Part shown: positions 1 through 64,000 of the stretch, in pieces
Numbering within the stretch: position 1 is the first letter of the stretch
Layout: every line of letters begins with the position of its first letter
Virus record (IMG/VR): IMGVR_UViG_3300026158_000083
Location: 9,691-73,690 of that record
DNA from: a virus
Taxonomy: Duplodnaviria > Caudoviricetes
Reading direction: 5' to 3' (one strand)
Length of the DNA stretch: 64,000 nt
The notes under the pieces: generated by a model
Databases searched by the model: none
The model's input: only the letters and a program-made list of their open reading frames with translations
What the model was told of the DNA's origin: nothing
Position numbers and translations under genes: made by a program

Positions 1-303
1 CCACTCGGCACGCCGGTCATCGCCGCGCACATCGGGGTCGTGCAAACTGGCAGCGATCCAAGCGGCTACGGCAACTACGTCAAGGTGATCGGTGCGCGCA
101 TGACAACGCTCTACGCACACCTGTCGCAAGTCACGGTGACGACGGGCCAGCGGGTACAGGCGGGCGAGCAGCTCGGGCTGGTGGGCAGTACGGGCAACTC
201 GACGGGGCCGCATTTGCACTTCGGGCTGCGGATCGCGGGCGTGCGCAATCAGGCGTATGGCAACTGGCTCGATCCGATGTTAGGACGCATAAACGAGGAG
301 TAA
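1..303 (+). CDS. M23 family metallopeptidase domain, 5' truncated (possible cell-wall hydrolase)
   Basis: Frame 1 is open from base 1: PLGTPVIAAHIGVV...GYGNYVKV...TLYAHLS...GSTGNSTGPHLHF, with the M23 HxH motif. Confidence 0.9.
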   Translation, partial: PLGTPVIAAHIGVVQTGSDPSGYGNYVKVIGARMTTLYAHLSQVTVTTGQRVQAGEQLGLVGSTGNSTGPHLHFGLRIAGVRNQAYGNWLDPMLGRINEE

Positions 304-306
304 CAC

Positions 307-630
307 ATGGCACTTACACCAGAACAACAGAACATTGTCGCAGAGTACACCCGGCAGCAGCGGGCCACCGTGGGCGAGTTCGCACGGCTGCTCAACCACA
401 TGGCCGCGCTCGATGCGATGTACGACGGGCAGGTGACGGCAGCCTGGGCTTCGCTGGCAGTGGGCGACGTGATAGCGGACGGTTCGGGCCTCGCGGGTGT
501 GTCCTCGCTGACGAAAGCCGAGATTGCGTCGATTGCGACGGCGATGCAAGCGATCCTGACGACCTACAATGGCGAGGCGCTGCGGCAACTCTACGTGCGC
601 ATGGCAGGCATTTCCAACACAGTGGGCTGA
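307..630 (+). CDS. Hypothetical late-region protein
   Basis: 107-aa ORF with GAGGAG SD upstream, tightly packed with neighbours. Confidence 0.7.
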   Translation: MALTPEQQNIVAEYTRQQRATVGEFARLLNHMAALDAMYDGQVTAAWASLAVGDVIADGSGLAGVSSLTKAEIASIATAMQAILTTYNGEALRQLYVRMAGISNTVG

Positions 631-633
631 TAA

Positions 634-1773
634 ATGGCAATCACTCACAATTACGTGGACTATGGCGCTGGCAACGACACCACGGGGGACGGCACAGTTG
701 GCACACCGTGGAAGACGCTGCAAAAAGCGTTTGACACGCTGACGCGCAACACCACCGACGGCAACCAGGTCAACCTGAAGGCTGGCACGGCGCACGTCAA
801 CGCGGCTGCGCTTGATCTGACGACGTTAATCGCAGGCGGAGCATTGTCTGGCGTCGCGCCGCTTATCATTCGCGGCTACACCTCGGCGGCTAACGATGGC
901 GGCATCGGGGAGATTGACTGTGGCGGGGCGACGATGTTCGCGGCAACGACGTATGACTATATCATAATGGCTGACCTGGAAATACATACGTTTGGCGACA
1001 ATAATGGCCTGGTGCTGGATCAATATGCCACCCTGTACCATTGCGAAATACACAAAGGGGTAAGTTCGCCATCTGGTAAATCTCTCGTCACGTTGGGTCT
1101 GTACTCTAAGGCATTGGCGTGTTATTTACACGACATTGGCGCGGCGGCTTCCAGGGGCTTGCGATTAAATAATAACGGGCTGGTTATGTCCTGCTACGTG
1201 GACATGGGGGCTGATTCTACGTCATACGGCATTGATTTATTTGGCACTTTTAGTTACGCAATTGGCAATGTCGTAAAGTGCAGCAATGTCAATCAGTACG
1301 CGCTGTTTTTGTCCGCCGCTGACACGGCAATCGGGAATATTGCGTATAGCTCCACGAGCAGCACGAAGTACGGCATCTTTTTAGACAGTGCTACCTCGCT
1401 TTGGAGCGTTGCATTGAATAATATCGTCGTCGGATGGAGCGGTGCAGGTGGCAGCAGTATAAAGTTTTCGGGTGATGCTCAACTGGTCGGGCACAACGCC
1501 TTCTACAACAACACGGCAAACTATACCGTTGTCGGTCAAACCTTCATCGACCTGACCGCTAACGACGTGGCGCTCGCGGCTGACCCGTTCACGGATGCGG
1601 CCAACGGCGACTTCTCGCTGACCGCGGCGGCCAAGACGGCGCTCGCGGCGAAGGGCTTTCCGCTGGCATACCTCGGCGCGCACGCGAACACGGTGCCGAA
1701 TCTCAACATCGGGCCGATCCAGTTGGCGGCAGGTCGGCCTGCGTTCGGGGATCGCTCAGGGGGTAAGTTCTGA
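634..1773 (+). CDS. Parallel beta-helix (pectin-lyase-like) protein with DUF1565-type N-terminus; candidate virion spike or decoration protein
   Basis: YVDYGAGNDTTGDGTVGTPWKTLQKA start, Asn-ladder repeats (IGNVV, IGNIA, ALNNIV, GHNAFYNN), ends in DPFTDAANGDFSL...NIGPIQ. No signal peptide. Confidence 0.7.
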   Translation: MAITHNYVDYGAGNDTTGDGTVGTPWKTLQKAFDTLTRNTTDGNQVNLKAGTAHVNAAALDLTTLIAGGALSGVAPLIIRGYTSAANDGGIGEIDCGGATMFAATTYDYIIMADLEIHTFGDNNGLVLDQYATLYHCEIHKGVSSPSGKSLVTLGLYSKALACYLHDIGAAASRGLRLNNNGLVMSCYVDMGADSTSYGIDLFGTFSYAIGNVVKCSNVNQYALFLSAADTAIGNIAYSSTSSTKYGIFLDSATSLWSVALNNIVVGWSGAGGSSIKFSGDAQLVGHNAFYNNTANYTVVGQTFIDLTANDVALAADPFTDAANGDFSLTAAAKTALAAKGFPLAYLGAHANTVPNLNIGPIQLAAGRPAFGDRSGGKF

Positions 1774-3563
1774 TGCAAGTTGCAAACGGTTCGACAGACG
1801 TAAGCACTTACTTTGTCCTGCGCGACTCCACGACGCACGCGCCTAAAACGGACGTGACCGTAACCGACATCGACCTGTATTACGTCGAACAGGGCGCGGC
1901 GATCTCGGCAAAAGCCGACGCCACTGCGCTGGCTGCGGCTGACTCGGCACATGGCGACAATCAGGCGTTTCATGTCGGGCAAGGCTTGTACCGCATTGAT
2001 TGGCCCGATAACTGCTTCAATGGCGGTGTAGGTAAGCTATGCGAGTTGATCGTCGTGTGTACTGGCGTTGATACCACGTTCCTCGAAGTCGAATTGACAG
2101 GTGTTGCACAGACCGGCGACAGCTATGCCATCGTCAACCATGCCGACTACGGCAACGCCAAGCTGGTGCGCTCAACCACTCCGGCGAACACTTTGACCGT
2201 AGATGCCTCGCACCAGGCGCTGGCACTGACGAACGCCGTCACGAACGATGCGATCACGGCGGCGGCGATTGCGAACGGCGCGATTGATGCGGCGACGTTT
2301 GCGGCAGGCGCGATTGATGCGGCGGCGATTGCAGACAACGCGATTGACAACGGCGCATTGGCCGCGGATGCGATCAGCGCGGCGAAGATCGCGGCTGACG
2401 TGACGACCGAACTGCAAGCGGGTCTTGCGACGGCAACCGCGGCCTTGATCCTGGCTACGCCTGCTAACAAGTTGGTTACAGATGCGAGTGGCTACGTCAA
2501 GGTTTCGGGCGTCAAGAATACATTAGACTCCCTGAATGACATTGCTGCTGGCGAAGCCATGACGCTGACTGCCGCCTACGACGCAGCTAAGACCGCCGCG
2601 ACACAGACCAGCGTAAACGCGATTGATGATTACGTAGATGCCGAGGTTGCGGCAATCAAGACAGTCACAGACAAGCTGGATACGGCACTGGAATTGGATG
2701 GCGCAGTATATCGTTACACTACAAATGCACTGGAACAAGCGCCAACTGGTGGTTCTGCGCCTTCAGTTGATGATATTGCAACCAGACTGCTTGTTACACC
2801 TGCTAATAAGCTTGCCACCGATGCTACTGGCAATGTCAGTCTTACGTCTGCCTATGATGCAGCTAAGACCGCAGCCACGCAAACAAGCGTCAACGATTTG
2901 CCGACTAACAGCGAACTGGCAACGGCGCTGGCCGGGGCCGATGATGCTGTGCTAGCTGCCATCACTGGTCTGAACGACTTTGATCCGGCGGCAGACGTGG
3001 TTGCACACGTCACGCTCGTTGACACGACGACGACGAACACGGACATGATCGCGGCTGCGCCAAGTGCGACGGACATCAAGACCGCATTGGAAGCCGATGG
3101 ATCGAAGCTAGATCACCTGTGGGAGATGACAGAGGACGATGGAGGGGTGCGGAGGTTGACGGCTAACGCGCTTGAAGAAGGATCATCTGGTACTGGTTTG
3201 GACGCTGCTGGTGTTAGAACGGCAATTGGGCTTGCTACGGCAAATCTCGATACGCAGCTTGCCAATATACCGGCAGATGTTGATACAGAGCTTTCTGCAA
3301 CACACGGTGCTGGTGCGTGGGGCGCAAGTATGGGCGCTAGTTCAGTTACGTATACTGTAACCGTAGACGGATTGCCAAAGGACGGCGTGTATTGTAGAAT
3401 GACTAGCGATGCAGATGGTCTTGTCAATATAGATGCCGGATACAGCAATGCATTGGGTCAGGTGACATTCTATCATGACGTACCTAGCGGTACTACGGTA
3501 TATATTTGGCGACAACTGGCAGGTATTAGCTTCACGAACCCGGATACTGAGGTGATTCCGTGA
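1773..3563 (+). CDS. Ala/Thr/Asp-rich repeat protein, probable virion fibre or decoration protein
   Basis: AIDAA pentapeptide run. Internal duplications: TPANKLxTDAxG x2, AYDAAKTAATQTSVN x2, xDGxVxRxTxNALE x2. Lies directly upstream of the connector gene. Confidence 0.55.
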   Translation: MQVANGSTDVSTYFVLRDSTTHAPKTDVTVTDIDLYYVEQGAAISAKADATALAAADSAHGDNQAFHVGQGLYRIDWPDNCFNGGVGKLCELIVVCTGVDTTFLEVELTGVAQTGDSYAIVNHADYGNAKLVRSTTPANTLTVDASHQALALTNAVTNDAITAAAIANGAIDAATFAAGAIDAAAIADNAIDNGALAADAISAAKIAADVTTELQAGLATATAALILATPANKLVTDASGYVKVSGVKNTLDSLNDIAAGEAMTLTAAYDAAKTAATQTSVNAIDDYVDAEVAAIKTVTDKLDTALELDGAVYRYTTNALEQAPTGGSAPSVDDIATRLLVTPANKLATDATGNVSLTSAYDAAKTAATQTSVNDLPTNSELATALAGADDAVLAAITGLNDFDPAADVVAHVTLVDTTTTNTDMIAAAPSATDIKTALEADGSKLDHLWEMTEDDGGVRRLTANALEEGSSGTGLDAAGVRTAIGLATANLDTQLANIPADVDTELSATHGAGAWGASMGASSVTYTVTVDGLPKDGVYCRMTSDADGLVNIDAGYSNALGQVTFYHDVPSGTTVYIWRQLAGISFTNPDTEVIP

Positions 3564-4447
3564 GCGATTGGGTCGGCAGCGGTTCAGTAATTTCAACGCC
3601 TGAATCAAGATCATGTCTTGAATACCTAACCGTTGCCGACGTACGCGCTGAGTTTGGTGACGAAGTAGCCGAAGATACCGATATCAGCATTCAGCGCCGC
3701 ATCGATCAAATGTCTGCGTTTCTGGAAGATCAGATCGGGCACACTTTTGGACGAGCCATGATTGCGCGCTCTAGCGACGCCGATACTGTGTTGGTTACAG
3801 CTACTGAATTAGAGATCGGCGGTGCGCACTATACATTCGCCGATTATCCGACTCTGTCAGAACTGGCTTCTGCCGTAAACGCTACTACGGGCAATTACAG
3901 CGTAGAACTGTTGCCGCGCGTTCGGCCAGACACACCATCTACGCTACTCGCGCTGCATAGCGTTTCGGCCTGCGGACCGGATTACGATGATCGTACGGTT
4001 TTGTGTACGTCGTCAATGTACACGCGACTTACCGGACAGTACCAGTCACACATATTCTTGCCACTGGCGCTAAATTCAGTTTCTGCCGTCGTCGAAGATT
4101 TGGTCGCGCTGGCAACAACCGACTATTGGGCTATTCCTGGTGATGCGTGGCTGATTCGCAAGGCTTGCGGTTGTAATACGACTTGCGTGCACGCGCGCGG
4201 TCGTTGGTCAGCCGCTTATCCTGGCAATATCGCAGTTAGTTTTGTACCGTCATTTTGGGGTCGTGTGCCGGGTTCATTAAGTGGACTATTGCTAGAAGCT
4301 TTTAGCGCACGAACAGGTCTGGCACCATTCAACTCTGAAACGTTCGGTGACTACAGTTACAAGCGGCCAGCGGCACCCGTAGCTGGCTGGAACGACATTT
4401 TGGGCAGTGGCGCATTGCGACAATACGCAACGCGTTTTCAACCGTAG
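3560..4447 (+). CDS. Head-tail connector (SPP1 gp15/HK97 gp6-like)
   Basis: N-terminal YLTVADVR...IDQMSAFLEDQIGHTF and C-terminal SETFGDYSY, both typical of connector proteins; position fits. Confidence 0.65.
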   Translation: MSDWVGSGSVISTPESRSCLEYLTVADVRAEFGDEVAEDTDISIQRRIDQMSAFLEDQIGHTFGRAMIARSSDADTVLVTATELEIGGAHYTFADYPTLSELASAVNATTGNYSVELLPRVRPDTPSTLLALHSVSACGPDYDDRTVLCTSSMYTRLTGQYQSHIFLPLALNSVSAVVEDLVALATTDYWAIPGDAWLIRKACGCNTTCVHARGRWSAAYPGNIAVSFVPSFWGRVPGSLSGLLLEAFSARTGLAPFNSETFGDYSYKRPAAPVAGWNDILGSGALRQYATRFQP

Positions 4448-4463
4448 GTTAGTTTGAGGTGCT

Positions 4464-7139
4464 ATGACTGCTAAAGACGGCACGCCGCAAGCGGTGTGCT
4501 TCTATCCTCGCTTTGCTTCGCACGAATTAGGTGGCGTAGCTGTACATATCCGCTATCTGGCGCGCCATCTACAAAAACTTGGTTTTACAATTGTTGATAC
4601 ACCAGACGAAAACACGCTTATTCACGCGCACGCACAAGCGCGACCTGAAAACATAACGGTTTACTCAAATCATGGGATTTACCCGATAAAAGACAAAATG
4701 CCAGCGTGGCAGATTGGCACCAATGCCGCGATCTTCGACAATCTAAAACTAGCTACTGAAATTATTGCTGTCAGTAACTGGACGGCTAATCAATGGCAGC
4801 ATTTGGTCGGACGTCAACCGCATATCATTCACAATTCAATTGACATGGATGAGTGGCATAGTGCGCCTGCCGGTCAGTGGCGCGCACGACTAAAAGTGCC
4901 GAACAAAACGCCGCTAATTTTGTGGGGTAAGACTTCGCTTAGCGATGTGCTTGATCCAACACCGCTTATTGAATTGGCGCTTCATCATCCTAATATGCGC
5001 TTTGTCGCGCCATTGACGCCGCGCATGTTAACGACAAGTCTAAAAAACCTTTCACTAATTGGTCAACAGCCGTTTGAAGATATGCGCGCCTTGCTACAAG
5101 ATTGCGATGTCTACTTGGCTACTGTGCAGGAAAATCATAGTATTCAAGTTCTGGAAGCTATGGCGCTGAAAAAGCCAATTTTAGGTTATAATTGGGGCGG
5201 TACTGGTGAAACGTTAAATATTTCAGGCCAAACGCGCGGTGGCATTTTGACAGAGCCGCGCGATCTTATCAAATTGATCGCGTTATTGCCTGAAGTTTAC
5301 GAACAGCGCGTCAAACTCGGTCAAGACGGTCACGAACTTGTTGCTGAATATTTTTCAGCAGCCAAGCAGATGCCTAAACTAGTAGAGGTGTACAAGATGG
5401 CGCTAGAAAAGAAACCAAGACAGTCTCGCGCATCACCTATAGTGCGTTGTTCAATCGTTATTCCGGTTTATAATAAGGGTCCCTACATTGGCGAAACGGT
5501 CAACAGCGCATTGCGTCAGATCAACGCGCCCAAGCACGAAGTCATTGTCGTCGATGACGGTTCCACGGATGATTCGCTACTAAATGCAAGACGTGCGGCT
5601 GAAGGTCGCACCAATATTCGCTTTTACTCACTGCCTAATGGCGGTGTTTCAGCGGCGCGCAATTTCGGCATAAGTCACGCGAAGGGCGAATATATTTGCT
5701 GTCTTGACGCCGATGACTTGATCGATCCTAATTTTCTAAGTCGTCTTTCAGCAGCACTGGATGCCGATCCTGGTCTTGGTATCGCCTATAGCGATTTTGT
5801 AGCTTTTGGCACAAATCAAAGAGGCATGCCATTTGAAGCGCCAATAACCTGTGAAGAATACGATTTTGAAAAACTCAAGCGCGGCAATCTCATGCCGTGC
5901 TGTAATCTGTTTAGGCGCACGGCTTGGGAACGCGCAGGCGGCTATAAGCCAATCAATCCGTCGTGGGAAGATTACGAACTCTGGCTGAACATGGGCAAGC
6001 TTGGCTGGTATGGCCGACGTGTGCCGGGTCATTTGTTCAAGTATCGCAAAGTGCCGAAGACTGGACGCGATTATCAGTCGCAGGGGCTGGAATGGAAACT
6101 GCGCGCGACGGTCAATAGCTATCATCGCGATCTTTATCCGCCGCTAGTAAGCATTATCATACCATGCTACAAACACAGTCATTTTTTGCGCACCGCCATT
6201 GATAGCGTTCTGGCGCAGACTTTCAACGATTACGAAGTGCTGGTTGTAGATGACGGTAATGATGCTGATGAGCTAAACTCAATTCGCGAAATTGTTGAAA
6301 GTTACGCCAATCCAAACGTACGCGTGGTGCGTCACACACAGAATATGGGTCTTGCCGCCGCGCGTAACACTGGCGTAGAGATGGCGCGCGGTCAGTGGAT
6401 CGTACCGCTAGATGCTGACGACAAGCTTGCGCATGAGTTTCTGGAAGAAGTGTTGCGCGCATCTGAGCAGTTGAATCCCAATCGCTTTGTCTATGCAGAC
6501 ACCTATTTGTGGTGGCCGGATGCCGATCCGGAAACTAAGCTGTTAGCCGCCAACGATTACAATTTTGACGAAAGTCTTAGCAAGATAACGTGGTCATGCA
6601 CGATTTTGTTTCATCGTGATGCATGGCAACGCGTTGGTGGCTACAAACCGCAGATGTCGGAACTTGGCGGTTGGGAAGATTGGGAATTCGCGATTTCGTT
6701 GGGCGAAAACGGTATTTGCGGCGTGCATGTTGCTAAGCCGTTATTCTATTATCGCCAACATTCTAATACGCAGATGCGCATGCAGGCCGAAAGCAATAAG
6801 CCAGTCTTGCAAGAGGCGATTCGTCGCTTGCATAGCGAAGTTTATCGCGGGGAGAGAACTCAAATGTGTTGTGGAGCAGGTAAACGCACGCGTCCTGTAG
6901 CGACCGTAGATCAGACCGTACCCGTTGCGCGTACTATGCCGCAAATCGCAGCCGCAACTTCAAACACGAATGATCGTGTTTTGATTCGCTATGTCGGCAC
7001 GCATCTAGGTTCGCAGACCTGGGTCGCGCCAAGCGGCGAACGCTATCGTTTCGGCTTGAATGATCCGCTGCAAAGGGTGCGCTATGAAGATGTTGACTTC
7101 TTTATCAGCCGCGGGCCATTTAGACAGGTAACAGCATGA
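4464..7139 (+). CDS. Multidomain glycosyltransferase: GT4 (GT-B) + GT2 + GT2 + C-terminal MCCG domain
   Basis: GT4: IIAVSNWTA...IIHNSID...VLEAMALKKPI. GT2 #1: SIVIPVYN...VVDDGSTD...SAARNFGI...LDADD. GT2 #2: SIIIPCYK...VVDDG...LAAARNTGV...LDADD. Confidence 0.92.
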   Translation: MTAKDGTPQAVCFYPRFASHELGGVAVHIRYLARHLQKLGFTIVDTPDENTLIHAHAQARPENITVYSNHGIYPIKDKMPAWQIGTNAAIFDNLKLATEIIAVSNWTANQWQHLVGRQPHIIHNSIDMDEWHSAPAGQWRARLKVPNKTPLILWGKTSLSDVLDPTPLIELALHHPNMRFVAPLTPRMLTTSLKNLSLIGQQPFEDMRALLQDCDVYLATVQENHSIQVLEAMALKKPILGYNWGGTGETLNISGQTRGGILTEPRDLIKLIALLPEVYEQRVKLGQDGHELVAEYFSAAKQMPKLVEVYKMALEKKPRQSRASPIVRCSIVIPVYNKGPYIGETVNSALRQINAPKHEVIVVDDGSTDDSLLNARRAAEGRTNIRFYSLPNGGVSAARNFGISHAKGEYICCLDADDLIDPNFLSRLSAALDADPGLGIAYSDFVAFGTNQRGMPFEAPITCEEYDFEKLKRGNLMPCCNLFRRTAWERAGGYKPINPSWEDYELWLNMGKLGWYGRRVPGHLFKYRKVPKTGRDYQSQGLEWKLRATVNSYHRDLYPPLVSIIIPCYKHSHFLRTAIDSVLAQTFNDYEVLVVDDGNDADELNSIREIVESYANPNVRVVRHTQNMGLAAARNTGVEMARGQWIVPLDADDKLAHEFLEEVLRASEQLNPNRFVYADTYLWWPDADPETKLLAANDYNFDESLSKITWSCTILFHRDAWQRVGGYKPQMSELGGWEDWEFAISLGENGICGVHVAKPLFYYRQHSNTQMRMQAESNKPVLQEAIRRLHSEVYRGERTQMCCGAGKRTRPVATVDQTVPVARTMPQIAAATSNTNDRVLIRYVGTHLGSQTWVAPSGERYRFGLNDPLQRVRYEDVDFFISRGPFRQVTA

Positions 7140-7813
7140 AGACGTGGTTTATACCAACTGTCATGGTGCGCAATGAAGAACATCATATTGCGCAAGTGTT
7201 GCGACCGCTTGTTGCAGTTTGTGGTCACGTCATGCTCGGCGATACAGGTTCGACTGACAATACCGTAGCGATTGCCAAGCAAATCGACGGCGTAGAAATT
7301 ATCGAATACGGCCAGCAATCGCAAATCGGTCTTACTGAAACGCGGCATAATTTGGGTCTACGCGTCAAAGAAAAAGGCTGCAAATGGCAGTTGCTGTGCG
7401 ATGGCGATGAACTGTACAATGTAACTACGTTGCAACACATCGCGAATGAAGGTATGCCGAATGACAAGTTGACCGGCTTCACGAAAATGAAGTCCATCGA
7501 TGCCGATACAGATGGCTCGCTTTGGGAAATGAACGACAAGTTTTCGCGTGCCGCGCTTCTGCCAGCCGATACAACCTGGCATGGCATCTATCCATTCGAT
7601 GTACCGGACTGTTATCGTTACGATGCTAAATACTATTATTTTTCACTAGCGCAGGGCTATGAATATCACGCCGTGCATTTGCATCGCTTGACACGCAGCC
7701 CGCAGGACGCCGATGTAGTTTTGCGCATGACAAAACAAAAGCAGTTTGCCATGCGCGACGTAATTGTGCCGCGCACGATTATCTTCGATCTGGATTGGTG
7801 GTGCCGACAATGA
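7136..7813 (+). CDS. GT2 family glycosyltransferase
   Basis: MVRNEEHHI...GDTGSTDNT...LCDGDE (DxD-type motif); ATGA overlap with the upstream gene. Confidence 0.75.
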   Translation: MKTWFIPTVMVRNEEHHIAQVLRPLVAVCGHVMLGDTGSTDNTVAIAKQIDGVEIIEYGQQSQIGLTETRHNLGLRVKEKGCKWQLLCDGDELYNVTTLQHIANEGMPNDKLTGFTKMKSIDADTDGSLWEMNDKFSRAALLPADTTWHGIYPFDVPDCYRYDAKYYYFSLAQGYEYHAVHLHRLTRSPQDADVVLRMTKQKQFAMRDVIVPRTIIFDLDWWCRQ

Positions 7814-8481
7814 GTTTGCCGAAAATCAGCGTCATCATTCCATCGCGTGATCGACCGCAGGGTTTACTGGCCGCAATTGAGTCAATTCGCGCCACGCAGG
7901 GCGCTTACGACGTTGAAATTATTGCGGTGTTAGATGAGCCTGACGAGCTTAGCCAAAAGACTTTGCTGGACGAACATTCTGACGTGAAGATCGTCATTGG
8001 TGGTCCAGGCGATTATTATCTTGGCAAACCACAGGACAAATACAATCTCGGCTACGCAGCTTCGACTGGCGAATGGATTGTTACCGGATCAGACGATATC
8101 ACGTTTGAGTCGCAAGATTGGATCGGTGAGTGTCTGCGCTGCAATCGCGGCGGCTTCGTCGGCATCAGCGATGGCGGTCAAGATGTAAACTGGTGCTGTG
8201 TTATCCATATGGCGTCGCGCGCGTATATTGACACAGTGATGCGCGGCTATCTCGGTCTGCCCTGGTATCATGTCTGGTGGGCCGACGTTGAGTGGACACA
8301 GCGTGCTAAAATGTGCGGCTTGCACGCCGCGTGCACGACGATCAAGTTGACGCACCATCACTGGCTGCGCGGTAATGCGACTAAAGATACAATCGCGGAA
8401 CTGGTACAACAATTAGCGCCGGAAGATCAGAAGACCTATACCAGGCGTGTCGCGCGGCGCTTTGCAGATGATTTGCCATGA
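7810..8481 (+). CDS. GT2 family glycosyltransferase
   Basis: KISVIIPSRDR...YNLGYAASTGEWIVTGSDD...ADVEW; ATG at 7810 overlaps the upstream TGA. Confidence 0.8.
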   Translation: MSLPKISVIIPSRDRPQGLLAAIESIRATQGAYDVEIIAVLDEPDELSQKTLLDEHSDVKIVIGGPGDYYLGKPQDKYNLGYAASTGEWIVTGSDDITFESQDWIGECLRCNRGGFVGISDGGQDVNWCCVIHMASRAYIDTVMRGYLGLPWYHVWWADVEWTQRAKMCGLHAACTTIKLTHHHWLRGNATKDTIAELVQQLAPEDQKTYTRRVARRFADDLP

Positions 8482-8489
8482 GGTGTGTA

Positions 8490-9488
8490 ATGGAAAATAC
8501 TTTTGATCGGCTAGAACGCGTTGAAAATCTACTGCGCGCTATGCTAGGTCGTTCTTCGCAGCGGCTCAGCGTCTTGATTACAGGCGGCACTGGTACGTTA
8601 GGGATCGCTCTAACCGAAGCGTTTATTAATAGAGGTTATACCGTAACTGTTGTTAGTCGCAATCCGCATCGTCAGAGTCAGTTCAAACAAAAATATCCTA
8701 ACGTCGAGCTATATTTGGCCGATATTTGCGATTACGAAACCATGCTGCGCGCGTGTACCGGCAAGGATATTGTTATTCACGCGGCGGCTCTGAAGCGTGT
8801 TGATATTGGCGAAAGCGAGATTGCTGAATTCGCGCGTGTCAACATCGACGGCACTAAGACTGTAGCAGATGCCTGTCGTGCCGCAGGTGTTGAACGCGCG
8901 TTGTTCATATCTTCGGACAAGGCCGTCAGCGCGCTGAACTTTTACGGTGTCACCAAGGCCGCTGGCGAACGTATCTGGCTAGACCATCATGAAGGCAACA
9001 GCAATCTTGGTGTGCGCTTCAGCGCAGTGCGTTACGGCAACGTAATGGGTTCCAACGGCAGTGTGCTGCAAATTTGGCGCGAACGTTTGGCTAAGCAGTT
9101 GCCCATTGTCGTGCGTTCACCAAGCACAACGCGTTTCTTTATGCGCGTTGAAGACGCCGTGCAAATGATTTTTGACGCGCTGCTCTACATGCAGGGTAAC
9201 GAGATTTTCGTGCCGCTAACTACACCAGCCTTCGCATTGCATGATGTAGCTTTGTGCGTTGCACCGCGCAGCGAGTGGTGCATAGAACCGCTAGGCCCGC
9301 GCGAGAAGCAGCACGAACTGCTTGTCGCACCCGGCGAATATTATGAGACTGTCAGCGACAGGCTGTGTAAGATCATTCCAGATGTACCTGGTGACTTTAC
9401 GCTACCTGATTGGGCTTGTTCAAGGACGACGCGTCAGCTTGACGGTAAGACGGTGATTGAGATGCTGGAGAAAAGCGATCATGCTTGA
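8490..9488 (+). CDS. UDP-GlcNAc 4,6-dehydratase, PseB/FlaA1-like (Polysacc_synt_2 SDR)
   Basis: VLITGGTGTLG, IHAAALKRV, SSDKA, YGVTK (YxxxK), RYGNVMGSNGSV. Soluble ~330-aa single domain. GAGGTG SD before ATG 8490. FnlA/CapE-type activity not excluded. Confidence 0.85.
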   Translation: MENTFDRLERVENLLRAMLGRSSQRLSVLITGGTGTLGIALTEAFINRGYTVTVVSRNPHRQSQFKQKYPNVELYLADICDYETMLRACTGKDIVIHAAALKRVDIGESEIAEFARVNIDGTKTVADACRAAGVERALFISSDKAVSALNFYGVTKAAGERIWLDHHEGNSNLGVRFSAVRYGNVMGSNGSVLQIWRERLAKQLPIVVRSPSTTRFFMRVEDAVQMIFDALLYMQGNEIFVPLTTPAFALHDVALCVAPRSEWCIEPLGPREKQHELLVAPGEYYETVSDRLCKIIPDVPGDFTLPDWACSRTTRQLDGKTVIEMLEKSDHA

Positions 9489-9831
9489 TATTTTGCTTAT
9501 CGGTTTAGCGGCATGGCGTTTGGCGCATATGCTGGTCAAAGAGGATGGCCCGTTTGAAATGTTCAGCAAGCTGCGTAAGTTAGTTGGTATCGAGCAGATT
9601 GTTGTGCGAGACGGCGATAAAGTTGACGTTGCGCTAACAGCCAAAAACACGCTGGCGGAAGGTTTGCTGTGCGTGTGGTGCGTATCAGTGTGGACGGCTA
9701 CGCTGTTGTATGTCGGTACGCTGATCCCGCCTTTGCACGCGCCGTTTATATGGTTTAGTAGCATTTTGGCGATTAGCGCGCTAGCTATCGTCGTGCAGGA
9801 GTTTGTTACAGCTTTGCGGGGAGAAGAATAA
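9481..9831 (+). CDS. DUF1360-like membrane protein
   Basis: LAAWRLAHMLVKEDGPF...LLCVWCVSVW with three hydrophobic segments. Confidence 0.7.
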   Translation: MLDILLIGLAAWRLAHMLVKEDGPFEMFSKLRKLVGIEQIVVRDGDKVDVALTAKNTLAEGLLCVWCVSVWTATLLYVGTLIPPLHAPFIWFSSILAISALAIVVQEFVTALRGEE

Positions 9832-10403
9832 TGATCGATTCGCCGTGGGATAGACCGAATGTAGCCAATGAAATCGATGCGTATTGGGCCTGTCAGGATG
9901 AAACTGCCGCGCGCAAAGTTGTCGTGGCAGATTTGAAGCCGCATTTGCATGATGGCGATATTATGGATATCGGTTGTGGTAGCGGGCGCATTTATGAGAC
10001 GTTGCGCGACTTTGACATCATCAAAGAGCATCGCTATCGTGGTTATGATAGTTCACGCGAGATGATTGCCATTGCTAAAGGTCGCTACAAGCGCGTCAAG
10101 TTTGAATATGCTGATCTTATGGATATCGATCAACCAGCAGCCAACGTAATTTGTATCAATGTTTTGCAGCATATCGATGATTGGCAGACGACTACCAGCA
10201 AGATGTTGGGACTAGCCGAAAAGATGCTCTATGTCGTCGCGTGGTTTGGCAGCACGGCTAGTCGCAAATACGATAGCGGTACGGGTTTCTGGAATAACTG
10301 GCTGGATCATCAGAAATTCGTAGATTTTTGTCAGCCACACGGTATAGTTATCAGCCGTATGAATCTATGGGGTACGGTGGGTTCTGTAACAGTCTACAAG
10401 TGA
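9831..10403 (+). CDS. Class I SAM-dependent methyltransferase
   Basis: MDIGCGSGR motif I, YRGYDSS motif II, VLQHI. Confidence 0.88.
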   Translation: MIDSPWDRPNVANEIDAYWACQDETAARKVVVADLKPHLHDGDIMDIGCGSGRIYETLRDFDIIKEHRYRGYDSSREMIAIAKGRYKRVKFEYADLMDIDQPAANVICINVLQHIDDWQTTTSKMLGLAEKMLYVVAWFGSTASRKYDSGTGFWNNWLDHQKFVDFCQPHGIVISRMNLWGTVGSVTVYK

Positions 10404-10409
10404 GTTGCA

Positions 10410-10991
10410 ATGGATAAACCAGCATTTGTATATTCAATTCAACCGAATCCAGATTACGGTTACATCGTAGATGGCGAACACATTTTTTTGCGACCTATGC
10501 AGCCTAATCTACGAGATGGTTATTACGTGACGCGCTGGCGCAATCACGATAGCGCGCGTGTGGCGTTTTGGAACACACAGATTGTCACGCCGGAAAGTCA
10601 TATCAACTGGTTGAATAAAAAATCACCTTATGATATGGTGTGGATGGGTTGTAAGCACGGCACGTCTAAACCGATTGGTATGGTTGGCCTAATAATTGAT
10701 CCGGCAACGCATAGCGGAGAAGCTGGCCGTTACTTTGTCGATCAAGATGAGCGCGGTAACGGTTTTGGCGTCGATCTTGATAAGCTGGTTATCGCGACGG
10801 CATTTCAGTTGTTCAACCTAAACGCGATTTGGCTGGACGCTTGGGCGGCTAACGAAACCGCCATGAACATGCACATCAAGAACGGTTGGCGTGTAGCCGG
10901 TTACGATATTGCCGGTCACACACGCGTCGATGGTAGCGTAGTACACATGATAATCACTGCTAACGACTGGCATGTATTGCATGCGCCGTGA
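10410..10991 (+). CDS. GNAT N-acetyltransferase, PseH/RimJ-like
   Basis: LRPM...TRWRNH...TPESHINWL, GNGFG acetyl-CoA loop, NETAMNMHIKNGW. Confidence 0.8.
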   Translation: MDKPAFVYSIQPNPDYGYIVDGEHIFLRPMQPNLRDGYYVTRWRNHDSARVAFWNTQIVTPESHINWLNKKSPYDMVWMGCKHGTSKPIGMVGLIIDPATHSGEAGRYFVDQDERGNGFGVDLDKLVIATAFQLFNLNAIWLDAWAANETAMNMHIKNGWRVAGYDIAGHTRVDGSVVHMIITANDWHVLHAP

Positions 10992-11004
10992 ATAGTGGTA
11001 TGAT
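10977..11004 (+). promoter_or_regulatory. Possible sigma70-type promoter ahead of the aminotransferase gene
   Basis: TTGCAT (10977-10982), 16-nt spacer, extended -10 TGgTATGAT (10996-11004). Confidence 0.35.
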
Positions 11005-11032
11005 ACTGTCATTCTAGCGAAAGGCTGGTTTC

Positions 11033-12100
11033 ATGATTCAGGTTCTGCAACCGGCATATACCGAATCTGACATTGCCGCAGTTAGCGAAGCCATGCGCAG
11101 TTGCTGGTGGGGTTTGGGTCCGCGCTGCGTTGAGCTTGAAAAACAGTTGACCGAACGCAGCGGTTATAAGTACGCCGTAACTGTTAATTCGGCAACATCT
11201 GCGCTACATCTGGCCTTGCTGGCTAACAATGTTGGACCCGGCGATGAAGTAATCGTTCCAGCTCTGACATTCATTTCAACAGCGCTTGCAGTTACGTACA
11301 CCGGCGCGACGCCTGTATTTGCAGATATCGATCCAACAACGCTGACGCTGGATTGGCGCGATGTGCGTTCAAAAATTACTTGGCGCACAAAAGCGGTCAT
11401 TCCGGTAGACTATGCCGGACAGCCTGCGTGGCCGAGCGCGCTGCCTGCTAACATCACAATTGTTGAAGATGCGGCGCACAATGTGCTTGGTTCGCATTAT
11501 GGCGATGCCGTTTGCTATTCATTCCATCCAGTCAAGCAACTGGCTACGGCTGATGGCGGCGCGATTCTTACCAACAATGCGCAACAGGCCGCTAGACTGC
11601 AAGCGCTGCGTTGGTGTGGTATAGATCGTTCAACGTGGCAGCGCAGCGGTAAACGCTATTCGTGGGATTATGATATTGCTGAAGTTGGTTATAAATACCA
11701 ATTCAATGATATACAAGCTGCATTAGCGCTTTCGCAGCTAACACGTTGGGATGAGATTGTTGCTAGACGCCGCGCGATGGTAGATTACTATTTCAAAGAA
11801 TTGCGCGGCATCGATGGTTTAGAATTACCAGCAGATAGTGCCGGCCATACCTGGCATCTGTTTGTCGTGCGCGTCGCGTCAGAAAAGCGCGACGACTTAC
11901 TGGACTATCTGGCCGCAAAAGGCATTGGCGCAGGCGTGCATTACAAACCATTGACGCACTATAAACCTTATCTGCAAGAGACGCCGCCGTTGACCGAAAA
12001 GGTTTGGCGCAGATTGGTTACGTTGCCGCTACATCTCAATCTTAGTGTCGAAGATCAGGCGCAGGTATGCACGGCTATCAAGGAATATTTGGCTAAGTGA
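11033..12100 (+). CDS. DegT/DnrJ/EryC1/StrS PLP-dependent sugar aminotransferase (PseC-like)
   Basis: VNSATSALHLAL, GDEVIVP, EDAAH, YSFHPVK (PLP lysine), DGG, GYKY, WHLFVV, VHY. Confidence 0.93.
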   Translation: MIQVLQPAYTESDIAAVSEAMRSCWWGLGPRCVELEKQLTERSGYKYAVTVNSATSALHLALLANNVGPGDEVIVPALTFISTALAVTYTGATPVFADIDPTTLTLDWRDVRSKITWRTKAVIPVDYAGQPAWPSALPANITIVEDAAHNVLGSHYGDAVCYSFHPVKQLATADGGAILTNNAQQAARLQALRWCGIDRSTWQRSGKRYSWDYDIAEVGYKYQFNDIQAALALSQLTRWDEIVARRRAMVDYYFKELRGIDGLELPADSAGHTWHLFVVRVASEKRDDLLDYLAAKGIGAGVHYKPLTHYKPYLQETPPLTEKVWRRLVTLPLHLNLSVEDQAQVCTAIKEYLAK

Positions 12101-12101
12101 T

Positions 12102-12557
12102 ATGGCAACACTAGCACAACTAGCACCACGCATTTTTCGTTTAGCTAATCGTCGTTACGGTAAGCCGTATATGACAGTAGTTAGACCAGTCGATGATTGG
12201 AATCTGCCGAACGACTTTGCTTATGATCCAGACGTAGATGCGGTGCGCAATTCTAACGGTACAGTGTTGCCTAATCCCGAAGATTATTGGACATCTGATG
12301 TTGTCTATATTGTGCCAACTAAAGCTGACTGGCGCGATGATGTAGCAGAACTCTTTAAGGTTGTCGCCGGTGGCATGCTAAACGAAGGTACATTGGAATT
12401 GTGGATTGCTCAGGGCGATATCAGTAAAGTAAGAGCCGCACATTCAGTTTTGCTGGATCGTCGATGGTATAATGTCGAAAATCAACAGGAAGCGCCATCA
12501 GGTTATCCTGGTACAGACGGCTTGTGGAGCCGGGTTAGATTGCGGGGTAGGTCATGA
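12102..12557 (+). CDS. Putative head-closure (stopper) protein
   Basis: Size, beta-rich C-terminus (SVLLDRRWYNV...RVRLR) and position before the terminator and tube genes. Confidence 0.5.
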   Translation: MATLAQLAPRIFRLANRRYGKPYMTVVRPVDDWNLPNDFAYDPDVDAVRNSNGTVLPNPEDYWTSDVVYIVPTKADWRDDVAELFKVVAGGMLNEGTLELWIAQGDISKVRAAHSVLLDRRWYNVENQQEAPSGYPGTDGLWSRVRLRGRS

Positions 12558-12949
12558 TACTGGAAGTTTTTGAAAGTATACTCGCGGCCTACAAGACTGA
12601 ATTATCTGTTACGACTAGCAAGGGCTATCCTAACTGGGCGCGGCCAGATTTGGTAACACCTTGCGCGGCGCTAGAGTTCGCCGGATTTCAGCCGTATAAA
12701 GATCGTATCGGCCAAACGCTCAGTACATCTAGCATTACATTTAGGGGCTGGCTTTTCGCGCGGGATGAGCCACAACTATGCGCAATGGTAGATGCATTGA
12801 TCGAATGGCACAGAACTGACGGCAGCGCGTTTGAAGCGGCAGCGCGACGCGTAGCCTGTATGCTGCAAGCTTTGGAACGCCATGATCCGTTGACTAGCAA
12901 TATCAACGAGACGCATGCCGTAACTTTCTTACTACAAGTAGTCTACTGA
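12554..12949 (+). CDS. Putative tail terminator
   Basis: 131 aa, directly upstream of the tail tube gene. Confidence 0.45.
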   Translation: MILEVFESILAAYKTELSVTTSKGYPNWARPDLVTPCAALEFAGFQPYKDRIGQTLSTSSITFRGWLFARDEPQLCAMVDALIEWHRTDGSAFEAAARRVACMLQALERHDPLTSNINETHAVTFLLQVVY

Positions 12950-12964
12950 GACTAAGAGGTAAAA

Positions 12965-13474
12965 ATGGCTCGTATCGCATTTAATGCCGATTTGGACCTG
13001 CGACAGCAATATCTGTCCATGCTTTATCATAAGATTCCTGGCGAAGCAGCTTGGACGCTTATCGATCAGGGCAAGGTCAGCACGCCGTCGTCTAAGGCTG
13101 ACGAAAAAACCTACAACCGCATCGGCGATGAAAATCAGGTCAAGGTCGCTGGTCAGATTACCACTGACGTGACGCTGCAAGTCTATGTCGATGATAATCT
13201 TGACGAAGTAGCCCGCATGCTTGGTTTCGTTCGTCCTGGTAGCGGTTGGTCGGGCAGTGAGGTTATCAAGCTCGATCCGACTAAGGTAAGCGATCTCAAG
13301 CTTGAGAGCTATAACGGTGTTACGGCGGGCAGCACGCTGCTGTACACCGAATACATCAATCAGTTCCGCCCGATGAACTTCTCGGTGCCTGAGGACGCTG
13401 ATGGCGACGTGCGTATCGCTGAACTTAGTGGTTCGTGCGCCAGCTACTACATCGTACCTGAGTCCGGAACGTAA
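12965..13474 (+). CDS. Tail tube (major tail) protein
   Basis: 169 aa, beta-strand pattern (TDVTLQVY...AELSGSC), strong GAGG SD, synteny with chaperone and tape measure genes. Confidence 0.65.
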   Translation: MARIAFNADLDLRQQYLSMLYHKIPGEAAWTLIDQGKVSTPSSKADEKTYNRIGDENQVKVAGQITTDVTLQVYVDDNLDEVARMLGFVRPGSGWSGSEVIKLDPTKVSDLKLESYNGVTAGSTLLYTEYINQFRPMNFSVPEDADGDVRIAELSGSCASYYIVPESGT

Positions 13475-13495
13475 GTTTGGCTGGTAAAAGCGGCA

Positions 13496-13517
13496 GGGGC
13501 GTTCGCAAGAACGCCCC
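13496..13517 (+). promoter_or_regulatory. GNRA-capped stem-loop after the tail tube gene
   Basis: GGGGCGTTC-GCAA-GAACGCCCC, 9-bp perfect stem, no U tract. Confidence 0.55.
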
Positions 13518-13536
13518 GGTGTCTGATAGGGGGAGT

Positions 13537-14088
13537 ATGGACAATAAAGTCACGCTGACCGATGCGGTCGGCAACGAAATGCTGTCGTTTGAGGTGGACG
13601 GCAAGCAATTCTATGTGCGCCAGCCGACGCCGGAAGAATATGACGACGCGATGGCGCTGCAATCCTTGGTGTATCGCAAGACGCTGGCCGCACCGCACAT
13701 CAAAGACGTTGCTGATGTGCCGTGTTCTGATGGCGAACGCGCCATATTTCAGGCTATGATTGATGACGCACAGCGCAGGTTCGATGAATCTGAGGATGAG
13801 GTCGCAAAGCAGAGTCTGGCACAGGAGCTGGCTCGTCTGCAAACCGAACTTGAAGGACGCACGCTGGCGGAGGAAACGGCTTCCGATACCGCAGCGCTAA
13901 AACGCGACCGTTGGCTATGTGCGCGCTTGCTGTGCGACGCTAACGGTAAATCGTTGTTCGACACTGCCAGCAAAGACTTTGAAAAACGTTGGAACAAATT
14001 GCCGGTACGCATCAAGAATGAGGTGCGACCGCTTATCTGGCGCGCATTGGCATTGGTGCGTGAAGCCCCTTTCTCGTTGGACCTCTAA
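13537..14088 (+). CDS. Tail assembly chaperone (gpG-like)
   Basis: Between tube and tape measure genes; GGGGAG SD before ATG 13537; slippery heptamer near the 3' end. Confidence 0.75.
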   Translation: MDNKVTLTDAVGNEMLSFEVDGKQFYVRQPTPEEYDDAMALQSLVYRKTLAAPHIKDVADVPCSDGERAIFQAMIDDAQRRFDESEDEVAKQSLAQELARLQTELEGRTLAEETASDTAALKRDRWLCARLLCDANGKSLFDTASKDFEKRWNKLPVRIKNEVRPLIWRALALVREAPFSLDL

Positions 14089-14324
14089 CGCGCGCACACA
14101 TCAGACTGGCCGAACGTTTTGGTCAGACGCCTTTTCGTGCTAGTTGGGCTGACATGAGTGCAGCTCAACTAGCCGTTATTTTAGCCGCACTACAAGACAG
14201 AGAGGTGGGCGAAGCTGATGCTAAGGCTAAGCCACTTAAGGAACAACCGCGCGTTTCGCGCAGTGTTATGCTAGAATTAGCAAAACGAACCAATCAAACA
14301 GTTGTTGACGCTAAGGCGGAATAA
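14067..14324 (+). CDS. -1 frameshift extension of the tail chaperone (gpGT-like)
   Basis: C CCT TTC at 14067-14073. The -1 frame is open for 85 codons (PFLVGPLTRAHIRLAERFGQTP...) to TAA 14322-14324, just before the tape measure ATG. Confidence 0.8.
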   Translation, partial: PFLVGPLTRAHIRLAERFGQTPFRASWADMSAAQLAVILAALQDREVGEADAKAKPLKEQPRVSRSVMLELAKRTNQTVVDAKAE

Positions 14325-14327
14325 CGC

Positions 14328-17300
14328 ATGGCAGTAGATCAATTACGCTTCGATATCATTATCGGGTCTAAAGACTTCGATACCACCAATGCGAAGGTCG
14401 CTAAAAGCATCACATTGATGGATGATCTTGGCAATGCTACGCAGTACGCCGTCAACAAGATGGCTGAGCTAGCGGCCAGGGATATCAAAGTCGATGTTAC
14501 GGGCAATGTTACACAAGCCTCATATAAGAAGCAGGTCGGCGATCAAGAACTAGCCGCCGCGCGTCTGCGTCAGCAAATTGAAAACGCAATTTTAGACCGT
14601 AAAGAGGTTGATCGCGCGGCAGCCGCAAAACAACAAGCTGCAAGTGACGTTAGCGGAAACAAATTTGCGGTTGAAACGGAGCGTAAGCAAGCCAGAGATT
14701 TGCGCAAAGAAGCCGCAGATTTGCGCGACCTGGCAAAAGTAGTTGCTGCCGAAAACGCCACTGAAAAAGATGCCGCTAAGCAAAAAATGGTTGATGGCGC
14801 TCTGCTATTAGCCAAGCAAAAAGAATCAGCGGCTATTCGATTAGAAACCTCAGCGAAAGAAAAAGCAGATAATCAAGCTTACCTCAACTCGCGTTCCGCT
14901 GCATTGCGCGACGAACTTAGACTCAAACAGTCGGCTCAGCAGAGGTCCACAGAACAGGTGGCCGCTGCGCAAAGGGAACTTGCGCAGAATATAGCTATAA
15001 CTTCAGAGGTAAAGCGACAGTTAGACCTAAAGCGACAATCATCCGGGCCAGATACTCTTATTAAAGATACAAAAAGAGGTGGTCTGTCGCCAGAGCTAAC
15101 GAACACGCAGGCTCTAAATGCCGAGTTGTCTGATACAGCGCGTATCAACGCCATCGTAGAACAAGCCGAAGCTAAACGCGCGGCCTGGGCAAACAAGATC
15201 ACTACTGAGTATCGCGGCACTAATGCCGAAGCGCAAAAATTAGCTGATATCAGCGCCAGTCAAGGTGCTTCAGGTACAATCGACGTACCGGAAGGTCTTA
15301 CTGGCGGCACATATCAATCTGACTTGGCTAATTTCACGCGCGAATATGAGAAGACGGCTGGCAAGGCTGGTAATACTACTAAAAAGCTTGGCCGAGAAGT
15401 TAACGTGGCCGACGCAGAAATGCGCGACTTTTCCATTGGCCTGCGTTCTGCCGTCTCTATGCTTGGTCATCCATCACTAGAAGGTTCGCTGTATTTCTTC
15501 TCACAAATTGGTCGTAACCTAAAGGGTTGGCCGCTTGTATTGGGTCTCACTGGTTTTGCGCTTGGTGGTATCATTGCCGGTTTGACCAGTCTTATTGACG
15601 AAGGCGCTAAAATCGATGCTGTCAGTACGGCATTTGAAAATCTATCAAAGAATATCGGCACAGTTGGCACGGAACTTGCTAAACAGGTAAAGGGCGCGGC
15701 GGGCGATGCAATAACGCTTGGCGAAAGCATGACGCAGCTGAATCGTGCCTATATGGCCGGTGGTGCAAGCTTTGCCAATGAATTGCCACGTCTGATGGAG
15801 ATTGCGCGCAGCAGCGCGTTGGCTACCGGCAAAGATATCAACTACGTTTTCAACTCGCTAGTTACTGGTATTGCCCGCGGTTCGCCACGTCTCATTGATA
15901 ATGCCGACATCTATCTAAAACTTGGTGATGCAGCCGGTGAATATGCCAAACAAACTGGCAAAGCCATCACGCAGCTAACTGCTGAAGATAAAATTATGGC
16001 TACCTTGCTGGCTGTTTTGAAGCAGGGCGAAAAGTCCATACGCGATATTGGCCTAAGCGGAAAGACATCGGCTGAAGACCTACAAAGCTTTTCGTCCGCC
16101 CTTAAAGACCTAAAGGCCGGTGCTGGAAAAATTCTTATTGAGATAGGAATTACGAAAGCGGTAGGCGAAACTGGCGATGTGCTAAGTCAAGCCGCGGATC
16201 GTTTGGCTCTTATTTCGCAATTCAAAAAAGACCTTGAAATGATTAAGTTGTTCGGTGAAGGCATGCAAGCCACCGAACTTTCTGGACGAGCAGCAGCAGC
16301 CGAATTAAACGCACTAAAGGCTTATCTGCTAGATGATGTTGAAGGCAGTCAGGAACTATATCAAATAGTTCTTGAAATTATGGCTGCCGCTGCTAAATTT
16401 AGATCAGAGCTAGAGGGTCAAGAACAAACCGACGTTGGTTGGGCAGAGCAAAGGACTAAAGATACTAAAGCGCTTGCTGCGTCTACCGATGAAGCCGCAA
16501 AGCGCATGGAAGAATTCAATACAGCCTTCAACGATGCCGCCGAAATGGATACGCCATTCAAGGAGATGGCTAAGGGTCTTGGTGATCTTGTCAAAAATAT
16601 GACCGCCGCACTTTCGGGACTGAGAATACCTGAAATGAAGGGCGGCATAATGGAGATCGATACTGGCAGTTTAGAAAGCTGGCTACTATACACGCGCGAC
16701 ATCATCGGCGTTGAATCTGACGCCTATATCGCCATAGCCAATCTAACCAATCAGATTCGCGAACAGCAAAAGGCCATTATTGCCAATGCATCTGCGTATG
16801 GCACCAATGAAGGTAAGATGCTGTCTTTCGCCCAAGCCGCTTTTGGTGTCGATGCAACTGCCAAGACCATCATTGAAAACTTCGACAGTCTAACGGTTGA
16901 GGCTAAACGTTTCGTAACTGAAATCGGTACACTGAGCTTTGCGCTAGATGAATTTTACGCGGCACGGCGCGAACCCATTAGTATCAAGGTCGTTTACGAT
17001 GAAGTTACTAAAGCACAGGACGCGCTAGATGATCTGGCGACCCAGATTTCACTTGCTGGTGGCAAATCAGATGCTGAGGCTTTTCGCGCGCGCGGCGTGG
17101 CCGTTATCACGGCCTTTGAACAAGGCTTGCGTGAACTTGGCGAAATCGATCCGATAACATTCCAGATACTGCTTGGCAACGCTTTGGCCGGTATTACTGC
17201 TGAGGGCGAACAGCTGCGCGAGCGCTATGAGGGTATCAAGGAAATCGGTGATCAGATCAATAATCTGATTCGCGATTCTAAATTGCCGAAACTGCCAGAC

Positions 17301-19559
17301 ATCGGTGAACTCACGCTGATGGTAGACACGTATGGACTAAATCAGTACATTACGCGTCTGCAAGAACTTGGGCTAATAGAGGCCAGTGCTGCCGCTAGTA
17401 CCAGATCATTCATTTTTGAACTGGCAAATGAACGGCGAGCGCTAATGGACAGCGCCGCGGCGATTGCCGATCCTGCCGAACGTCTCCGCTTCCTAATTAC
17501 GCAGCTATTCGGCGCTGATGCTGGTCTGCAAGAATTTGCCGATGGACTGAAAGACATTCCGGCAGACATCAGACCTGCTGTTTTGGCGCTTGGCGATTTG
17601 AGCGCGGCAATTGCATTTCTAAATGCGCAGAAGCTTGCGCCAGTAACGCTAGATGTTGAAATTGGCGCGCTTATTTCTGGTCGCGAGGCTATCGAAAGCG
17701 CGACCGAAGCATTTACAGATTACATGGAGCCAACGAAGGTTCTGAATCTGCGTCGCAACACGATTGCCGCTTACGAAGCCGATTTGAAAGCGCTTGGCAA
17801 ACGGCAGACCACAATGTCTGTCGAGCAATACAATCTGGAAGTTCGCGCTTTACAGGGCAAATACACCACCATGCTCAATGACGCGCAAAGTTATTACGAT
17901 TCGCTGGATAGCCGATCTAAGGAATCGGCATCTGCGCGCACAAAAGATGCTGGTGCAATAAAAAGCGCGATTGAAGCAGCCATGAAGACCGGCCTTGAAG
18001 TTACTGAGGCCGACATGCTGGCTACGAAAGCTGGCACGTATGAAGACACAACAATGGAGTCTGCGCGCCGCCTAAATGCTATCGCTGAGCGTGGTTTTTC
18101 TGAACTAAAGGCGCATCCTGATTGGGCCGCTGCGCTACAAATTCCGCCAGATGTTTTGGGCGGAACTGAGGACGCACTAAAAGCGTGGGCTGCAAAGACA
18201 TCGCAGGACGTGCAGGATTTAGCAGCCGATCCTAGCATGTATAATTGGGAAGCATTTGTTAAAAACTATAAAGAAGGCATAGACAAAGAAGCCAAAAAGG
18301 AGATTATTCTTGACATCGCGCTTGGCAAGCTAAAAGCAGCCGGTCTTATGGAAGGTAAGACCGATGCTGAAGCGCGCAAAGAAATTCTAAAAATGTGGGG
18401 CCTTGATGAACCAGAAGTTACATTCAAGACTGAGTTTCCTGAGGCCACTACCAGCGACAAAGCCTTGAGCGCGTTTTTCAAACAGATGCGCGATGGCGAA
18501 CCGATTAATAGCGAAATTCTGGTAAGCGTCAAATCGACAGAGGGCGCAGGAAGAATCGTTGACACAGAACAGACGCCAACGGAAAAACTAGAAAGTTCTA
18601 AACCGCTTACTAGCACAAAAGCAATACAGACCGGTGTGGCGACTGGACAAATGGCACCAACTGCGGAGATGATAGCTAATTGGAATGCGCAGCTTGCCAC
18701 GTTGTCCGGTGCTAATCCGGCGCAAGTAGCCACAATGCTGGCGCAGCCAGAAGCTGAAAAAGTATCTGTTTGGCGCGAACAACTCAATACGCTGATATCG
18801 GGTGATAATGCTGCTAAAGTCGTCACGACGCTGCTTATACCAAGTGAAGATAATCAAAAAAGTTTTCGCGATCAAATTAGCAGCGAATTCATCAATGATC
18901 CAATAACTGCTAACACCGCACTCGGTTTTCGCATGGAACAATTAGACGAATATCGCGGCGGTGCAGAGGCCGTGTTTATAGAACAACCTGTTACCGTAGA
19001 TACAGCGCTTGGCGGCACGCTGGAAAGCATAGTGCTATTTCGCGATGGCGTAGAAAACTTATTCAAACTAGACCCTTTACAGATAGAAACTATTTTAGTC
19101 GGTCCAGACGGTTTGCCGCTTGGACCGTTACCTGAAAAGCCTGAACAGCCAGGATATCTAAGTAAACCAGAACAGCAAGCTAGTTATAAACCAACTGGCA
19201 AAGTTCCAGGTATGGCCTCGTTGATACCGGAAGATTATGCTAAAAGTTTGACGGAGACTATTGATTTGACGGGTCCAGGAGCAGACATTGCTTCGACGCT
19301 GTACACATCGATAATCGAATCCGTAAAGCAGCAGGAACCTGGATTTATTATCGCCAACTTTTACGCCAGCGATTTTCAGGCCAGCAAGCCAATTTGGCAA
19401 GCCATAGGAAAATCGGCTGGTGAAGATATAGCGACTGCAATGGTGACGGCAATTGAAAAAAATGTAGGCGTTGTACGCAAAAGAATCGCTGAAATGATCG
19501 CGCCAGAAGTGGCAACCATTCTTGCTATGTCTAGTAAAGGCGGAGGTGCGTTACCGTGA
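14328..19559 (+). CDS. Tape measure protein
   Basis: 1743 aa, helical and Ala-rich, with a core segment IARSSALATGKDINYVFNSLVTGIARGSPRLIDN; follows the frameshifted chaperone. Confidence 0.88.
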   Translation: MAVDQLRFDIIIGSKDFDTTNAKVAKSITLMDDLGNATQYAVNKMAELAARDIKVDVTGNVTQASYKKQVGDQELAAARLRQQIENAILDRKEVDRAAAAKQQAASDVSGNKFAVETERKQARDLRKEAADLRDLAKVVAAENATEKDAAKQKMVDGALLLAKQKESAAIRLETSAKEKADNQAYLNSRSAALRDELRLKQSAQQRSTEQVAAAQRELAQNIAITSEVKRQLDLKRQSSGPDTLIKDTKRGGLSPELTNTQALNAELSDTARINAIVEQAEAKRAAWANKITTEYRGTNAEAQKLADISASQGASGTIDVPEGLTGGTYQSDLANFTREYEKTAGKAGNTTKKLGREVNVADAEMRDFSIGLRSAVSMLGHPSLEGSLYFFSQIGRNLKGWPLVLGLTGFALGGIIAGLTSLIDEGAKIDAVSTAFENLSKNIGTVGTELAKQVKGAAGDAITLGESMTQLNRAYMAGGASFANELPRLMEIARSSALATGKDINYVFNSLVTGIARGSPRLIDNADIYLKLGDAAGEYAKQTGKAITQLTAEDKIMATLLAVLKQGEKSIRDIGLSGKTSAEDLQSFSSALKDLKAGAGKILIEIGITKAVGETGDVLSQAADRLALISQFKKDLEMIKLFGEGMQATELSGRAAAAELNALKAYLLDDVEGSQELYQIVLEIMAAAAKFRSELEGQEQTDVGWAEQRTKDTKALAASTDEAAKRMEEFNTAFNDAAEMDTPFKEMAKGLGDLVKNMTAALSGLRIPEMKGGIMEIDTGSLESWLLYTRDIIGVESDAYIAIANLTNQIREQQKAIIANASAYGTNEGKMLSFAQAAFGVDATAKTIIENFDSLTVEAKRFVTEIGTLSFALDEFYAARREPISIKVVYDEVTKAQDALDDLATQISLAGGKSDAEAFRARGVAVITAFEQGLRELGEIDPITFQILLGNALAGITAEGEQLRERYEGIKEIGDQINNLIRDSKLPKLPDIGELTLMVDTYGLNQYITRLQELGLIEASAAASTRSFIFELANERRALMDSAAAIADPAERLRFLITQLFGADAGLQEFADGLKDIPADIRPAVLALGDLSAAIAFLNAQKLAPVTLDVEIGALISGREAIESATEAFTDYMEPTKVLNLRRNTIAAYEADLKALGKRQTTMSVEQYNLEVRALQGKYTTMLNDAQSYYDSLDSRSKESASARTKDAGAIKSAIEAAMKTGLEVTEADMLATKAGTYEDTTMESARRLNAIAERGFSELKAHPDWAAALQIPPDVLGGTEDALKAWAAKTSQDVQDLAADPSMYNWEAFVKNYKEGIDKEAKKEIILDIALGKLKAAGLMEGKTDAEARKEILKMWGLDEPEVTFKTEFPEATTSDKALSAFFKQMRDGEPINSEILVSVKSTEGAGRIVDTEQTPTEKLESSKPLTSTKAIQTGVATGQMAPTAEMIANWNAQLATLSGANPAQVATMLAQPEAEKVSVWREQLNTLISGDNAAKVVTTLLIPSEDNQKSFRDQISSEFINDPITANTALGFRMEQLDEYRGGAEAVFIEQPVTVDTALGGTLESIVLFRDGVENLFKLDPLQIETILVGPDGLPLGPLPEKPEQPGYLSKPEQQASYKPTGKVPGMASLIPEDYAKSLTETIDLTGPGADIASTLYTSIIESVKQQEPGFIIANFYASDFQASKPIWQAIGKSAGEDIATAMVTAIEKNVGVVRKRIAEMIAPEVATILAMSSKGGGALP

Positions 19560-19918
19560 CGCTAGAGCTAAAATTCGGCGAGACTACCATGCCAAATCCG
19601 CGTTACGATACGCCTTACGATATGGAGTATCTTGGTTTTGGCGTGCAGTTCAGAACGCTAGACACGACACTGAAAACGCAATTAATGGGTCACAAATATC
19701 GAACGCGCATTTACTGGAACGGACTTACCAAGGATGAGCGTGCGACTGTACTATCCGCGTTTGTTTCGCTGCTATCTACGGCTAGTGTTGTTACATTTCC
19801 AGACACGTCAACATTGACGGTGCAATCTATTATCGGTTCGTGGTCTGAACAAGTATGGTATAGTCCGTGGGCCAAGATAGGCTATTATGACGTATCATTT
19901 CAGGTAGAAGAAGTCTAA
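19556..19918 (+). CDS. Putative distal tail protein
   Basis: 120 aa directly after the tape measure gene; ends YDVSFQVEEV. Confidence 0.5.
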   Translation: MTLELKFGETTMPNPRYDTPYDMEYLGFGVQFRTLDTTLKTQLMGHKYRTRIYWNGLTKDERATVLSAFVSLLSTASVVTFPDTSTLTVQSIIGSWSEQVWYSPWAKIGYYDVSFQVEEV

Positions 19919-19919
19919 G

Positions 19920-21458
19920 ATGCAGACCGTTAGCTCAGAGTTTGCCGCCGCGGCAGCCAGCAACACGCAGCAACCGATTTCGTATCTGGAAATATCGTGG
20001 AACGAAGACGGCGATGTTACTGACGCGCGCGCGGCAGCGGATTGGACCGACGAGACGGCTTACATGATAAGCCACAACGGCGAAATCAGTATTGAGCCGC
20101 CAGGAGAAAATCTTGTTGCCGCTGGCGATGTCGGTAAGCTAACGATCAGGCTGAACAATACTACGCAGCGCTATTCATGGCAAAACGAGGCTTCACCGCT
20201 GAACTTCTATATCGATACGGCAACTGGTCTAACTGGTAAACCGATAAGACTATGGCAGGGCTTTCGTCTTGCTACCGATGAATATGTTTGTATTTTTACA
20301 GGTATTATCAATCAATGGACTGAAGATACGCGCGCTGGCGAAGTAGAAATATCTTGTCGCGATTGGGGCTTTCGCTTTTTACAAGACAAGCGTTCAACGG
20401 CCTTGGCAACAGACAAACTGCCGAATGAGTGGACAGCAGAAATGTGCGCGCTAGCCGGTATTACATCGGTGACATCGGATGTCGGCATCTTTAGAATACC
20501 GTATTGCTGGATGGATGACGAAAGCGTCGTCGAAGAAATATGGCAGGTGTGGGAAGCTGATGGCGGCTTAGCTTATTTCGATCAATGTGGCAAACTACAC
20601 GGCGAAAGTGCGTTACACTGGTTTACTTCGGCTAACGATGTTATTCGCTGGAACTTCAACGAAGGCACGTATGTAAATTCTGATCCAGAATTCAATGCCG
20701 ATGCGATTGCTACCAAAGTTATTGTGGAATGGTCTGGTCGTAGGCCAGGTCCAGCGACTATGGTCTATCAGCTAGAGCGTGCACGCGAGATCATGCCCGG
20801 CGAAACTATTAGCTGGACTGCGCGCTATCAGAACGCGGTCTATCGCCTCTTTACACCGACACCTGGCGATCCGTATAACGATTATTGGGCTGAAGGTTAC
20901 GGCGGTAGAAATCTTACCGATCAAATCTCGGTTACGCTGAGCGATGAATATGCGCAGCAGTGCAAAATAACCATTAAGAATAATTCCACATCGGCTATGG
21001 TTGTTGTTACGTTTTTGCAGATACGCGGCTTTCCGCTGCTAGGTGGTCCGACAGAACAAGAAATAGCCTTGCCGCCAGCTAAGCCATTTTCTTTTGAAAG
21101 AACGCGTTCATTTCGTGGCAATCCATATCTGCAAACTGAAAATCAGGGCGCGGCGCTTGCCAGTCTAAAGGCTATTCAATGCGCTAGAATTCATCCGACT
21201 TGGCGCATCAACGACGTATTAGGCATACCGCACTTGGAGCTTGGCGATAAGGTGCGTTTTATCGATATGCGCGCGCAAGGTACAGGCAACACGATTGACG
21301 CCATTGTTATTAGTATCTCTTGGGAGTGCAGCACAGAACGCGGTTTCGTGCAGCGCTTGAAGGTTTTCGACATTACAAGCATGATGGCTTACGACTACGA
21401 TGATTACTTTATCATCGGCGAAGATATCTTGGGCGAATATAAGAGGGCGTACTACTAA
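19920..21458 (+). CDS. Putative baseplate hub / tail tip protein
   Basis: Synteny; AYFDQCGKLH-type segment and C-terminal HLELGDKV. Confidence 0.55.
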   Translation: MQTVSSEFAAAAASNTQQPISYLEISWNEDGDVTDARAAADWTDETAYMISHNGEISIEPPGENLVAAGDVGKLTIRLNNTTQRYSWQNEASPLNFYIDTATGLTGKPIRLWQGFRLATDEYVCIFTGIINQWTEDTRAGEVEISCRDWGFRFLQDKRSTALATDKLPNEWTAEMCALAGITSVTSDVGIFRIPYCWMDDESVVEEIWQVWEADGGLAYFDQCGKLHGESALHWFTSANDVIRWNFNEGTYVNSDPEFNADAIATKVIVEWSGRRPGPATMVYQLERAREIMPGETISWTARYQNAVYRLFTPTPGDPYNDYWAEGYGGRNLTDQISVTLSDEYAQQCKITIKNNSTSAMVVVTFLQIRGFPLLGGPTEQEIALPPAKPFSFERTRSFRGNPYLQTENQGAALASLKAIQCARIHPTWRINDVLGIPHLELGDKVRFIDMRAQGTGNTIDAIVISISWECSTERGFVQRLKVFDITSMMAYDYDDYFIIGEDILGEYKRAYY

Positions 21459-22855
21459 TGGGTTATCACGGCGTAGCGCCAACATTTACTCAGGGTCAGA
21501 TCATGTCATCTGGTGCGCATACCAACGCATTGCAGAGATATATTCAGGCGCTGCACGACAGTTACTGCGGCCCTAGAGTACCATTTCACGGCTTTTATCG
21601 TTATTGCAGCATTGGTTGGGAACGTGGCTGTGATTATGTTGGAATGATAAGGCATAAGACCAATCGTCTGTCCTACATCTATGAGATACGCGACACTGGC
21701 ACGGCGGAAATTCAAATCGACTCGAAAACAGTTCCAGGCTCATCGCACACTGGCGCAGGCTCGTATCAAGCTGCGAATGTAGACATCAGTAGTCTTGGCT
21801 TAACGGTTAACGATTTCTATTACGTGCAAGTTGTTGGTGACGCAGATTTCACGCTATTAGATATTCACGAAGTTTATAATCCTAGCTATCCGCTTTTGTC
21901 TGATTTTTCAGACGATGTGCAGCCAACGGAGGCGCAGTTTCAGGCATTGAGCACTTATGCGGACATGCTAGACGTTGTTCTAAGCGCGCCGCGCAACTGC
22001 GGCAACGACTGGAAACACGTAATTGCGTCGCTTTTACAAGGCAACGTTGAGCACAGTTGCCGCTATCTGTCGTACAGTATTCGCGTAGATGTGCCGCAAG
22101 CCGAACCTGGCAGTGGTAAACGCGCAACGTGGGTCGAACTTTTTATCAACGGCACTAAGGCTTTGCATTTGCGTGCTGGTAAAAACAACGGTCCGACAGG
22201 CGATTATGATACGTATTACCATTGGGCTGTGCCAGATTATGATTATATATTTGAAGGCACGCTTGATCTGGAAAAGTATCCTATTGGCTCAGTAGTTGAC
22301 TATGGGGAAATATATATAATATCAATTACGTGGGGCGAGGAGGGCCATCCGGATGATTCTGGTGAAACAGAACTAAACTATGTCTATGAAATACCAGAGC
22401 CAGACGCCAAGATAGATGGTTTTGTGTCTATGACTTCGTGGGCACACGGCGCGTTAGTTCGCGGCAACATCAATGCATATAACGATCCGTGTTTTACGGC
22501 CATAAAAAACAATTTGGAATTGCTTGGTAGTCACGCCACCTATCTAAACTATCCCACGCGTGTAAAAGTTCTCAACGATGGTTTATACAACGTCAGACGT
22601 TATCGCTGGTTGCACGTATTGGCGACGTGGGACCCCACACCGGATGCAGAACATCCTAACGGCAAGTCGTTGGGTGGCGAAATTGTCTACACGTATCGAG
22701 GCGAGCTAAAGCAAGTAAATCTGCCATCGCCACCGGATCAAGCGACTTATGGCACATGGATCGCTTGCGATCTTGATTCGTTTGAAGGTCTTTACGTTGG
22801 TGTATACTATTATCTGCACGATGTCGATTACGCCATTGAGGACAAGGACCCCTAA
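21458..22855 (+). CDS. Minor tail / baseplate protein
   Basis: 465 aa, beta-rich, located among tail genes. Confidence 0.45.
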   Translation: MGYHGVAPTFTQGQIMSSGAHTNALQRYIQALHDSYCGPRVPFHGFYRYCSIGWERGCDYVGMIRHKTNRLSYIYEIRDTGTAEIQIDSKTVPGSSHTGAGSYQAANVDISSLGLTVNDFYYVQVVGDADFTLLDIHEVYNPSYPLLSDFSDDVQPTEAQFQALSTYADMLDVVLSAPRNCGNDWKHVIASLLQGNVEHSCRYLSYSIRVDVPQAEPGSGKRATWVELFINGTKALHLRAGKNNGPTGDYDTYYHWAVPDYDYIFEGTLDLEKYPIGSVVDYGEIYIISITWGEEGHPDDSGETELNYVYEIPEPDAKIDGFVSMTSWAHGALVRGNINAYNDPCFTAIKNNLELLGSHATYLNYPTRVKVLNDGLYNVRRYRWLHVLATWDPTPDAEHPNGKSLGGEIVYTYRGELKQVNLPSPPDQATYGTWIACDLDSFEGLYVGVYYYLHDVDYAIEDKDP

Positions 22856-25179
22856 TGCCTAAGACCGATCTTGTCAGACGAATTGATCAGCGCAGTCTCA
22901 TAGATGGCGCTGGTTTTGGCGCGGCAAGAGCTTATTTGTCTGGCGCTATCGAACAGCCGTCCGGTTCATTGGCGGGCTGGACGATAGAACTAGGTCATCT
23001 GTATTCTGGCACGGGGCCGACGCGCACCGGACTCATGCCGGGTTCCTGGCCGTTCTACGCTGGCGCGGATATGCCAAACGACGCGCCATTCAGAGTTTCT
23101 GTTACGGGCGCGCTTTTCGCGAGCAACGCAACTATAGCTGGCGAGATTACAGCTTTGTCTGGTATCATCGGTGGTTGGACGATAGCTACTGACCGCTTAT
23201 ACGCTGGCTTGGGCTCTAACCGCGTAGGATTAGCTCCAGGCAGTTTCCCATTCTATGCAGGCGCAGAAGACCCTGCTATCGCGCCGTTCAGAGTAGATAC
23301 ACTAGGCAAGCTAACAGCAGCGGACGCGACGATTACTGGCACTGTCCTGGCTGCTGGTGGCACAATCATCTTGGGCGATAACGGCTTCTGGCTTGGCGAT
23401 CCTGACTACGGCACTGGCTTGACGCTAAACGAAGTAAAAGATGTATATGGCGTAGGTACCGGCGACTTCGGTTTGCGCATCTACGATAGCGTGGGCGTGC
23501 CGCACATATCGCTAATAAGCCGCGAGGGCAACGTGCCATATTTCAGATTAGGCACGCAGAACGCAGAAACGTGGCTGCAATGGGACGAAAACGGACTGGA
23601 GCTGAAGGGCACGATCACGGCGACGGATGGCCAGATCACGGGCGCGCTGTACGTCGGTGCTGCGGCACCGCGCATCCTGATCGACGGTACGAACAAACTG
23701 ATCGAGAGCACGAACTACGTGGCAGGATTCGCCGGTTTCCGCATGAGTGGAGTGACCGGGTCCGCCGAATTCGAGGACATTACTGCAAGGGGCGCCATCA
23801 AGACGGCGGTTTTTCAGAAGAGCCTTGTCACGGCATTCGCCGGTTCGCAGGTGGTCTCAAAGTCGGCGTCCACGGTCGCAGTCGCGGTCACGCTGTCCGG
23901 CACAACCTTCCCGTTGATCGTCAAAGCGCAGGATGGTGCACCGTTCGCGGACGGCGATCTGATCTACATCAAAACCGAGACGCTGGCAACGTATGCCATC
24001 GTCAACGCCGGAACTGCCAGTGGCGACAACTGGGCCTACACCGCCACCTATCACAGCGGCTCGGATACCGGGACTATTCCTGCCGGATCGACGGTTGTTG
24101 ATTACGGGCCGGGTGGCGCGGGACGGATTTACCAAACGGCAGACGCGGAAAATGCACCTTATCTGTCGATTGCAACGCACGACATGGCCGCACCACCCGT
24201 GTGGACGGAGCGCGTCAGACTCGGCAATCTGTCAGGCATCAGTGGGGCGAGTGGCTACGGACTGTGGACTGACAACGGCTGGTTTACGGGGACGGTGACA
24301 GCTTCGGTGATTCGCTCGGCGGCCACCGGGGCGCGCATCGAGATGAACACCGAGCGCATCTTCGGCATCGATGACGGCGGCAACGTGCAGTGGTATGCCG
24401 AGACTGCCGATGGGAAATTGTATGCGGGCCAGGGATCGGTGGTACTGGATTATGGCGGTCTGCACATCAATTCTTCGAGCCTAAACGGCAACCAGCTGCA
24501 GTTCACCTCCGGCGGCTACGAGACCGGGAAGATCACGGGCTGGCTCGGCCAACGCTACACCGGCGATCCAGGCGTGGGCACGCAGCTGCGCATCGTAACA
24601 GGATTGGCGGGGGCGGCCGAGACCTCAAATATCAGTCTGCTTGCCAATGGTGACGCATCTGGTGACCTGGCCTCATTGACCATCACTTCCGGCGGTCTAG
24701 GCGATGAATCCACGATCATCCTGGGTGCAAATCATGCCCACATTACAGGTGATTTGGAGATCGGGGGCAGCCTCAAGGTTTACAACAATAGTGCGACTTA
24801 TACCGGATACGTCTTTGTGCCACTGACCACGGCGCGTACCAACACATCCTATGATGGCGATGCGGTCAACACTGGCGTCTACCCCATTAACTTGCAGGAT
24901 GCGGCAGGCTACAACTTGCCGGCTGGAATCAAGGCCATTGCGGCGCGTATCTCGGCAGTGTGGTCCGATATCGGTACTGCCCCGGCTGGCAACTATGCTT
25001 ACCTGCGAGCGCGTGGTAGTACTGGCGCAGCGATTATCTGCCGCGCCCAGGCTGCTGGATATTACAACGATGCGTCTGGTGTCGTGGCGTGTGATACCAC
25101 ATATGGCGATGTCGATCTGGTTGTCGGGGGTGCAAACGCATCCGGGATTGTCATCGAAATCTATGGTTACTGGATTTGA
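22855..25179 (+). CDS. Tail fibre / receptor-binding protein
   Basis: Repeated GWTI...LY.G.G...GL.PGS.PFYAGA..APFRV units, Gly-rich shaft, C-terminal tip domain starting near GYVFVPLTT. Confidence 0.6.
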
Positions 25180-25187
25180 GGCGAGCC

Positions 25188-27149
25188 ATGAAAAAAAGAA
25201 TCGCACTGCTCCTGCTCTTGACGCTGATCTGCGCAGCCTGCTATCCACCAGCGCCAGAGCTGCCGCGCAATTTCGCGGGCGACGCGCTGCTGGAGGCGGC
25301 CACTAACTGGTACGTGGATAACGCGGCCAGCGGTACGAACGCAGGCACCTCGTGGACCAATGCCTGGACATCATTCGCCACTGTCAATTGGACTTCGATT
25401 GCAGCCGGCGATACGCTCTACATCTCTGGCGGATCAACCTCTAAAACGTATACCGTCAACACCACATTGGCAATCCCCGGTGGCGAAAGCAGCGTGACGA
25501 TCACTAAAGGCGTTGACGCAGGCCACAATGGCGAGGTGATTCTGGTCCAGGGAACGGCGACTACCGCCATATCGTTGAGCGCCCGCACCTCCGCAATAAC
25601 CGATATAACGATCTCTAATCTGACCTTCCGAAACTTCTCACGCGCCATTTATGGCGACGGTGCGGGAACAGGTGGGATGCACAGCTTACTGATCGACAAC
25701 TGCCGCTTCGAAAACTTTGGCCGAGCCGGGGTATTTCTCGAAGGCAACAACTACGCTTCGTACAACGAAGACATTGTTGTGCGAAATTCGTACTTTGATG
25801 ACAACGATTCCCTCTGCACCCAGAGCGACGGCATCTACATTCAGGTTCTGGACGATTTCACGGCCGATGGCAATTACATCCTGCTGGACAACAACTGCAC
25901 GTCCTCTAGTGACCTGCACTCAGACAACATACAGGCGTTTTGGGTCAATCATGTCGTCTACGCCAACAACGTGGTGATTCAGCGCAGCGATAAAACCTAC
26001 GGCACGCAAGTGTTGTTTGCAGAGAACGCGGTTGACGGTACTGTGGTGATGTATAACAACATCATCATACGTGACACCCCCAACGCCCTGGATTCAGGCA
26101 TCCGTCTCAAAACCGGTACAGGGTCCACTTATACCGGGACGGTTGTCAGCAACTCATACTACGGTTATGCCAGGTCGATCAACGCATCCGTGGCGACGAC
26201 CATCAAGAACAATATTCTTTATGGTCGTGGCACCACGGCCACCAGTTTCTATCTGGCGGGCAGCGGCAGCACGGTCAGCGATAACATCTTCTACGATCCT
26301 GACGGGGTCTTTTATTCGGCATCCGGCGGTATCGATGTCAATCCGCTGTTTGTAGATGATGATCCAGACACCTTTGATTTTCACCTGCAGGCGAGCTCAC
26401 CGGCCATCAATGCCGGGGCTGATTTGGGGTCCAGTTATGCCACCGATATTGAAGGCGCAGCCAGACCGGTTGGCGCGGGATGGGACATTGGCGCCTATGA
26501 GTATGGGTCCGATTCGGCCACCAGCACACCGGTGCCATCTAACACGCCAACCCAAACACCGACCGGAACTATCATCCCGCCAACCAGCACATCAACGAGT
26601 ATAGCAACCAACACGCCCACACCGACGCGCACCGCGACACCACTGCCGACGGCCACCGGCACGCGGACGCCGACCTATACACCCAGGCCGACGAACACGG
26701 CGACGACCGGACCAACAGCTACCCGCACCCCTACGCATACACCGGTGCCGACGCCGGCCGCGGGGCTGTTCTTCAACGAAATCTCTCCGACCAACCTGTA
26801 CGACTGGAATCTGGATGGCTCAGTAACAGCAGCAGACAGGTGGGTTGAGCTGTACAACGCCGGAGCCGCCGCGGTCAACCTTGGCGGCTATACCATCAGC
26901 GATGGCACGTTCACGGGCACGGTGCGTGTCTGGGGCATGACAATCGGCGCAAGCGGCGGCAAGCGGGTCATCCTGGGCGAAGACTTTACGACTTTTCCGG
27001 CCTCGGGAACGCTTACTTTGCGGAATGCACTGGCGACACCGGTCGCCACGGTTGTGTACAACGCCCAATCACCGGGCCTCTGTTACGCCAGGGTGCCAAG
27101 CGGGTCAACTAACTGGAAAGATAACCAGATTTGCACGCCAGGTCAATGA
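25188..27149 (+). CDS. Exported or lipoprotein surface protein: beta-helix + choice-of-anchor-Q-like segment + Thr/Pro linker + lamin-tail-like domain
   Basis: [18 protein letters not shown] signal; [20 protein letters not shown]; [14 protein letters not shown]...WDIGAYEY; TP repeats; FNEISP...WVELYN...NLGGYTISD. Confidence 0.75.
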
Positions 27150-27160
27150 GAGGAGATCGC

Positions 27161-27331
27161 ATGGAACGTCACGAAATCGAACAACGTCTGGAAGAACTGC
27201 GCAAGGAGCAGCGCCGCTTAGAAGCAGAGTTCAATTATCTAAATGGTAAGATCACTGGTAAGATGGATATGCTCAGCGAATTGCTGATCGCGACGCCGGA
27301 ACTACCGGCCACGGATGTACTCGCATCATAG
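27161..27331 (+). CDS. Small coiled-coil protein
   Basis: AGGAG SD, heptad pattern (EIEQRLEELRKEQRRLEAE). Confidence 0.6.
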   Translation: MERHEIEQRLEELRKEQRRLEAEFNYLNGKITGKMDMLSELLIATPELPATDVLAS

Positions 27332-27340
27332 AGGTACGTC

Positions 27341-28948
27341 ATGAGCGCGATTATTGGGCCGCATATAGCTGGCAGTATTTCAGAGCATCTGAATCTACTC
27401 GCGCGTTGGCAACCTAGATTATCGTGGTGGCTTGACCCGGATAAAGATGGCGCGATTGAATATCATAAGCGCTGTCGCGGTAAACTAGGTGGCCGTATTT
27501 ACGTGCCGGATGATGAGATGACCTGGCGTATTGAAAGCGATCCTCTTGCAGCGGCCAATTTTGCGCACACTAAAATCATCACACATCCGGCGTGCTATCA
27601 GATCGACTACTGGCAAATAGAGAACGAAGTCTGTCAATTCTGGCATCAACTTGGCCGACTCAACGATTACGTATGTGAACGTATGCGACTGGCTAATCAA
27701 GCCGGTTATCACTGTGGTATCATAGCTACATCGGTTGGCAATCTGCATATGCCAGAAGACGACCGCATGGCTTATTATCGTCAGCTATATTCGGCTTTCG
27801 ATATGGCTATCGCGGGTCAGCATGTAGTAGTCAAGCATCTGTATGGTGCGCCTGATTTATACGGACCGTGGGAGCGCGGTGGCGCACCGTGGTTTATCAA
27901 TCGACTGGAAGAACAGTTGCTGCCGCGCTTGCCTGAAAAATATCGCAACTTGCAGTTTGCCATTGCTGAATACGGCATTGACTACTTGTTGATTCAAAGC
28001 ACACCGCAGGGCTGGCGCGGCAAGATGTCCGCCGACGACTATGCGCTTAGTCTGATTCAGATGGGTCAATGGCTAGAGCAGTTTAGTAAACAAGTTGTTG
28101 GTTACTGTGTTTATGAGTTGGGTTGCGTAGATGAGGCTAATTGGGGGACTTACAATATTGCGGGGTCAGTTGCGGAGCGCTTAGCAGATTACTATAGCAG
28201 CAGCAATCAGACGCCGCCGCTGCCACCAGTACCAGCACCGGAGGAAAATATGACTCGCATTATCGATACTAACGGCGCAGAACACGATGAAGCATGGTTG
28301 ACCTCTAAATATGGTGCAATCATCACGCGCGTCAGTTCAAGCGGCAAGCGTTTTACGCTTAGCGAAGTGCAAGTAACAGAAGGTCCGGCCACGCTGATCG
28401 CCATTGTCAAGGATAGTTCTGGCGTACCTCTCAACTCACACGCGGTTGCGCTGTATTGGCCGGACGCGCCTACCGATCTTACGACTCCTGAGACCGCAGT
28501 TTTCAAGACGCGTTTCAAGCCGCGCGCGAATGTACAGTGGACGGATACTAATGGCATGACGGGCTATGGCTTAGGCATGGGTTCGTACATCTATGAAGTT
28601 GCAACGGGTGGACCCCATGCTGTATGGTTGCTACACAATCTCTACGAATCAGACGCCATAGACCGTGTTGGCATGCTGGCAGGCACAAATCACGTCGGGC
28701 CGTTGCGTCTCACGTTTACGCTAACTGAAAAGACACAGGAAATCGGTCAATTGCCAGAAAGTGAGCCAATAGCGCCTGTTGCAATACTGGCCGACAAGGT
28801 GCGCTGGTGGATGGAAGAATCTGTGCGTCAAGACGAAATCGGCAATAACGCGTATGCCAAAGCCATTCGTTACAGCCTCATCAAACGCGATGGCGGTCTG
28901 CTATACAGACTTGAAGCGGCTTTGAAAGGCGGCATGGGGAGTAACTAA
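27341..28948 (+). CDS. Clan GH-A-like TIM-barrel glycoside hydrolase plus a C-terminal beta domain; candidate endolysin
   Basis: WQIENE (acid/base), KHLYG, AIAEYG (nucleophile); Pro-rich linker; sits immediately before a holin-like gene. Confidence 0.55.
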   Translation: MSAIIGPHIAGSISEHLNLLARWQPRLSWWLDPDKDGAIEYHKRCRGKLGGRIYVPDDEMTWRIESDPLAAANFAHTKIITHPACYQIDYWQIENEVCQFWHQLGRLNDYVCERMRLANQAGYHCGIIATSVGNLHMPEDDRMAYYRQLYSAFDMAIAGQHVVVKHLYGAPDLYGPWERGGAPWFINRLEEQLLPRLPEKYRNLQFAIAEYGIDYLLIQSTPQGWRGKMSADDYALSLIQMGQWLEQFSKQVVGYCVYELGCVDEANWGTYNIAGSVAERLADYYSSSNQTPPLPPVPAPEENMTRIIDTNGAEHDEAWLTSKYGAIITRVSSSGKRFTLSEVQVTEGPATLIAIVKDSSGVPLNSHAVALYWPDAPTDLTTPETAVFKTRFKPRANVQWTDTNGMTGYGLGMGSYIYEVATGGPHAVWLLHNLYESDAIDRVGMLAGTNHVGPLRLTFTLTEKTQEIGQLPESEPIAPVAILADKVRWWMEESVRQDEIGNNAYAKAIRYSLIKRDGGLLYRLEAALKGGMGSN

Positions 28949-29329
28949 GTGTTTTGCAGATTGCGGCTGAGCGACGGAATACGTGATCTTGTTGAGCAGT
29001 TGATACGACCAAATTTAGACGTTGATGGTCGCAAACTAACTGCCATCTACTTGATTTTGAATGGTATTTCGCGTATTACTTTGACGCCGATTGTTGCCCT
29101 TGATTTCGTAAATGATCGTTATTACGGCATAGCTGCCGTTATTTTAGGCGTGCTGATTGTTATTACGTCTTTCAAGGGCTACAATCGCACAGCGCTAGGC
29201 CGTATTACGGCCTTACTTGGTGCCAGTCTACTTATAGCATGGGGTTTTGATTTGACGTATCGCGCCAATGCATTTTGGTCGATGCAAATATTGGGTTTTG
29301 TTCTTTTCAGGGAAGCGATTCGCAGATAA
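28949..29329 (+). CDS. Small multi-pass membrane protein, holin-like
   Basis: 126 aa, about four hydrophobic segments, basic C-terminus (EAIRR). Confidence 0.5.
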   Translation: MFCRLRLSDGIRDLVEQLIRPNLDVDGRKLTAIYLILNGISRITLTPIVALDFVNDRYYGIAAVILGVLIVITSFKGYNRTALGRITALLGASLLIAWGFDLTYRANAFWSMQILGFVLFREAIRR

Positions 29330-29331
29330 CT

Positions 29332-30186
29332 ATGGAACAAAACTTATCACTTAATTCGTCGATTGAGATAGGCTTGCTGGTTTGTTTTATCGGCATTGTT
29401 TGGTTGCTGATACTATACGCTTCAGATAGACGACGTGCCGCAAATAGATTCTTTCAGTCTGCGGAGCGCGATATGTCAGCAGCTAAAATCACAGAACTTT
29501 CCAACACAGTAGCTACGCTGCTTGTTGAGCTAACCAGCGCGCGCCAGGAAATTGAAAATCTGAAGCTCCAGTTATCCAGGGCCAACGCGCGCATTACTGA
29601 ACTGGAAATCATGTATGAGTTTCCAGCAACGCAGGGCGGTCACGGTTCGTTGCATCGTCGTTTGTTGCGCCCGCTATTAGTTATTGGCGGAGATGACGCT
29701 AAGATTGCCGGTATGGATCAAGCTGTTTTAGACGGTATTGGCATACGTTACGTGCGGCTCGCCAACGCAACTAAAGACGTTGTCGTCAATGAACTAACAG
29801 CAGTAAGGCGCGAAAACAGGCTATATGATTGGGTGCTGATTTCGGCGCACGCCAATCAGGACGGCGTGCGCCTCTTTAGCGCTAATCAGCCCAACAAAAG
29901 CGAAATCGTTTCACCTGAATTCTGGTCGCGCGCCTTGACTGGCGTAAGCATGGTCGGTCTCGCAGCTTGTAGCGGCTCACAGTTAGCCGAAAAGATTAGT
30001 TGTGCGGTTGAATTCGTCTGGTATTTCAAAGAAGATGTGCCATCTGAACCGGCCAGTCGCTTTGTACAGAAGTTTTTTCAGCGTCTAAATGCTGGTGACA
30101 ACTATAAGACGGCGTTTGTCGCGTGCCTCGACGCCGTACCAGAAGTAGCGTCGTACGCCGATTATCGCTGCAAGTACGGCTGCTAG
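29332..30186 (+). CDS. Membrane-anchored coiled-coil + CHAT (caspase-like) domain protein
   Basis: N-terminal TM (IGLLVCFIGIVWLLILYA), coiled coil, then ATKD...WVLISAH...VGLAAC...ASRFVQKFFQRLNAG. His/Cys dyad is in CHAT spacing. Confidence 0.7.
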   Translation: MEQNLSLNSSIEIGLLVCFIGIVWLLILYASDRRRAANRFFQSAERDMSAAKITELSNTVATLLVELTSARQEIENLKLQLSRANARITELEIMYEFPATQGGHGSLHRRLLRPLLVIGGDDAKIAGMDQAVLDGIGIRYVRLANATKDVVVNELTAVRRENRLYDWVLISAHANQDGVRLFSANQPNKSEIVSPEFWSRALTGVSMVGLAACSGSQLAEKISCAVEFVWYFKEDVPSEPASRFVQKFFQRLNAGDNYKTAFVACLDAVPEVASYADYRCKYGC

Positions 30187-30797
30187 GGCGCTGGCGTTAC
30201 CGAGCGCCAGATGGAGTGCTGCGTAACCTCTATGCAGTTCATCACGCGCTGTGGTCCGGCAGACACGTTGAACGTTTCAATGCGATGCTGTGTCAGAAAT
30301 GTTTCCCACGTCACGATGCCGATAAGATGAACGATTTTGCTTTCTTCGTTTAGGTACATCAGCGCCAGCTTTAGCGGTTCGCACTTGATGCTTTGGGGAA
30401 CTTTTAGCACAGGCGGCCAGTAAACGGTCGTCTTGATATCTGTGCCATCGGCAGCATCGTAACCAGCATCGCCGTAGGTATGCATCGCGCCATCAACCGT
30501 TTTGCCGGTCAGCAGCGCAAAACCTATTTCACCAGCCACGCCCGGTAAATGCGTTGACTTGCCATTGCGCCAATCGTGCGTCGAATCGCGCGACCGCTTA
30601 TCATTCTCGCGGGTTTCGGCAATCAATTCAATGAATGACCAGATCGGCGCGAGATACAGCGCCCAATAATCGCGCGGCGCAGGGTCTGGCATAGTAAGAT
30701 CGCTAGGTAATCTCACGATCTTACTATAACCAGCCGCCGCGTCGGCAATACTATCAGGTTGGATTGGGAGTGTCATCGTATTCAGGCACACCATCAT
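30183..30797 (-). CDS. Hypothetical protein, possible PD-(D/E)XK nuclease
   Basis: GVAGEIGF...DAGYD...DIKT pattern. Confidence 0.45.
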   Translation of the reverse strand: MMVCLNTMTLPIQPDSIADAAAGYSKIVRLPSDLTMPDPAPRDYWALYLAPIWSFIELIAETRENDKRSRDSTHDWRNGKSTHLPGVAGEIGFALLTGKTVDGAMHTYGDAGYDAADGTDIKTTVYWPPVLKVPQSIKCEPLKLALMYLNEESKIVHLIGIVTWETFLTQHRIETFNVSAGPQRVMNCIEVTQHSIWRSVTPAP

Positions 30798-30999
30798 CGA
30801 TACCGACTAGCGCATAAAACTGATTGCGCAGATCGATCAAGATGCGCATTTCGTCGCCTATACGTCCCTCATAAACTGCAAATTCTTCAGGCTTCAGGCG
30901 CGGCGTTTCCAGCTTGCCTTTGTTATAGCCCACGGCTTGCGCCGACGCGGCCAGTTCATCCAATAGATCGCGGAACTTTTGCGCTTGTTTAGTGTTCAT
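30754..30999 (-). CDS. Hypothetical protein
   Basis: GGAG SD before MNTKQ; part of the packed minus-strand array. Confidence 0.55.
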   Translation of the reverse strand: MNTKQAQKFRDLLDELAASAQAVGYNKGKLETPRLKPEEFAVYEGRIGDEMRILIDLRNQFYALVGIDDGVPEYDDTPNPT

Positions 31000-31010
31000 G
31001 TGGCACACTC

Positions 31011-31265
31011 CTAATTGTATTTGTCGTGAAACATACCGCAAGCAGGCCAGATAGTCTTCCAGCGCACAATTTTATTTTGACTGCTATCGGCCATCGTAAA
31101 TGCTGCACAGGTATAGCCGTAACGTTTACCAAGTTTCGATAACTTGGTGCAATCACCGCACATACGGTTTTCTTGTCGGCCAAAACGCGTATGCATCCAA
31201 CGACAAGCCGGATGCAGGGTGACATCTTCTTCAGATGTGTCGAACAGTTCAAATTGTTCGCTCAT
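31011..31265 (-). CDS. Small Cys-rich protein
   Basis: CGDC...C...WPACG pattern. Confidence 0.55.
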   Translation of the reverse strand: MSEQFELFDTSEEDVTLHPACRWMHTRFGRQENRMCGDCTKLSKLGKRYGYTCAAFTMADSSQNKIVRWKTIWPACGMFHDKYN

Positions 31266-31277
31266 ATTTGTATCCAT

Positions 31278-31868
31278 CTAATGACATTTAGCTGGTTTGC
31301 TGGCACCTAGCTTACGCAACTGCGCGGCATACGTGCTTTGATTCCAGCACTCGCACAAACTACCTGCGCCACCCATAACTTTGTTAGAATACGCGTCTAC
31401 GGGACAGCCGTTAACCCAATGCCAGGTGAGCACCGCACCCGCGCCACCCAGTCCACCACCAGATGTGTATTTTGGCCTAACTAGCTTTTGCCACCACTGA
31501 CCAGACGGATCGACTTCTGGTGCACCTCTAGCCAGCCAGCCGCCAGTTCTGTAAGATCGAATGATATTCTCAAGCTGCGTCTTGCTGACCAAACGCCATT
31601 TACCTTTGAAGAAGCGCGAGACATTGATCCAGAGCACTTCTTGACCATTCGGCACAGGCTCTTGTATGACGACGCTATTCGTGTCGGCAGCCTGCGTAGA
31701 CGCTGGCGAGCCGCCGAGCCACAGCAAAGCGCAGCAACTTGCCAGCAAAACCAGCCACAGTATGGAGTTGCCTGTGCGTCGCCTGCGCGTAGAGCTTGCC
31801 GCAGGACTCGCAGAACGTGAGTGCGATTGTCGGTCGCAGCCAGTTGACCATGATCCAGTGAGTTTCAT
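31278..31868 (-). CDS. Exported or membrane-anchored hypothetical protein
   Basis: AAAGGAG SD; hydrophobic ILWLVLLASCCALLWLGG followed by AQAA-like cleavage site. Confidence 0.55.
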   Translation of the reverse strand: MKLTGSWSTGCDRQSHSRSASPAASSTRRRRTGNSILWLVLLASCCALLWLGGSPASTQAADTNSVVIQEPVPNGQEVLWINVSRFFKGKWRLVSKTQLENIIRSYRTGGWLARGAPEVDPSGQWWQKLVRPKYTSGGGLGGAGAVLTWHWVNGCPVDAYSNKVMGGAGSLCECWNQSTYAAQLRKLGASKPAKCH

Positions 31869-32290
31869 TTTCGCTCCTTTGATGCATAATGTGCCTCCCA
31901 TAGTTCGACAGAACGCGCCAGATATTCTTCGTGCGATAGTTCACCTCGCTGTTCATTGATACGTTGATACAATTCTGGTGAAACGTGCAGACAGCGTCTG
32001 CGGTCACGCTGATGTGGCGGCTTTAGCTTGATGATCTTTTCGTCGTGCAGCAGTTGAATCGGCGGTCGCAGCGGTTCAAGGCCGAGACGTTCTCGGACCC
32101 GATTCTCAGATTGCAGACTGACATGCTCATGGCGTCCGGCGATAATGTCAGATAGCGTAGCAACAGGTATCTGTAGTTCTTTGGCTAGCTGGCACATAGA
32201 GCCTGTCAAGCGTGCGCGCAGCGCGCGCCGCGTGCTGATGTCAATCATTCCGCAACTGTCCACCGCGATGTAGATAGCCGCGTTTTTCAT
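31865..32290 (-). CDS. HTH DNA-binding protein
   Basis: QLAKELQIPVATLSDIIAGR. Confidence 0.6.
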   Translation of the reverse strand: MKNAAIYIAVDSCGMIDISTRRALRARLTGSMCQLAKELQIPVATLSDIIAGRHEHVSLQSENRVRERLGLEPLRPPIQLLHDEKIIKLKPPHQRDRRRCLHVSPELYQRINEQRGELSHEEYLARSVELWEAHYASKERK

Positions 32291-32597
32291 CGGCTGCCAG
32301 CTTCATAGCGATAACGTCTTCCGCATCACTGGCAACATTGACTGCTTGGCGCAGTAAACAGACTGCGGCAATCACAACATCTGCCGCCTCATGCGCGATC
32401 ATGGCTCTATCAACTTCATCGACGCCTTGCTTGGAGCGACGCAGCATACGACTTATTTCACCCAGTTCCTCTACCACGGCATGAAACTGAATATCAACGG
32501 CAAGTTTAGCTTGTTCGTCGGTTAGTTCATGATCGGCAGGTGCAAAACCGCGCCGATACAGCGATTTGATAATATCAGTTATGGCGATGTGGCTCAT
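32241..32597 (-). CDS. MazG-like nucleotide pyrophosphohydrolase
   Basis: VEELGEI...HEAADV (EExxE/ExxD metal motif). Confidence 0.75.
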   Translation of the reverse strand: MSHIAITDIIKSLYRRGFAPADHELTDEQAKLAVDIQFHAVVEELGEISRMLRRSKQGVDEVDRAMIAHEAADVVIAAVCLLRQAVNVASDAEDVIAMKLAADEKRGYLHRGGQLRND

Positions 32598-32605
32598 ATT
32601 CGGCG

Positions 32606-33154
32606 TTATTCCTTTGACCGCGTCGGAAATATTTGATAGTCAAGAAGCATGGTCGGGAAATACATGGTATAGGCTTGCTTCACCGTTACGTGATAGGTGT
32701 GACACAGCAGCGGATCGAAATAAAGGCCATCGATTACCGCTTGATACGCGCCAGACTCTTTTGCCCTAAACATGGTTCGCGAAGCGCAGTATTGTTCATC
32801 CACGAAATGCACACCGTCGTCGTAGTACGAACACAAAACATCGTCTATGTCATCGTTCGCGTCGATTAGATTACCAATCTGACTGAACACACGCAGGAAC
32901 GTATCCGTTTTTGGTGCCAAGTCAAACGTCTTGACGACATAGAATTTACCGATTTCAAGCTCGTCAAACGTGAGCCAATCCCTATCGCCATCGATATGAA
33001 AGGTGCGAGTCTGCGTTTCGTCAAGTGCAATAGCCTTAGCCTCAAACAAATTCTGATCTGGTTCGTAAGCATCTGGCCCGCACGTCTGCGCCGCTACGTT
33101 ATTGGCAGTAATTAGCAATAGCGCAAGCACGGCTAGCGCATAACCTATCTTCAC
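32606..33154 (-). CDS. Secreted PPC-like domain protein
   Basis: Signal peptide; DAYEPD...DGDRDWLTF...DTFLRVF...NDD; C-terminal MYFPTML. Confidence 0.6.
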   Translation of the reverse strand: MKIGYALAVLALLLITANNVAAQTCGPDAYEPDQNLFEAKAIALDETQTRTFHIDGDRDWLTFDELEIGKFYVVKTFDLAPKTDTFLRVFSQIGNLIDANDDIDDVLCSYYDDGVHFVDEQYCASRTMFRAKESGAYQAVIDGLYFDPLLCHTYHVTVKQAYTMYFPTMLLDYQIFPTRSKE

Positions 33155-33699
33155 TCTTGCTCCTTCTGCGCATGTCTTTCAAGCGCGCGCAATATGGCTA
33201 CGGTCTGTTCAACGCAGCCGACGGGATCGCTGTACAACATGCGCGTCGTAAAGCGGGCGACACGCCAGCCGAGTTCGCACGCGAGGTTCGTTTTTTCGTA
33301 ATCGCTATCCTTAGTATGACGACCTACGACAACGGGTTGACCGCTACGACTCATACGCACCATGTCGTTTCCGCCATCAATTTCTAATGCAAACATCAAA
33401 TCCGGCCATGCGCAATCGAACATGAACTTGCGTTTAGGATGAAATTTATAATCCGCCTTTGGCTGCGGCAGACTCGGTGCTAGTTGTGCAAACAGCAAGC
33501 GGAACTGAATGGCCTTATCCGGCGTCTTATTAGGGTTATCTTCAGTTGCCTCATACCAGCGCCATTCAGGTTGTTCTTCCGTACCGACATTATGCGCCCA
33601 CGCACCGCAGTTTTTGCAGCGGTGCGTATGTCTGAACGCGACGGGCTTTACCGTACGCGTAGCGTGACAAAAGGCACACGTTACTGCTATTCGATCCAT
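33151..33699 (-). CDS. Zn-ribbon + DUF559/Vsr-like endonuclease
   Basis: CAFC/CKNC, then YKFHPKRKFMFDCAWP...ALEIDGG...YEKTN...GWRVARFT. Confidence 0.75.
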   Translation of the reverse strand: MDRIAVTCAFCHATRTVKPVAFRHTHRCKNCGAWAHNVGTEEQPEWRWYEATEDNPNKTPDKAIQFRLLFAQLAPSLPQPKADYKFHPKRKFMFDCAWPDLMFALEIDGGNDMVRMSRSGQPVVVGRHTKDSDYEKTNLACELGWRVARFTTRMLYSDPVGCVEQTVAILRALERHAQKEQE

Positions 33700-33700
33700 A

Positions 33701-35258
33701 TCACTCCCTTCGCATAGGATCGGTAACATCTTTGACGACGATATTGACGGTGCGTCCTAGCAGCAGCGCGACATTTTCGACAAGGTCTTTCTTCAGCACG
33801 CGCGATAGGCTAAGGTCCATATTGGTTATATCGCCGAATTCATCAGCCCACAAAGTGATGCCAGTTATCTTACACAGGAAGTCAGCAAGTATCATCGGTG
33901 CTCCATACGCGGATATCATAGTTAAGCGCGGAAGTAGTTTCATCGGGGTCGGACAAAATCTCTATCGTGTTTTTATCTACCGCGCTTAACAGCGATTCAA
34001 GTCGTCGTTCCAATAATGCGACTTTATCGCACAGTTCGCAATGCGCCTTCAACAGCGCAGGATAACCGCCGATGAGCAATTCCATCGGGCAATCATAGTC
34101 ATCATCTAGTTCTTCGACATATTCGGCATAGAATATTGGTTTGTTAAATGTCATGCATTTCCTCACGTCTGGCGATTTTATCGTCGATCTGTTGAATGAT
34201 TTGGATTGTTTCATCGTAACCGTTTTCGTCGATGGATTTGCATAGCGCGTCGATAAGTTGGTCGCCAGATGCGCTGCGTTTTTGAAACTGCTCTTTCAGC
34301 AAACTTATTTCATCCTGCGCCTGCGCTAGTTTTGCCAGCGCGCAGGCATGATGATGCCATTCGCAACCGTCCCAATGCGTCTCACCGCGATTAGTAGCGT
34401 GAGCCAAAAAGCGTTTTATAGCATGTTCTGTCACATCGTCTACCGCATAGACTGATTCATCTTTGAAGATAATTATATGCGTCATCGATCCTCCTTTTCC
34501 TAATACCGTCTTAGCGGTACTATCGTCAGATTTCCAGTTGATCTGTCAACGCGTTGATGAGTTCGACGTGCATTGCTGCGATGTTGCACATTTCTGCGAT
34601 ACGACACGCCAGCGGTGCGGATGGCTGTCTTACCGTACTCTCCTTTGCTATCTGTGGAGGCCGCGGTGACATCACAGATTCAAGTTTGTGCGCCATGCGT
34701 TCAATGGCTTGTTTCTGCATTTCCAAAGCTTCTGCCATTCGTTTCAGTTGTGCGATAACTTCAGGATCGCGCGACTGTGCAAGCTGCTCAGTAGCAGGTG
34801 CCGATGTAGCCCAATTGTTGTAGTCCATCACTCCCCTCCCGCCGCTGGCTTGTGCAGCATGATTTCGAGCGGCCCGGCGCAAAACCAGAACCAGCGCCGC
34901 CAATGCCATGACCACATATGCGGTTTTTTCCAAATTGAGATCGACAACGACCGAATGTCTATGATGATCCTATCGGGTGTCTGGTAGATTGTGCTCGTCG
35001 TATAGCCCATCACTCCCCTCCCGCCGCGTCCAGCGCGGCTTGTTCTCCGCTGCGTATCCAATCGTCGGCGTTCTCAATCATCGTGAGTAGCATCATTCCA
35101 TCACTAACATAATTTGGATCAGGTTCGTCTGCGTAATAATCTGGTATTCCAGTATAATGTGGACAGTTCCCCCTTCTTTCTACCGTCTTAGCGGTACTAT
35201 TCGGCTTCAAGATATCGTTCTGAGAAGTTGTACGTGTGTCGTCTTTCAGGTTCGACAA
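33701..35258 (-). other. Run of five or six short hypothetical ORFs
   Basis: Back-to-back ORFs with SD sites and overlapping stop/start codons; no recognisable domains. Confidence 0.5.
34504..35200. repeat. 20-bp direct repeat with internal palindrome, 2 copies
   Basis: TACCGTCTTAGCGGTACTAT at 34504-34523 and 35181-35200. Confidence 0.85.
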
Positions 35259-35826
35259 GATTCACCACGCCATTACTGTCGATCCACGATTCACTGTCGA
35301 ACTCGATGTGATAGGTGAAGGTGTCCTTGTACACATCCACATCTCGTATCTCGCCGCGTGCGCCAACGACAAGAAAATGCTTACTACCCATCCATCCGGG
35401 CGAATCTGCCTCACTGATTTTTGGCGTAAGCACCAGCCGCACACGATCTCCAACGTGAAACTTGGCATACTTTGATAACAGCAGCTTATAGGCGTTCGCG
35501 TACTTATTGAACTGGTATGACAGGTCAGACAGCCCACTCAACGCGTTTCGCAATTCGTGGAGCTTGGCGATGTGTGGGTTTTGCAAAGCCGGATCAGTCT
35601 TGGTTTCCTGCTCAATCACGTTGGACGCGGCTAAACATGCCTCGCACCATTCATACGAGCAACGCCGACAATAACGGTGCAGATGTTCGTTTTCACGGTA
35701 GCTTTTGAACTCACATGGTTGCCCGTAACGACCGCCATGCGCGACATATCGTGTGTGAATGTCATCGTGTCCGCATTTTGGGCATTTGGTGCACGGGCTG
35801 TATGGCGGTAATTTGTCGCCACTCAT
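35197..35826 (-). CDS. Hypothetical protein with an N-terminal Cys-rich domain and a C-terminal SH3-like segment
   Basis: CTKCPKCG...CRRC; KFHVGDRVRL. Confidence 0.55.
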   Translation of the reverse strand: MSGDKLPPYSPCTKCPKCGHDDIHTRYVAHGGRYGQPCEFKSYRENEHLHRYCRRCSYEWCEACLAASNVIEQETKTDPALQNPHIAKLHELRNALSGLSDLSYQFNKYANAYKLLLSKYAKFHVGDRVRLVLTPKISEADSPGWMGSKHFLVVGARGEIRDVDVYKDTFTYHIEFDSESWIDSNGVVNLVEPERRHTYNFSERYLEAE

Positions 35827-35966
35827 TCTTGACCTCCCGCCGCGTCCAGCGCGGCTTTACATCCCTTCACACAACCGCTCTTGCGGTGACGCACTAGCCA
35901 GTGTATGGCAACCCACCTGCCGCACCTGGCGCATTGCACGTACTCGTAGGTGTGGCCCTGCTTCAT
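35823..35966 (-). CDS. 47-aa zinc-finger microprotein, copy 1 (not in ORF track)
   Basis: Manual translation: MKQGHTYEYVQCARCGRWVAIHWLVRHRKSGCVKGCKAALDAAGGQE. Confidence 0.7.
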   Translation of the reverse strand: MKQGHTYEYVQCARCGRWVAIHWLVRHRKSGCVKGCKAALDAAGGQE

Positions 35967-36382
35967 GTTAGGGCTTCTTCCAGGATTTTCGCCATCAACA
36001 CGGAAATTACGTCATCATCGGCGGGGTCAGTGCCGCCATGCTTGAAGGTGTCATGCGCCGCCTGGATGATGTCGAGTAACTGTTCGATGCGTTCGTCCTG
36101 CGCCTGGATGACGGCCCTTTGCTCATTAATGAGCTTGGTTCCAGCATTCCCGGCCTCAATCCACTGGATGATCTCGGCGCGCAAGGCACTCTCGCCGGGC
36201 CGCGTGTTCCACTTCTCGATGGCCCCGCTTTCGCCCAAATCCCAATCGCCTACTGCATCACAAGCGTTGCATTCGACGGCATACCACATCCGCGCATGTG
36301 GCGTATCTGGATACTGCACCTCTTTGACAACGATTGGCGCTTTGCCGCCACAGAACGGACACGGCTTGAGTTCGTCAAACAT
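35963..36382 (-). CDS. Lar-like (restriction alleviation) zinc-binding protein
   Basis: LKPCPFCGG...ECNAC...AIEKWNTR. Confidence 0.75.
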   Translation of the reverse strand: MFDELKPCPFCGGKAPIVVKEVQYPDTPHARMWYAVECNACDAVGDWDLGESGAIEKWNTRPGESALRAEIIQWIEAGNAGTKLINEQRAVIQAQDERIEQLLDIIQAAHDTFKHGGTDPADDDVISVLMAKILEEALT

Positions 36383-36384
36383 GG

Positions 36385-36639
36385 TCAGCCTCCCTGTGCT
36401 TCCTGTTCGGCCAACCGCATCCGCTCATGCTCGGCCCATTCCTGTTCGACATCTTGCAGTTGGATTTCCGCGCCGACCAGGGCGAGCGCCAGTCTGCCAA
36501 GATTGCCAAAACGGGACAGCATTGCGTGGAGATCGCTGGCCCGCCACTCAACGATCATCTGGTCACGCGATGGTAGGGTTGCGATCAGGGCCTTGATTTC
36601 AGCGAGGGTCTGCATTGCTTCTTCGAGTTGTTCGTTCAC
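36385..36639 (-). CDS. Hypothetical protein
   Basis: 84-aa helical ORF in the array, with SD. Confidence 0.55.
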   Translation of the reverse strand: MNEQLEEAMQTLAEIKALIATLPSRDQMIVEWRASDLHAMLSRFGNLGRLALALVGAEIQLQDVEQEWAEHERMRLAEQEAQGG

Positions 36640-36640
36640 G

Positions 36641-37021
36641 TCAAACTCCTACTGCCGCAAGTGCGGCCCGACAGATCGCCAGCGGCGCGGTCTTTGCATA
36701 GGCGCTTCGCACCGGTCCATCACCGCCATTTAGATCGATGTCGCAGCGCCAATTTCCTTTTTCCGTGCGCACCAGTCGCGTGTAAAACTGCGGCCAAGTA
36801 AATTCCTCAAGTACACGCCAGGCGTGGTCAATCTTTGTGCTTGGTTGAAATGGCTTCCACTCGTAGAACTCGACTTCGATAAATTCTGGAGCCGGGTCAC
36901 TATCATTGGTCTCAAACCATGCCATGCGGCCCCACTGGTTCATCTGATAGAACCAACCCATGACGTGTACGGCTACGGCATTGTCTGTCTCTGCCCCGGC
37001 ACACCTATCGTGTGGATTCAT
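36641..37021 (-). CDS. Phage ABA-sandwich-like domain protein
   Basis: DNAVAVHVMGW...PSTKIDHAWRVLE...AKTAPLAICRAALAA. Confidence 0.7.
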   Translation of the reverse strand: MNPHDRCAGAETDNAVAVHVMGWFYQMNQWGRMAWFETNDSDPAPEFIEVEFYEWKPFQPSTKIDHAWRVLEEFTWPQFYTRLVRTEKGNWRCDIDLNGGDGPVRSAYAKTAPLAICRAALAAVGV

Positions 37022-37155
37022 TCTCCCCCTCCCGCCGCGTCCAGCGCGGCCTTGATTCCCTTCATACAACGGCTCTTGAGATGCCTCACAAGCCAATTTT
37101 CAGCAACTAGTTTGCCGCATTTTTGGCAACGCACGCGCCCATAGGTTTTCTTCAT
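37018..37155 (-). CDS. 45-aa zinc-finger microprotein, copy 2 (not in ORF track)
   Basis: Manual translation: MKKTYGRVRCQKCGKLVAENWLVRHLKSRCMKGIKAALDAAGGGE. Confidence 0.7.
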   Translation of the reverse strand: MKKTYGRVRCQKCGKLVAENWLVRHLKSRCMKGIKAALDAAGGGE

Positions 37156-37448
37156 CGTTGTATCATCCTGCGGAGGCATTCGATCTCGGCCTGTTGCTCG
37201 TTGATGATAGTGGTCGCGGCATTATTTGCGGCGATCCACTTGACGATCTCGGCACGCAGGCCGGGAACACACGTACAATGCACTTCGTCTTCACACGGCT
37301 CATTCATAATATCCGTATACGCCCGCCTGATCTCGTCAAGTTCATTGCGCAGCCGTTCGTTCTCAGCGCGCAACCTGGTAATCTCGGCGCGGTCCTTGTT
37401 GGCATCGTCAAGCAAATCCTGACATGCCTCACGATAGGATGTTTTCAT
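37152..37448 (-). CDS. Coiled-coil hypothetical protein
   Basis: LRAENERL heptads; its C-terminal LRAEIVKWI...INEQ segment is shared with the Lar-like ORF at 35963. Confidence 0.55.
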   Translation of the reverse strand: MKTSYREACQDLLDDANKDRAEITRLRAENERLRNELDEIRRAYTDIMNEPCEDEVHCTCVPGLRAEIVKWIAANNAATTIINEQQAEIECLRRMIQR

Positions 37449-37493
37449 TGCTCCCCTCCAGAGGTCCTACTGAATATTGGCCCCGCCCATTCA

Positions 37494-37844
37494 CTATGGG
37501 CCGTTACCGATCTCCCCCAGTGCTTTTTCAACTTGATCTAAGGTGTTCCTGGTAATGTAGCGTCGAGCATCGGCATCATAGGTAAACTCGTCATATACCG
37601 TTTGTAGCGCGGCGCGTAGCCGTGCGTTCTCGGCACGCAATGTGTCTTCCGCGAAGCGGGTGTTCCACTGCTCCGCGCTGCCATAGAATGATCGTTGCGG
37701 ACAACTGCTATTCCAATCCTCGTGCGAGATATAATGCTCGCCGGTCATGGTGTTATACCGGATTACGACGGGTTGACCACAGAAGCCGCAGGGCTTCAGG
37801 CTTTCAAATAGGTTGCACGCGTCGCACTTGGGATCATCAGTCAT
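37494..37844 (-). CDS. Second Lar-like protein
   Basis: LKPCGFCGQ...CPQ...EQWNTR. Confidence 0.6.
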   Translation of the reverse strand: MTDDPKCDACNLFESLKPCGFCGQPVVIRYNTMTGEHYISHEDWNSSCPQRSFYGSAEQWNTRFAEDTLRAENARLRAALQTVYDEFTYDADARRYITRNTLDQVEKALGEIGNGP

Positions 37845-38419
37845 CACACTCTCCCGCCGCGTCCAGCGCTGCTTGCAGTTTTGCGTTTGCCCGTTCAACA
37901 GCTTCGGCGGCTGAATAGGCCGTCACGCTGAGAGTCTTCTGTAGTCCATGACCGATGATGTAATAGCGTTGTGGTCTGCCGCACTTGCGGCGTCCGGCAG
38001 ACAATGATAGGTAGCAATCTGGATTGTCGGGGTCCTGTGCGATGCGCCCCATCAGTACCATGCCGATGCGCTCTTTCTCAATCGGGTATTCCTTCCACAA
38101 AACTAGTCTCATGCGTCCTCCCATCCCCTAAGAATCAATTAGCGCCAGCGCTAGCTGCGGCGTCGCAGTAATTGCACTGATACTTGCCGGGTCGCACGGC
38201 TTCTAGTTCATTGCCGCATACGCTGCACTTGCCGGTAAATTCGTCCATGTGATTAGTAAGCGTGTCGATAACACGGAGCCACTCAGAAGGCAGCAGGCTA
38301 ATCACTCGCCAGGATTGATTGTCGTGACGATACAGCAGTACCATTTTCTTTTGCCCATGCCGATATTCTACATCAACATCGGCTTCAAACGTATCGGTAC
38401 TTTTCGTATGGTTGTCCAT
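37837..38419 (-). other. Two short hypothetical ORFs (37837-38112 and 38135-38419)
   Basis: SD-preceded ORFs. The first ends ALDAAGECDD; the second has CSVC/CNYC. Confidence 0.55.
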
Positions 38420-38423
38420 GCTT

Positions 38424-39068
38424 CTACCTTATCCTTACTGCAAAATCACGGTGCTTGATCTTAGTAATAATCCTGTTACCGGCGCGCGACTTTAGTTCCA
38501 CAGCGGGTCTAGCCACAATACCTTCGGCTTTGAAGTCGCCCCATAGGGAGTTGAATCCAGCACGCGTCATTTCTACCATATCGTACAGCGTGCCGGTGCC
38601 GATTATTGGCACGACATCGATTTGAAGGGCTAGTGATATTTCTTCTACGTCCAGTCGGTTTAGCCACCAATCGCCGATCTTGACATCAAAAAGAACAAAG
38701 CTTTGATCTTGACGATACTTTTGACCGGCTTTTTGAATCTTAGCGCCGTAACCCTCGCCATAAAGACATACACCAGAATCAAACTTGGTTCTAAACGTCG
38801 CTAGTTGCGGTAGAAAAATGTCGCTCAAACTCGTCAATAGAAAATCAGGGATTTCCGATTCATCGCCTTTACCACCAAATGTGATTTGCTGACCATCGAA
38901 CATTACGCGAATGTTCGTGCCATCAACTTTCTCCGTAAACACCCACTGATTATTAGCCAGATACGCAAATTCAGGCAGCGCAAATTGGCCTTCCAGCAGC
39001 GTCTTCATTTTTGTCTGCGGATCACGCAAAAATACAGTTTGGATTTTGTGATAGTGTTCCATGTGCAC
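38424..39068 (-). CDS. RNA ligase (Rnl2-like nucleotidyltransferase)
   Basis: Motif I EKVDGTN, LYGEGYG, FVLFDV, EGIVAR, ITKIKHRDF. Confidence 0.85.
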   Translation of the reverse strand: MHMEHYHKIQTVFLRDPQTKMKTLLEGQFALPEFAYLANNQWVFTEKVDGTNIRVMFDGQQITFGGKGDESEIPDFLLTSLSDIFLPQLATFRTKFDSGVCLYGEGYGAKIQKAGQKYRQDQSFVLFDVKIGDWWLNRLDVEEISLALQIDVVPIIGTGTLYDMVEMTRAGFNSLWGDFKAEGIVARPAVELKSRAGNRIITKIKHRDFAVRIR

Positions 39069-39083
39069 CTCTCCTAAATGTGG

Positions 39084-40400
39084 TTAGTGTAGTTCGCTTA
39101 GTATCAAACCGGATGACGGATTGATCGCGTAATCGCAGTAGCCAGGTTGCGCGCGTCGCGAATGTTTCAGTCGCAGACGCAATACATCGGGCGACTTTTC
39201 GGCATCGTATTCGGATATCAGAATGTGATCGGCGGCAGCAGGCAACGCACCACCACCTTTAGCACCTGGGCTATAAGAACTGCCGCCTAGACCAATCGTG
39301 GCTTCGTTCTGCTGCGATAGAATCACAGCCACAACGCCCTCAGTTACGGCAAAGTTCTGAATCAGACCGACTGTGGCTTCCACGTTTTCAAAAAGTCGAT
39401 CTGCGCGTCGTGAGTTCATCAACTGCATGTGGTCAACGATAATCATGTCCGTGTTATAGAGAAACTTGTCGCGGGTAATACGGGCGTTGAAGCGTTCCAA
39501 ATTCGTGATGCCGTCACGTCCATCGCAGACACGAATGTACTGACCTAGATGATTCAGTTCTGCGCGCGCCTCAACCAGCGCCTTGTGTTGATTGGCTGTG
39601 CGCAGAGCCGCGCGCAGATGCAGACCATCCAAACAGCCTTCAATCGCAAAGTCGTCCATATCTAGCCATCGATGCAGCCGCTCGGTCGCCAACATCGCCC
39701 ACATATCAGTAAAGATATCCTTGCGCTCGCCTTCCAATGCGAACATGCCGACTTGCTTGTTAGCACGCGCCGCAGCTAGTGCCATGTTGCGCGCCACAGT
39801 GGATTTGCGCGACTTGTACGGTGCGATCAGCGCAATGATTTGACCTGGTTTGAAACCGCCACCGATACGATCTGTTAGCCAGCCAAAGCCAGTTGGTATC
39901 GACGTGATAACATTATCGTCGGCGATTTCGGCATCAACCTCACGTCCGATATCGGTCAGACCAGCAGGACGATCACTCTGACCTTCGACGGCCATGCTCA
40001 GCATGGTGATGCTGTGAAAGATAAAGCCGTTGACATCTTTAGGACGGGTTAACGAGTCTGTCCTAATCGATTCTGTAACTTCTGCTACGCGTCGATATAC
40101 GGCTTCTTGGCGAATAATATCGGCCAGCGATAGTACTTCGGTGATGATTTGCGGATTAGCTTTGGACTGCAAATCCAGCAGCACGTCGATGGTCAGAGAC
40201 GGTATCTCAGCTACAACCGTGTATGGATTTGGCACCTTGCCAGCATGCGCTAAGTTTAGACAGGTGTCATAGACTTGGCGACATAGTTTATCGTGAATAT
40301 CTTCTGGCTTGATGACGCCCCACACCGGAATGATGGTGCGTGGTTCGGCCAGCAGCGCACTAATCAACGCGCGTTCAATGTCTAGTAGCGGCACGTCCAT
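39084..40400 (-). CDS. DnaB-like replicative helicase
   Basis: DnaB N-terminus (ERALISALL), Walker A APYKSRKST, FALEG, Walker B IIVDHMQLM, ILSQQN. Confidence 0.82.
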   Translation of the reverse strand: MDVPLLDIERALISALLAEPRTIIPVWGVIKPEDIHDKLCRQVYDTCLNLAHAGKVPNPYTVVAEIPSLTIDVLLDLQSKANPQIITEVLSLADIIRQEAVYRRVAEVTESIRTDSLTRPKDVNGFIFHSITMLSMAVEGQSDRPAGLTDIGREVDAEIADDNVITSIPTGFGWLTDRIGGGFKPGQIIALIAPYKSRKSTVARNMALAAARANKQVGMFALEGERKDIFTDMWAMLATERLHRWLDMDDFAIEGCLDGLHLRAALRTANQHKALVEARAELNHLGQYIRVCDGRDGITNLERFNARITRDKFLYNTDMIIVDHMQLMNSRRADRLFENVEATVGLIQNFAVTEGVVAVILSQQNEATIGLGGSSYSPGAKGGGALPAAADHILISEYDAEKSPDVLRLRLKHSRRAQPGYCDYAINPSSGLILSELH

Positions 40401-40409
40401 AGTCGCATC

Positions 40410-40718
40410 CTATTTTTCAGGCCAGCGCAACGCCTTTTGGCGCATACAGTCTGTTCTGTGTTGTCCGCTCCATGAAGTCTCATTGCACCACGGACAACGC
40501 CGACCATCACTAAGCGACACATATTCTACGGCTAATAGCGTAGCCCGTAGCACGGCAATTTCGTCGTGCAATTCGCGCAGCGCTTTTTGTTGGTTCTTAA
40601 TCATTTCATGGTTGGTGTCCATGAGCCTTCCTATCAAACGTGTTGTGGATTTAGATTCGGCGAGAATTGCGCAGGCGCGTTGCAGTTCGGTATCAGTCAT
40701 GATCTGCGACCGTAGCAT
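40410..40718 (-). CDS. Hypothetical protein
   Basis: Coiled coil plus CPWC...H...C. Confidence 0.5.
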   Translation of the reverse strand: MLRSQIMTDTELQRACAILAESKSTTRLIGRLMDTNHEMIKNQQKALRELHDEIAVLRATLLAVEYVSLSDGRRCPWCNETSWSGQHRTDCMRQKALRWPEK

Positions 40719-41100
40719 CTGCTAATGTGTAGGCGTCGATATAGTCCAGCAGATGCTCAATTAGGCCAATAGTGCTGCGGCGCTTGGCGTTAGGCATATC
40801 GTTCATGCGCCGCACGAAGCGCCACATGTCCGGCTTGGGCACCGGATAGTTTGGCTCAGCAGAAATGCTCGGATCATCAGTGTTGCCAAATAGATATTCA
40901 GTGCTGGTGTTGAGCGCCTTGGCTAGCGCCAATACTGTCCATGAATCGGCGCGCGTATGATCGTTCTCAACGCGCGAAATACTCTCGCGCTGTAGACCTT
41001 TACCTTGCGGCACGTATGCGCGTGCTATCTCTGCCAAACCTTCTTGCGAAAGGTTCTTTTGCAAGCGTAGTTGTTTGATGCGTTCACCCATTGTGGTCAT
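40693..41100 (-). CDS. XRE-family HTH transcriptional regulator
   Basis: GERIKQLRLQKNLSQEGLA...ISRVEN...LAKALNTSTEYLFG. Confidence 0.85.
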   Translation of the reverse strand: MTTMGERIKQLRLQKNLSQEGLAEIARAYVPQGKGLQRESISRVENDHTRADSWTVLALAKALNTSTEYLFGNTDDPSISAEPNYPVPKPDMWRFVRRMNDMPNAKRRSTIGLIEHLLDYIDAYTLADATVADHD

Positions 41101-41105
41101 TTTGT

Positions 41106-41333
41106 TCACCATTCAAACTTGTAGCGATGCGCCTTGCCGTAATGTATGTGCAAAACGCGCTTGCTTTTGAATACGCGCCGACAGTCAGGATGCCAGCAGC
41201 GCCAGACGTTAGGACCGTCGTTTTCGTGATCCGCAGCGTGTTGTGCAGAATTTTCCTGCGGCACAAACTCGGCGCAGATAGGACATTGCGTCCAGCTTGT
41301 GACTGCGAAATCTTCGGTAGTTTTACTGCTCAT
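41106..41333 (-). CDS. Small protein with two C2H2-like zinc fingers
   Basis: CPIC...H...H and CWHPDC...H...H. Confidence 0.6.
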   Translation of the reverse strand: MSSKTTEDFAVTSWTQCPICAEFVPQENSAQHAADHENDGPNVWRCWHPDCRRVFKSKRVLHIHYGKAHRYKFEW

Positions 41334-41712
41334 CTTGACATGGTCCCCACTGAATGGCTTGTCTGCGCCAGTTCACCATATCGCCGCCACTGTGCGCAGT
41401 CCAGTTGCTAGAATGACTCAGTGCGCCCGTGATTGAAGCGTATTTGGCGTTGAAGTAATCGGCTAATTCGCGACTCGTAAACGGTCGTCCGACGCGCTCA
41501 TAAAATTCAGCGGCCATTCGCTCGACTTCATCGACGGTCAGATTGACTTCGACCTTGCGAACCACCTCGTCTATTTCGGCGGCGTCGTTAGCGGCTTCTT
41601 CTTCGGCCCAGTTAGTCAAGGCCAGCCACGGACGAACAGAACGCCATGCGACATCATTATTGACGCGTCGCGCGGCGTTGAGCATCGCCTTCACAATGAA
41701 ATCAGTCGCCAT
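41323..41712 (-). CDS. Hypothetical protein, possible winged helix
   Basis: FTSRELADYFNAKYASITGAL. Confidence 0.45.
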   Translation of the reverse strand: MATDFIVKAMLNAARRVNNDVAWRSVRPWLALTNWAEEEAANDAAEIDEVVRKVEVNLTVDEVERMAAEFYERVGRPFTSRELADYFNAKYASITGALSHSSNWTAHSGGDMVNWRRQAIQWGPCQDEQ

Positions 41713-41974
41713 AGGATAAACTCGTTTCGGATAGCGGCAGACACGACAGACCCGCGCGACCTTGATTTGACGGTGCGTAAAGATAGCAAACTACACCGGC
41801 ATCATTGTCGATAATGCGCACTATGGGCCAGTCGGCGATTACTTCGCTAGTTGACTTGTCTGTGCCGATGTAAGCAGATGGCACAGCACAACTGCTAAGT
41901 AGCGACGCGCTTGCTAATATAGCAATTACTGAAAACATCACTAGCGTGAACCACGCATACGTTTTAGGACTCAT
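41702..41974 (-). CDS. Small lipoprotein-like protein
   Basis: Hydrophobic N-terminus ending LLSSC; DAGVVCY...LSCLP. Confidence 0.5.
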   Translation of the reverse strand: MSPKTYAWFTLVMFSVIAILASASLLSSCAVPSAYIGTDKSTSEVIADWPIVRIIDNDAGVVCYLYAPSNQGRAGLSCLPLSETSLSYGD

Positions 41975-41991
41975 GCACCCTCCTGTTGTGG

Positions 41992-43035
41992 TTAAACTTC
42001 GGCAATTAGTTGTCCGTTTTGCACCATTTTCTTGCGCAGTTCGCGCGCCCGCGCCTGCATAGGCGGATCAGGACGCGTGGGTGCTTTGTTGTGTTGTTCT
42101 TCCGCAGCCGCAGCTGCAACGCTTACGGCAATGCTGTCAAGCAGTTGCGCGTACGTGGGTATTGGCGTGTTAGTCGCACGCCATCTATCGCCCAGCCACC
42201 ATTTCTCAAAGTCAAGAATCTGTTGCGGTAAGTAGCCAGCCTTGACTAATTCCGACGCGCATTTACCAATGCGCGCAGCGACGGACTTGAGTTTGCCGTC
42301 TTTGTGACAGACTGTCGCAACGGCCTCAAACATCGCCTGTTGCTCAGTCGGCTCACGTTCACTAACGGCAGCTTGCACTGGTTCGCTCGGCGCAGACTTT
42401 GCGGCAACAAACTGCGAAGCAGTTTGTTTAACCGTAATATTCTCTGTAGTAGTCTCTGTATTTGTATCTGTTGGCGAAAGACGGCCTATCTGTTGATCGA
42501 CCACCCCCCTATCTGTTGATGAACAGATAGCTATCAGTTGATCGTCTGCATCGTCCATGTCACACGCCACAGGTTGATTGATATGCGCCAATGCGTTGAC
42601 AACTGGCTCAACAAACATGACATTGGAGACGACTACATCGCTAATGACTAGGGTGCGAAACTCTAACGTAATTAGACCTTTTTCGCTTAGCCAGAGCAAT
42701 GCGTTACGCGCTTGATCTTTTCCCATGCCGAATTTATCGGCAAATGCTTGGTAATTGCGTTGCAACTTGTCATGTGCAAAACGCCGTTCAACGGCAACGA
42801 TTTTGCCGCTAGTTTCATCGCGCGTAATTTTTGGTCGATACCAGTAACAGATTTCTGCCAGAATTATGATTGCTTCTAAATATGGCCGTTCGCATACGAT
42901 GTTGGTTTTACTTTGCCTAATCGGTTTAGTTAGATAGTGATACCATGCTTCTGGTATTACGTTGCCGCTAAAATGCAGCTCGCCCATAGCTGTTACAGTG
43001 TTCGTTGGTGGACGCGTGCTATTTTTTTGATTCAT
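41992..43035 (-). CDS. Phage replication initiator (N-terminal winged helix)
   Basis: FSGNVIPEAWY...AIIILAEICYWYRP...YQAFADKFG; linker TNTETTTENIT; lies upstream of the helicase. Confidence 0.7.
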   Translation of the reverse strand: MNQKNSTRPPTNTVTAMGELHFSGNVIPEAWYHYLTKPIRQSKTNIVCERPYLEAIIILAEICYWYRPKITRDETSGKIVAVERRFAHDKLQRNYQAFADKFGMGKDQARNALLWLSEKGLITLEFRTLVISDVVVSNVMFVEPVVNALAHINQPVACDMDDADDQLIAICSSTDRGVVDQQIGRLSPTDTNTETTTENITVKQTASQFVAAKSAPSEPVQAAVSEREPTEQQAMFEAVATVCHKDGKLKSVAARIGKCASELVKAGYLPQQILDFEKWWLGDRWRATNTPIPTYAQLLDSIAVSVAAAAAEEQHNKAPTRPDPPMQARARELRKKMVQNGQLIAEV

Positions 43036-43459
43036 GTCGAATCTCCGCGACGTATGCGTCAAGCGCCTGCCTCACTGCATTTTTGTTGAGTAGATATTGG
43101 TCTATCTCATTTGATTCAGCGCGGGTGTTCAGGCGTCGCTCAATAAAGCCATTAGTCGATAAACATTCTAAACCGATATAGATTTCTGATTCGTCAAATA
43201 TGTTGAAACAAGCGCCTTTCAAACCATTTATAGAAGCAGAAATCCAAAAAGAGCTATGCAGCAAAGGTTGACCTGCTCTAGCGCGCCGTTTGTTTTCTTC
43301 TTTGTCCAAAACTATGTTCAGCTCTATTGTGCGAGTTTGATAATCAAAGATGTCCAGCAAAACCGCGGCTGAAAGTTTTCCGGTAATCGTGAGAAAGTCT
43401 TTGCGCAAATTGATTATCGAATTGAATGGACTATCTCCAAAACAAGTAATTTCAATCAT
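43019..43459 (-). CDS. Second initiator-like winged-helix protein
   Basis: ITGKLSAAVLL...FW...L...GFIERR. Confidence 0.45.
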   Translation of the reverse strand: MIEITCFGDSPFNSIINLRKDFLTITGKLSAAVLLDIFDYQTRTIELNIVLDKEENKRRARAGQPLLHSSFWISASINGLKGACFNIFDESEIYIGLECLSTNGFIERRLNTRAESNEIDQYLLNKNAVRQALDAYVAEIRHESKK

Positions 43460-43649
43460 TTTTTTGCGCCTCTTTTCTTGGCGAACCACCGCGTTCAAGA
43501 AATGCTTCAAACTCGCTAACTGGTACGCGATAAAGACGACCGACACGGATACTCTTGATTTCGCGACTGGACACCAGCTTATAAATCATAGCAACGCTAA
43601 CGTCCAGCTTTTTAGCCATTTCTTCAAGCGATATATATGCTTCCGACAT
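43452..43649 (-). CDS. Excisionase-like HTH_17 DNA-binding protein
   Basis: YISLEEMAKKLDVSVAMIYKLV...IRVGRLYRVP...FLE. Confidence 0.85.
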   Translation of the reverse strand: MSEAYISLEEMAKKLDVSVAMIYKLVSSREIKSIRVGRLYRVPVSEFEAFLERGGSPRKEAQKND

Positions 43650-43654
43650 GCTAC

Positions 43655-43712
43655 GTTATACTCCTTATAAATTAGTTTAGTGGAGTATAACACACGACAT
43701 GAAACTTGTCAA
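43655..43712 (-). promoter_or_regulatory. Sigma70 promoter with overlapping inverted repeat (operator candidate)
   Basis: TTGACA (43712-43707), 17 nt, TATACT (43689-43684). 10-bp inverted repeat GTTATACTCC/GGAGTATAAC at 43655-43664 and 43682-43691. Confidence 0.8.
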
Positions 43713-43756
43713 ATACAGTATTGAGGCGTCGTAGGCCGCGTGTTGTGTGCGTTAGG

Positions 43757-43945
43757 TCACATATCTGGAGAGTTGTGCGGCTCGTTGTGTAGGCGCAGGC
43801 GCGCTAGTTGTTCCTGTTCATGCAGACGTTGTAGGATATTGCGCCAGTAGTGGCGCGACGCGCTGAAGGTTGGGTTAGTTTCGCAATGCTGAATTTGGGT
43901 TTCGGCATTGGCAATGCAGACGCGAAGATCGGTGAGTTCATCCAT
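43757..43945 (-). CDS. Hypothetical protein
   Basis: AGGAG SD before MDELTDL. Confidence 0.5.
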   Translation of the reverse strand: MDELTDLRVCIANAETQIQHCETNPTFSASRHYWRNILQRLHEQEQLARLRLHNEPHNSPDM

Positions 43946-44275
43946 AGCGACTCCTGTGACTAAAATCAAGCCGGGGGACACCTTGCGGCATCCCCCGGCA
44001 ATCTAGGAGGGAGACGGTCGTCACTCCGTCCGGGAGAAAACGACTGCTAACAGTCTGAGAAAGAGCGCATCAAACTTGGCCGTAGCAGTCGCTCCCGCAC
44101 GGAACGACTAGGTTTTATCAGGGCCACGTTGGCACGCAGCCCTGAATCCTCTTGCACGTTCTCTACCATTCTGTTGTATTAGGTTGTTACTGTCCTCTGC
44201 CAAGACTTAAGCGAGCGCACCTCCTTTCTTGTTGGGAAAGACACTGTACCGACTCGCCTATATCCTCAGGACTAA

Positions 44276-44322
44276 GCGCGCTTGATCGTCTCTACGTTAG
44301 CACTTTCAAGCGCGCCTGTCAA
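44276..44322 (-). promoter_or_regulatory. Sigma70-type promoter flanked by an inverted repeat
   Basis: TTGACA (44322-44317), 17 nt, TAACGT (44299-44294). GCGCGCTTGA/TCAAGCGCGC at 44276-44285 and 44306-44315. Confidence 0.6.
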
Positions 44323-44349
44323 GACCTACAAGCTTAAAGTTTCGGCAGT

Positions 44350-45378
44350 TCAGATGTTCAAAAGTTGGCCGCGCCACGGTACGTTTGTGCTGGTCTGCGG
44401 CGTGATTGACTCAGGCGCAGCGAATAACGCTTCCAACACGTTATCAGTCACGGAAACAAGCTCTTTGCGTGCTTCGCCAAAACGCCTGGACGTGCGCAGC
44501 AGGCTTCTGAAGGCTAACGCACTATGCGTTAGCAAAAAGTCGTCCGGTTTATCAGGACAGTCTACTAGACGCGCTCTAGCGCCGATTTGCTTAGCCAGCG
44601 CTAAGGCAGCCTGTTCTTCGCCAGGGTCAAAAGCCAGGAAAACGTGCTTGCAGTATTGCAGTTTTGCCAGCCATTCCGGCAGCCAATTGTTGCAGCCAGC
44701 AGTCGGACTTACGGCTGCAAAACCGGCTTGCCACAGACCGACAACTTTTAGTTCGCCTGCGACAACGATGATGTAGGTTTGTTCAGGTGTCAAGATGTCA
44801 CCGTTGAACAGATGCGTGCCGCGACCTGTGTCATATGGTCGATACTTGTCTTTGACGCGCTGCGCATCAGCCATGCGCAGTCGAATGTTGACCAGCAGAC
44901 CGTTCTCAATTACGGGAATGCTGTAGGTTTTGCCGTAATTGTAGTGGTCGCAGACGCCTAATTTGAAGTGCGCTTGCGCGGCCAGACTGATGCCGCGATC
45001 CACCCACCAGTTGATGTCGGCTTGGTTCATGGCCGCGTGCAGCTTCAGATGCAAGTCTGGCGGCAGCGCGGGTGGGCGCACCGGCTCCGGTCGCGGTCGC
45101 GCGGGTAGCGGTGTTAGGCCGACGTGACTGCTGAGGATTTCACAGGCGCGCGCAAAATCCACGTTCTGCGTGAGCATGACCCAATCAATGACTGTGCCGC
45201 CGCAACCCCGGCTGTACCAGAAAAATGAGTTGGTGTTCACAAACAGTTTGAGTGAGTCATGCTCTTTGGTTGAGAGTGTGTGGCCGTGCCCGATGATGGT
45301 CAGACCGCTGAGCGTTACCAGTTTAGCGATGGGCACGGTCTTGATTTGTTCCAGATCGAACTTCTCATGTTGGTCCAT
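44350..45378 (-). CDS. TOPRIM-domain DNA primase-like protein
   Basis: N-terminal HDSL...FFWYSRGCGGTVIDW (zinc-less CHC2-like), IIVVAGELK, LAFDPGE, DKPDD. Confidence 0.7.
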   Translation of the reverse strand: MDQHEKFDLEQIKTVPIAKLVTLSGLTIIGHGHTLSTKEHDSLKLFVNTNSFFWYSRGCGGTVIDWVMLTQNVDFARACEILSSHVGLTPLPARPRPEPVRPPALPPDLHLKLHAAMNQADINWWVDRGISLAAQAHFKLGVCDHYNYGKTYSIPVIENGLLVNIRLRMADAQRVKDKYRPYDTGRGTHLFNGDILTPEQTYIIVVAGELKVVGLWQAGFAAVSPTAGCNNWLPEWLAKLQYCKHVFLAFDPGEEQAALALAKQIGARARLVDCPDKPDDFLLTHSALAFRSLLRTSRRFGEARKELVSVTDNVLEALFAAPESITPQTSTNVPWRGQLLNI

Positions 45379-45601
45379 CGTCCTGTCCGTTCAGGTAGCG
45401 CACATTGGCGTGCCATGACAAGATGCCCATGCGCAGCACGGAACGCATGGCAACTGAGAGATTGTTGCCGAAGCTGCGGCGTGCGATATCGGCGAGCAAC
45501 GCCTTGTCATCGGCAGATACGCGCAGATGCAGCGTTTCGCCTAACTGTTCACCGGACGCATCGCGCAGCGGTCGGCCTTGCCGCGCACCAGTCTTAGCCA
45601 T
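45365..45601 (-). CDS. Ribbon-helix-helix-like DNA-binding protein
   Basis: TLHLRVSADDKALLADIA...LSVAMRSVL. Confidence 0.55.
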   Translation of the reverse strand: MAKTGARQGRPLRDASGEQLGETLHLRVSADDKALLADIARRSFGNNLSVAMRSVLRMGILSWHANVRYLNGQDDGPT

Positions 45602-46017
45602 GACTGACCTTCGCGACTGGCAGATCGACAGGCGCAGGCGCAGCTTTGACTCTAACGCAGACGGTGCAGCGCCGGCCTGCACTGCCATTCAGTCCTTTTG
45701 TTGCAAAGTTGTGCACGCGCAGGCCCGCGCCGTAGCGCTCATCTTGGAACTTGTTGGCACAAGTGCAGGACAGGATTTTTGTGTTTTGTGACATGCTGTG
45801 GCTCCTAATCTTTGAAGTGACCGAGTCTTTTGGCTTCGCGCAGGGCGTACCAAAAGCACAGTTCGAAAGACAGTTGGGTAGTCAGATAGCCGAGTGTCAA
45901 AAGACGCGTCGGGCCATCGGTGATTTCGCAGACGCCCATCGCAATCTGATACCAGATGGGTAGCGGATAGCGATTGAAGTATAGCAGTTTGGTGTGTGGT
46001 CGTAGTTCGTCAGGCAC
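45594..46017 (-). other. Two short hypothetical ORFs (45594-45794 and 45805-46017)
   Basis: SD-preceded ORFs; the first has CTC...QD..YG...RVHN...CTVC. Confidence 0.55.
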
Positions 46018-46037
46018 TTAGCACGCTCCTTATGGGT

Positions 46038-46073
46038 TCCCGTTAGCGCGCTAAGCACCACGCGCTAACGGGA
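46038..46073. terminator. Intergenic 13-bp stem-loop
   Basis: TCCCGTTAGCGCG...CGCGCTAACGGGA, perfect stem with a 10-nt loop just after the 46088 stop; no clear U tract. Confidence 0.55.
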
Positions 46074-46087
46074 CGCAGACTCCTTTC

Positions 46088-47212
46088 CTAAATGTCTTGC
46101 AGCGTCATCTTACGCCGCACCATGCTGAACAACTCGGTTGTGTCGATCAGCATATCACCGGCAATGACTTCCATAGCAATTTGTTCGTCCTGCGTCGCGC
46201 AGCTTTGGGCGGCAAACGTGACGCCGCTAATCAGGCCCGCAACCGTGGCTTCGCCGCGCGCACCGAGCGTGATCTGCGTGCGTTGTTCTTCGTTCCAGCC
46301 ATACTTCTTAGCCAGACCGGTCAGGATGCTACTGAAGTCGGGTAGGCGCTGTGTTTCGGCGGCGATCATCTTGTTGATAAACTCTGCCGATGCACCGAGC
46401 GATTGGCCGATGGTTTCTTTGAGCACGAACAGCAGCTTATCGCGTTCGCCGCGATGCACCAATGACACGCCGACGAAGTTGCCCTGTTGATCGGCTTCCT
46501 CATCGTAGGCGTTCATGTCGGCCACGTTGAACAACGCTTGCTGGCGCACATCGCGCAGCGGGCGCAGCACGATGGAGTTCGTGCAGCCCGTCTGTTGAAT
46601 CAGCGGCCAGACCTTGCTGCGGCCTGCGCCGATTTCGTCATTAGCGATGAACGTGCCGAGCGCGTAGTGGCCGCCACGATTATCGGGTCGATCTGTGACG
46701 CTCCACATGATGCGCAGCACCAGCTTGTTCTCGGTCAGATACGGTCGCACCAGTCGCATTTGCGGCGGCACGTTGTCGCCGATAGCGTCTATCGTCGCCA
46801 GCAGCAGATCGCTATTCGGAATGATCGGATAGCGTTCGTGCAGCACGGCGCGGCAGCTTTCGCAAAAACAGCGCACAAGCCAGCGGCGTTCGGCTAATAG
46901 TTGACTGTTCAGGTGCGTGTTGAGCAGACCGGCGCGCAGCGCGTGTGTGTGGGCTTGTAGATAATCGAACGGCAGACTCTTGTTAGAGCCTGCGCCGAAG
47001 TGACCCGGCCCTAGCTTTTGATATAGCTGACGCAGCGCATGATCGGTCATCTCGACGGGCGGCACGATTTCTGCACCGTCGCGTCGCAGATTCAGATTGC
47101 AGTCCAAATCGAACGACATTTCTGGGCAGGACACGACATGATCGTGTTTGTACTCGTCGTCTTCCTGACTTTGGCTTAACAGCCAGTAAAGTTCCTCTAT
47201 AGGGGTTCTCAA
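46088..47212 (-). CDS. DUF932-like phage protein
   Basis: TDHALRQLYQKLG...RWLVR...RAVLHERYPIIPN...IANDEIGAG...CTNS. Confidence 0.6.
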   Translation of the reverse strand: MRTPIEELYWLLSQSQEDDEYKHDHVVSCPEMSFDLDCNLNLRRDGAEIVPPVEMTDHALRQLYQKLGPGHFGAGSNKSLPFDYLQAHTHALRAGLLNTHLNSQLLAERRWLVRCFCESCRAVLHERYPIIPNSDLLLATIDAIGDNVPPQMRLVRPYLTENKLVLRIMWSVTDRPDNRGGHYALGTFIANDEIGAGRSKVWPLIQQTGCTNSIVLRPLRDVRQQALFNVADMNAYDEEADQQGNFVGVSLVHRGERDKLLFVLKETIGQSLGASAEFINKMIAAETQRLPDFSSILTGLAKKYGWNEEQRTQITLGARGEATVAGLISGVTFAAQSCATQDEQIAMEVIAGDMLIDTTELFSMVRRKMTLQDI

Positions 47213-47229
47213 TGGTCCTCCTAAAACAA

Positions 47230-47256
47230 GCAGGCGCGGTGTGTGACCGCGCCTGC
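47230..47256 (-). terminator. Intrinsic terminator
   Basis: 11-bp stem GCAGGCGCGGT/ACCGCGCCTGC followed by TTGTTTT on the minus strand. Confidence 0.7.
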
Positions 47257-47272
47257 AACACTGCGGCTGCGC

Positions 47273-48541
47273 TTATTTTGTGTTCAGCGCAGACATGACG
47301 ACTTGCCAGTCCTTGCGGCACTGTTCATTGATTGCGTACTCGCCGTCAGGACGCTTTTCAACACCTGACCATTCGTAGATGGCCTTGGCTTGGCCGACAG
47401 TCAGTTCGTCTTGCTCAAAGCCCCACAGCCAGTCCATGAAGGCTTCGCGCTCCTCAACCTTGTCGCTGAGCAGCGTCATCGCGGCAGTAATCCAGGTGCG
47501 CTGGCGCTCCGTAGCTGGCGCATTAGGATTATTTACCGTCGCAGCCGTGGCGCGCAGACCGTCGCGCAGCGGTTGAATACCTTGCAGGTGTTCCGGCACC
47601 TGTTCCGGCTCAGGCGCTTTGAGCAGCGCCAGATTCGGTGCGATCAGGCGAAAGATGCACTCTGCCGTATGTGCGCGCAGACCATACAGCGCGCCGCAGC
47701 CGGGACAGGGCGTCTCATCGCCCATTGCACAGTCATAGGCCCACGACCGGAACTTGTTCTGCATTTCCAGCAGGGCTTGCTTATCGGCCTCAGCCTGCTC
47801 ATCGGCGGCAATTTCTTCCGGCGTACGCGCGGCTTGGGCCTGTTTGATAACCGCTTTGTCGATAGCCGCAGCCATCTGTTCCTGATTGATGACTGCGCCA
47901 TTTTCCTGCATGGCCCGGATTTCGGCCACATCGACACCGTGCGCTTCGGCTTCTTCCAAGTCTTCGTCGCCGGACGTTTGTTCGCCGACTTGCCGCAGCG
48001 CATCGACGCGGGCTTGCTTTTCCATGAGCCAGACGCTGTCGCGGAAAGCTGGTGAGTTGATCTTGTCGCCCTGCCGTACGATGCTGACACCGATAATGGG
48101 CTGATACTCCACGCCCATCTCGATGCATTGACGCCGCGCCGCCAGCACGTCTAGTTCGCAGACGGTCATACGATCCTGCGGGCCGATGTGATGGCGCGCC
48201 ATCTCGTCAGGCGTTGGCGGACGATAGCGCCACTGATACTTGCTCATGTCCAGCTTGCGCGCAACGCCGCGATAGCCTTCCAGAACGCGGCCCGCGACGT
48301 TGCCCTTAGTGCCGACATACGCATGTCGCCCGATCACTTCGCCGGTTTCGTAAAAGTGATAGGCTGCGGCTAGCGCCTGGGGCGGTGTAATGCTGCCACC
48401 GTTAGCCATGATCTCAGCCGCGATAGATGCAGCGCGCGACAGCACGGGTAGCGGCACGCCGCTGAAGTCTAGCTGTGGTGCGCTGACCTGCACCGCTTTT
48501 TCGCCAGTCGTCGCTGGCAAGTTGCGATTGAAGTCTGCCAT
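47273..48541 (-). CDS. Possible RecT/Bet-like single-strand annealing protein
   Basis: LEGYRGVAR and MEKQARVDALRQ resemble Bet/RecT motifs; C-terminal ATERQ...LTVGQA domain. Confidence 0.45.
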   Translation of the reverse strand: MADFNRNLPATTGEKAVQVSAPQLDFSGVPLPVLSRAASIAAEIMANGGSITPPQALAAAYHFYETGEVIGRHAYVGTKGNVAGRVLEGYRGVARKLDMSKYQWRYRPPTPDEMARHHIGPQDRMTVCELDVLAARRQCIEMGVEYQPIIGVSIVRQGDKINSPAFRDSVWLMEKQARVDALRQVGEQTSGDEDLEEAEAHGVDVAEIRAMQENGAVINQEQMAAAIDKAVIKQAQAARTPEEIAADEQAEADKQALLEMQNKFRSWAYDCAMGDETPCPGCGALYGLRAHTAECIFRLIAPNLALLKAPEPEQVPEHLQGIQPLRDGLRATAATVNNPNAPATERQRTWITAAMTLLSDKVEEREAFMDWLWGFEQDELTVGQAKAIYEWSGVEKRPDGEYAINEQCRKDWQVVMSALNTK

Positions 48542-48567
48542 CCTGTGTCACCTCCATTTATGCGTAT

Positions 48568-48612
48568 AATGTAACACAAAAAGCGCAGACCGTCAAATCG
48601 ACTGTCTGCGCT
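48568..48612 (-). promoter_or_regulatory. Overlapping terminator hairpin and sigma70 promoter
   Basis: Stem AGCGCAGAC/GTCTGCGCT plus T tract. TTGACG (48596-48591) lies in the loop, then 17 nt, TACATT (48573-48568). Confidence 0.7.
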
Positions 48613-48619
48613 GATTGAG

Positions 48620-49228
48620 TTAGCCGTTTTGCAGCTGGTTGAGTCGATCTTGAATCGCCGCGATGTCGGCTTGCAGCTTGTCGATTTCCTGCTGCTTAGC
48701 CGACTTGGGCCGCGTGACGACGCACCAGTGTGTGCCGCGATCTTCCAGCACAAAGCCGAGTTCGGCGCAGATTTCGCGCCGGGCGCGATTGAAGCCGGAT
48801 GGTGTCAGGCCGGTGAAGTGCGCCAGAGCTTCGGCTTTGGGCAGCACGTCGTTGTTCTTCAGCCAGGCCAGCATGGCTTCCTTGATCGTATCCGCGTAAA
48901 CGACGCGGCGCTGGACGTGGTTATCCGTGAGTTCGCTGGCTTGCGCGGGTTGTGCCGGTTCCGGTTGCACGCAGCAGCGTTTTGAATTGCGGCGCGTGGG
49001 CGGCATGGGCCTGCCGGTGAACATATTGATCTGTCCTTTCTTGATCGGTCCAAGATAGCTGCGTAGTTCCTGCGCGGTCGTTGCCGGTTGAATGAGATTT
49101 AGCAGGTCGTCGATAGCCAATGCATAAGCTTCCTTATGCGTGCAACCTGCTCTGCGCCGGTGTTCGTGCAGTTTGGTTTGCAGCAGCGAACAGATCGTGC
49201 CGTAGTTTTCGGGTGTAAGATCGTACAC
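48620..49228 (-). CDS. Hypothetical protein, possible C-terminal HTH
   Basis: 202-aa ORF with GGAGAGG SD and GTG start. Confidence 0.55.
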   Translation of the reverse strand: MYDLTPENYGTICSLLQTKLHEHRRRAGCTHKEAYALAIDDLLNLIQPATTAQELRSYLGPIKKGQINMFTGRPMPPTRRNSKRCCVQPEPAQPAQASELTDNHVQRRVVYADTIKEAMLAWLKNNDVLPKAEALAHFTGLTPSGFNRARREICAELGFVLEDRGTHWCVVTRPKSAKQQEIDKLQADIAAIQDRLNQLQNG

Positions 49229-49424
49229 TTGCCTCTCCTAGTGTGCTATAAGGTGCGTTGACGCGCGTGCGCCGCAACTACGCACCCCGCTGCGGCGCAC
49301 GAAATACGGCTCAAAACTTGTGCATCACCTCCCTGCTAGTATCAGTAGTGCAATGCCAACTGCGACGATGACGACGGCAATCAGAAAACCTTTGATTGCG
49401 GCTAGCAGCAGTTCTTCAAATGCG

Positions 49425-50654
49425 CTATGCATTGCCAATCACCGCTTGTAAGCCTTCCTCGCAGTAGATGCAGACCGGATTGCCGGAGTTGATCGTACCA
49501 ACGCGAATCCAGTCCCACTTGCCACAGAACTTGCAGTCGCCGAGCAGATAGATATTGTAGGCGAACAGTTCGCGTGCGCATTTTGCGCAGGCAAACAGGT
49601 ACTCTTTGTTTTTGGATTCGTTGGCGTACAGTTCTTCGCTGCGCTCACCGCAGAAGTCGCACTTGTCATCGACGGGATACTGGTTAGCCAGCACGTCCAG
49701 TTCTGGTGCTTGCTTCATCAGTTTTTCAGGGTCTTGTTTGACCGTCTTGACTTTGGCTCTGCGATTGTGTCCATTGTTGTGCGCTGGCTTTTCAGGCACG
49801 ACTTCGCCGGTAACTGCTTTTACGATGGCCGTTGTAGGCTCTGCTGGACCCTTGGGGACGGCTGAACTTGCCGTATACTTGCCGTAATAGTACGGTGCTT
49901 CGTCATCGTCCTTGTCATTCCATTTGCCACCGTAATACTTGTGCTGGCCGTTGTACCACACAAACTTCTTGGGCTTAGGTTCAAACGGCAGTTTCTTGCC
50001 GACGTTTTGTTCGTAGAACGTCATGAAGCCGTACAACTGTTGACGCAGTTCCAGCATTTCGACGTGGCAGTAAGCCGTGTGTTCGTTGTGATAGCCGATG
50101 CCCCAATTGAAGCACAGAACCTTCATGAACTCCAGATCGACGATATCGGTGTATGAGCCGTTGCCGACCGTCATCTTGGCCGCCCGCACTAGCTTGGACC
50201 ACTCGCAATCGTCGTCCTGATATTGATAGCCCACAACGTCTGTGCCGCGCCGGTCAAATTCGACGACCCAATCGTAGCTCTTGATTGGCGCAAACACCTT
50301 AGCCGACGATTTGTGTGTTTCTTCGCCGGTCGTGTACAGGATATCGACGCGCACGCCGTATTTTGGCAGCACGTCGCCGATGATGTAGGCACCGAGCCGG
50401 TCGTCCAGCGCGGGATGAAAGATCAACTCGCGATCTGCACCCTGCGCGGGCTTAAGCGTAATGCGTTGCGGTGCATGACTCGCTGAACCAACGTAGTCAA
50501 GATGCGCGACCGCCAGAACTTGCGAGCCGTTGTCTTTGAAGTACCACGGCGACGCATCTGTGCCACAGCGCTGCGCACCGGCTAGTGCCGCGACTTCTGC
50601 TTCCGTCGCGGTCAAATAGCGACTGAGACCGCGATACGATATAAAGTTATTCAA
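49425..50654 (-). CDS. M28/M42-like zinc peptidase domain + C-terminal double zinc ribbon
   Basis: AHLD, LDDRLG, GEE, EFDRRG, GSYTDI, GYHNEH; TTG start after GAGGTG; C-terminal CDFC/CAKC/CKFC/CIYC. Confidence 0.75.
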   Translation of the reverse strand: MNNFISYRGLSRYLTATEAEVAALAGAQRCGTDASPWYFKDNGSQVLAVAHLDYVGSASHAPQRITLKPAQGADRELIFHPALDDRLGAYIIGDVLPKYGVRVDILYTTGEETHKSSAKVFAPIKSYDWVVEFDRRGTDVVGYQYQDDDCEWSKLVRAAKMTVGNGSYTDIVDLEFMKVLCFNWGIGYHNEHTAYCHVEMLELRQQLYGFMTFYEQNVGKKLPFEPKPKKFVWYNGQHKYYGGKWNDKDDDEAPYYYGKYTASSAVPKGPAEPTTAIVKAVTGEVVPEKPAHNNGHNRRAKVKTVKQDPEKLMKQAPELDVLANQYPVDDKCDFCGERSEELYANESKNKEYLFACAKCARELFAYNIYLLGDCKFCGKWDWIRVGTINSGNPVCIYCEEGLQAVIGNA

Positions 50655-50655
50655 T

Positions 50656-52200
50656 TTACACCTCGCAATTCTTGCACAGCACCTCTGTGCTTTGTCCGTT
50701 AAGCAGCAGATAGCGATTGCAATAGTTACACTCGGTGGCCTGCGGTCGAATAGTGCCATGACATCTGCCGCATTTTCGATTGTTGTAGGAATCGGTGTAC
50801 GCGCGCGTGGAGAACCGATAAGTATCGCACGCCGGACAGTGCACCAGTGGTGGTGTCAAACTTTCTGCGCAGGTCTTGCAGTAGTACGTCCAGCGCACCA
50901 TATCTTCCGGTATTTCGTCCAGCATATCCGACTCCGTCTGGAAGGTTTTGATCCGATAGGCTTTTTCGTCCGGCGTTTTAGTCAGCGAACCCAGACAACA
51001 CGCGCACCTTGTACGTCTGACTGCGATACAACTGGGACAGGTGTAGTGGCTGTAGGGCGGTTCTTCTTCACGATCATACGTGTTGCCGCATTCCGCACAG
51101 AACCAGAACCATTCGTCGTAGCAACTTTTGCAGTAGAAATAGCCGTCGTGGCGATAGCCGTTAGTTGTGTCGTAGCGACCATCGCACGCGATGCAGTCCG
51201 CGGTATAGATGTCCCAGCAGTATTGGCAGTAATAGCTGCTATCGTCGTTATCCTGCATGATGTAGAGGTCCGGATTAGCCGGTCGATCACAGTAACAACA
51301 CACATAGTGTGTTTGTTCGGTAATTTCTAAATCGACACGCGCTATTTTACGAAACTCTCCGCTATCACGCGGATGCAGCACTATGCCGCAGCCGTTGTTG
51401 ATCCACAACATACCGTTCGGTGTGTCATTGTTGCAGAGATCGATGAGCGCGCTTCCGCCTTTCAGATGCGCGCGTAATACCATGCCCGCCATCTTGGTGC
51501 AGTTTGAGCCACCGCCGTAGTCGTGATTCATAGTGTGATTCGCGCCAGCGGCCCAATAGCCGTTGAACAGTATGGGGCATAGCACGCCGTCAATTGTGCG
51601 TTGCACGATCCAAGCTCGACCAACACCCTTCCCTGAACCGTAATAGCGCTCATCTGCGTCGCTGGCCGCGTAGAAACGCATTGCCAGGAACGTTGGATCA
51701 GACATGAGCATGTCTTTGGCTTCGGCATGATCGCCCCAAAAGCACGCACCGGCTTCGCCGAAATCGCCTCGCTCCCAATCGATTGTTTTGACGAAATCGA
51801 AGGCAAACTCACCCTGTTGACCGAGCCAGTTTTCGGTCAGTTGAGCCAACTCGCTGGCCATGCCATCACATAGGTTGAGTCCGGCTCGCACCAGCAACGC
51901 CTTACGGAGTCGCTTGACGATCCGACCGCTGTACAACGCGTGTTTGCTGGCGTAGCAGAGCGGGTCGCGCTGTGGTTCAAGATAGTCTGGATCAACTACT
52001 TTCGCGTCGCGTTCCCAACTCCACCAATCTGCTTCCAGAAAATTCAATTTGTGATAGTGGCTACTGGCTAGTTCACCGGTCATATTCAGCGCGTTACGAA
52101 TCGCGTCGGCGATGGCCTGACGATCTAGCGGCACAACTACCGTATACAGTTTAGCCGTCTGAAGTTTGGTCGCCAGACGGCGTTCCCATGTAGTTGGCAT
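50656..52200 (-). CDS. Cys-rich protein, paralogue 1 (GRAW core domain + multiple CxxC ribbons)
   Basis: IDWERGDF...FLAMRFYA...RYYGSGKGVGRAWI...FNGYW...MNHD followed by more than ten CxxC pairs. Confidence 0.75.
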   Translation of the reverse strand: MPTTWERRLATKLQTAKLYTVVVPLDRQAIADAIRNALNMTGELASSHYHKLNFLEADWWSWERDAKVVDPDYLEPQRDPLCYASKHALYSGRIVKRLRKALLVRAGLNLCDGMASELAQLTENWLGQQGEFAFDFVKTIDWERGDFGEAGACFWGDHAEAKDMLMSDPTFLAMRFYAASDADERYYGSGKGVGRAWIVQRTIDGVLCPILFNGYWAAGANHTMNHDYGGGSNCTKMAGMVLRAHLKGGSALIDLCNNDTPNGMLWINNGCGIVLHPRDSGEFRKIARVDLEITEQTHYVCCYCDRPANPDLYIMQDNDDSSYYCQYCWDIYTADCIACDGRYDTTNGYRHDGYFYCKSCYDEWFWFCAECGNTYDREEEPPYSHYTCPSCIAVRRTRCACCLGSLTKTPDEKAYRIKTFQTESDMLDEIPEDMVRWTYYCKTCAESLTPPLVHCPACDTYRFSTRAYTDSYNNRKCGRCHGTIRPQATECNYCNRYLLLNGQSTEVLCKNCEV

Positions 52201-53774
52201 CAGACGATCCCCCGATCTGCGGCACACTTATTGCAGTAGTGTCGCGTGTAGTAGTCCCAACTGCCTTTGTACTTAAGGGGCGTCAAGGTCTTACGCGAGC
52301 AGCCGGTGCACGTCGTCAGACTGTACGGATCAAATGGCTGACCCGCAGTCAGCATACGCTCCTTGACGCACAGCAGACATTCGGGTGTGCCATCGGCGTG
52401 CACCAGAATCATTTCGTTGGCGGCAAGTCGCCCGCAGACTTTGCAGCGCAAATAGTCTGCATGGTTTTCGATACACTCGCGACAAATGTGGCCGCGGCGC
52501 AGCGGCGCGTTGAGCGCCTGTTTGCCGATCAACCAATCTGAAGTCGCGCGTGCGACACGACAACCGCAAATCTTGCAGTCGCAGGTCAACTTCGTATGGC
52601 ATTCACCGCACACTCGCTGGCCTTCGACGTAATAGGCCGCGCGGCGATAGGCATCAACTTCAACGTTGCATTGCGCGCAGTTGAAGAAGTACCGTTCGTG
52701 ACATTCGCGACACATGGTGTTGCCGTTACTGACAACTTTCCATTCGTTACGCAGGTGTCTGCCGCAGCGTGGGCAGTAGAAGTATTCGCGCGCGTAGCAC
52801 GCGTTGCAGTAAATCCGGTAATCGCACACGATGCGTTCCGCCTCGCCGACCAACACGCCGCACTCGCAGCATGGCTTAGGACGCCGGTGCTTATCGGTGC
52901 GCAGGTCGATACGATTTGGAATCACTACATGCGCAGGTGCGATCACGAAACCTGTGCCATGATTCACGTACAACGTACCGCGGTCTGAGCCACAGTTTGA
53001 CAGATACACCTGCTGCGCCGTGAGTCCAAGATGCGCCGCGAAACCATTAGCGGCCAACTTGGTGCAGCTATTGCTGTCGCTGCCGAGCCGGACCGAGTCG
53101 TGATTCATGATGCCATCGCCGCCCGCGTACCAGTAGCCGTTGAATATGTGCGGCACACGATAGCCCGCGTATTCACGGAACAGAATCCAAGCGCGCCCGA
53201 TGCCCTTGCCGCTGCCATAATAGCGATCTACTGAGCCTTCTGGTGCGTAGAAGCGGATCGCCAGAAAATCGTCCTCAGCCAGCATATCCCGCGCCGCAGC
53301 ATTGCTGCTGAAGTAGCAGGAACGATGGTCGGCAAAGTCGCCTTCGCGCCAGTCGATGGCATTGTGAAAGTCGAAGCGGTACTCACCGGCAGATGACTTA
53401 AGACTGCCGATAACATTGCCGATCATCTCCACAAGCTTTTCCGGCAGTTCAAGATAGACAGAACGCCGACGCAGCGCCTGCGCTATCCGCCTGGCGATTG
53501 GACCGCGATATTCGACAAGCTTAGTGGTAAGCTTGCCATCGCGGTTAATCGCATAGTAGTCCGGATCGATTGCGGTTTCGTCCGGATTCCAGGTCCACCA
53601 ATCTTCATACAGGAAGTCGGTGATCGAACTGTCTAGCGTTTCGCTAAGGTAGCGACCGACATGCTGTGCGAGATCGAGGTCCGTGATTTCGGCACGCGCG
53701 GTGTAGAGTTGCTTCATGCGCGTGCGCTCCGTCAGCCATGCATTCCACTCTGCAAGGCTCATTTCGTCTGCCAT
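52200..53774 (-). CDS. Cys-rich protein, paralogue 2
   Basis: IDWREGDF...FLAIRFYA...RYYGSGKGIGRAWI...FNGYW...MNHD plus CxxC repeats; TGATG junction with paralogue 1. Confidence 0.75.
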   Translation of the reverse strand: MADEMSLAEWNAWLTERTRMKQLYTARAEITDLDLAQHVGRYLSETLDSSITDFLYEDWWTWNPDETAIDPDYYAINRDGKLTTKLVEYRGPIARRIAQALRRRSVYLELPEKLVEMIGNVIGSLKSSAGEYRFDFHNAIDWREGDFADHRSCYFSSNAAARDMLAEDDFLAIRFYAPEGSVDRYYGSGKGIGRAWILFREYAGYRVPHIFNGYWYAGGDGIMNHDSVRLGSDSNSCTKLAANGFAAHLGLTAQQVYLSNCGSDRGTLYVNHGTGFVIAPAHVVIPNRIDLRTDKHRRPKPCCECGVLVGEAERIVCDYRIYCNACYAREYFYCPRCGRHLRNEWKVVSNGNTMCRECHERYFFNCAQCNVEVDAYRRAAYYVEGQRVCGECHTKLTCDCKICGCRVARATSDWLIGKQALNAPLRRGHICRECIENHADYLRCKVCGRLAANEMILVHADGTPECLLCVKERMLTAGQPFDPYSLTTCTGCSRKTLTPLKYKGSWDYYTRHYCNKCAADRGIV

Positions 53775-53889
53775 TTTGACCTCCCTAGATATGTGGTTCA
53801 TGACAAGCGACTGCCCAGGACAATTCCTGGGCAGTCTATTGGCATAAACGATTAGGGCGCGCAACTCGCGTCACGCGCCCTGGTTTGAT

Positions 53890-54474
53890 CTACGACTCCT
53901 GTGGTAGTCTCGCGCCGAAGCGACGCAGCAGATCGTTTTTCACCGTAAGCGCAACAGCCATGTCGTTTAGGTTACTGCGACTGTGATCCCAATACGACGC
54001 AGTAGGATTGAGTCCGAGAATCATATTGACGGTTTCCAGCGCAGCTTCCAGCCAATCTTGGCGCACATCGTCTGGCACGCAACACAGATCAGACCGATCA
54101 TACAGACTGTAAACGTACTCAATGGTCATGTCGGCCAAACGCGTTTGCAGTTCGGCCTCAGTTGTCGGTGCGAGTCGGCGATAGATGCTATGTTCGTATT
54201 TGAAGTTGTACCTTGCTTCATCGGCCGCGAGGCTGAGATTCCACTTTTCGGCTTCGGCGTTGTGGGCCGCGACCAGCGTCGCGTAATCGTAGCCATCTTC
54301 CGGAATAACTGAGCACACATCTTGCAGCGCACCATCGATCCAATCATAGCCGTTGCCGTTGACGCAGAAAAGCTGATTCAATGCGTGGGCTTTATTTCTG
54401 AAAAGATCGGGATGACGCAGCAGCATGTCGCGCAGCGTGTCCTCTACCGTTGGAGTTTCACCAAACTTTAGCAC
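53890..54474 (-). CDS. Hypothetical protein
   Basis: 194-aa ORF with GGAGG SD. Confidence 0.6.
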   Translation of the reverse strand: MLKFGETPTVEDTLRDMLLRHPDLFRNKAHALNQLFCVNGNGYDWIDGALQDVCSVIPEDGYDYATLVAAHNAEAEKWNLSLAADEARYNFKYEHSIYRRLAPTTEAELQTRLADMTIEYVYSLYDRSDLCCVPDDVRQDWLEAALETVNMILGLNPTASYWDHSRSNLNDMAVALTVKNDLLRRFGARLPQES

Positions 54475-54483
54475 ATGGACCTC

Positions 54484-54831
54484 CTACAGTTTCTTGCGTA
54501 GCAGCAGCTTGTTTTCGTCCATCAACTCAGCATCGCCGAAACCCATATCACGATACAGGCAGATAGCCGGTAAGTTGCTATTATCGACGACCAACTCTAC
54601 CTGTTCGATGCCTTGCTTGACGGCTTCGGTGAGCAGCAGGTGCATCAGCCGCTTTTGCAAACCCTGCCGTCTAAACGCAGGACTGGTCCAGACGTTGTAG
54701 ATGCGCCCGTTTTCACGGATAAATGCGGTGGCGACTACCGCACAGGCGTTGACACCGCTGAGTTCTTCCAGCGTAGCCAGCGAAACAATGCTGGCTACGC
54801 CGTGCAACGCGTCATACGCGGTTAGCAACAT
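54484..54831 (-). CDS. GNAT acetyltransferase (RimI-like)
   Basis: IYNVWTSPAFRRQGLQKRL...NLPAICLYRDMGF. Confidence 0.85.
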   Translation of the reverse strand: MLLTAYDALHGVASIVSLATLEELSGVNACAVVATAFIRENGRIYNVWTSPAFRRQGLQKRLMHLLLTEAVKQGIEQVELVVDNSNLPAICLYRDMGFGDAELMDENKLLLRKKL

Positions 54832-56549
54832 CAGGCTTGTCTGGTTGCGTCGTCAGTTGCAGGATCGGTTTCTTGACGACGATGTAGGTTTCACCGGTGC
54901 CTAAACGCAGCTTTTCAGCGATTTCCAGCGCGTCGGCACGCGTGAAGCAGCGGAGCGCGAATCCAGTCGCCAGATTACGCACCTCCCAAGGTCGATTCTC
55001 AAAGGTCATGTTGGACTCCTTTCGGAGCTATGGCGTCACCACGCCGGGGATGCCCGCGATGATGCCGATGATAAAGAACAGCATCGCGAGCGCCAGAAAC
55101 AGCACGATCAACTTGCCAAGACCATCTTTCATGGCTACTCCTTTCTACAGGGTCGCACCTGTGGTGATGATGATGAACACGCATAGAGCCAGCGCAAGGA
55201 TAAGCAGAATGGTGATGATCTTCATGCAGCCTTCGACTTCGCTCATATGAAGCTCCTTACGGCGTCACGCCCATACTGCCGCTAGCGTCCAGCAGTAACT
55301 CCAAAAATGTGTCTTTCACGGGAACCCTCCTAGGCCAGACGTTTATCCACTTCATCCTGCACCATTTTTTCGTAAGCGCCGACCTTGATGCCGAGTGCAG
55401 GATATATTTCTTCGGCGTCAAAGGCTTCCAGTGCCTTGAGGATGCGCAGCAGGGATTGCTCATTCAGGCGGGTGAGCTTTTCAGCCAGCCCGTTATCAGC
55501 CGTTACTGGTTTGCGCATGGATCACTCCTGGGCGATTCGATACCCAGCGCCGTATCCAGCATGTCGTCGGCAATGTCGGCGATAAAGCCGTAGTATGTCG
55601 CGCGTCGCGCGTGACCGTTTGCGCGTTCGGTACGCTGTCTGTTGCGCAGATGGTGAATGACTTGCAGGGCAGTCGAAACCATTTGTGCGCGCAGCACAGA
55701 CGAGCCGATACCTTTTGTCTGGCTGTCGCGGCTGGTTTCGATCATGAGTGTAGCGTCATGCACCGTTCGTAGCAGCGCACGCGTGTTCGCCGACTCAAAC
55801 ATCAGCGGCCTCCGGTGCGACGATTGTTGAACTTCGTCGCCGCCTTGCTGTGCGCCAACTTGGCAGCATGCGCTTGCTTGCGCCGTTCGGCGCGCGTCAA
55901 GGGCCGTTCGACTTCTGGCTCGTGTTTGTGTGCCGCAATCAGCGCATCCAGTTCCTGCATACTTTCGACTGTCATTATGATCCTCCTATGGGTAATTGCA
56001 GCCGCCTGCCCACATGCGTGAGCTTACCTCGCCCCACCAGCGGTCTGCATCTTGGCGAGATTGAGCGCGGTTGTCGCACACAACCGCACCCGATAGATCA
56101 ATTAGCGCACAGCGCACAGCCTGCCGCACCCGCGCTGCACTCTTCGCCGTTGCACGGCGGCAAGTTGCACGCCATGCAACAGAGGGCTAGCAGCAGCAGC
56201 ATGACTAGAAAAGCCAGTAGACCTCTTGTGCGCGCGTTCATGCGTCCTCCGGCAGCAGTTCACGAATTTCCTGCCAGTAGGCTTCGTCCACCGGCTCGAC
56301 GGCTGTGGCTTCGTTCATGATGTTGGCGATTTCGTCCAGCGCATGAATGAAGGCGTCGATGCTGGTGGCGGCTGACATTTGACCAGTGGCCGTGTTGGTG
56401 TTGTCGGTCTGCACCTCGGCGCTCATGAACTCGTCGTGGTTGCTGACACCTTCGCCAATGCCCTTGACAAAGGCATTGGCTGCGTCTACCGTGGCAAACT
56501 CCACTACTTTGAAGCTGCCACTCTCGTACGAAATTACGACCCGATACAT
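54812..56549 (-). other. Run of short hypothetical ORFs, several membrane-bound or basic
   Basis: SD-preceded small ORFs (e.g. 55309-55518, 55503-55802, 56238-56549); no recognisable domains. Confidence 0.5.
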
Positions 56550-56561
56550 GCTACACCTCCC

Positions 56562-57440
56562 CTAGTTCAGTTGATCGACGATCAGCTTGGCAACATCTGC
56601 GCCGAGCGCGTCACCCATATGTGACCACTCCGGCGACCGGTTTTCTTCGATGATGTAGGCTTCATTATCCAGAACGCCCACATCAACGCCGAGCAGGCCG
56701 CGGTCGGAGCAGGTCTTCAGCGCGTCGCAGACGCAGGCTGGCAAATCAGCCACCTCTAACGCAATGAACTTGCTACCCAGCGCGCGATCCTCAGCGAATC
56801 TCCGCGCATACTTCTTTTTCCGGCACGCGCCGATAATCTTGCCGTTCATCAGCATGACGCGATACTCGCGCTTGAACGGCAGGCAGGGCTGCATGAGCAG
56901 CGCGGTGCGCGGATTGGCGACGAACCAGTTCGTGACGAACGCTTCAGCCGCAGCCAGATCATTCAGCTTCGTCACGCCCTTGCCATGCTTGCCGTTGACG
57001 GGCTTGACCAGGATCGGAAAATCATCCAGCCCGTCAACGTCGGCCAGTTGCTGCTTGGCGATGCCCGCGTTGAACGATACATAACTGTCCACGCCCACGT
57101 GATTGCGCCAGCGACGCAGCGTTGTCAATAGCTTACCGCTCTTGCCGCTGGTGAAGCGGCTAAGCCCATCGACGGAACGCTCATCACCAAGCGTGCGCAC
57201 CAGCAACGCTGTCGCAGCCTCAGCGCCCGTCGTGCCGCGCACGATCAGGTGCGAAAGCAGGTTCAAGTCCCACTCGCCAGAGCAGACTACCGCCATATCG
57301 CTATGACGCAAGAACCTGAAATCGACCAACAGCGGGTCGATCACAATGGCCTCGAATCGCTCATCATCTGCCAGCGCCGCGATCAGCTTCGCGGTCTCTG
57401 GCAGACGCGGTTTGCGTGTTACCACGCCGACGTACTTCAC
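56562..57440 (-). CDS. RimK-like ATP-grasp ligase
   Basis: FPILVKPVNGKHGKGV, LMQPCL...EYRVM, GLLGVDV, IIEENRSP. Confidence 0.82.
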   Translation of the reverse strand: MKYVGVVTRKPRLPETAKLIAALADDERFEAIVIDPLLVDFRFLRHSDMAVVCSGEWDLNLLSHLIVRGTTGAEAATALLVRTLGDERSVDGLSRFTSGKSGKLLTTLRRWRNHVGVDSYVSFNAGIAKQQLADVDGLDDFPILVKPVNGKHGKGVTKLNDLAAAEAFVTNWFVANPRTALLMQPCLPFKREYRVMLMNGKIIGACRKKKYARRFAEDRALGSKFIALEVADLPACVCDALKTCSDRGLLGVDVGVLDNEAYIIEENRSPEWSHMGDALGADVAKLIVDQLN

Positions 57441-57451
57441 TTCGTCACCTC

Positions 57452-58085
57452 CTAGAAGAATAACCGCAGCATCGGGCGGTCGAACTTGTCGTAGATGTCC
57501 TTCAGGATGGACTCTACGTAGATTTTACCGCGCCACCAGTACCAGCGCGTGCCACTACTGAGCACGACTTCGGCTGGCGGCTGCGGCTCAACGATGTAGA
57601 ACTCTGTACCATCCATGCGCCACAGATTGTGGCGTTCCAGCGCGTAGTCGCCGTGTTCGCAGCAGCACTCGGCAAAGGCTTGTTGCGCCTGATCTGCCGT
57701 GCCATCGACTGTGGCGACGACGCTATCCGACCGTGTGTGTACAATCACATAGTCCATAGACACCTCCATACTTTGTCAGGCCAATTCCTGAACAACCTGT
57801 TGCCTGCAAGTCGTAACTTGCAAGCAACTGGTTCATAGCTCAGGACTAGCGCCGAATCGTGACGGTTTCGGTCGCATGTAGCTGCCACGCCGTCTTGCGC
57901 ACCATGAGCGAAGTACCGTCGGTCAGTGGCACTTCGACCAGCGTGCTGCACCAGCGTTGCAGCGGCAACCGGCAGTACTTATAGGTTGTCTTGCCGGTCA
58001 TCTGGTACTCAATCGGCCCGCCGAGCAGCAGGCTGAGCACAACGATTAGGAAAAGCTGTTTCATCGGTCCCCCTACAGTGGACAC
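57452..58085 (-). other. Two short hypothetical ORFs
   Basis: ORF track 57452-57769 and 57846-58085; the second has a signal-like N-terminus. Confidence 0.5.
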
Positions 58086-58489
58086 GCATAACCGGGCTTA
58101 GTCGGGCAGGTCAGGCGTGCTGTGGTTGGTGCGCTGAATAAGACGCGCACGCCATCTAGCGGTGCACGCATATGCCAGCGCATAGCAGTTTCATAATCGA
58201 CTTCCACCACCCTTCTGCGCTGATTTATCAGCGCAACATCTTGTTTTGCCGCACAATCGACCACTAGAAACGGACCCTCAGCCGCATGTCCACGACGTTG
58301 TATCCAGACACGCTTGCCGATGTGTTCGCGGTCGATCAGCGCAGCATAGCCGATGCACTCCTGACAGGGCGTCACGTGCTGCCAACTTAGGCGATTGGCG
58401 TAAACGCGTTCCATTACGCCGTCGCTGTAGTAGGTCATTTGGCCGATCAGTACGTGCATGGCTATATTCAGTGATAGCAGCAAAGCCAC
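58073..58489 (-). CDS. RlpA/expansin-like double-psi beta-barrel protein, exported
   Basis: MTYY...YAAL...IGKRVWI...GPFLVVDCA...VEVD. Confidence 0.6.
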   Translation of the reverse strand: MALLLSLNIAMHVLIGQMTYYSDGVMERVYANRLSWQHVTPCQECIGYAALIDREHIGKRVWIQRRGHAAEGPFLVVDCAAKQDVALINQRRRVVEVDYETAMRWHMRAPLDGVRVLFSAPTTARLTCPTKPGYACPL

Positions 58490-58734
58490 TAGCGTTTCAC
58501 CACGTCGTACAGGCCATGCACGTAACGGTACATTTGACCGTCAACGTACAGCAGCGCGGGGAGACACCAGTTGGCGAGTTCTTGACCGTCGCGCTGGACG
58601 GTCAGACCCTTGGCTGTCCAGTTGTGCGTGCGAATAGCAACGCGCGCAACAGCTTCGCCGGGATACTCGCCAATTTCTGATCGTACCGTGGCGAGAATCT
58701 CGCCGGTCGTACGATCTACGACATTGGTGCTCAT
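58489..58734 (-). CDS. Hypothetical protein
   Basis: AGGAG SD, 81 aa. Confidence 0.5.
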   Translation of the reverse strand: MSTNVVDRTTGEILATVRSEIGEYPGEAVARVAIRTHNWTAKGLTVQRDGQELANWCLPALLYVDGQMYRYVHGLYDVVKR

Positions 58735-58781
58735 AATACGTCTCCTTTCGGTAGATTCTTGCCTGCGCTTATAGGCAAGCG

Positions 58782-58812
58782 CCTGAGCACACCCGTTACG
58801 ATGTGCTCAGGA
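58782..58812. terminator. Intergenic stem-loop
   Basis: CCTGAGCAC...GTGCTCAGG, just downstream of the 58819 stop. Confidence 0.5.
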
Positions 58813-58818
58813 GTCTGC

Positions 58819-59556
58819 TTAGAAGATCAGCGGCAAATATGATTTGAACGGCAAAGTACGCATTTCCCAGTCGTATTCCGGCTGCGCTTGCATCGCCGCG
58901 CCGGTGAGCCAGCGCCAGACCGCCTGTCCGCCACTCTGCTGAGCGTAATTGTTCAGATTATACGCCCGCATCATGCAGACGGGCAGCGGGATGAAGTACG
59001 CACCGTAGGAATCCGTCCAGCCTGCAATCTGATCGGGACAACCGGCGTCCCACGGCTGCTTCTCATGTAACGCGAGAAAGCCGATCTCCGTGCTGCACGT
59101 CGGCGTACAGTCGTTCTTGACGCGCCCGTGTGCAATGACGTAATCCGCACCGTAAAGCACGAAGTTTACGTCCTGCGCAACCGCGTCCAGAAACTCATTT
59201 TCGCCCACCGCGGCACCCGCGGATACGTAATGCCGCCACGTTGGATGCGGTACGTCCGGCCCCGTCGCGGGCTCCCACGCACTTACTTCGATGTACGTAT
59301 ACGCCAGCAGGCAATCCGGCACTTGCAGCACATAGGCACCGTGAGAATCCGTGTGCGTGTAGACGTAGGCGAAACAGTCCTCAGCCGGTCGCTCAGTGCC
59401 AAACTCCGGCAGACCGGCATCGACTACAGCCCCGGCGATTGGTTGGCCGAATGAGTTACTGACGTTGCCGTGCAGCGTCACATCTTCTGCGCTCGCTGCC
59501 AACGACGCGCCGAACAGAACACTTGCCGCAATGGCTGCGGCGGCCCAAATCTTCAT
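58819..59556 (-). CDS. Secreted protein with carboxypeptidase-regulatory-like repeats and a C-terminal YLPLI tail
   Basis: Signal peptide MKIWAAAAIAASVLFGASLAASA; GNVSNSFGQPIAGAVV...TDSHGAY and TDSYGAY; ends KSYLPLIF. Confidence 0.7.
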   Translation of the reverse strand: MKIWAAAAIAASVLFGASLAASAEDVTLHGNVSNSFGQPIAGAVVDAGLPEFGTERPAEDCFAYVYTHTDSHGAYVLQVPDCLLAYTYIEVSAWEPATGPDVPHPTWRHYVSAGAAVGENEFLDAVAQDVNFVLYGADYVIAHGRVKNDCTPTCSTEIGFLALHEKQPWDAGCPDQIAGWTDSYGAYFIPLPVCMMRAYNLNNYAQQSGGQAVWRWLTGAAMQAQPEYDWEMRTLPFKSYLPLIF

Positions 59557-59585
59557 GACTGACACCTCCTAATTGATTGTGCCTA

Positions 59586-60020
59586 TTATTGCAGTCTCAT
59601 GGTCATGCGACGTTCACCGTACTCGACGTAGCGACGCGGGCTAAATCTGAAGCCCAAGCTCTTGTACAGCGCAATCGCCGGTTCGTTGGTCGGCATCACG
59701 TACAATCGGACGTACTTATAGCCAGCTACGCGCAGATCGGCAATGACGCGGCTAAGCAGCCGCTTTTGCAGGCCCATGCGCCGAAATTCCTCTTTGGTGT
59801 TGACGCTCCAGATAGTCGGATGCCTAGAACGATTTCGCTTTTCAACCATCGCGCCTGCCGCGCGTACTACCGGAGCATTTTCAACGCGCGCCATGAATAG
59901 CAAGTCCTTATCTTGCACATCCGGCATATCCGCAGCATCATCTATATGATATACGGAATAATAGATGAGCCGCTTCCAGGAATACTCGTTTTCGCCATCA
60001 TTGACGGTTCGTAACATCAT
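59586..60020 (-). CDS. GNAT acetyltransferase (RimI-like), second copy
   Basis: IWSVNTKEEFRRMGLQKRL...NEPAIALYKSLGF. Confidence 0.85.
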   Translation of the reverse strand: MMLRTVNDGENEYSWKRLIYYSVYHIDDAADMPDVQDKDLLFMARVENAPVVRAAGAMVEKRNRSRHPTIWSVNTKEEFRRMGLQKRLLSRVIADLRVAGYKYVRLYVMPTNEPAIALYKSLGFRFSPRRYVEYGERRMTMRLQ

Positions 60021-60097
60021 GCACCTCACTGTGGTAATGTTTGCGGTGGCTAAGTCCCACCTCAGAGCCGCACTCGCACAATGCGGCTCGACAGGTG

Positions 60098-60787
60098 CTA
60101 CTCAACCTTGTGATGCAATCGCCACAGCCGATACTGAAAGGCCAGTTCCGCCTGCAACGTGCTGCGGTAACTCATGCCGCCCCGCAACATCAGCATCTCG
60201 GCGACCACCGTGCGGGCCATGTCAAGACCCGCGATGATGTTCTTGTAGACCAGATTATTGTCGTAACCGACGCGCTCCTTGGCCTCTGGCGTGCCGCGCT
60301 CCGCGCGTTCGCCGATCAGCTTGAACGCGTTGAAGGCCCGTTCAATGATGGGACTCGTGTCCTCGGCAATGAGCGCAACCATGTCGCGCGTCTGGCGATA
60401 GGTGGCCCATTGCACCTGGTTGTTGTCGTACTCGTTGGCGGAGTAGGTGAGTTCCTTTGCCAGCGCAAAGTCGATGTCCGGCATGAAACTCTCCATGCGG
60501 TAGAGGTACGCGGTGGCCGTTTGCATCAGGCTGTTGCGGCTCACATGCACCTGACGCATCAGGCGATAAGTGCTTACCGTGGTCAGATAATATGATTCAT
60601 GGTCGTCGTAGCCATGGCAGACGTAGAGATCGCCGTAGTTGCTCAGGATTTCAAAAACCTGTTCATCTCTGGCTACGTGGTAGAAATCCTTCTTGTTTTC
60701 ATTCCACTTGCCCGGCATCCAGCTGCCGTCAGCGTGCGCCGTCGGCAGACTCGCACCATCATCCGGATCATACTTCACAAAATACAT
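60098..60787 (-). CDS. Hypothetical phage protein
   Basis: 229-aa ORF with GGAGG SD; WMPGKW...YHV motif. Confidence 0.6.
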   Translation of the reverse strand: MYFVKYDPDDGASLPTAHADGSWMPGKWNENKKDFYHVARDEQVFEILSNYGDLYVCHGYDDHESYYLTTVSTYRLMRQVHVSRNSLMQTATAYLYRMESFMPDIDFALAKELTYSANEYDNNQVQWATYRQTRDMVALIAEDTSPIIERAFNAFKLIGERAERGTPEAKERVGYDNNLVYKNIIAGLDMARTVVAEMLMLRGGMSYRSTLQAELAFQYRLWRLHHKVE

Positions 60788-60906
60788 TTGGCACCTCCAG
60801 TTTTAGCTACCCGTTGACAGACGCTGAATTACCACGTCCTATTTCGCCCGCGTCTACGATGTTGCACTCACGCAGGCGAACGCACCGGCCCTAAAGGACA
60901 CCGGTC

Positions 60907-61170
60907 TCAACGCGCCGCACGCCGAATCGCCGCCATGCTGCGACCCAAGCCGTCTTTCATGTTGCCGCGATACACCTCATCCACATGCCAAGGATTCGTG
61001 TATGGACGGCACACTACAAAGCTGCCGTCCATGCTAACGTGCGAGGCTAAGCGCAAGCTCAGGGACTTCAGCCGCATCACCAACGCAGCCTCAAAGTCCG
61101 CCACTTCCCGCGCGACGTAGTACGTCGGCGCGGGCTGCTTGTACTGCGGCCAAGTGCGATTTACGATCAT
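60907..61170 (-). CDS. Hypothetical protein
   Basis: GAGGTGAGG SD, 87 aa. Confidence 0.5.
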   Translation of the reverse strand: MIVNRTWPQYKQPAPTYYVAREVADFEAALVMRLKSLSLRLASHVSMDGSFVVCRPYTNPWHVDEVYRGNMKDGLGRSMAAIRRAAR

Positions 61171-61181
61171 GCCTCACCTCT

Positions 61182-61553
61182 CTAATCCGTCGTTTTGCAC
61201 CAGTCTACGCGTTCACTGTAATAGCCGTTGCTCTCGCCGTACCAGCGAATCGTCACGTAGCCCTTGATTGTGGCGAGCTTGTAAAACGTCCATGTGCAGC
61301 TGTCGCTGTAATCACCATCGGGATAGTGATTGGTTGCTTCTTCGGCCAGAAGAACCGGCTGGCCGACAATTCTGTCCAAGTCGCCGCAGATGTCGGAAAT
61401 GCTGACTCTTTCACAGCAGTCCTGGTTGTGGTAGAGCATGTAGGTGCTGCCGTCTTCGATGGTGAAGTACATCTCATCATGATCGTCGTTAACCGTCACC
61501 TTCGTGATCGTGTGACCACGAAGGTCCTCAAAGGACTTAAGTTCGTCGCTCAT
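61182..61553 (-). CDS. Conserved phage protein with HxQDCCE motif (DUF7448-like)
   Basis: YHNQDCCERVSISDICGDL...TWTFYKLATIKGYVTIRWYGESNGYYSE. Confidence 0.7.
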   Translation of the reverse strand: MSDELKSFEDLRGHTITKVTVNDDHDEMYFTIEDGSTYMLYHNQDCCERVSISDICGDLDRIVGQPVLLAEEATNHYPDGDYSDSCTWTFYKLATIKGYVTIRWYGESNGYYSERVDWCKTTD

Positions 61554-61710
61554 GTAATCCCCCTTGTGTGGTATTACTGCCCGCATTGGCAGTTGGCTGC
61601 CCGTAAGCTTACCCCTGTCGGCTTACGCTTTGTCACATGGTTGTCGGGGTGGACTAGCAGCCAACTGCTAATGATGACAGGCGGTTTTCCGTCATGCCCA
61701 GGACGATCCC

Positions 61711-63110
61711 TCAACCGCGATCCGCAGACATACCGTCTACTTCGCCATTGTTGTCTTCATACCACGGCGATGCAACGTCCCATTTCCTGTCGTCCTCTAC
61801 AATGGCAATCAAGCGCGTGTGCCATAATGACTGCGACACACCAATGTTTTTGGCAATGTATGCCTCGGCATCTTGACGCGCGTGAAATTCAAGCCACTTT
61901 ACGCCACCGCCAACCCACGCCTTCACTAGCCATTGCTCCATTTTGCCCTCCCTCAACGCACTACTAACGGCAGATACTGCACGCCGCCAGCTGTCCAAGT
62001 GATCGACCAACCAATCTCGCCATTCCATTCCCGAAACAGCAAAATTAGATGGAGGCCCAAAACATTCTGCGGTGCCCAAGCGCTATGCTGTCGCTGAGCT
62101 TGTTCCGCTGCCGGTCAGCCAGTCTCCACTGATGACTGAGTTTATACCACTGTGCAGCAGCGTAGCGACGACCGCGCGCCGCACGTCGCTCACGTCGGTT
62201 GATGATTTCCATCGTCATACCTCCTTCGTTAGCCGGTACAACACGGCTGACCGCTTGACCTCAAACTCCGCATGGGTCACAACCTTCACCGCGCGCCGTG
62301 ATAGACGCACGTCCGCAATGGCCGCAGCAACAACCACTGCCGCGGCAGACAACAGAACCAGCGTAATCATCTTCCACCTCTCTGTGTGTCATCAGCGCCA
62401 TCCTGGGTCATGTGACCCTTACCCTGCCCCACCAGATGACGCCTTTCGGCAGGATTGGTCCCGCCTCGCAGCAGGACCGCTTGTCTTACACTACGGACAC
62501 AATTACCAGTCGCTCAACCGCAGCGCGTCCGTAGAAACCAAGATTCAAGACACCCTTTTCAATCTTGATCACAATGCCAGCATCACCACTGTGGAACGCT
62601 GGCAGACGCCGATACACAGACGGCAATAGTTTCACTGGATTGCCAGTGTGCCTGCGCCCCATCTCGCTAATCGCAGCATCGTCTACCTCAGCCTCAATTA
62701 CTTCTACCGCAACAGAAGTCCGCCACTTGCGCGCTCGCGCTATGTAGGCAGGATCAGTCGTAAACCATAACTCCTGCCTGTTCAATCCCCTGCCCTTGCC
62801 TTGAATACGATAGACGTGCATGATACACCTCTCAATGGCAGCCGCAGCTACCATCATTCCCGCAGCGACAGCTACCACCGCAGCGACGCGCAGCAGTAAC
62901 CGGCACGTCCTGACATTCGATGCGCGCTGGCGCAGACTCAACCGCAGACACAGACGCAGCCTTACTTCCACGGTAGATCAGCACGTCCTCTACCATGTGA
63001 TCCTCTGTCCACGCCCGCGCCTGCTCCTCTGTCCCAAAAACAATGGCGTGAAATAAGCCGTCATCTTTGGGTTCGCCAAAGTACTTGAACAACACGATCC
63101 ATTTTTCCAT
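61711..63110 (-). other. Distal early-region small ORFs (including 62486-62821 and 62832-63110)
   Basis: SD-preceded ORFs, some under 60 aa and absent from the track. Confidence 0.5.
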
Positions 63111-63219
63111 GTGTCACTCTCCTTGTGTATGGTTGTGATTACCTGTGGATTCGTTGTGAGAACTTGTGGAAACTTGTGGAATTGCACCGTTATTGGGAAT
63201 CGTTCGCAGTAAGACAACA

Positions 63220-64000
63220 TAACCGTATGATTGTGTCGGTATACAGTCATACGGTTGCCCTCGCCCGTGTCATCCGTTTACGTAAAAAAAGATACACAAC
63301 GAGTTACCGCCAACCTTTTAGACGCGACCCAAACATAGTCGCGTCTAATGGGTTGTCGATAACCAGCGGGGACTCATCTAGGCGATGAAACGCTGGTCGA
63401 AGCTTAGTGGCCGCGCCGTTCGGGTTGCTAAGCCGTACTAGGCGTGCTGGTCGTGGAGCCGCGCGGACGTACCGTGGGGACGTGCCAGTAGGGAACCATT
63501 CGCGTAGCGGCTGCTAATCCGTGGGGCCGGGGAGAGGCGCTTATACGCGTTCACCCACCGCTTGCTACTAGCCCTATCGTGCCATGTATGGACGTTGCAC
63601 ACCCTCAGGGCTTATGACACGGTGTAAAGTTCTACGGCGTGGGCTCCTTTTTGTCGTCGGCACCAATTGTCGTCATGTGTGGTGTACCGATCAGTAGGTC
63701 AGAAAGGCATTTCCCGTTCCCCTGGTGTCCCTGTGCCTCTCCCATTCCGCCGCTCACCTCAGCCGCCTAAGGTCGCAATGCGCGCTGTCCAATTGTAAAT
63801 GTGCTTTACTGCTAGGCTCTGTCCTTCGCCACCGGTCACGCACCCACATTAGTCATGGGTGTCCGGTTGCTATGTCCTAGTCAGCCCCATGGTTGCGCAC
63901 TATCCTAATGGATAGCGGTCGTGACCGACGTGCTACTGCCGGTCATGGGGGTGGATGCATCACTCTCATGATACGTCCACCCCCATGACGTACAATCGCT
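63220..64000. other. Apparently non-coding region rich in inverted repeats
   Basis: Stems at 63224-63255, about 63318-63349, 63362-63397, 63833-63927, and a perfect 14-bp stem at 63942-63955/63976-63989. Confidence 0.6.

What the first reader, a model, noticed from the sequence alone, without database searches (positions are those of the whole stretch)
4464..12100. Sugar-synthesis and glycosyltransferase cassette inserted inside the virion neck module
Seen: eight co-oriented genes, mostly overlapping or a few nt apart, encoding five GT domains, a dehydratase, an aminotransferase, an acetyltransferase, a methyltransferase and a DUF1360-like protein. They sit between the head-tail connector and the head-closure/terminator/tube genes, which are normally adjacent. 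Known: some mycobacteriophages glycosylate capsid or tail proteins with their own GTs, and giant viruses make rare nucleotide sugars for their fibrils. Inference: this phage makes its own rare amino-sugar donor and builds a multi-residue, possibly methylated glycan on the virion or on a phage-encoded surface protein. I do not know of a phage system that combines donor synthesis with this GT set, but novelty needs a search.
Basis: partly seen in the sequence, partly recalled or inferred. Interest (0 to 1): 0.92.

Follow-up and report, generated by a model that had tools for sequence, protein, structure and literature searches.

The report
Phage virion sugar-coating gene cassette
An uncultured tailed phage, probably of Chloroflexota, carries eight genes in the middle of its neck genes that make a rare amino sugar and build a methylated sugar chain. 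The chain most likely coats the virus particle; the core of the block is shared by dozens of uncultured phages, but no one has tested it.

Summary
Window 4464-12100 encodes eight tightly coupled, co-oriented genes:
- an 891-aa GT4+GT2+GT2 fusion
- two small GT2-like proteins
- a PseB-like 4,6-dehydratase
- a 3-TM DUF1360 protein
- a SAM methyltransferase
- a PseH-like GNAT
- a PseC/ArnB-like aminotransferase

Structure prediction shows that the upstream gene is a head-tail adaptor and the downstream gene a stopper-like neck protein. The block therefore does split the neck module.

It is not a recent insertion. All 10 close relatives have the adaptor followed directly by the triple GT. The 7 relatives whose DNA reaches that far then have DUF1360 followed by neck or tail genes, with a variable set of sugar-tailoring genes in between. 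About 35 more distant IMG/VR contigs keep the triple GT downstream of the capsid gene, and most of them also keep DUF1360. Only this phage has the full dehydratase/aminotransferase/acetyltransferase trio.

Best reading (about 0.55): a late-expressed, cytoplasmic virion-glycosylation system. It is analogous to, but not homologous with, the mycobacteriophage Corndog/Che8 system, and it follows the same logic as giant-virus fibril glycosylation. The acceptor is not shown.

This scan had already found the same kind of cassette on at least 8 other genomes. I class it as a new variant of a known kind.

The parts
634..1773 (+). 379-aa beta-helix-like protein in the variable slot between capsid gene and adaptor; a possible head or neck appendage
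   Evidence: Weak DUF5123 (3.6e-4) and a PHROG 'tail protein' hit. N-terminal motif read by eye. Absent from relatives L004 and L008, where the capsid gene abuts the adaptor.
1773..3563 (+). 596-aa Ala/Thr-rich fibre-like protein; candidate glycan acceptor (speculative)
   Evidence: Weak phrog_892 tail fibre hit. Homologs lie upstream of the adaptor in L003, L005, L061 and L066, and a very weak, short fibre match (25 aa) lies inside the cassette of L006/L014.
3560..4447 (+). Head-tail adaptor (HK97 gp6 / SPP1 gp15 / YqbG fold) with an inserted beta-sandwich domain (aa 151-234)
   Evidence: AF2 pLDDT 84.9. Foldseek: 9lw9_C E 4.3e-4, plus T5, DT57C and GTA necks. VIA: 9lw9_D Z 10.2, 8hqo_R Z 9.6, 8zdl_a Z 9.0, HK97 gp6 3jvo Z 6.3.
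4464..7139 (+). 891-aa triple glycosyltransferase: GT4 (nt 4500-5324), GT2 (5451-6095), GT2 (6138-6743), and a C-terminal small domain
   Evidence: Pfam. Alignment A5: 68% mean column identity, with both DxD motifs and the ENHSIQVLEAMA motif conserved. No TM segment. 43 IMG/VR loci.
6864..7136 (+). C-terminal 'MCCG' module: conserved Met, CCG, a low-complexity linker and a ~60-aa beta domain. Possible nested gene or docking/acceptor domain
   Evidence: The Met is conserved in all 6 relatives. 103 clusters carry the domain; the stand-alone 54-100-aa proteins start MGCCGG at exactly this point. Atlas structural neighbours are 80-83-aa hypothetical proteins and a viral GT4 cluster. No PDB match.
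7136..7813 (+). 225-aa GT2-like protein (below cut-off)
   Evidence: Glyco_tranf_2_4 1.1e-5, 26.2 bits vs cut-off 27.5. phrog_13126 6e-5. Homologs in L005 and L006.
7810..8481 (+). GT2 glycosyltransferase (about 223 aa from the ATG at 7810)
   Evidence: PF00535 26.2 bits vs cut-off 23.3. phrog_14945 2.2e-11.
8478..9488 (+). PseB/FlaA1-like UDP-HexNAc 4,6-dehydratase (extended SDR)
   Evidence: Polysacc_synt_2 1.7e-57. TIGR03589 PseB 192.8 bits, below cut-off 407.75. Nearest solved chain 2gn4 FlaA1, 6.7e-42. GGTGTLG, SSDKA and YGVTK motifs present.
9481..9831 (+). DUF1360 small membrane protein (3 predicted TM segments); always the last gene of the cassette
   Evidence: PF07098 3.7e-10. Hydropathy scan. 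Conserved partner of the triple GT in close and distant loci. phrog_781, function unknown.
9831..10403 (+). Class-I SAM methyltransferase (probable sugar methylation)
   Evidence: Methyltransf_25/12/31/11. DIGCGSG motif. Methyltransferases recur in the relatives' cassettes.
10410..10991 (+). GNAT N-acetyltransferase, PseH-like
   Evidence: Acetyltransf_1 1.5e-9. TIGR03585 PseH 56.4 bits, below cut-off 93.1.
11033..12100 (+). DegT-family UDP-4-keto-sugar aminotransferase (PseC/ArnB-like)
   Evidence: PF01041 4.2e-91. PseC 277.8 bits and ArnB 272.8 bits, both below cut-off. Nearest solved chain ArnB 1mdo 2.2e-64; PseC 2fn6 3.4e-33. SFHPVK PLP-lysine motif.
12102..12557 (+). 151-aa neck protein, stopper/head-closure-like
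   Evidence: AF2 pLDDT 70.5. Foldseek top hits are all phage necks: 9m6x_S 1.4e-4, Bas63, SaPI1, Pam3, T1 stopper, SPP1 gp6/15/16. VIA: 9jlf_C Z 8.2, 8hdr_A Z 7.9.
12554..14088 (+). 131-aa (terminator candidate), 169-aa (tube candidate, 54-63% conserved) and 203-aa (chaperone candidate) genes, followed by the 1743-aa tape-measure-like gene at 14328-19559
   Evidence: Synteny and conservation only. Weak phrog_344 chaperone hit. An alternative-frame ORF bridges 14060-14326. Coiled-coil-rich 1743-aa sequence.

Best explanation
This is a late-expressed, cytoplasmic glycosylation system that belongs to the phage's morphogenesis programme.

Proposed pathway (inferred from homology):
1. The PseB-like dehydratase converts host UDP-GlcNAc to a UDP-4-keto-6-deoxy-HexNAc.
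2. The PseC/ArnB-like aminotransferase aminates C4.
3. The PseH-like GNAT N-acylates it, giving a UDP-2,4-diacetamido-2,4,6-trideoxyhexose. The stereochemistry is unresolved: a bacillosamine-type or a 6-deoxy-AltdiNAc-type sugar. The pathway stops there.
4. The conserved GT4+GT2+GT2 fusion and two small GT2-like enzymes assemble a glycan of several residues from this and host nucleotide sugars.
5. The SAM methyltransferase caps or tailors the glycan.

Proposed target: proteins exposed on the virion surface (capsid, neck/head fibre or tube), modified as they assemble in the cytoplasm.

The triple GT and the DUF1360 membrane protein are the invariant core. The genes between them form a swap-in tailoring set that differs from phage to phage, so related phages would carry different glycans.

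Status of each step:
- Shown: gene content, intact motifs, neck location, conservation.
- Inferred: substrates, product, co-transcription, and above all the acceptor.
For: - Families and intact motifs.
- The block sits between a structurally verified adaptor and a stopper-like protein.
- Gene gaps run from -8 to +41 nt, with no terminator, from 3560 to 14088.
- The adaptor is followed directly by the triple GT in 10 of 10 close relatives. Where the DNA reaches, DUF1360 is followed by the neck genes.
- About 35 distant IMG/VR contigs keep a full-length triple GT (27-34% identity) downstream of a related capsid gene, most with DUF1360 next to it.
- The intervening genes in those loci are sugar-tailoring enzymes: 15 DegT, more than 20 methyltransferases, 7 sulfotransferases, GT2, GT10, GNAT.
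- All enzymes are soluble.
- The 73.7-kb record has no integrase or resolvase, no Wzx, no initiating phosphoglycosyltransferase, no NeuB or CMP-transferase, and no ThyA-type hydroxymethylase.
- Precedent: Corndog gp35-38 lie between the gp34 gene and the annotated capsid maturation protease gene, and gp38 is reported as essential for capsid glycosylation (PMC12363180). Glycans sit at capsid and tail-tube C-termini (PMC12619734, citing Freeman 2023).
- Mimivirus uses dehydratase + aminotransferase + acetyltransferase/GT + methylation for its fibril glycans (PMC9614988).
Against: - No direct evidence for any acceptor.
- The capsid and tube candidates lack the long Ser/Thr-rich C-terminal tails seen in mycobacteriophages.
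- A conserved membrane protein (DUF1360) is unexpected for a purely cytoplasmic protein-glycosylation system.
- Soluble GT2/GT4 enzymes also build lipid-linked envelope glycans.
- Distant triple GTs often end in a helix-hairpin-helix-like tail, which hints at nucleic-acid binding.
- All three donor-synthesis enzymes score below their equivalog cut-offs.
- No expression data could be obtained.
- The record is only 88% complete.
Confidence: 0.55

Rival explanations
1. Host-envelope remodelling. The soluble GTs and the amino-sugar pathway act on the host's undecaprenyl-linked intermediates, or on S-layer or cell-wall glycans, during infection. This would change the cell surface, for example to block superinfection or to stop progeny sticking to debris. 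DUF1360 would be the membrane partner.
For: - GT2 domains hit PHROG 'GtrB-like O-antigen conversion' families.
- A small 3-TM protein is invariably coupled to the triple GT.
- GT2/GT4 enzymes without TM segments are typical of lipid-linked oligosaccharide assembly (established knowledge).
Against: - The position is fixed inside the late structural operon across wide divergence, unlike morons, which have their own promoters.
- No integrase or resolvase.
- No GtrA/Wzx-type flippase or initiating transferase.
- The GT2 domains lack the C-terminal TM anchors of GtrB.
- The capsid profile was found in only 1 of 401 Chloroflexota genomes, so the lineage does not look like a common prophage.
Confidence: 0.2
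2. The glycan is built on a dedicated small phage protein, the 'MCCG' module. This module is either translated from the internal start at 6864 or acts as the tethered C-terminus of the GT. It would serve as a glycan carrier or decoration protein, or be modified on its Cys/Ser/Thr-rich linker, rather than the glycan going directly onto capsid or tube subunits.
For: - The Met-x-CCG is conserved in all relatives, with an SD-like GGGGAG upstream.
- Stand-alone homologs start at exactly that Met. The domain occurs alone, N-terminally and C-terminally in 103 clusters.
- A viral GT4 cluster carries a structurally similar appendage.
Against: - No evidence that the internal start is used.
- No known function or solved relative for the domain.
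- Many distant triple GTs carry a different tail.
- It could simply be a docking domain.
Confidence: 0.12
3. DNA hypermodification: the transferases glycosylate modified bases of the phage genome to evade restriction.
For: - Phage GTs classically glucosylate hmC DNA, and multi-sugar DNA glycans are reported (cited in PMC12619734 and PMC9614988).
- Distant triple GTs carry helix-hairpin-helix-like tails.
Against: - No ThyA-family hydroxymethylase in the record.
- The cassette lies in the structural operon, not the replication module.
- Five GT domains plus an N-acetylated diamino sugar and a membrane protein are not features of known DNA-glycosylation systems.
Confidence: 0.05

Closest known systems
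Mycobacteriophage virion glycosylation (Corndog gp35-38; Che8 gp110; Myrna; Freeman et al. 2023, read only through PMC12363180 and PMC12619734)
   Same: - Phage-encoded GTs sit inside the head/neck assembly operon. In Corndog, four genes lie between the gp34 gene and the annotated capsid maturation protease gene. That gp34 is the portal and that one of the four is a methyltransferase rests on my memory and on earlier scan notes.
- The enzymes are cytoplasmic.
- The presumed product is a glycan shield on capsid and tail proteins.
   Different: - No sequence kinship beyond the GT-A superfamily: the best hit is Corndog gp37 vs the GT2 domain at E 0.001, and no mycobacteriophage appears among 126 tblastn hits.
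- Here there is a three-domain fusion GT, a conserved DUF1360 membrane protein and a nucleotide-sugar synthesis trio.
- The location is between adaptor and stopper.
- The host is probably Chloroflexota.
- Nothing has been shown experimentally.
Giant-virus fibril glycosylation clusters (Mimivirus R141 dehydratase, L136 aminotransferase, L142 acetyltransferase-GT, 2-O-methyl-viosamine; PMC9614988)
   Same: The logic is the same: the virus makes its own 4-amino-4,6-dideoxy sugar (dehydratase, then PLP aminotransferase, then N-acetyltransferase). It adds the sugar with its own GTs, methylates it, and decorates the particle surface independently of host sugars.
   Different: - That is a eukaryotic giant virus; this is a tailed phage.
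- The starting sugar there is UDP-Glc; here it is probably UDP-GlcNAc (PseB-like enzyme).
- The acetyltransferase there is of the left-handed beta-helix type; here it is a GNAT.
- No homology was tested beyond the family level.
First three steps of pseudaminic acid biosynthesis (PseB, PseC, PseH), or bacillosamine synthesis (PglF, PglE, PglD)
   Same: The same three enzyme classes. PseB, PseC and PseH are the top NCBIfam models for the three proteins, and FlaA1 is the nearest solved dehydratase.
   Different: - All three score well below the equivalog cut-offs.
- The aminotransferase is as close to ArnB as to PseC.
- No PseG, PseI/NeuB or PseF anywhere in the record, so no nonulosonic acid is made by the phage alone.
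Capsid-linked GT / methyltransferase / DUF1360 cassettes of uncultured phages noted earlier in this scan (e.g. e1-5353785, e1-3273513, e1-3273636)
   Same: The same core (multi-GT fusion plus DUF1360) with a variable tailoring island inside the structural module. My own IMG/VR scan reproduces this independently.
   Different: - In this sub-lineage the adaptor gene lies upstream, so the cassette splits the neck rather than directly following the capsid gene.
- This member adds a complete dehydratase/aminotransferase/GNAT trio, which none of its 10 close relatives has.

Membership tests
Actinobacteriophage-type virion glycosylation cassette | Phage-encoded GT genes embedded in the virion structural operon | tested here: met
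   Cassette lies between adaptor and stopper, with -8 to +41 nt gaps. Corndog layout for comparison.
Actinobacteriophage-type virion glycosylation cassette | Sequence homology to Che8 gp110 / Corndog gp38 GTs | tested here: not met
   blastp of Corndog gp35-38 against all cassette proteins gives only gp37 vs a GT2 domain at E 0.001. No mycobacteriophage among the tblastn hits. Che8 was not compared directly.
Actinobacteriophage-type virion glycosylation cassette | Glycans demonstrated on capsid or tail-tube subunits | not testable with these tools
   Needs virions or recombinant co-expression plus mass spectrometry.
Pseudaminic acid pathway | PseB, PseC and PseH equivalogs | tested here: inconclusive
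   These are the top models, but all score below cut-off: 192.8 vs 407.75, 277.8 vs 423.5, 56.4 vs 93.1 bits.
Pseudaminic acid pathway | PseG, PseI (NeuB) and PseF (CMP-transferase) present | tested here: not met
   PF03102 and PF02348 were not found in the 73.7-kb record. PseG was not searched. The record is 88% complete.
Head-tail adaptor (HK97 gp6 / SPP1 gp15 / YqbG fold) | Adaptor fold in the protein upstream of the cassette | tested here: met
   pLDDT 84.9. VIA Z 10.2 (9lw9_D), 9.6 (8hqo_R), 9.0 (8zdl_a), 6.3 (3jvo). Foldseek E 4.3e-4.
Stopper / head-closure neck protein | Neck beta-barrel fold in the protein downstream of the cassette | tested here: met
   pLDDT 70.5. The top 19 Foldseek hits are phage necks (best 1.4e-4). 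VIA Z 8.2 and 7.9. Z values are modest and the exact neck role is unresolved.
GtrABC-type serotype conversion | GtrA flippase, membrane-anchored GtrB, temperate phage with integrase | tested here: not met
   No TM segments in any GT. No integrase or resolvase. No Wzx-type flippase. GtrA itself was not searched.
Phage DNA glycosylation | Hydroxymethyl-pyrimidine synthesis (ThyA-family hydroxymethylase) | tested here: not met
   PF00303 was not found in the record.
SU10-type major capsid protein (for the 467-aa gene upstream of the window) | Match to PF17236 | tested here: inconclusive
   No HMM match. Language-model neighbours include SU10_MCP clusters at 0.97-0.98. It is the most conserved gene of the lineage, at 56-65% identity.

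The most novel reading that the evidence does not exclude
The triple GT + DUF1360 core with its swap-in tailoring island (amination, acetylation, methylation, sulfation, fucosylation) is a widespread, hypervariable 'virion serotype locus' of environmental phages. It would be the phage counterpart of bacterial O-antigen/capsule loci, with the conserved MCCG module serving as the built-in docking or carrier element that directs the glycan to the particle.
Probability: 0.3. Interest if true: 0.8.

Novelty: new variant of a known kind. Interest (0 to 1): 0.6.

Why it matters
Virion glycosylation by phage-encoded enzymes has been shown only for a few mycobacteriophages.

This work points to an unrelated, much larger enzyme set. 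It is fixed inside the head-neck genes of a whole lineage of uncultured phages, apparently Chloroflexota-associated, and its core is shared by dozens of distant phage contigs. If these phages do coat their particles with self-made, variable, methylated or sulfated amino-sugar glycans, several things follow:
- Particle glycocalyces would be a common feature of environmental phages.
- They would affect adsorption, stability, grazing and defence evasion.
- GTs found in viromes could no longer be read by default as 'auxiliary metabolic' or DNA-modifying genes.

The system also offers compact enzymes for making rare diamino sugars and for glyco-engineering protein particles.

Tried and rejected
- Sequence searches of the flanking proteins against Pfam, PHROGs and PDB gave nothing useful. 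Structure prediction was needed.
- Single-protein IMG/VR scans with the 295-aa and 169-aa proteins found no relatives. Profile scans did.
- Megablast of 14.2 kb against cultured phages gave no match.
- tblastn of the triple GT against cultured phages gave only partial GT2 hits below 35% identity.
- The DUF1360 protein had no match in cultured phages.
- The best 'phage' hit of the aminotransferase that I inspected (Aphanizomenon phage Yong-DA) looks like a plasmid-type EPS locus and is not an analogue.
- The ~430-aa gene that follows DUF1360 in distant loci is unrelated to my adaptor, stopper, capsid and tube profiles (hhalign) and has no PHROG hit. The neck genes of that clade remain unidentified.
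- PF17236 does not match the capsid candidate.
- The alignment of stand-alone MCCG proteins was too divergent for a locus scan.
- Freeman et al. 2023 (PMC10527164) is not held.
- I rejected the reading of a recent horizontal insertion. GC content is similar to the neighbouring tail genes, and the core is ancestral.

Full report
**Context.** The window is bases 9691-73690 of a 73,690-bp linear IMG/VR virus record estimated to be 88% complete. I fetched the 9.7 kb upstream as L002. The record has no tRNA in the window, no integrase or resolvase, and no nucleotide-level relative among 50,697 cultured-phage records.

**The observation.** Eight co-oriented ORFs fill 4464-12100. Pfam, NCBIfam and PHROGs identify them as follows:
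- An 891-aa protein with GT4 (aa 13-287), GT2 (330-488) and GT2 (559-760).
- A 225-aa GT2-like protein just under the Pfam cut-off.
- A 228-aa GT2.
- A 336-aa Polysacc_synt_2 dehydratase. Its best NCBIfam model is PseB, and its nearest solved chain is H. pylori FlaA1 (2gn4, 6.7e-42).
- A 124-aa DUF1360 protein with three hydrophobic segments.
- A 190-aa class-I SAM methyltransferase.
- A 193-aa GNAT whose best model is PseH.
- A 355-aa DegT aminotransferase that scores almost equally for PseC and ArnB.

Cofactor and catalytic motifs are visible in the translations: GGTGTLG, SSDKA/YGVTK, SFHPVK, DIGCGSG, the DxD pairs, and the GT4 E-x7-E motif. Comparison with homologs moves three starts, to 7810, 9481 and, for the downstream gene, 12102. 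With those starts, every junction from 3560 to 14088 is between -8 and +41 nt. No convincing terminator lies inside.

**The flanks.** Sequence methods were blind here, so I used structure prediction.
- Upstream: an alignment of 34 homologs of the 295-aa protein gave a confident model (pLDDT 84.9). Its best structural matches are head-tail adaptors: Mycofy1 9lw9 (Z 10.2; Foldseek E 4.3e-4), DT57C/T5 neck (Z 9.6), Douge connector (Z 9.0), Mu neck, YqbG, Bxb1, and HK97 gp6 (Z 6.3). An extra beta-sandwich domain (aa 151-234) resembles modules of tailspike and baseplate proteins.
- Downstream: the 151-aa protein gave a weaker model (pLDDT 70.5). Its top Foldseek and VIA hits are nearly all phage neck proteins: NF5, Bas63, SaPI1, Pam3, T1 stopper, the SPP1 connector, and FCWL1 (Z 8.2).
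- Further downstream come a 131-aa gene, a highly conserved 169-aa gene with a strong ribosome-binding site, a 203-aa gene with a weak chaperone hit and an alternative-frame extension, and a 1743-aa coiled-coil tape-measure-like gene.
- The 467-aa gene upstream of the window is the most conserved in the lineage. It has language-model neighbours annotated as SU10-type capsid proteins, although the Pfam model itself does not match.

**Relatives.** Profile scans found close relatives in IMG/VR (L003-L006), in two Chloroflexota MAG bins (Caldilineales, Anaerolineae; L007, L008) and in JGI metagenomes (L061-L066).
- In all 10 distinct close relatives the adaptor gene is followed directly by a triple GT of 47-61% identity, or by one small ORF and then the triple GT.
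- Wherever the DNA reaches far enough (7 relatives), the block ends with DUF1360 followed by neck or tail genes; the full stopper, 131-aa, 169-aa and 203-aa series was seen in five.
- The genes between triple GT and DUF1360 vary: GT4, methyltransferases, a PIG-L deacetylase, a hexapeptide acyltransferase, a phosphodiesterase-family enzyme, an aminotransferase, even a fibre-like gene.
- The smallest cassettes are little more than triple GT + DUF1360, or these plus a methyltransferase (L066, L008).
- None of the relatives has the dehydratase or the GNAT. Only one has the aminotransferase.

The 'cassette' is thus an ancestral fixture with a variable slot, and the donor-synthesis trio is this phage's own addition.

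**Distant phages.** A profile of the triple GT found 43 IMG/VR loci.
- About 35 encode a full-length three-domain protein at 27-34% identity.
- It typically lies downstream of a 460-540-aa protein that matches my capsid profile (E 1e-7 to 1e-21), and of portal- and terminase-like genes.
- Most loci have a DUF1360 gene immediately after it.
- A census of 123 genes in the capsid-to-GT intervals of 23 such loci found 15 DegT aminotransferases, more than 20 methyltransferases, 7 sulfotransferases, dehydratases/epimerases, GT2, GT10 and GNATs.

This looks like a hypervariable glycan-tailoring island tied to the morphogenesis genes. The scan's notebook shows the same kind of cassette noted on at least eight other genomes. 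My result is independent of those notes but agrees with them.

**Mechanism.** The three sugar-nucleotide enzymes correspond to the first three steps of the pseudaminic acid or bacillosamine routes.
- The record lacks NeuB/PseI and a CMP-transferase, so the phage-encoded pathway should end at a UDP-2,4-diacetamido-2,4,6-trideoxyhexose. All three enzymes are below equivalog cut-offs, and the stereochemistry cannot be called.
- Five GT domains and a methyltransferase imply a glycan of several residues that is tailored after assembly.
- All enzymes lack TM segments.
- There is no initiating phosphoglycosyltransferase, no Wzx flippase, no integrase and no ThyA-type hydroxymethylase.

Together with the fixed position and tight coupling inside the late operon, this favours glycosylation of virion proteins in the cytoplasm. 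The acceptor is unknown. Candidates are the capsid protein (its conserved C-terminal PISPDPTSSYY stretch) and the Ala/Thr-rich 596-aa fibre encoded just upstream; the tube candidate has no obvious Ser/Thr-rich tail. The conserved DUF1360 membrane protein is not explained by this model.

**The C-terminal module.** Residues 801-891 of the triple GT begin at a Met conserved in all relatives (MCCGAG). A low-complexity linker and a ~60-aa beta domain follow. An exhaustive profile search found the domain in 103 clusters: as stand-alone 54-100-aa proteins that start MGCCGG at exactly this point, at the N-terminus of ~190-aa proteins, and at the C-terminus of 577-1022-aa proteins. A viral GT4 cluster carries a structurally similar appendage. 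It may be a docking domain, a nested gene or the acceptor itself; none of this was tested. Distant triple GTs carry a related beta domain, often followed by a helix-hairpin-helix-like tail. This remains unexplained.

**Comparison with known systems.**
- In mycobacteriophage Corndog, four genes (gp35-38) lie between the gp34 gene (the portal, from memory) and the annotated capsid maturation protease gene. gp38 is reported as essential for capsid glycosylation, with glycans on capsid and tail-tube C-termini (PMC12363180; PMC12619734, citing Freeman 2023, which I could not read). That system is the closest functional analogue, but it shows no sequence kinship beyond the GT-A fold.
- The dehydratase/aminotransferase/acetyltransferase/methylation/GT logic matches Mimivirus fibril glycosylation (PMC9614988).
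- I found no cultured phage with this set.

**Verdict.** This is a new variant of a known kind: a phage virion-glycosylation cassette. It is notable for its donor-synthesis trio, its split-neck position, its probable Chloroflexota host (binning evidence only) and its membership of a widespread uncharacterised module.

**Limits.** There is no expression or biochemical evidence. The record is incomplete.

Noticed in passing
window 6864-7136: Conserved in-frame Met-CCG start inside the triple GT, with GGGGAG upstream. Stand-alone 'MGCCGG' proteins of 54-100 aa begin exactly there, and the domain occurs in 103 protein clusters, fused or alone.
   Followed up: partly
L025-L050 (e.g. L026:7962-11231, L033:5902-9165): Distant triple GTs end in a helix-hairpin-helix-like tail (LPGVTP.IA...GIG..RA..I) after a small beta domain. 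This is unexpected for a protein glycosyltransferase.
   Followed up: no
window 1-630 and L002:9529-10320: An M23 peptidase (154 aa, Pfam 2.1e-27) and a 107-aa gene sit between the capsid candidate and the beta-helix/fibre genes. This is an unusual place for a cell-wall hydrolase domain.
   Followed up: no
window 634-3563, compared with L003-L006: The slot between the capsid gene and the adaptor is a second variable region. It holds beta-helix and fibre-like genes, and it is empty in L004 and L008. The adaptor's inserted beta-sandwich domain (aa 151-234) resembles tailspike attachment modules, so these may be neck or head fibres.
   Followed up: partly
L004:10865-11200, L008:2238-2573: Some relatives have a 111-aa protein with an HExxH motif (HEVLH) between the adaptor and the triple GT. 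It is absent from this window.
   Followed up: no
distant loci (census A7): Seven sulfotransferases and three GT10 fucosyltransferase-like genes lie in the capsid-to-GT islands of distant phages. Three IS605 OrfB/TnpB genes also lie inside these islands.
   Followed up: no
window 14060-14326: An alternative-frame ORF bridges the 239-nt gap between the 203-aa chaperone-like gene and the tape-measure gene. This is compatible with a G/GT-type frameshift product, but no canonical slippery heptamer was found.
   Followed up: partly
L013:3282-5344 (G001): One relative has two extra genes (453 and 234 aa) inserted between the stopper-like gene and the 135-aa neck gene.
   Followed up: no
L002:3318-4130 (-): An HNH/homing endonuclease gene on the opposite strand lies upstream of the head genes (phrog_559, 4.7e-14).
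   Followed up: no

What the first reader, a model, noticed from the sequence alone, without database searches (positions are those of the whole stretch)
29332..30186. Membrane-anchored caspase-like (CHAT) protease ends the lysis-type cassette
Seen: TM helix, coiled coil, then a domain matching the CHAT pattern along its length, with His (ISAH) and Cys (LAAC) intact. It follows a holin-like gene by 2 nt, in the slot where spanins usually lie. Known: CHAT proteases act in bacterial defence and cell death (e.g. Craspase TPR-CHAT). Inference: a phage-encoded protease acting in lysis of an atypical monoderm or S-layer envelope, in lysis timing, or as a decoy against host caspase-based defence.
Basis: partly seen in the sequence, partly recalled or inferred. 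Interest (0 to 1): 0.75.

Follow-up and report, generated by a model that had tools for sequence, protein, structure and literature searches.

The report
Phage membrane-tethered caspase-like (CHAT) protease
An uncultivated tailed phage encodes a small caspase-type protease, anchored to the host membrane and probably facing the cytoplasm, that is co-translated with a new four-helix membrane protein; the family is large, apparently mostly viral and unstudied, and what it does (timing of lysis or cutting host proteins) is not known.

Summary
ORF 29332-30186 (284 aa) has an N-terminal membrane helix, a long helix to residue 93, a disordered basic linker and a 175-residue caspase-fold domain. That domain is closest to solved CHAT proteases (SAVED-CHAT 8tl0: Z 19.0, rmsd 2.3 A over 166 residues).

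Cys213 is invariant in 143 of 143 diverse relatives and His173 is kept in 136 of 143. The family has 331 representative clusters, and 55 of the 143 reach Pfam CHAT.

The lysis reading is only partly supported:
- Positive-inside statistics (119 of 122 members) put the protease in the cytoplasm, not in a spanin-like periplasmic position.
- The conserved partner is the upstream gene, a new 4-TM protein family. A search starting from the partner always found an overlapping CHAT gene after it.
- In 7 of 8 other viral contexts the gene lies beside terminase and portal genes. No hydrolase was recognised beside it where I looked.
- In one subfamily the same CHAT domain is fused to a terminase small subunit.

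My best guess (0.4) is a late, membrane-tethered protease that works with its 4-TM partner to time membrane permeabilisation. The main rival (0.3) is a host-takeover or counter-defence protease.

This scan has noted the same family before on other phage DNA. I found no published study of it.

The parts
29332..30186 (+). Gene for the 284-aa membrane-tethered CHAT-type protease (stop codon included)
   Evidence: There are 22 close homologues and 331 representative clusters.
29332..29424 (+). Short acidic N-tail (MEQNLSLNSSIE) and the single membrane helix (hydrophobic stretch at about residues 10-30), followed by the basic stretch DRRRAANR
   Evidence: Hydropathy 2.59 over residues 10-28, with 0 K+R before the helix and 4 after it. 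pLDDT is 87-89 for residues 11-30.
29425..29610 (+). Helical stalk, probably a coiled coil (residues 32-93)
   Evidence: Continuous helix 5-93 in the model. Only coiled-coil-type weak Pfam and PDB hits cover it.
29611..29661 (+). Disordered basic linker (residues 94-110, ...GSLHRRLLRP)
   Evidence: pLDDT below 50 for residues 93-108. Close relatives carry KRKLL(R/K)P here.
29662..30183 (+). Minimal CHAT (caspase-fold) domain, residues 111-284
   Evidence: VIA-align model range 111-284: Z 19.0 to 8tl0_A, 14.9 to DdvA, 12.0 to Craspase. A profile of this domain alone hits only 8tl0 in the PDB at E 0.0012.
29848..29850 (+). Codon of His173, the putative catalytic histidine
   Evidence: CAC = H. 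His in 136 of 143 members. It lies near the end of strand 167-175.
29968..29970 (+). Codon of Cys213, the putative catalytic cysteine
   Evidence: TGT = C. Cys in 143 of 143 members. It aligns with the Cys of the LVVLNAC motif of 8tl0.
28949..29329 (+). Cognate partner gene: a 126-aa protein with an amphipathic N-helix and four membrane helices, of a new family
   Evidence: A profile built from the upstream genes of L002, L004 and L008 hits only this ORF among 771 sequences, at E 1.3e-6. The family has 40 proteins and no Pfam domain. Model pLDDT is 81, with helices 3-19, 26-44, 56-73, 82-97 and 102-125.
27341..28948 (+). Context only: 535-aa candidate hydrolase with a GH clan-A-like TIM barrel in residues 1-290
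   Evidence: No Pfam, PHROG or PDB sequence hit. In the Atlas structure search, residues 1-290 match Asl1-like and GH5-like clusters, and viral clusters in which GH108, M23 or Amidase_2 is the common Pfam family (a lead only).

Best explanation
Molecular identity (about 0.9 likely): the gene encodes a real and probably active CHAT-type cysteine protease.
- A very short N-tail and one membrane helix anchor it N-out/C-in.
- A helical stalk of about 60 residues holds the chains together.
- A disordered basic linker leads to a minimal 175-residue caspase-fold domain. That domain carries a His173/Cys213 dyad and faces the cytoplasm at the inner face of the membrane.
- It is co-translated with a cognate 4-TM protein. 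The two form a mobile two-gene module that travels between unrelated phages and is co-oriented with late (virion and packaging) genes.

Biological role (inferred, about 0.4): late in infection the tethered protease is brought together by its stalk, as caspases are activated by proximity. It then makes a specific cut at the membrane. The substrate could be a cytoplasmic segment of its 4-TM partner or its own basic linker. The cut switches on or times membrane permeabilisation and lysis.

Shown here: fold, conserved dyad, anchor, pairing with the partner, viral distribution.
Inferred: topology, dimerisation, activity, substrate and any link to lysis.
For: Fold and active site:
- Z 19.0 (rmsd 2.3 A, 166 residues) to SAVED-CHAT 8tl0, whose H375/C422 dyad was shown by mutation to be needed for cleavage.
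- Cys is kept in 143 of 143 members and His in 136 of 143. Asp129 (140/143) and Arg159 (130/143) are also conserved.
- 55 of 143 relatives reach Pfam CHAT, best E 1.3e-11.

Topology:
- 122 of 143 members have an N-terminal membrane helix starting at about residue 7.
- K+R is higher after the helix than before it in 119 of those 122 (mean 3.1 against 0.15).
- TerS-fused members have no membrane helix, which fits a cytoplasmic enzyme.

Pairing with the partner:
- The gap is 2 nt here. The start and stop overlap in L002, L004, L008, L009, L013 and L015.
- The partner is homologous across these loci.
- A search that started from the partner found 4 viral loci (two nearly identical, one already known), each with a CHAT gene directly after it.

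Timing and place:
- Here it is the last gene of the late block, after tail-fibre-like genes and a candidate GH-A-like hydrolase.
- In L008 it lies directly upstream of TerS and TerL. In L009 and L006 a few small genes lie between it and them. Lambdoid phages keep their lysis genes in this position (the lambda order is textbook knowledge).
- Small membrane proteins flank it in L006, L007 and L009.

Precedent: the dimeric, membrane-anchored CHAT of DdvA is proposed to cut its own membrane linker in trans (PMC11506125).
Against: - No relative shows a recognised endolysin next to the pair.
- In L004, L013/L014 and L015 the pair lies between TerL and the next large gene. That gene is the portal in L004 and was not annotated in the others. 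This is not a usual lysis position.
- A subfamily replaces the anchor by a terminase small subunit. A protease whose only job is to cut a membrane partner would not fit that.
- L005, L006 and L007 lack the cognate 4-TM partner.
- The partner matches no holin family.
- This phage has a separate M23 peptidase elsewhere, so the local 'cassette' is not its only wall-hydrolase candidate.
- 7 of 143 members lack the His.
- No activity, substrate or expression data exist.
Confidence: 0.4

Rival explanations
1. Host-takeover or counter-defence protease. The late-expressed CHAT domain cuts host proteins, for example defence sensors or effectors at the membrane or around the packaging machinery. The anchor, or a TerS fusion, only places it near its targets. 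The 4-TM protein would be a docking or regulatory subunit.
For: - The gene or the gene pair moves between phages with at least three different TerL types and sits at variable places, as accessory genes do.
- In 7 of 8 other viral contexts it lies beside terminase and portal genes.
- In L007 and four cluster representatives it is fused to TerS.
- The characterised prokaryotic CHAT proteases cited here act in phage-host conflict.
- The nearest Atlas clusters are 91-100% viral among the few members with a taxon record (a lead only).
Against: - No host target or defence system is identified.
- The tight coupling to a dedicated membrane partner and the neighbouring small membrane proteins are not explained.
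- Essential lysis genes are also mosaic and mobile, so mobility does not discriminate between the readings.
Confidence: 0.3
2. Exclusion or abortive-infection-type moron. The membrane pair protects the infected cell (or a lysogen) against a second phage, or kills the cell when triggered. It would be comparable to two-gene membrane systems such as lambda RexAB.
For: - It is a two-gene membrane module with sizes of about 126 and 284 aa.
- It is mobile among phages.
- The CHAT family is linked to regulated cell death. This resemblance is recalled from general knowledge, not tested here.
Against: - It is always co-oriented with virion, packaging or late genes, not with lysogeny genes.
- No sensor domain is present.
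- TerS fusions are hard to reconcile with this role.
Confidence: 0.12
3. One reading: a spanin-like or envelope-acting protease whose CHAT domain is outside the membrane and cuts S-layer, sheath or wall-linked proteins during lysis.
For: - The anchor-plus-coiled-coil architecture resembles i-spanins. There is a weak phrog_89 (Rz-like spanin) hit at E 0.046.
- A periplasmic CHAT exists in DdvA.
- The gene follows a candidate hydrolase and a membrane protein.
Against: - The positive-inside pattern predicts the opposite topology in 119 of 122 members.
- No o-spanin-like gene is embedded or downstream.
- TerS-fused relatives are cytoplasmic.
Confidence: 0.06
4. A catalytically inert scaffold or decoy that only uses the caspase fold for binding.
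For: - 7 of 143 members replace the His by D, E, R or V.
- Pfam CHAT is below threshold for this protein.
Against: The Cys is invariant in 143 of 143 members, and the His is among the most conserved of the positions tallied across a family whose members are only 19-47% identical to this protein. That pattern is typical of an active site.
Confidence: 0.05

Closest known systems
SAVED-CHAT of Haliangium ochraceum (type III-B CRISPR/CBASS protease, PDB 8tl0)
   Same: It is the best structural match (Z 19.0, rmsd 2.3 A, 166 residues; Foldseek E 1.5e-9) and the only significant PDB hit for the domain profile. It has a His/Cys dyad, and the family's Cys aligns with the Cys of its LNAC motif. It is activated by oligomerisation.
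   Different: SAVED-CHAT is a soluble host defence enzyme with a cA3-sensing SAVED domain. It forms filaments and cleaves PCaspase. The phage protein has no sensor domain, only a membrane anchor and a stalk, and identity is 17-18%.
DdvA, transmembrane anti-sigma factor with a TPR-CHAT domain (Myxococcus xanthus, PDB 8rot/8rw5)
   Same: It is a membrane-anchored, dimeric CHAT protein (Z 14.9). It is proposed to cut its own linker next to the membrane helix in trans (PMC11506125).
   Different: DdvA is a host protein of about 990 residues. It has a cytoplasmic anti-sigma domain, TPR repeats and a periplasmic CHAT domain. The phage protein has 284 residues, no TPR, and a predicted cytoplasmic CHAT domain.
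Craspase TPR-CHAT/Csx29 and eukaryotic separase
   Same: Same CHAT-type caspase fold (Z 12.0 and about 11). Both are specific single-site proteases.
   Different: They are large TPR-containing soluble proteins, regulated by an RNA-guided complex or by securin. No homologous regulatory parts are present here.
Lambda Rz-type i-spanins
   Same: An N-terminal membrane helix followed by a coiled coil, and a gene that follows a small membrane protein late in the operon.
   Different: The predicted topology is opposite. There is no o-spanin partner, the C-terminal domain is an enzyme, and the PHROG match is insignificant (E 0.046).
Bacterial gasdermin plus caspase-like protease pairs
   Same: This is what it may work like: a neighbouring protease that turns on a membrane-permeabilising protein by a single cut.
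   Different: The partner is an integral 4-helix membrane protein, not a gasdermin fold. The system is encoded by a phage, and cleavage has not been tested.

Membership tests
CHAT domain / caspase-hemoglobinase fold (MEROPS clan CD; Pfam PF12770) | Alpha/beta caspase fold closest to solved CHAT domains | tested here: met
   Z 19.0 to 8tl0_A, 14.9 to DdvA and 12.0 to Craspase. These stand well above separases and caspases (about 10.8) and unrelated Rossmann-like rows (below 9.3). Foldseek E 1.5e-9.
CHAT domain / caspase-hemoglobinase fold (MEROPS clan CD; Pfam PF12770) | His then Cys catalytic dyad at the C-terminal ends of two neighbouring strands, conserved in relatives | tested here: met
   His173 lies in strand 167-175 and Cys213 ends strand 207-213. 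Cys is kept in 143 of 143 members and His in 136 of 143. The Cys aligns with the LNAC Cys of 8tl0. The residue-level match of the His to H375 was not seen directly, because that alignment starts after it.
CHAT domain / caspase-hemoglobinase fold (MEROPS clan CD; Pfam PF12770) | Sequence match to PF12770 at or above the curated cut-off | tested here: inconclusive
   This protein scores 12.4 bits against a cut-off of 24 (E 0.11). However, 55 of 143 family members match at E <= 0.01, best 1.3e-11, so homology is reached transitively.
CHAT domain / caspase-hemoglobinase fold (MEROPS clan CD; Pfam PF12770) | Cysteine-dependent endopeptidase activity | not testable with these tools
   This needs an enzyme assay with H173A and C213A controls.
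i-spanin (Rz-like) | N-in/C-out topology with a periplasmic coiled coil | tested here: not met
   K+R after the helix exceeds K+R before it in 119 of 122 members. This protein has 0 before and 4 after. This is a prediction, not an experiment.
i-spanin (Rz-like) | Cognate o-spanin lipoprotein gene embedded, overlapping or just downstream | tested here: not met
   No ATG-started plus-strand ORF of 25 aa or more lies in the other two frames. The only alternative-frame plus-strand ORF listed (30123-30353, GTG start) has no lipobox in its printed translation, and the next gene is convergent.
Holin (for the partner gene 28949-29329) | Small membrane protein next to the endolysin that matches a known holin family or is shown to permeabilise the membrane | tested here: inconclusive
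   It is small, has four membrane helices, a short charged tail and a candidate hydrolase upstream. It has no significant Pfam or PHROG match, no precomputed Pfam domain in its family and no informative fold match (Z 10.2 or less for a helical bundle; BFVD E 0.077 or more).
Sensor-coupled CHAT defence proteases (SAVED-CHAT, TPR-CHAT/Craspase) | A fused SAVED or TPR sensor or adaptor domain | tested here: not met
   Residues 1-110 are a membrane helix, a stalk and a linker only.
Gasdermin-protease systems | A partner with the gasdermin fold | tested here: not met
   The partner model is an amphipathic helix plus four membrane helices.

The most novel reading that the evidence does not exclude
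Some phages run a proteolytic lysis switch. A membrane-tethered mini-caspase, brought together by its coiled coil late in infection, cuts a cytoplasmic segment of its cognate 4-TM partner (or frees itself by cutting its own basic linker). That cut triggers membrane permeabilisation. It would be a virus-encoded counterpart of caspase/gasdermin cell killing, and TerS-fused versions would couple the same protease to the start of DNA packaging.
Probability: 0.15. Interest if true: 0.85.

Novelty: new variant of a known kind. Interest (0 to 1): 0.6.

Why it matters
Among prokaryotic systems, the CHAT and caspase-like proteases whose papers I read here are host defence or regulatory enzymes. I found no studied phage member in the paper searches.

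This is a large family of minimal (about 175-residue) CHAT domains whose nearest Atlas clusters are mostly viral. The domain is attached either to a membrane anchor with a dedicated 4-TM partner or to the terminase small subunit.

If it is active, phages use specific proteolysis at a defined late step. That step could be lysis timing, host shut-off or defence evasion. The idea is testable with simple wild-type against Cys/His-mutant experiments.

The family would also offer a very small natural CHAT protease for structural and specificity work. Its likely hosts are Chloroflexota of bioreactors and digesters, which is a lead only, and little is known about how their phages lyse them.

Tried and rejected
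- Close-family searches for genomic context found nothing useful. Viral contigs and genome contigs gave no locus. Metagenome contigs gave only one 1.8-kb contig. tblastn against GenBank phages gave no match. P0024 gave only a coiled-coil false lead, L003.
- Broad alignments A2, A3, A4, A6 and A9 were too diverse for the locus scanner. The narrower sets A5 and A11 worked.
The long ENA contigs of the nearest relatives (P0008, 52 kb; P0021, 42 kb; P0015, 20 kb) could therefore not be read. Binding between partner and protease was not tested.
- Single-sequence PDB searches of three CHAT domains found nothing relevant. The His could therefore not be aligned residue by residue to H375 of 8tl0.
- The partner-family profile finds no match in the N-terminal multi-TM extensions of long CHAT forms, so there is no Rosetta-stone support for the pairing.
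- Partner fold searches gave only generic four-helix bundles (Z 10.2 or less) and no BFVD hit at E <= 0.001.
- Classic wall-hydrolase families were sought in the whole phage record (Amidase_2, Amidase_3, Phage_lysozyme, GH25, NlpC/P60, M23). Only a 154-aa M23 peptidase was found, at the window's left end.
- Four of those families (Amidase_2, M23, GH25, Phage_lysozyme) were sought in five relatives' records, two of them complete. None was found. This is too few families to say that these phages lack an endolysin.
- The terminase of this phage was not found by tblastn with relatives' TerL, TerS and portal proteins.
- PDB sequence searches of neighbouring proteins found nothing.
- Sequencing runs: no RNA holder was listed. 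DNA holders with most of the sampled words are microbial fuel cell metagenomes from one study.
- Paper searches for phage-encoded CHAT or caspase-like proteases with holins or lysis found no description of this family.

Full report
**1. What is there**

The ORF at 29332-30186 (+) begins with ATG and encodes 284 residues. The preceding gene (28949-29329) ends with TAA at 29327-29329, two bases before the ATG. The stop of the ORF overlaps the end of a convergent minus-strand gene, so this is the last gene of the long plus-strand late block. The window is part of a 73.7-kb IMG/VR virus record estimated to be 88% complete.

**2. Architecture and fold**

An AlphaFold2 model built on 21 homologues (mean pLDDT 82.4) has these parts:
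- one helix over residues 5-93;
- a disordered stretch at residues 93-108;
- an alpha/beta domain over residues 111-284, mostly with pLDDT above 90.

The helix starts with a strongly hydrophobic segment at about residues 10-30.

By sequence, Pfam CHAT is only a sub-threshold hit (E 0.11, 12.4 bits against a cut-off of 24). The rest of the list is coiled-coil noise.

The fold settles the matter:
- Foldseek's best solved matches are five chains of 8tl0 (SAVED-CHAT, E 1.5e-9 to 4.3e-8). A C11 protease and caspases follow.
- An exhaustive alignment against 48,161 chains ranks SAVED-CHAT first (Z 19.0, rmsd 2.3 A, 166 residues).
- Next come the CHAT of the anti-sigma factor DdvA (Z 14.9) and Craspase TPR-CHAT (Z 12.0). 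Separases, caspases, legumain and metacaspases score about 10-11.
- A profile of the C-terminal domain alone (10 sequences) has 8tl0 as its only significant PDB hit (E 0.0012). The family's '...llagC' lies on 8tl0's 'LVVLNAC'.
- For SAVED-CHAT, H375 and C422 form the dyad, and the double mutant is inactive (bioRxiv 10.1101/2023.06.23.546230).

I could not confirm the His correspondence residue by residue, because the sequence alignment starts after it. It rests on the structural superposition and on its position near the end of the neighbouring strand.

**3. The family and its active site**

- A word-indexed search found 22 relatives. An exhaustive profile search found 331 representative clusters at E <= 1e-3 and 205 at E <= 1e-10. 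Almost all are 240-300 aa.
- In an alignment of 143 of them (19-47% identical to the query), Cys213 is the only invariant column. His173 is kept in 136 members. Asp129 (140) and Arg159 (130) are also nearly invariant.
- 55 of the 143 match Pfam CHAT at E <= 0.01, best 1.3e-11. The family is therefore a divergent branch of CHAT.
- Seven members have D, E, R or V in place of the His but keep the Cys.
- The nearest Atlas clusters are CHAT-bearing, 248-280 aa, and 91-100% viral among the few members with a taxon record (a lead only).
- The longest contigs on record for the sampled clusters are 89 kb or less.

**4. Topology**

- 122 of 143 members have an N-terminal membrane helix that starts at about residue 7.
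- The 15 residues after it hold on average 3.1 Lys+Arg, against 0.15 before it. The count after the helix is higher in 119 of 122.
- By the positive-inside rule (established knowledge) the tail is outside, and the stalk and protease are in the cytoplasm.
- This is a prediction. It is reinforced by relatives in which the anchor is replaced by a soluble domain (section 6).
- DdvA shows that a CHAT domain can be periplasmic (PMC11506125), so an experiment is still needed.

**5. A cognate partner**

- The upstream 126-aa protein has no significant Pfam or PHROG match.
- The genes directly upstream of the CHAT gene in L002, L004 and L008 are homologous to each other by BLASTP.
- A profile of those three hits only the window's ORF among 771 sequences (E 1.3e-6).
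- A profile search gave 40 proteins of about 100-130 aa. All are unnamed and none has a Pfam domain.
- Arg42, Gly60 and Arg85 are invariant in this family.
- Its model (pLDDT 81) is an amphipathic helix plus four membrane helices. Fold searches gave only generic helical bundles.
- A search that started from the partner found four viral loci. One was already known and two are nearly identical to each other. In every one a CHAT gene follows and overlaps the partner's end.
- The two genes are therefore a conserved, translationally coupled pair.
- The pairing is not universal. L005, L006 and L007 lack this partner, although small membrane proteins lie beside the gene in L006, L007 and L009.

**6. 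Genomic context in relatives**

| Locus | Gene order around the CHAT gene |
|---|---|
| L004 | TerL, then partner, CHAT, then portal |
| L008 (complete 54-kb genome with terminal repeats) | partner, CHAT, TerS-like, TerL |
| L009 | a membrane protein, CHAT, a few small genes, TerS, TerL |
| L006/L010 | exonuclease, CHAT, two membrane proteins, ParB-like gene, a phrog_645 gene, TerL, portal |
| L013/L014 and L015 | TerL, a few small genes, partner, CHAT, then a large gene not annotated |
| L005 (complete 107-kb genome) | downstream of head protease and capsid genes |

The terminases belong to at least three different types, so the module moves between unrelated phages.

The most striking case is L007. 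Its ORF 6051-7202 is a fusion of a terminase-small-subunit-like domain (phrog_6299, E 7.8e-11) to the same CHAT domain. That domain is 40% identical to a membrane-type member. The fusion lies directly before TerL and portal. Four cluster representatives (P0115, P0131, P0153, P0154) share this architecture.

None of the neighbours scanned matched a wall-hydrolase family.

**7. Context in this phage**

- Upstream of the pair lie a tail-fibre-like protein and a beta-helix/LTD protein with a Pro/Thr-rich linker.
- Next comes a 66-aa protein, then a 535-aa protein with no family match.
- The Atlas structure search matches residues 1-290 of the 535-aa protein to GH clan-A-like TIM barrels. It also matches viral clusters in which GH108, M23 or Amidase_2 is the common Pfam family (a lead only).
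- The local picture (candidate hydrolase, small membrane protein, then this gene, at the end of the late operon) therefore does look like a lysis cassette.
- The only classic wall hydrolase found in the whole record is a 154-aa M23 peptidase at the window's left end (record 9529-9993), close to neck- and tail-type genes.
- Host: the Atlas neighbours of the 535-aa protein are mostly Chloroflexota, and one family member is from a Caldilineaceae MAG. The DNA recurs in microbial fuel cell, bioreactor and digester metagenomes. These are leads, not proof.

**8. Interpretation**

Firm:
- It is a real phage gene for a membrane-tethered CHAT-type protein whose Cys/His pair is the best-conserved feature of a large family.
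- It is paired with a dedicated 4-TM protein and co-oriented with late genes.

Likely: it faces the cytoplasm, its stalk brings chains together, and it is an active, specific protease.

Open: its substrate and role.

I rank the readings as follows:
- **Late membrane-proximal switch for permeabilisation or lysis, 0.4.** It rests on the coupling to a small membrane protein, the local cassette here, and the lambda-like pre-terminase position in L008, L009 and L006. DdvA offers a model for self-cleavage next to the membrane. The conserved basic linker (KRKLL(R/K)P in close relatives) and the near-invariant Asp129 suggest cutting after basic residues, but this is inference only.
- **Host-takeover or counter-defence protease, 0.3.** The TerS fusions, the TerL-to-portal insertions and the lack of neighbouring hydrolases keep this close behind.
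- **Spanin-like, envelope-acting reading, 0.06.** This is unlikely for the reasons given in section 4.

**9. Novelty**

- CHAT proteases are known, so this is a new variant of a known kind.
- The new features are the phage origin, the minimal domain, the membrane anchor with a cognate 4-TM partner, and the TerS-fused form.
- Paper searches found no description of the family.
- Earlier notes of this same scan describe the family in other phage genomes. They agree with the fold, the topology and the pairing found here, but they are not independent evidence.
I could not see the full text of those notes, so I cannot say that they are new to the scan.

Noticed in passing
L007:6051-7202 (IMGVR_UViG_3300048585_000176); also P0115, P0131, P0153, P0154: This is a TerS-CHAT fusion. 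A terminase-small-subunit-like N-domain (phrog_6299) replaces the membrane anchor and stalk of the phage CHAT protein, directly upstream of TerL and portal. His and Cys are kept.
   Followed up: partly
window 1-303 (record G000 9529-9993, +): A stand-alone 154-aa Peptidase_M23 (E 4e-29) lies close to neck- and tail-type genes. It is the only classic wall hydrolase found in this phage, and it could be a virion-associated lysin or the true endolysin.
   Followed up: partly
window 27341-28948 (+); L016 (G003:C1:10077-10577): The 535-aa protein has a GH clan-A-like TIM-barrel N-domain (Atlas structure lead). Its C-terminal domain (residues 304-472) is 38% identical to a 213-aa ORF in the complete 54-kb phage that also carries the partner-CHAT pair, about 7 kb away from that pair.
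   Followed up: partly
window 25176-27149 (+): A 657-aa protein has an N-terminal hydrophobic segment, a right-handed beta-helix, a long Pro/Thr-rich linker and a lamin-tail domain. It is probably a depolymerase-like tail or envelope-binding protein.
   Followed up: no
family members P0027, P0035, P0043, P0104, P0116, P0117, P0147: These seven members have D, E, R or V in place of the catalytic His while keeping the invariant Cys. They may be inactive, or they may use another base.
   Followed up: no
family members P0052, P0139, P0145, P0152, P0155, P0159, P0167: These forms have two or three hydrophobic segments before the stalk. Their N-terminal regions do not match the partner-family profile.
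   Followed up: partly
L006:2780-3525: In the locus without the cognate partner, the CHAT gene is followed by a 78-aa single-helix membrane protein and a 170-aa protein with an N-terminal membrane helix. These are possible alternative membrane partners.
   Followed up: no
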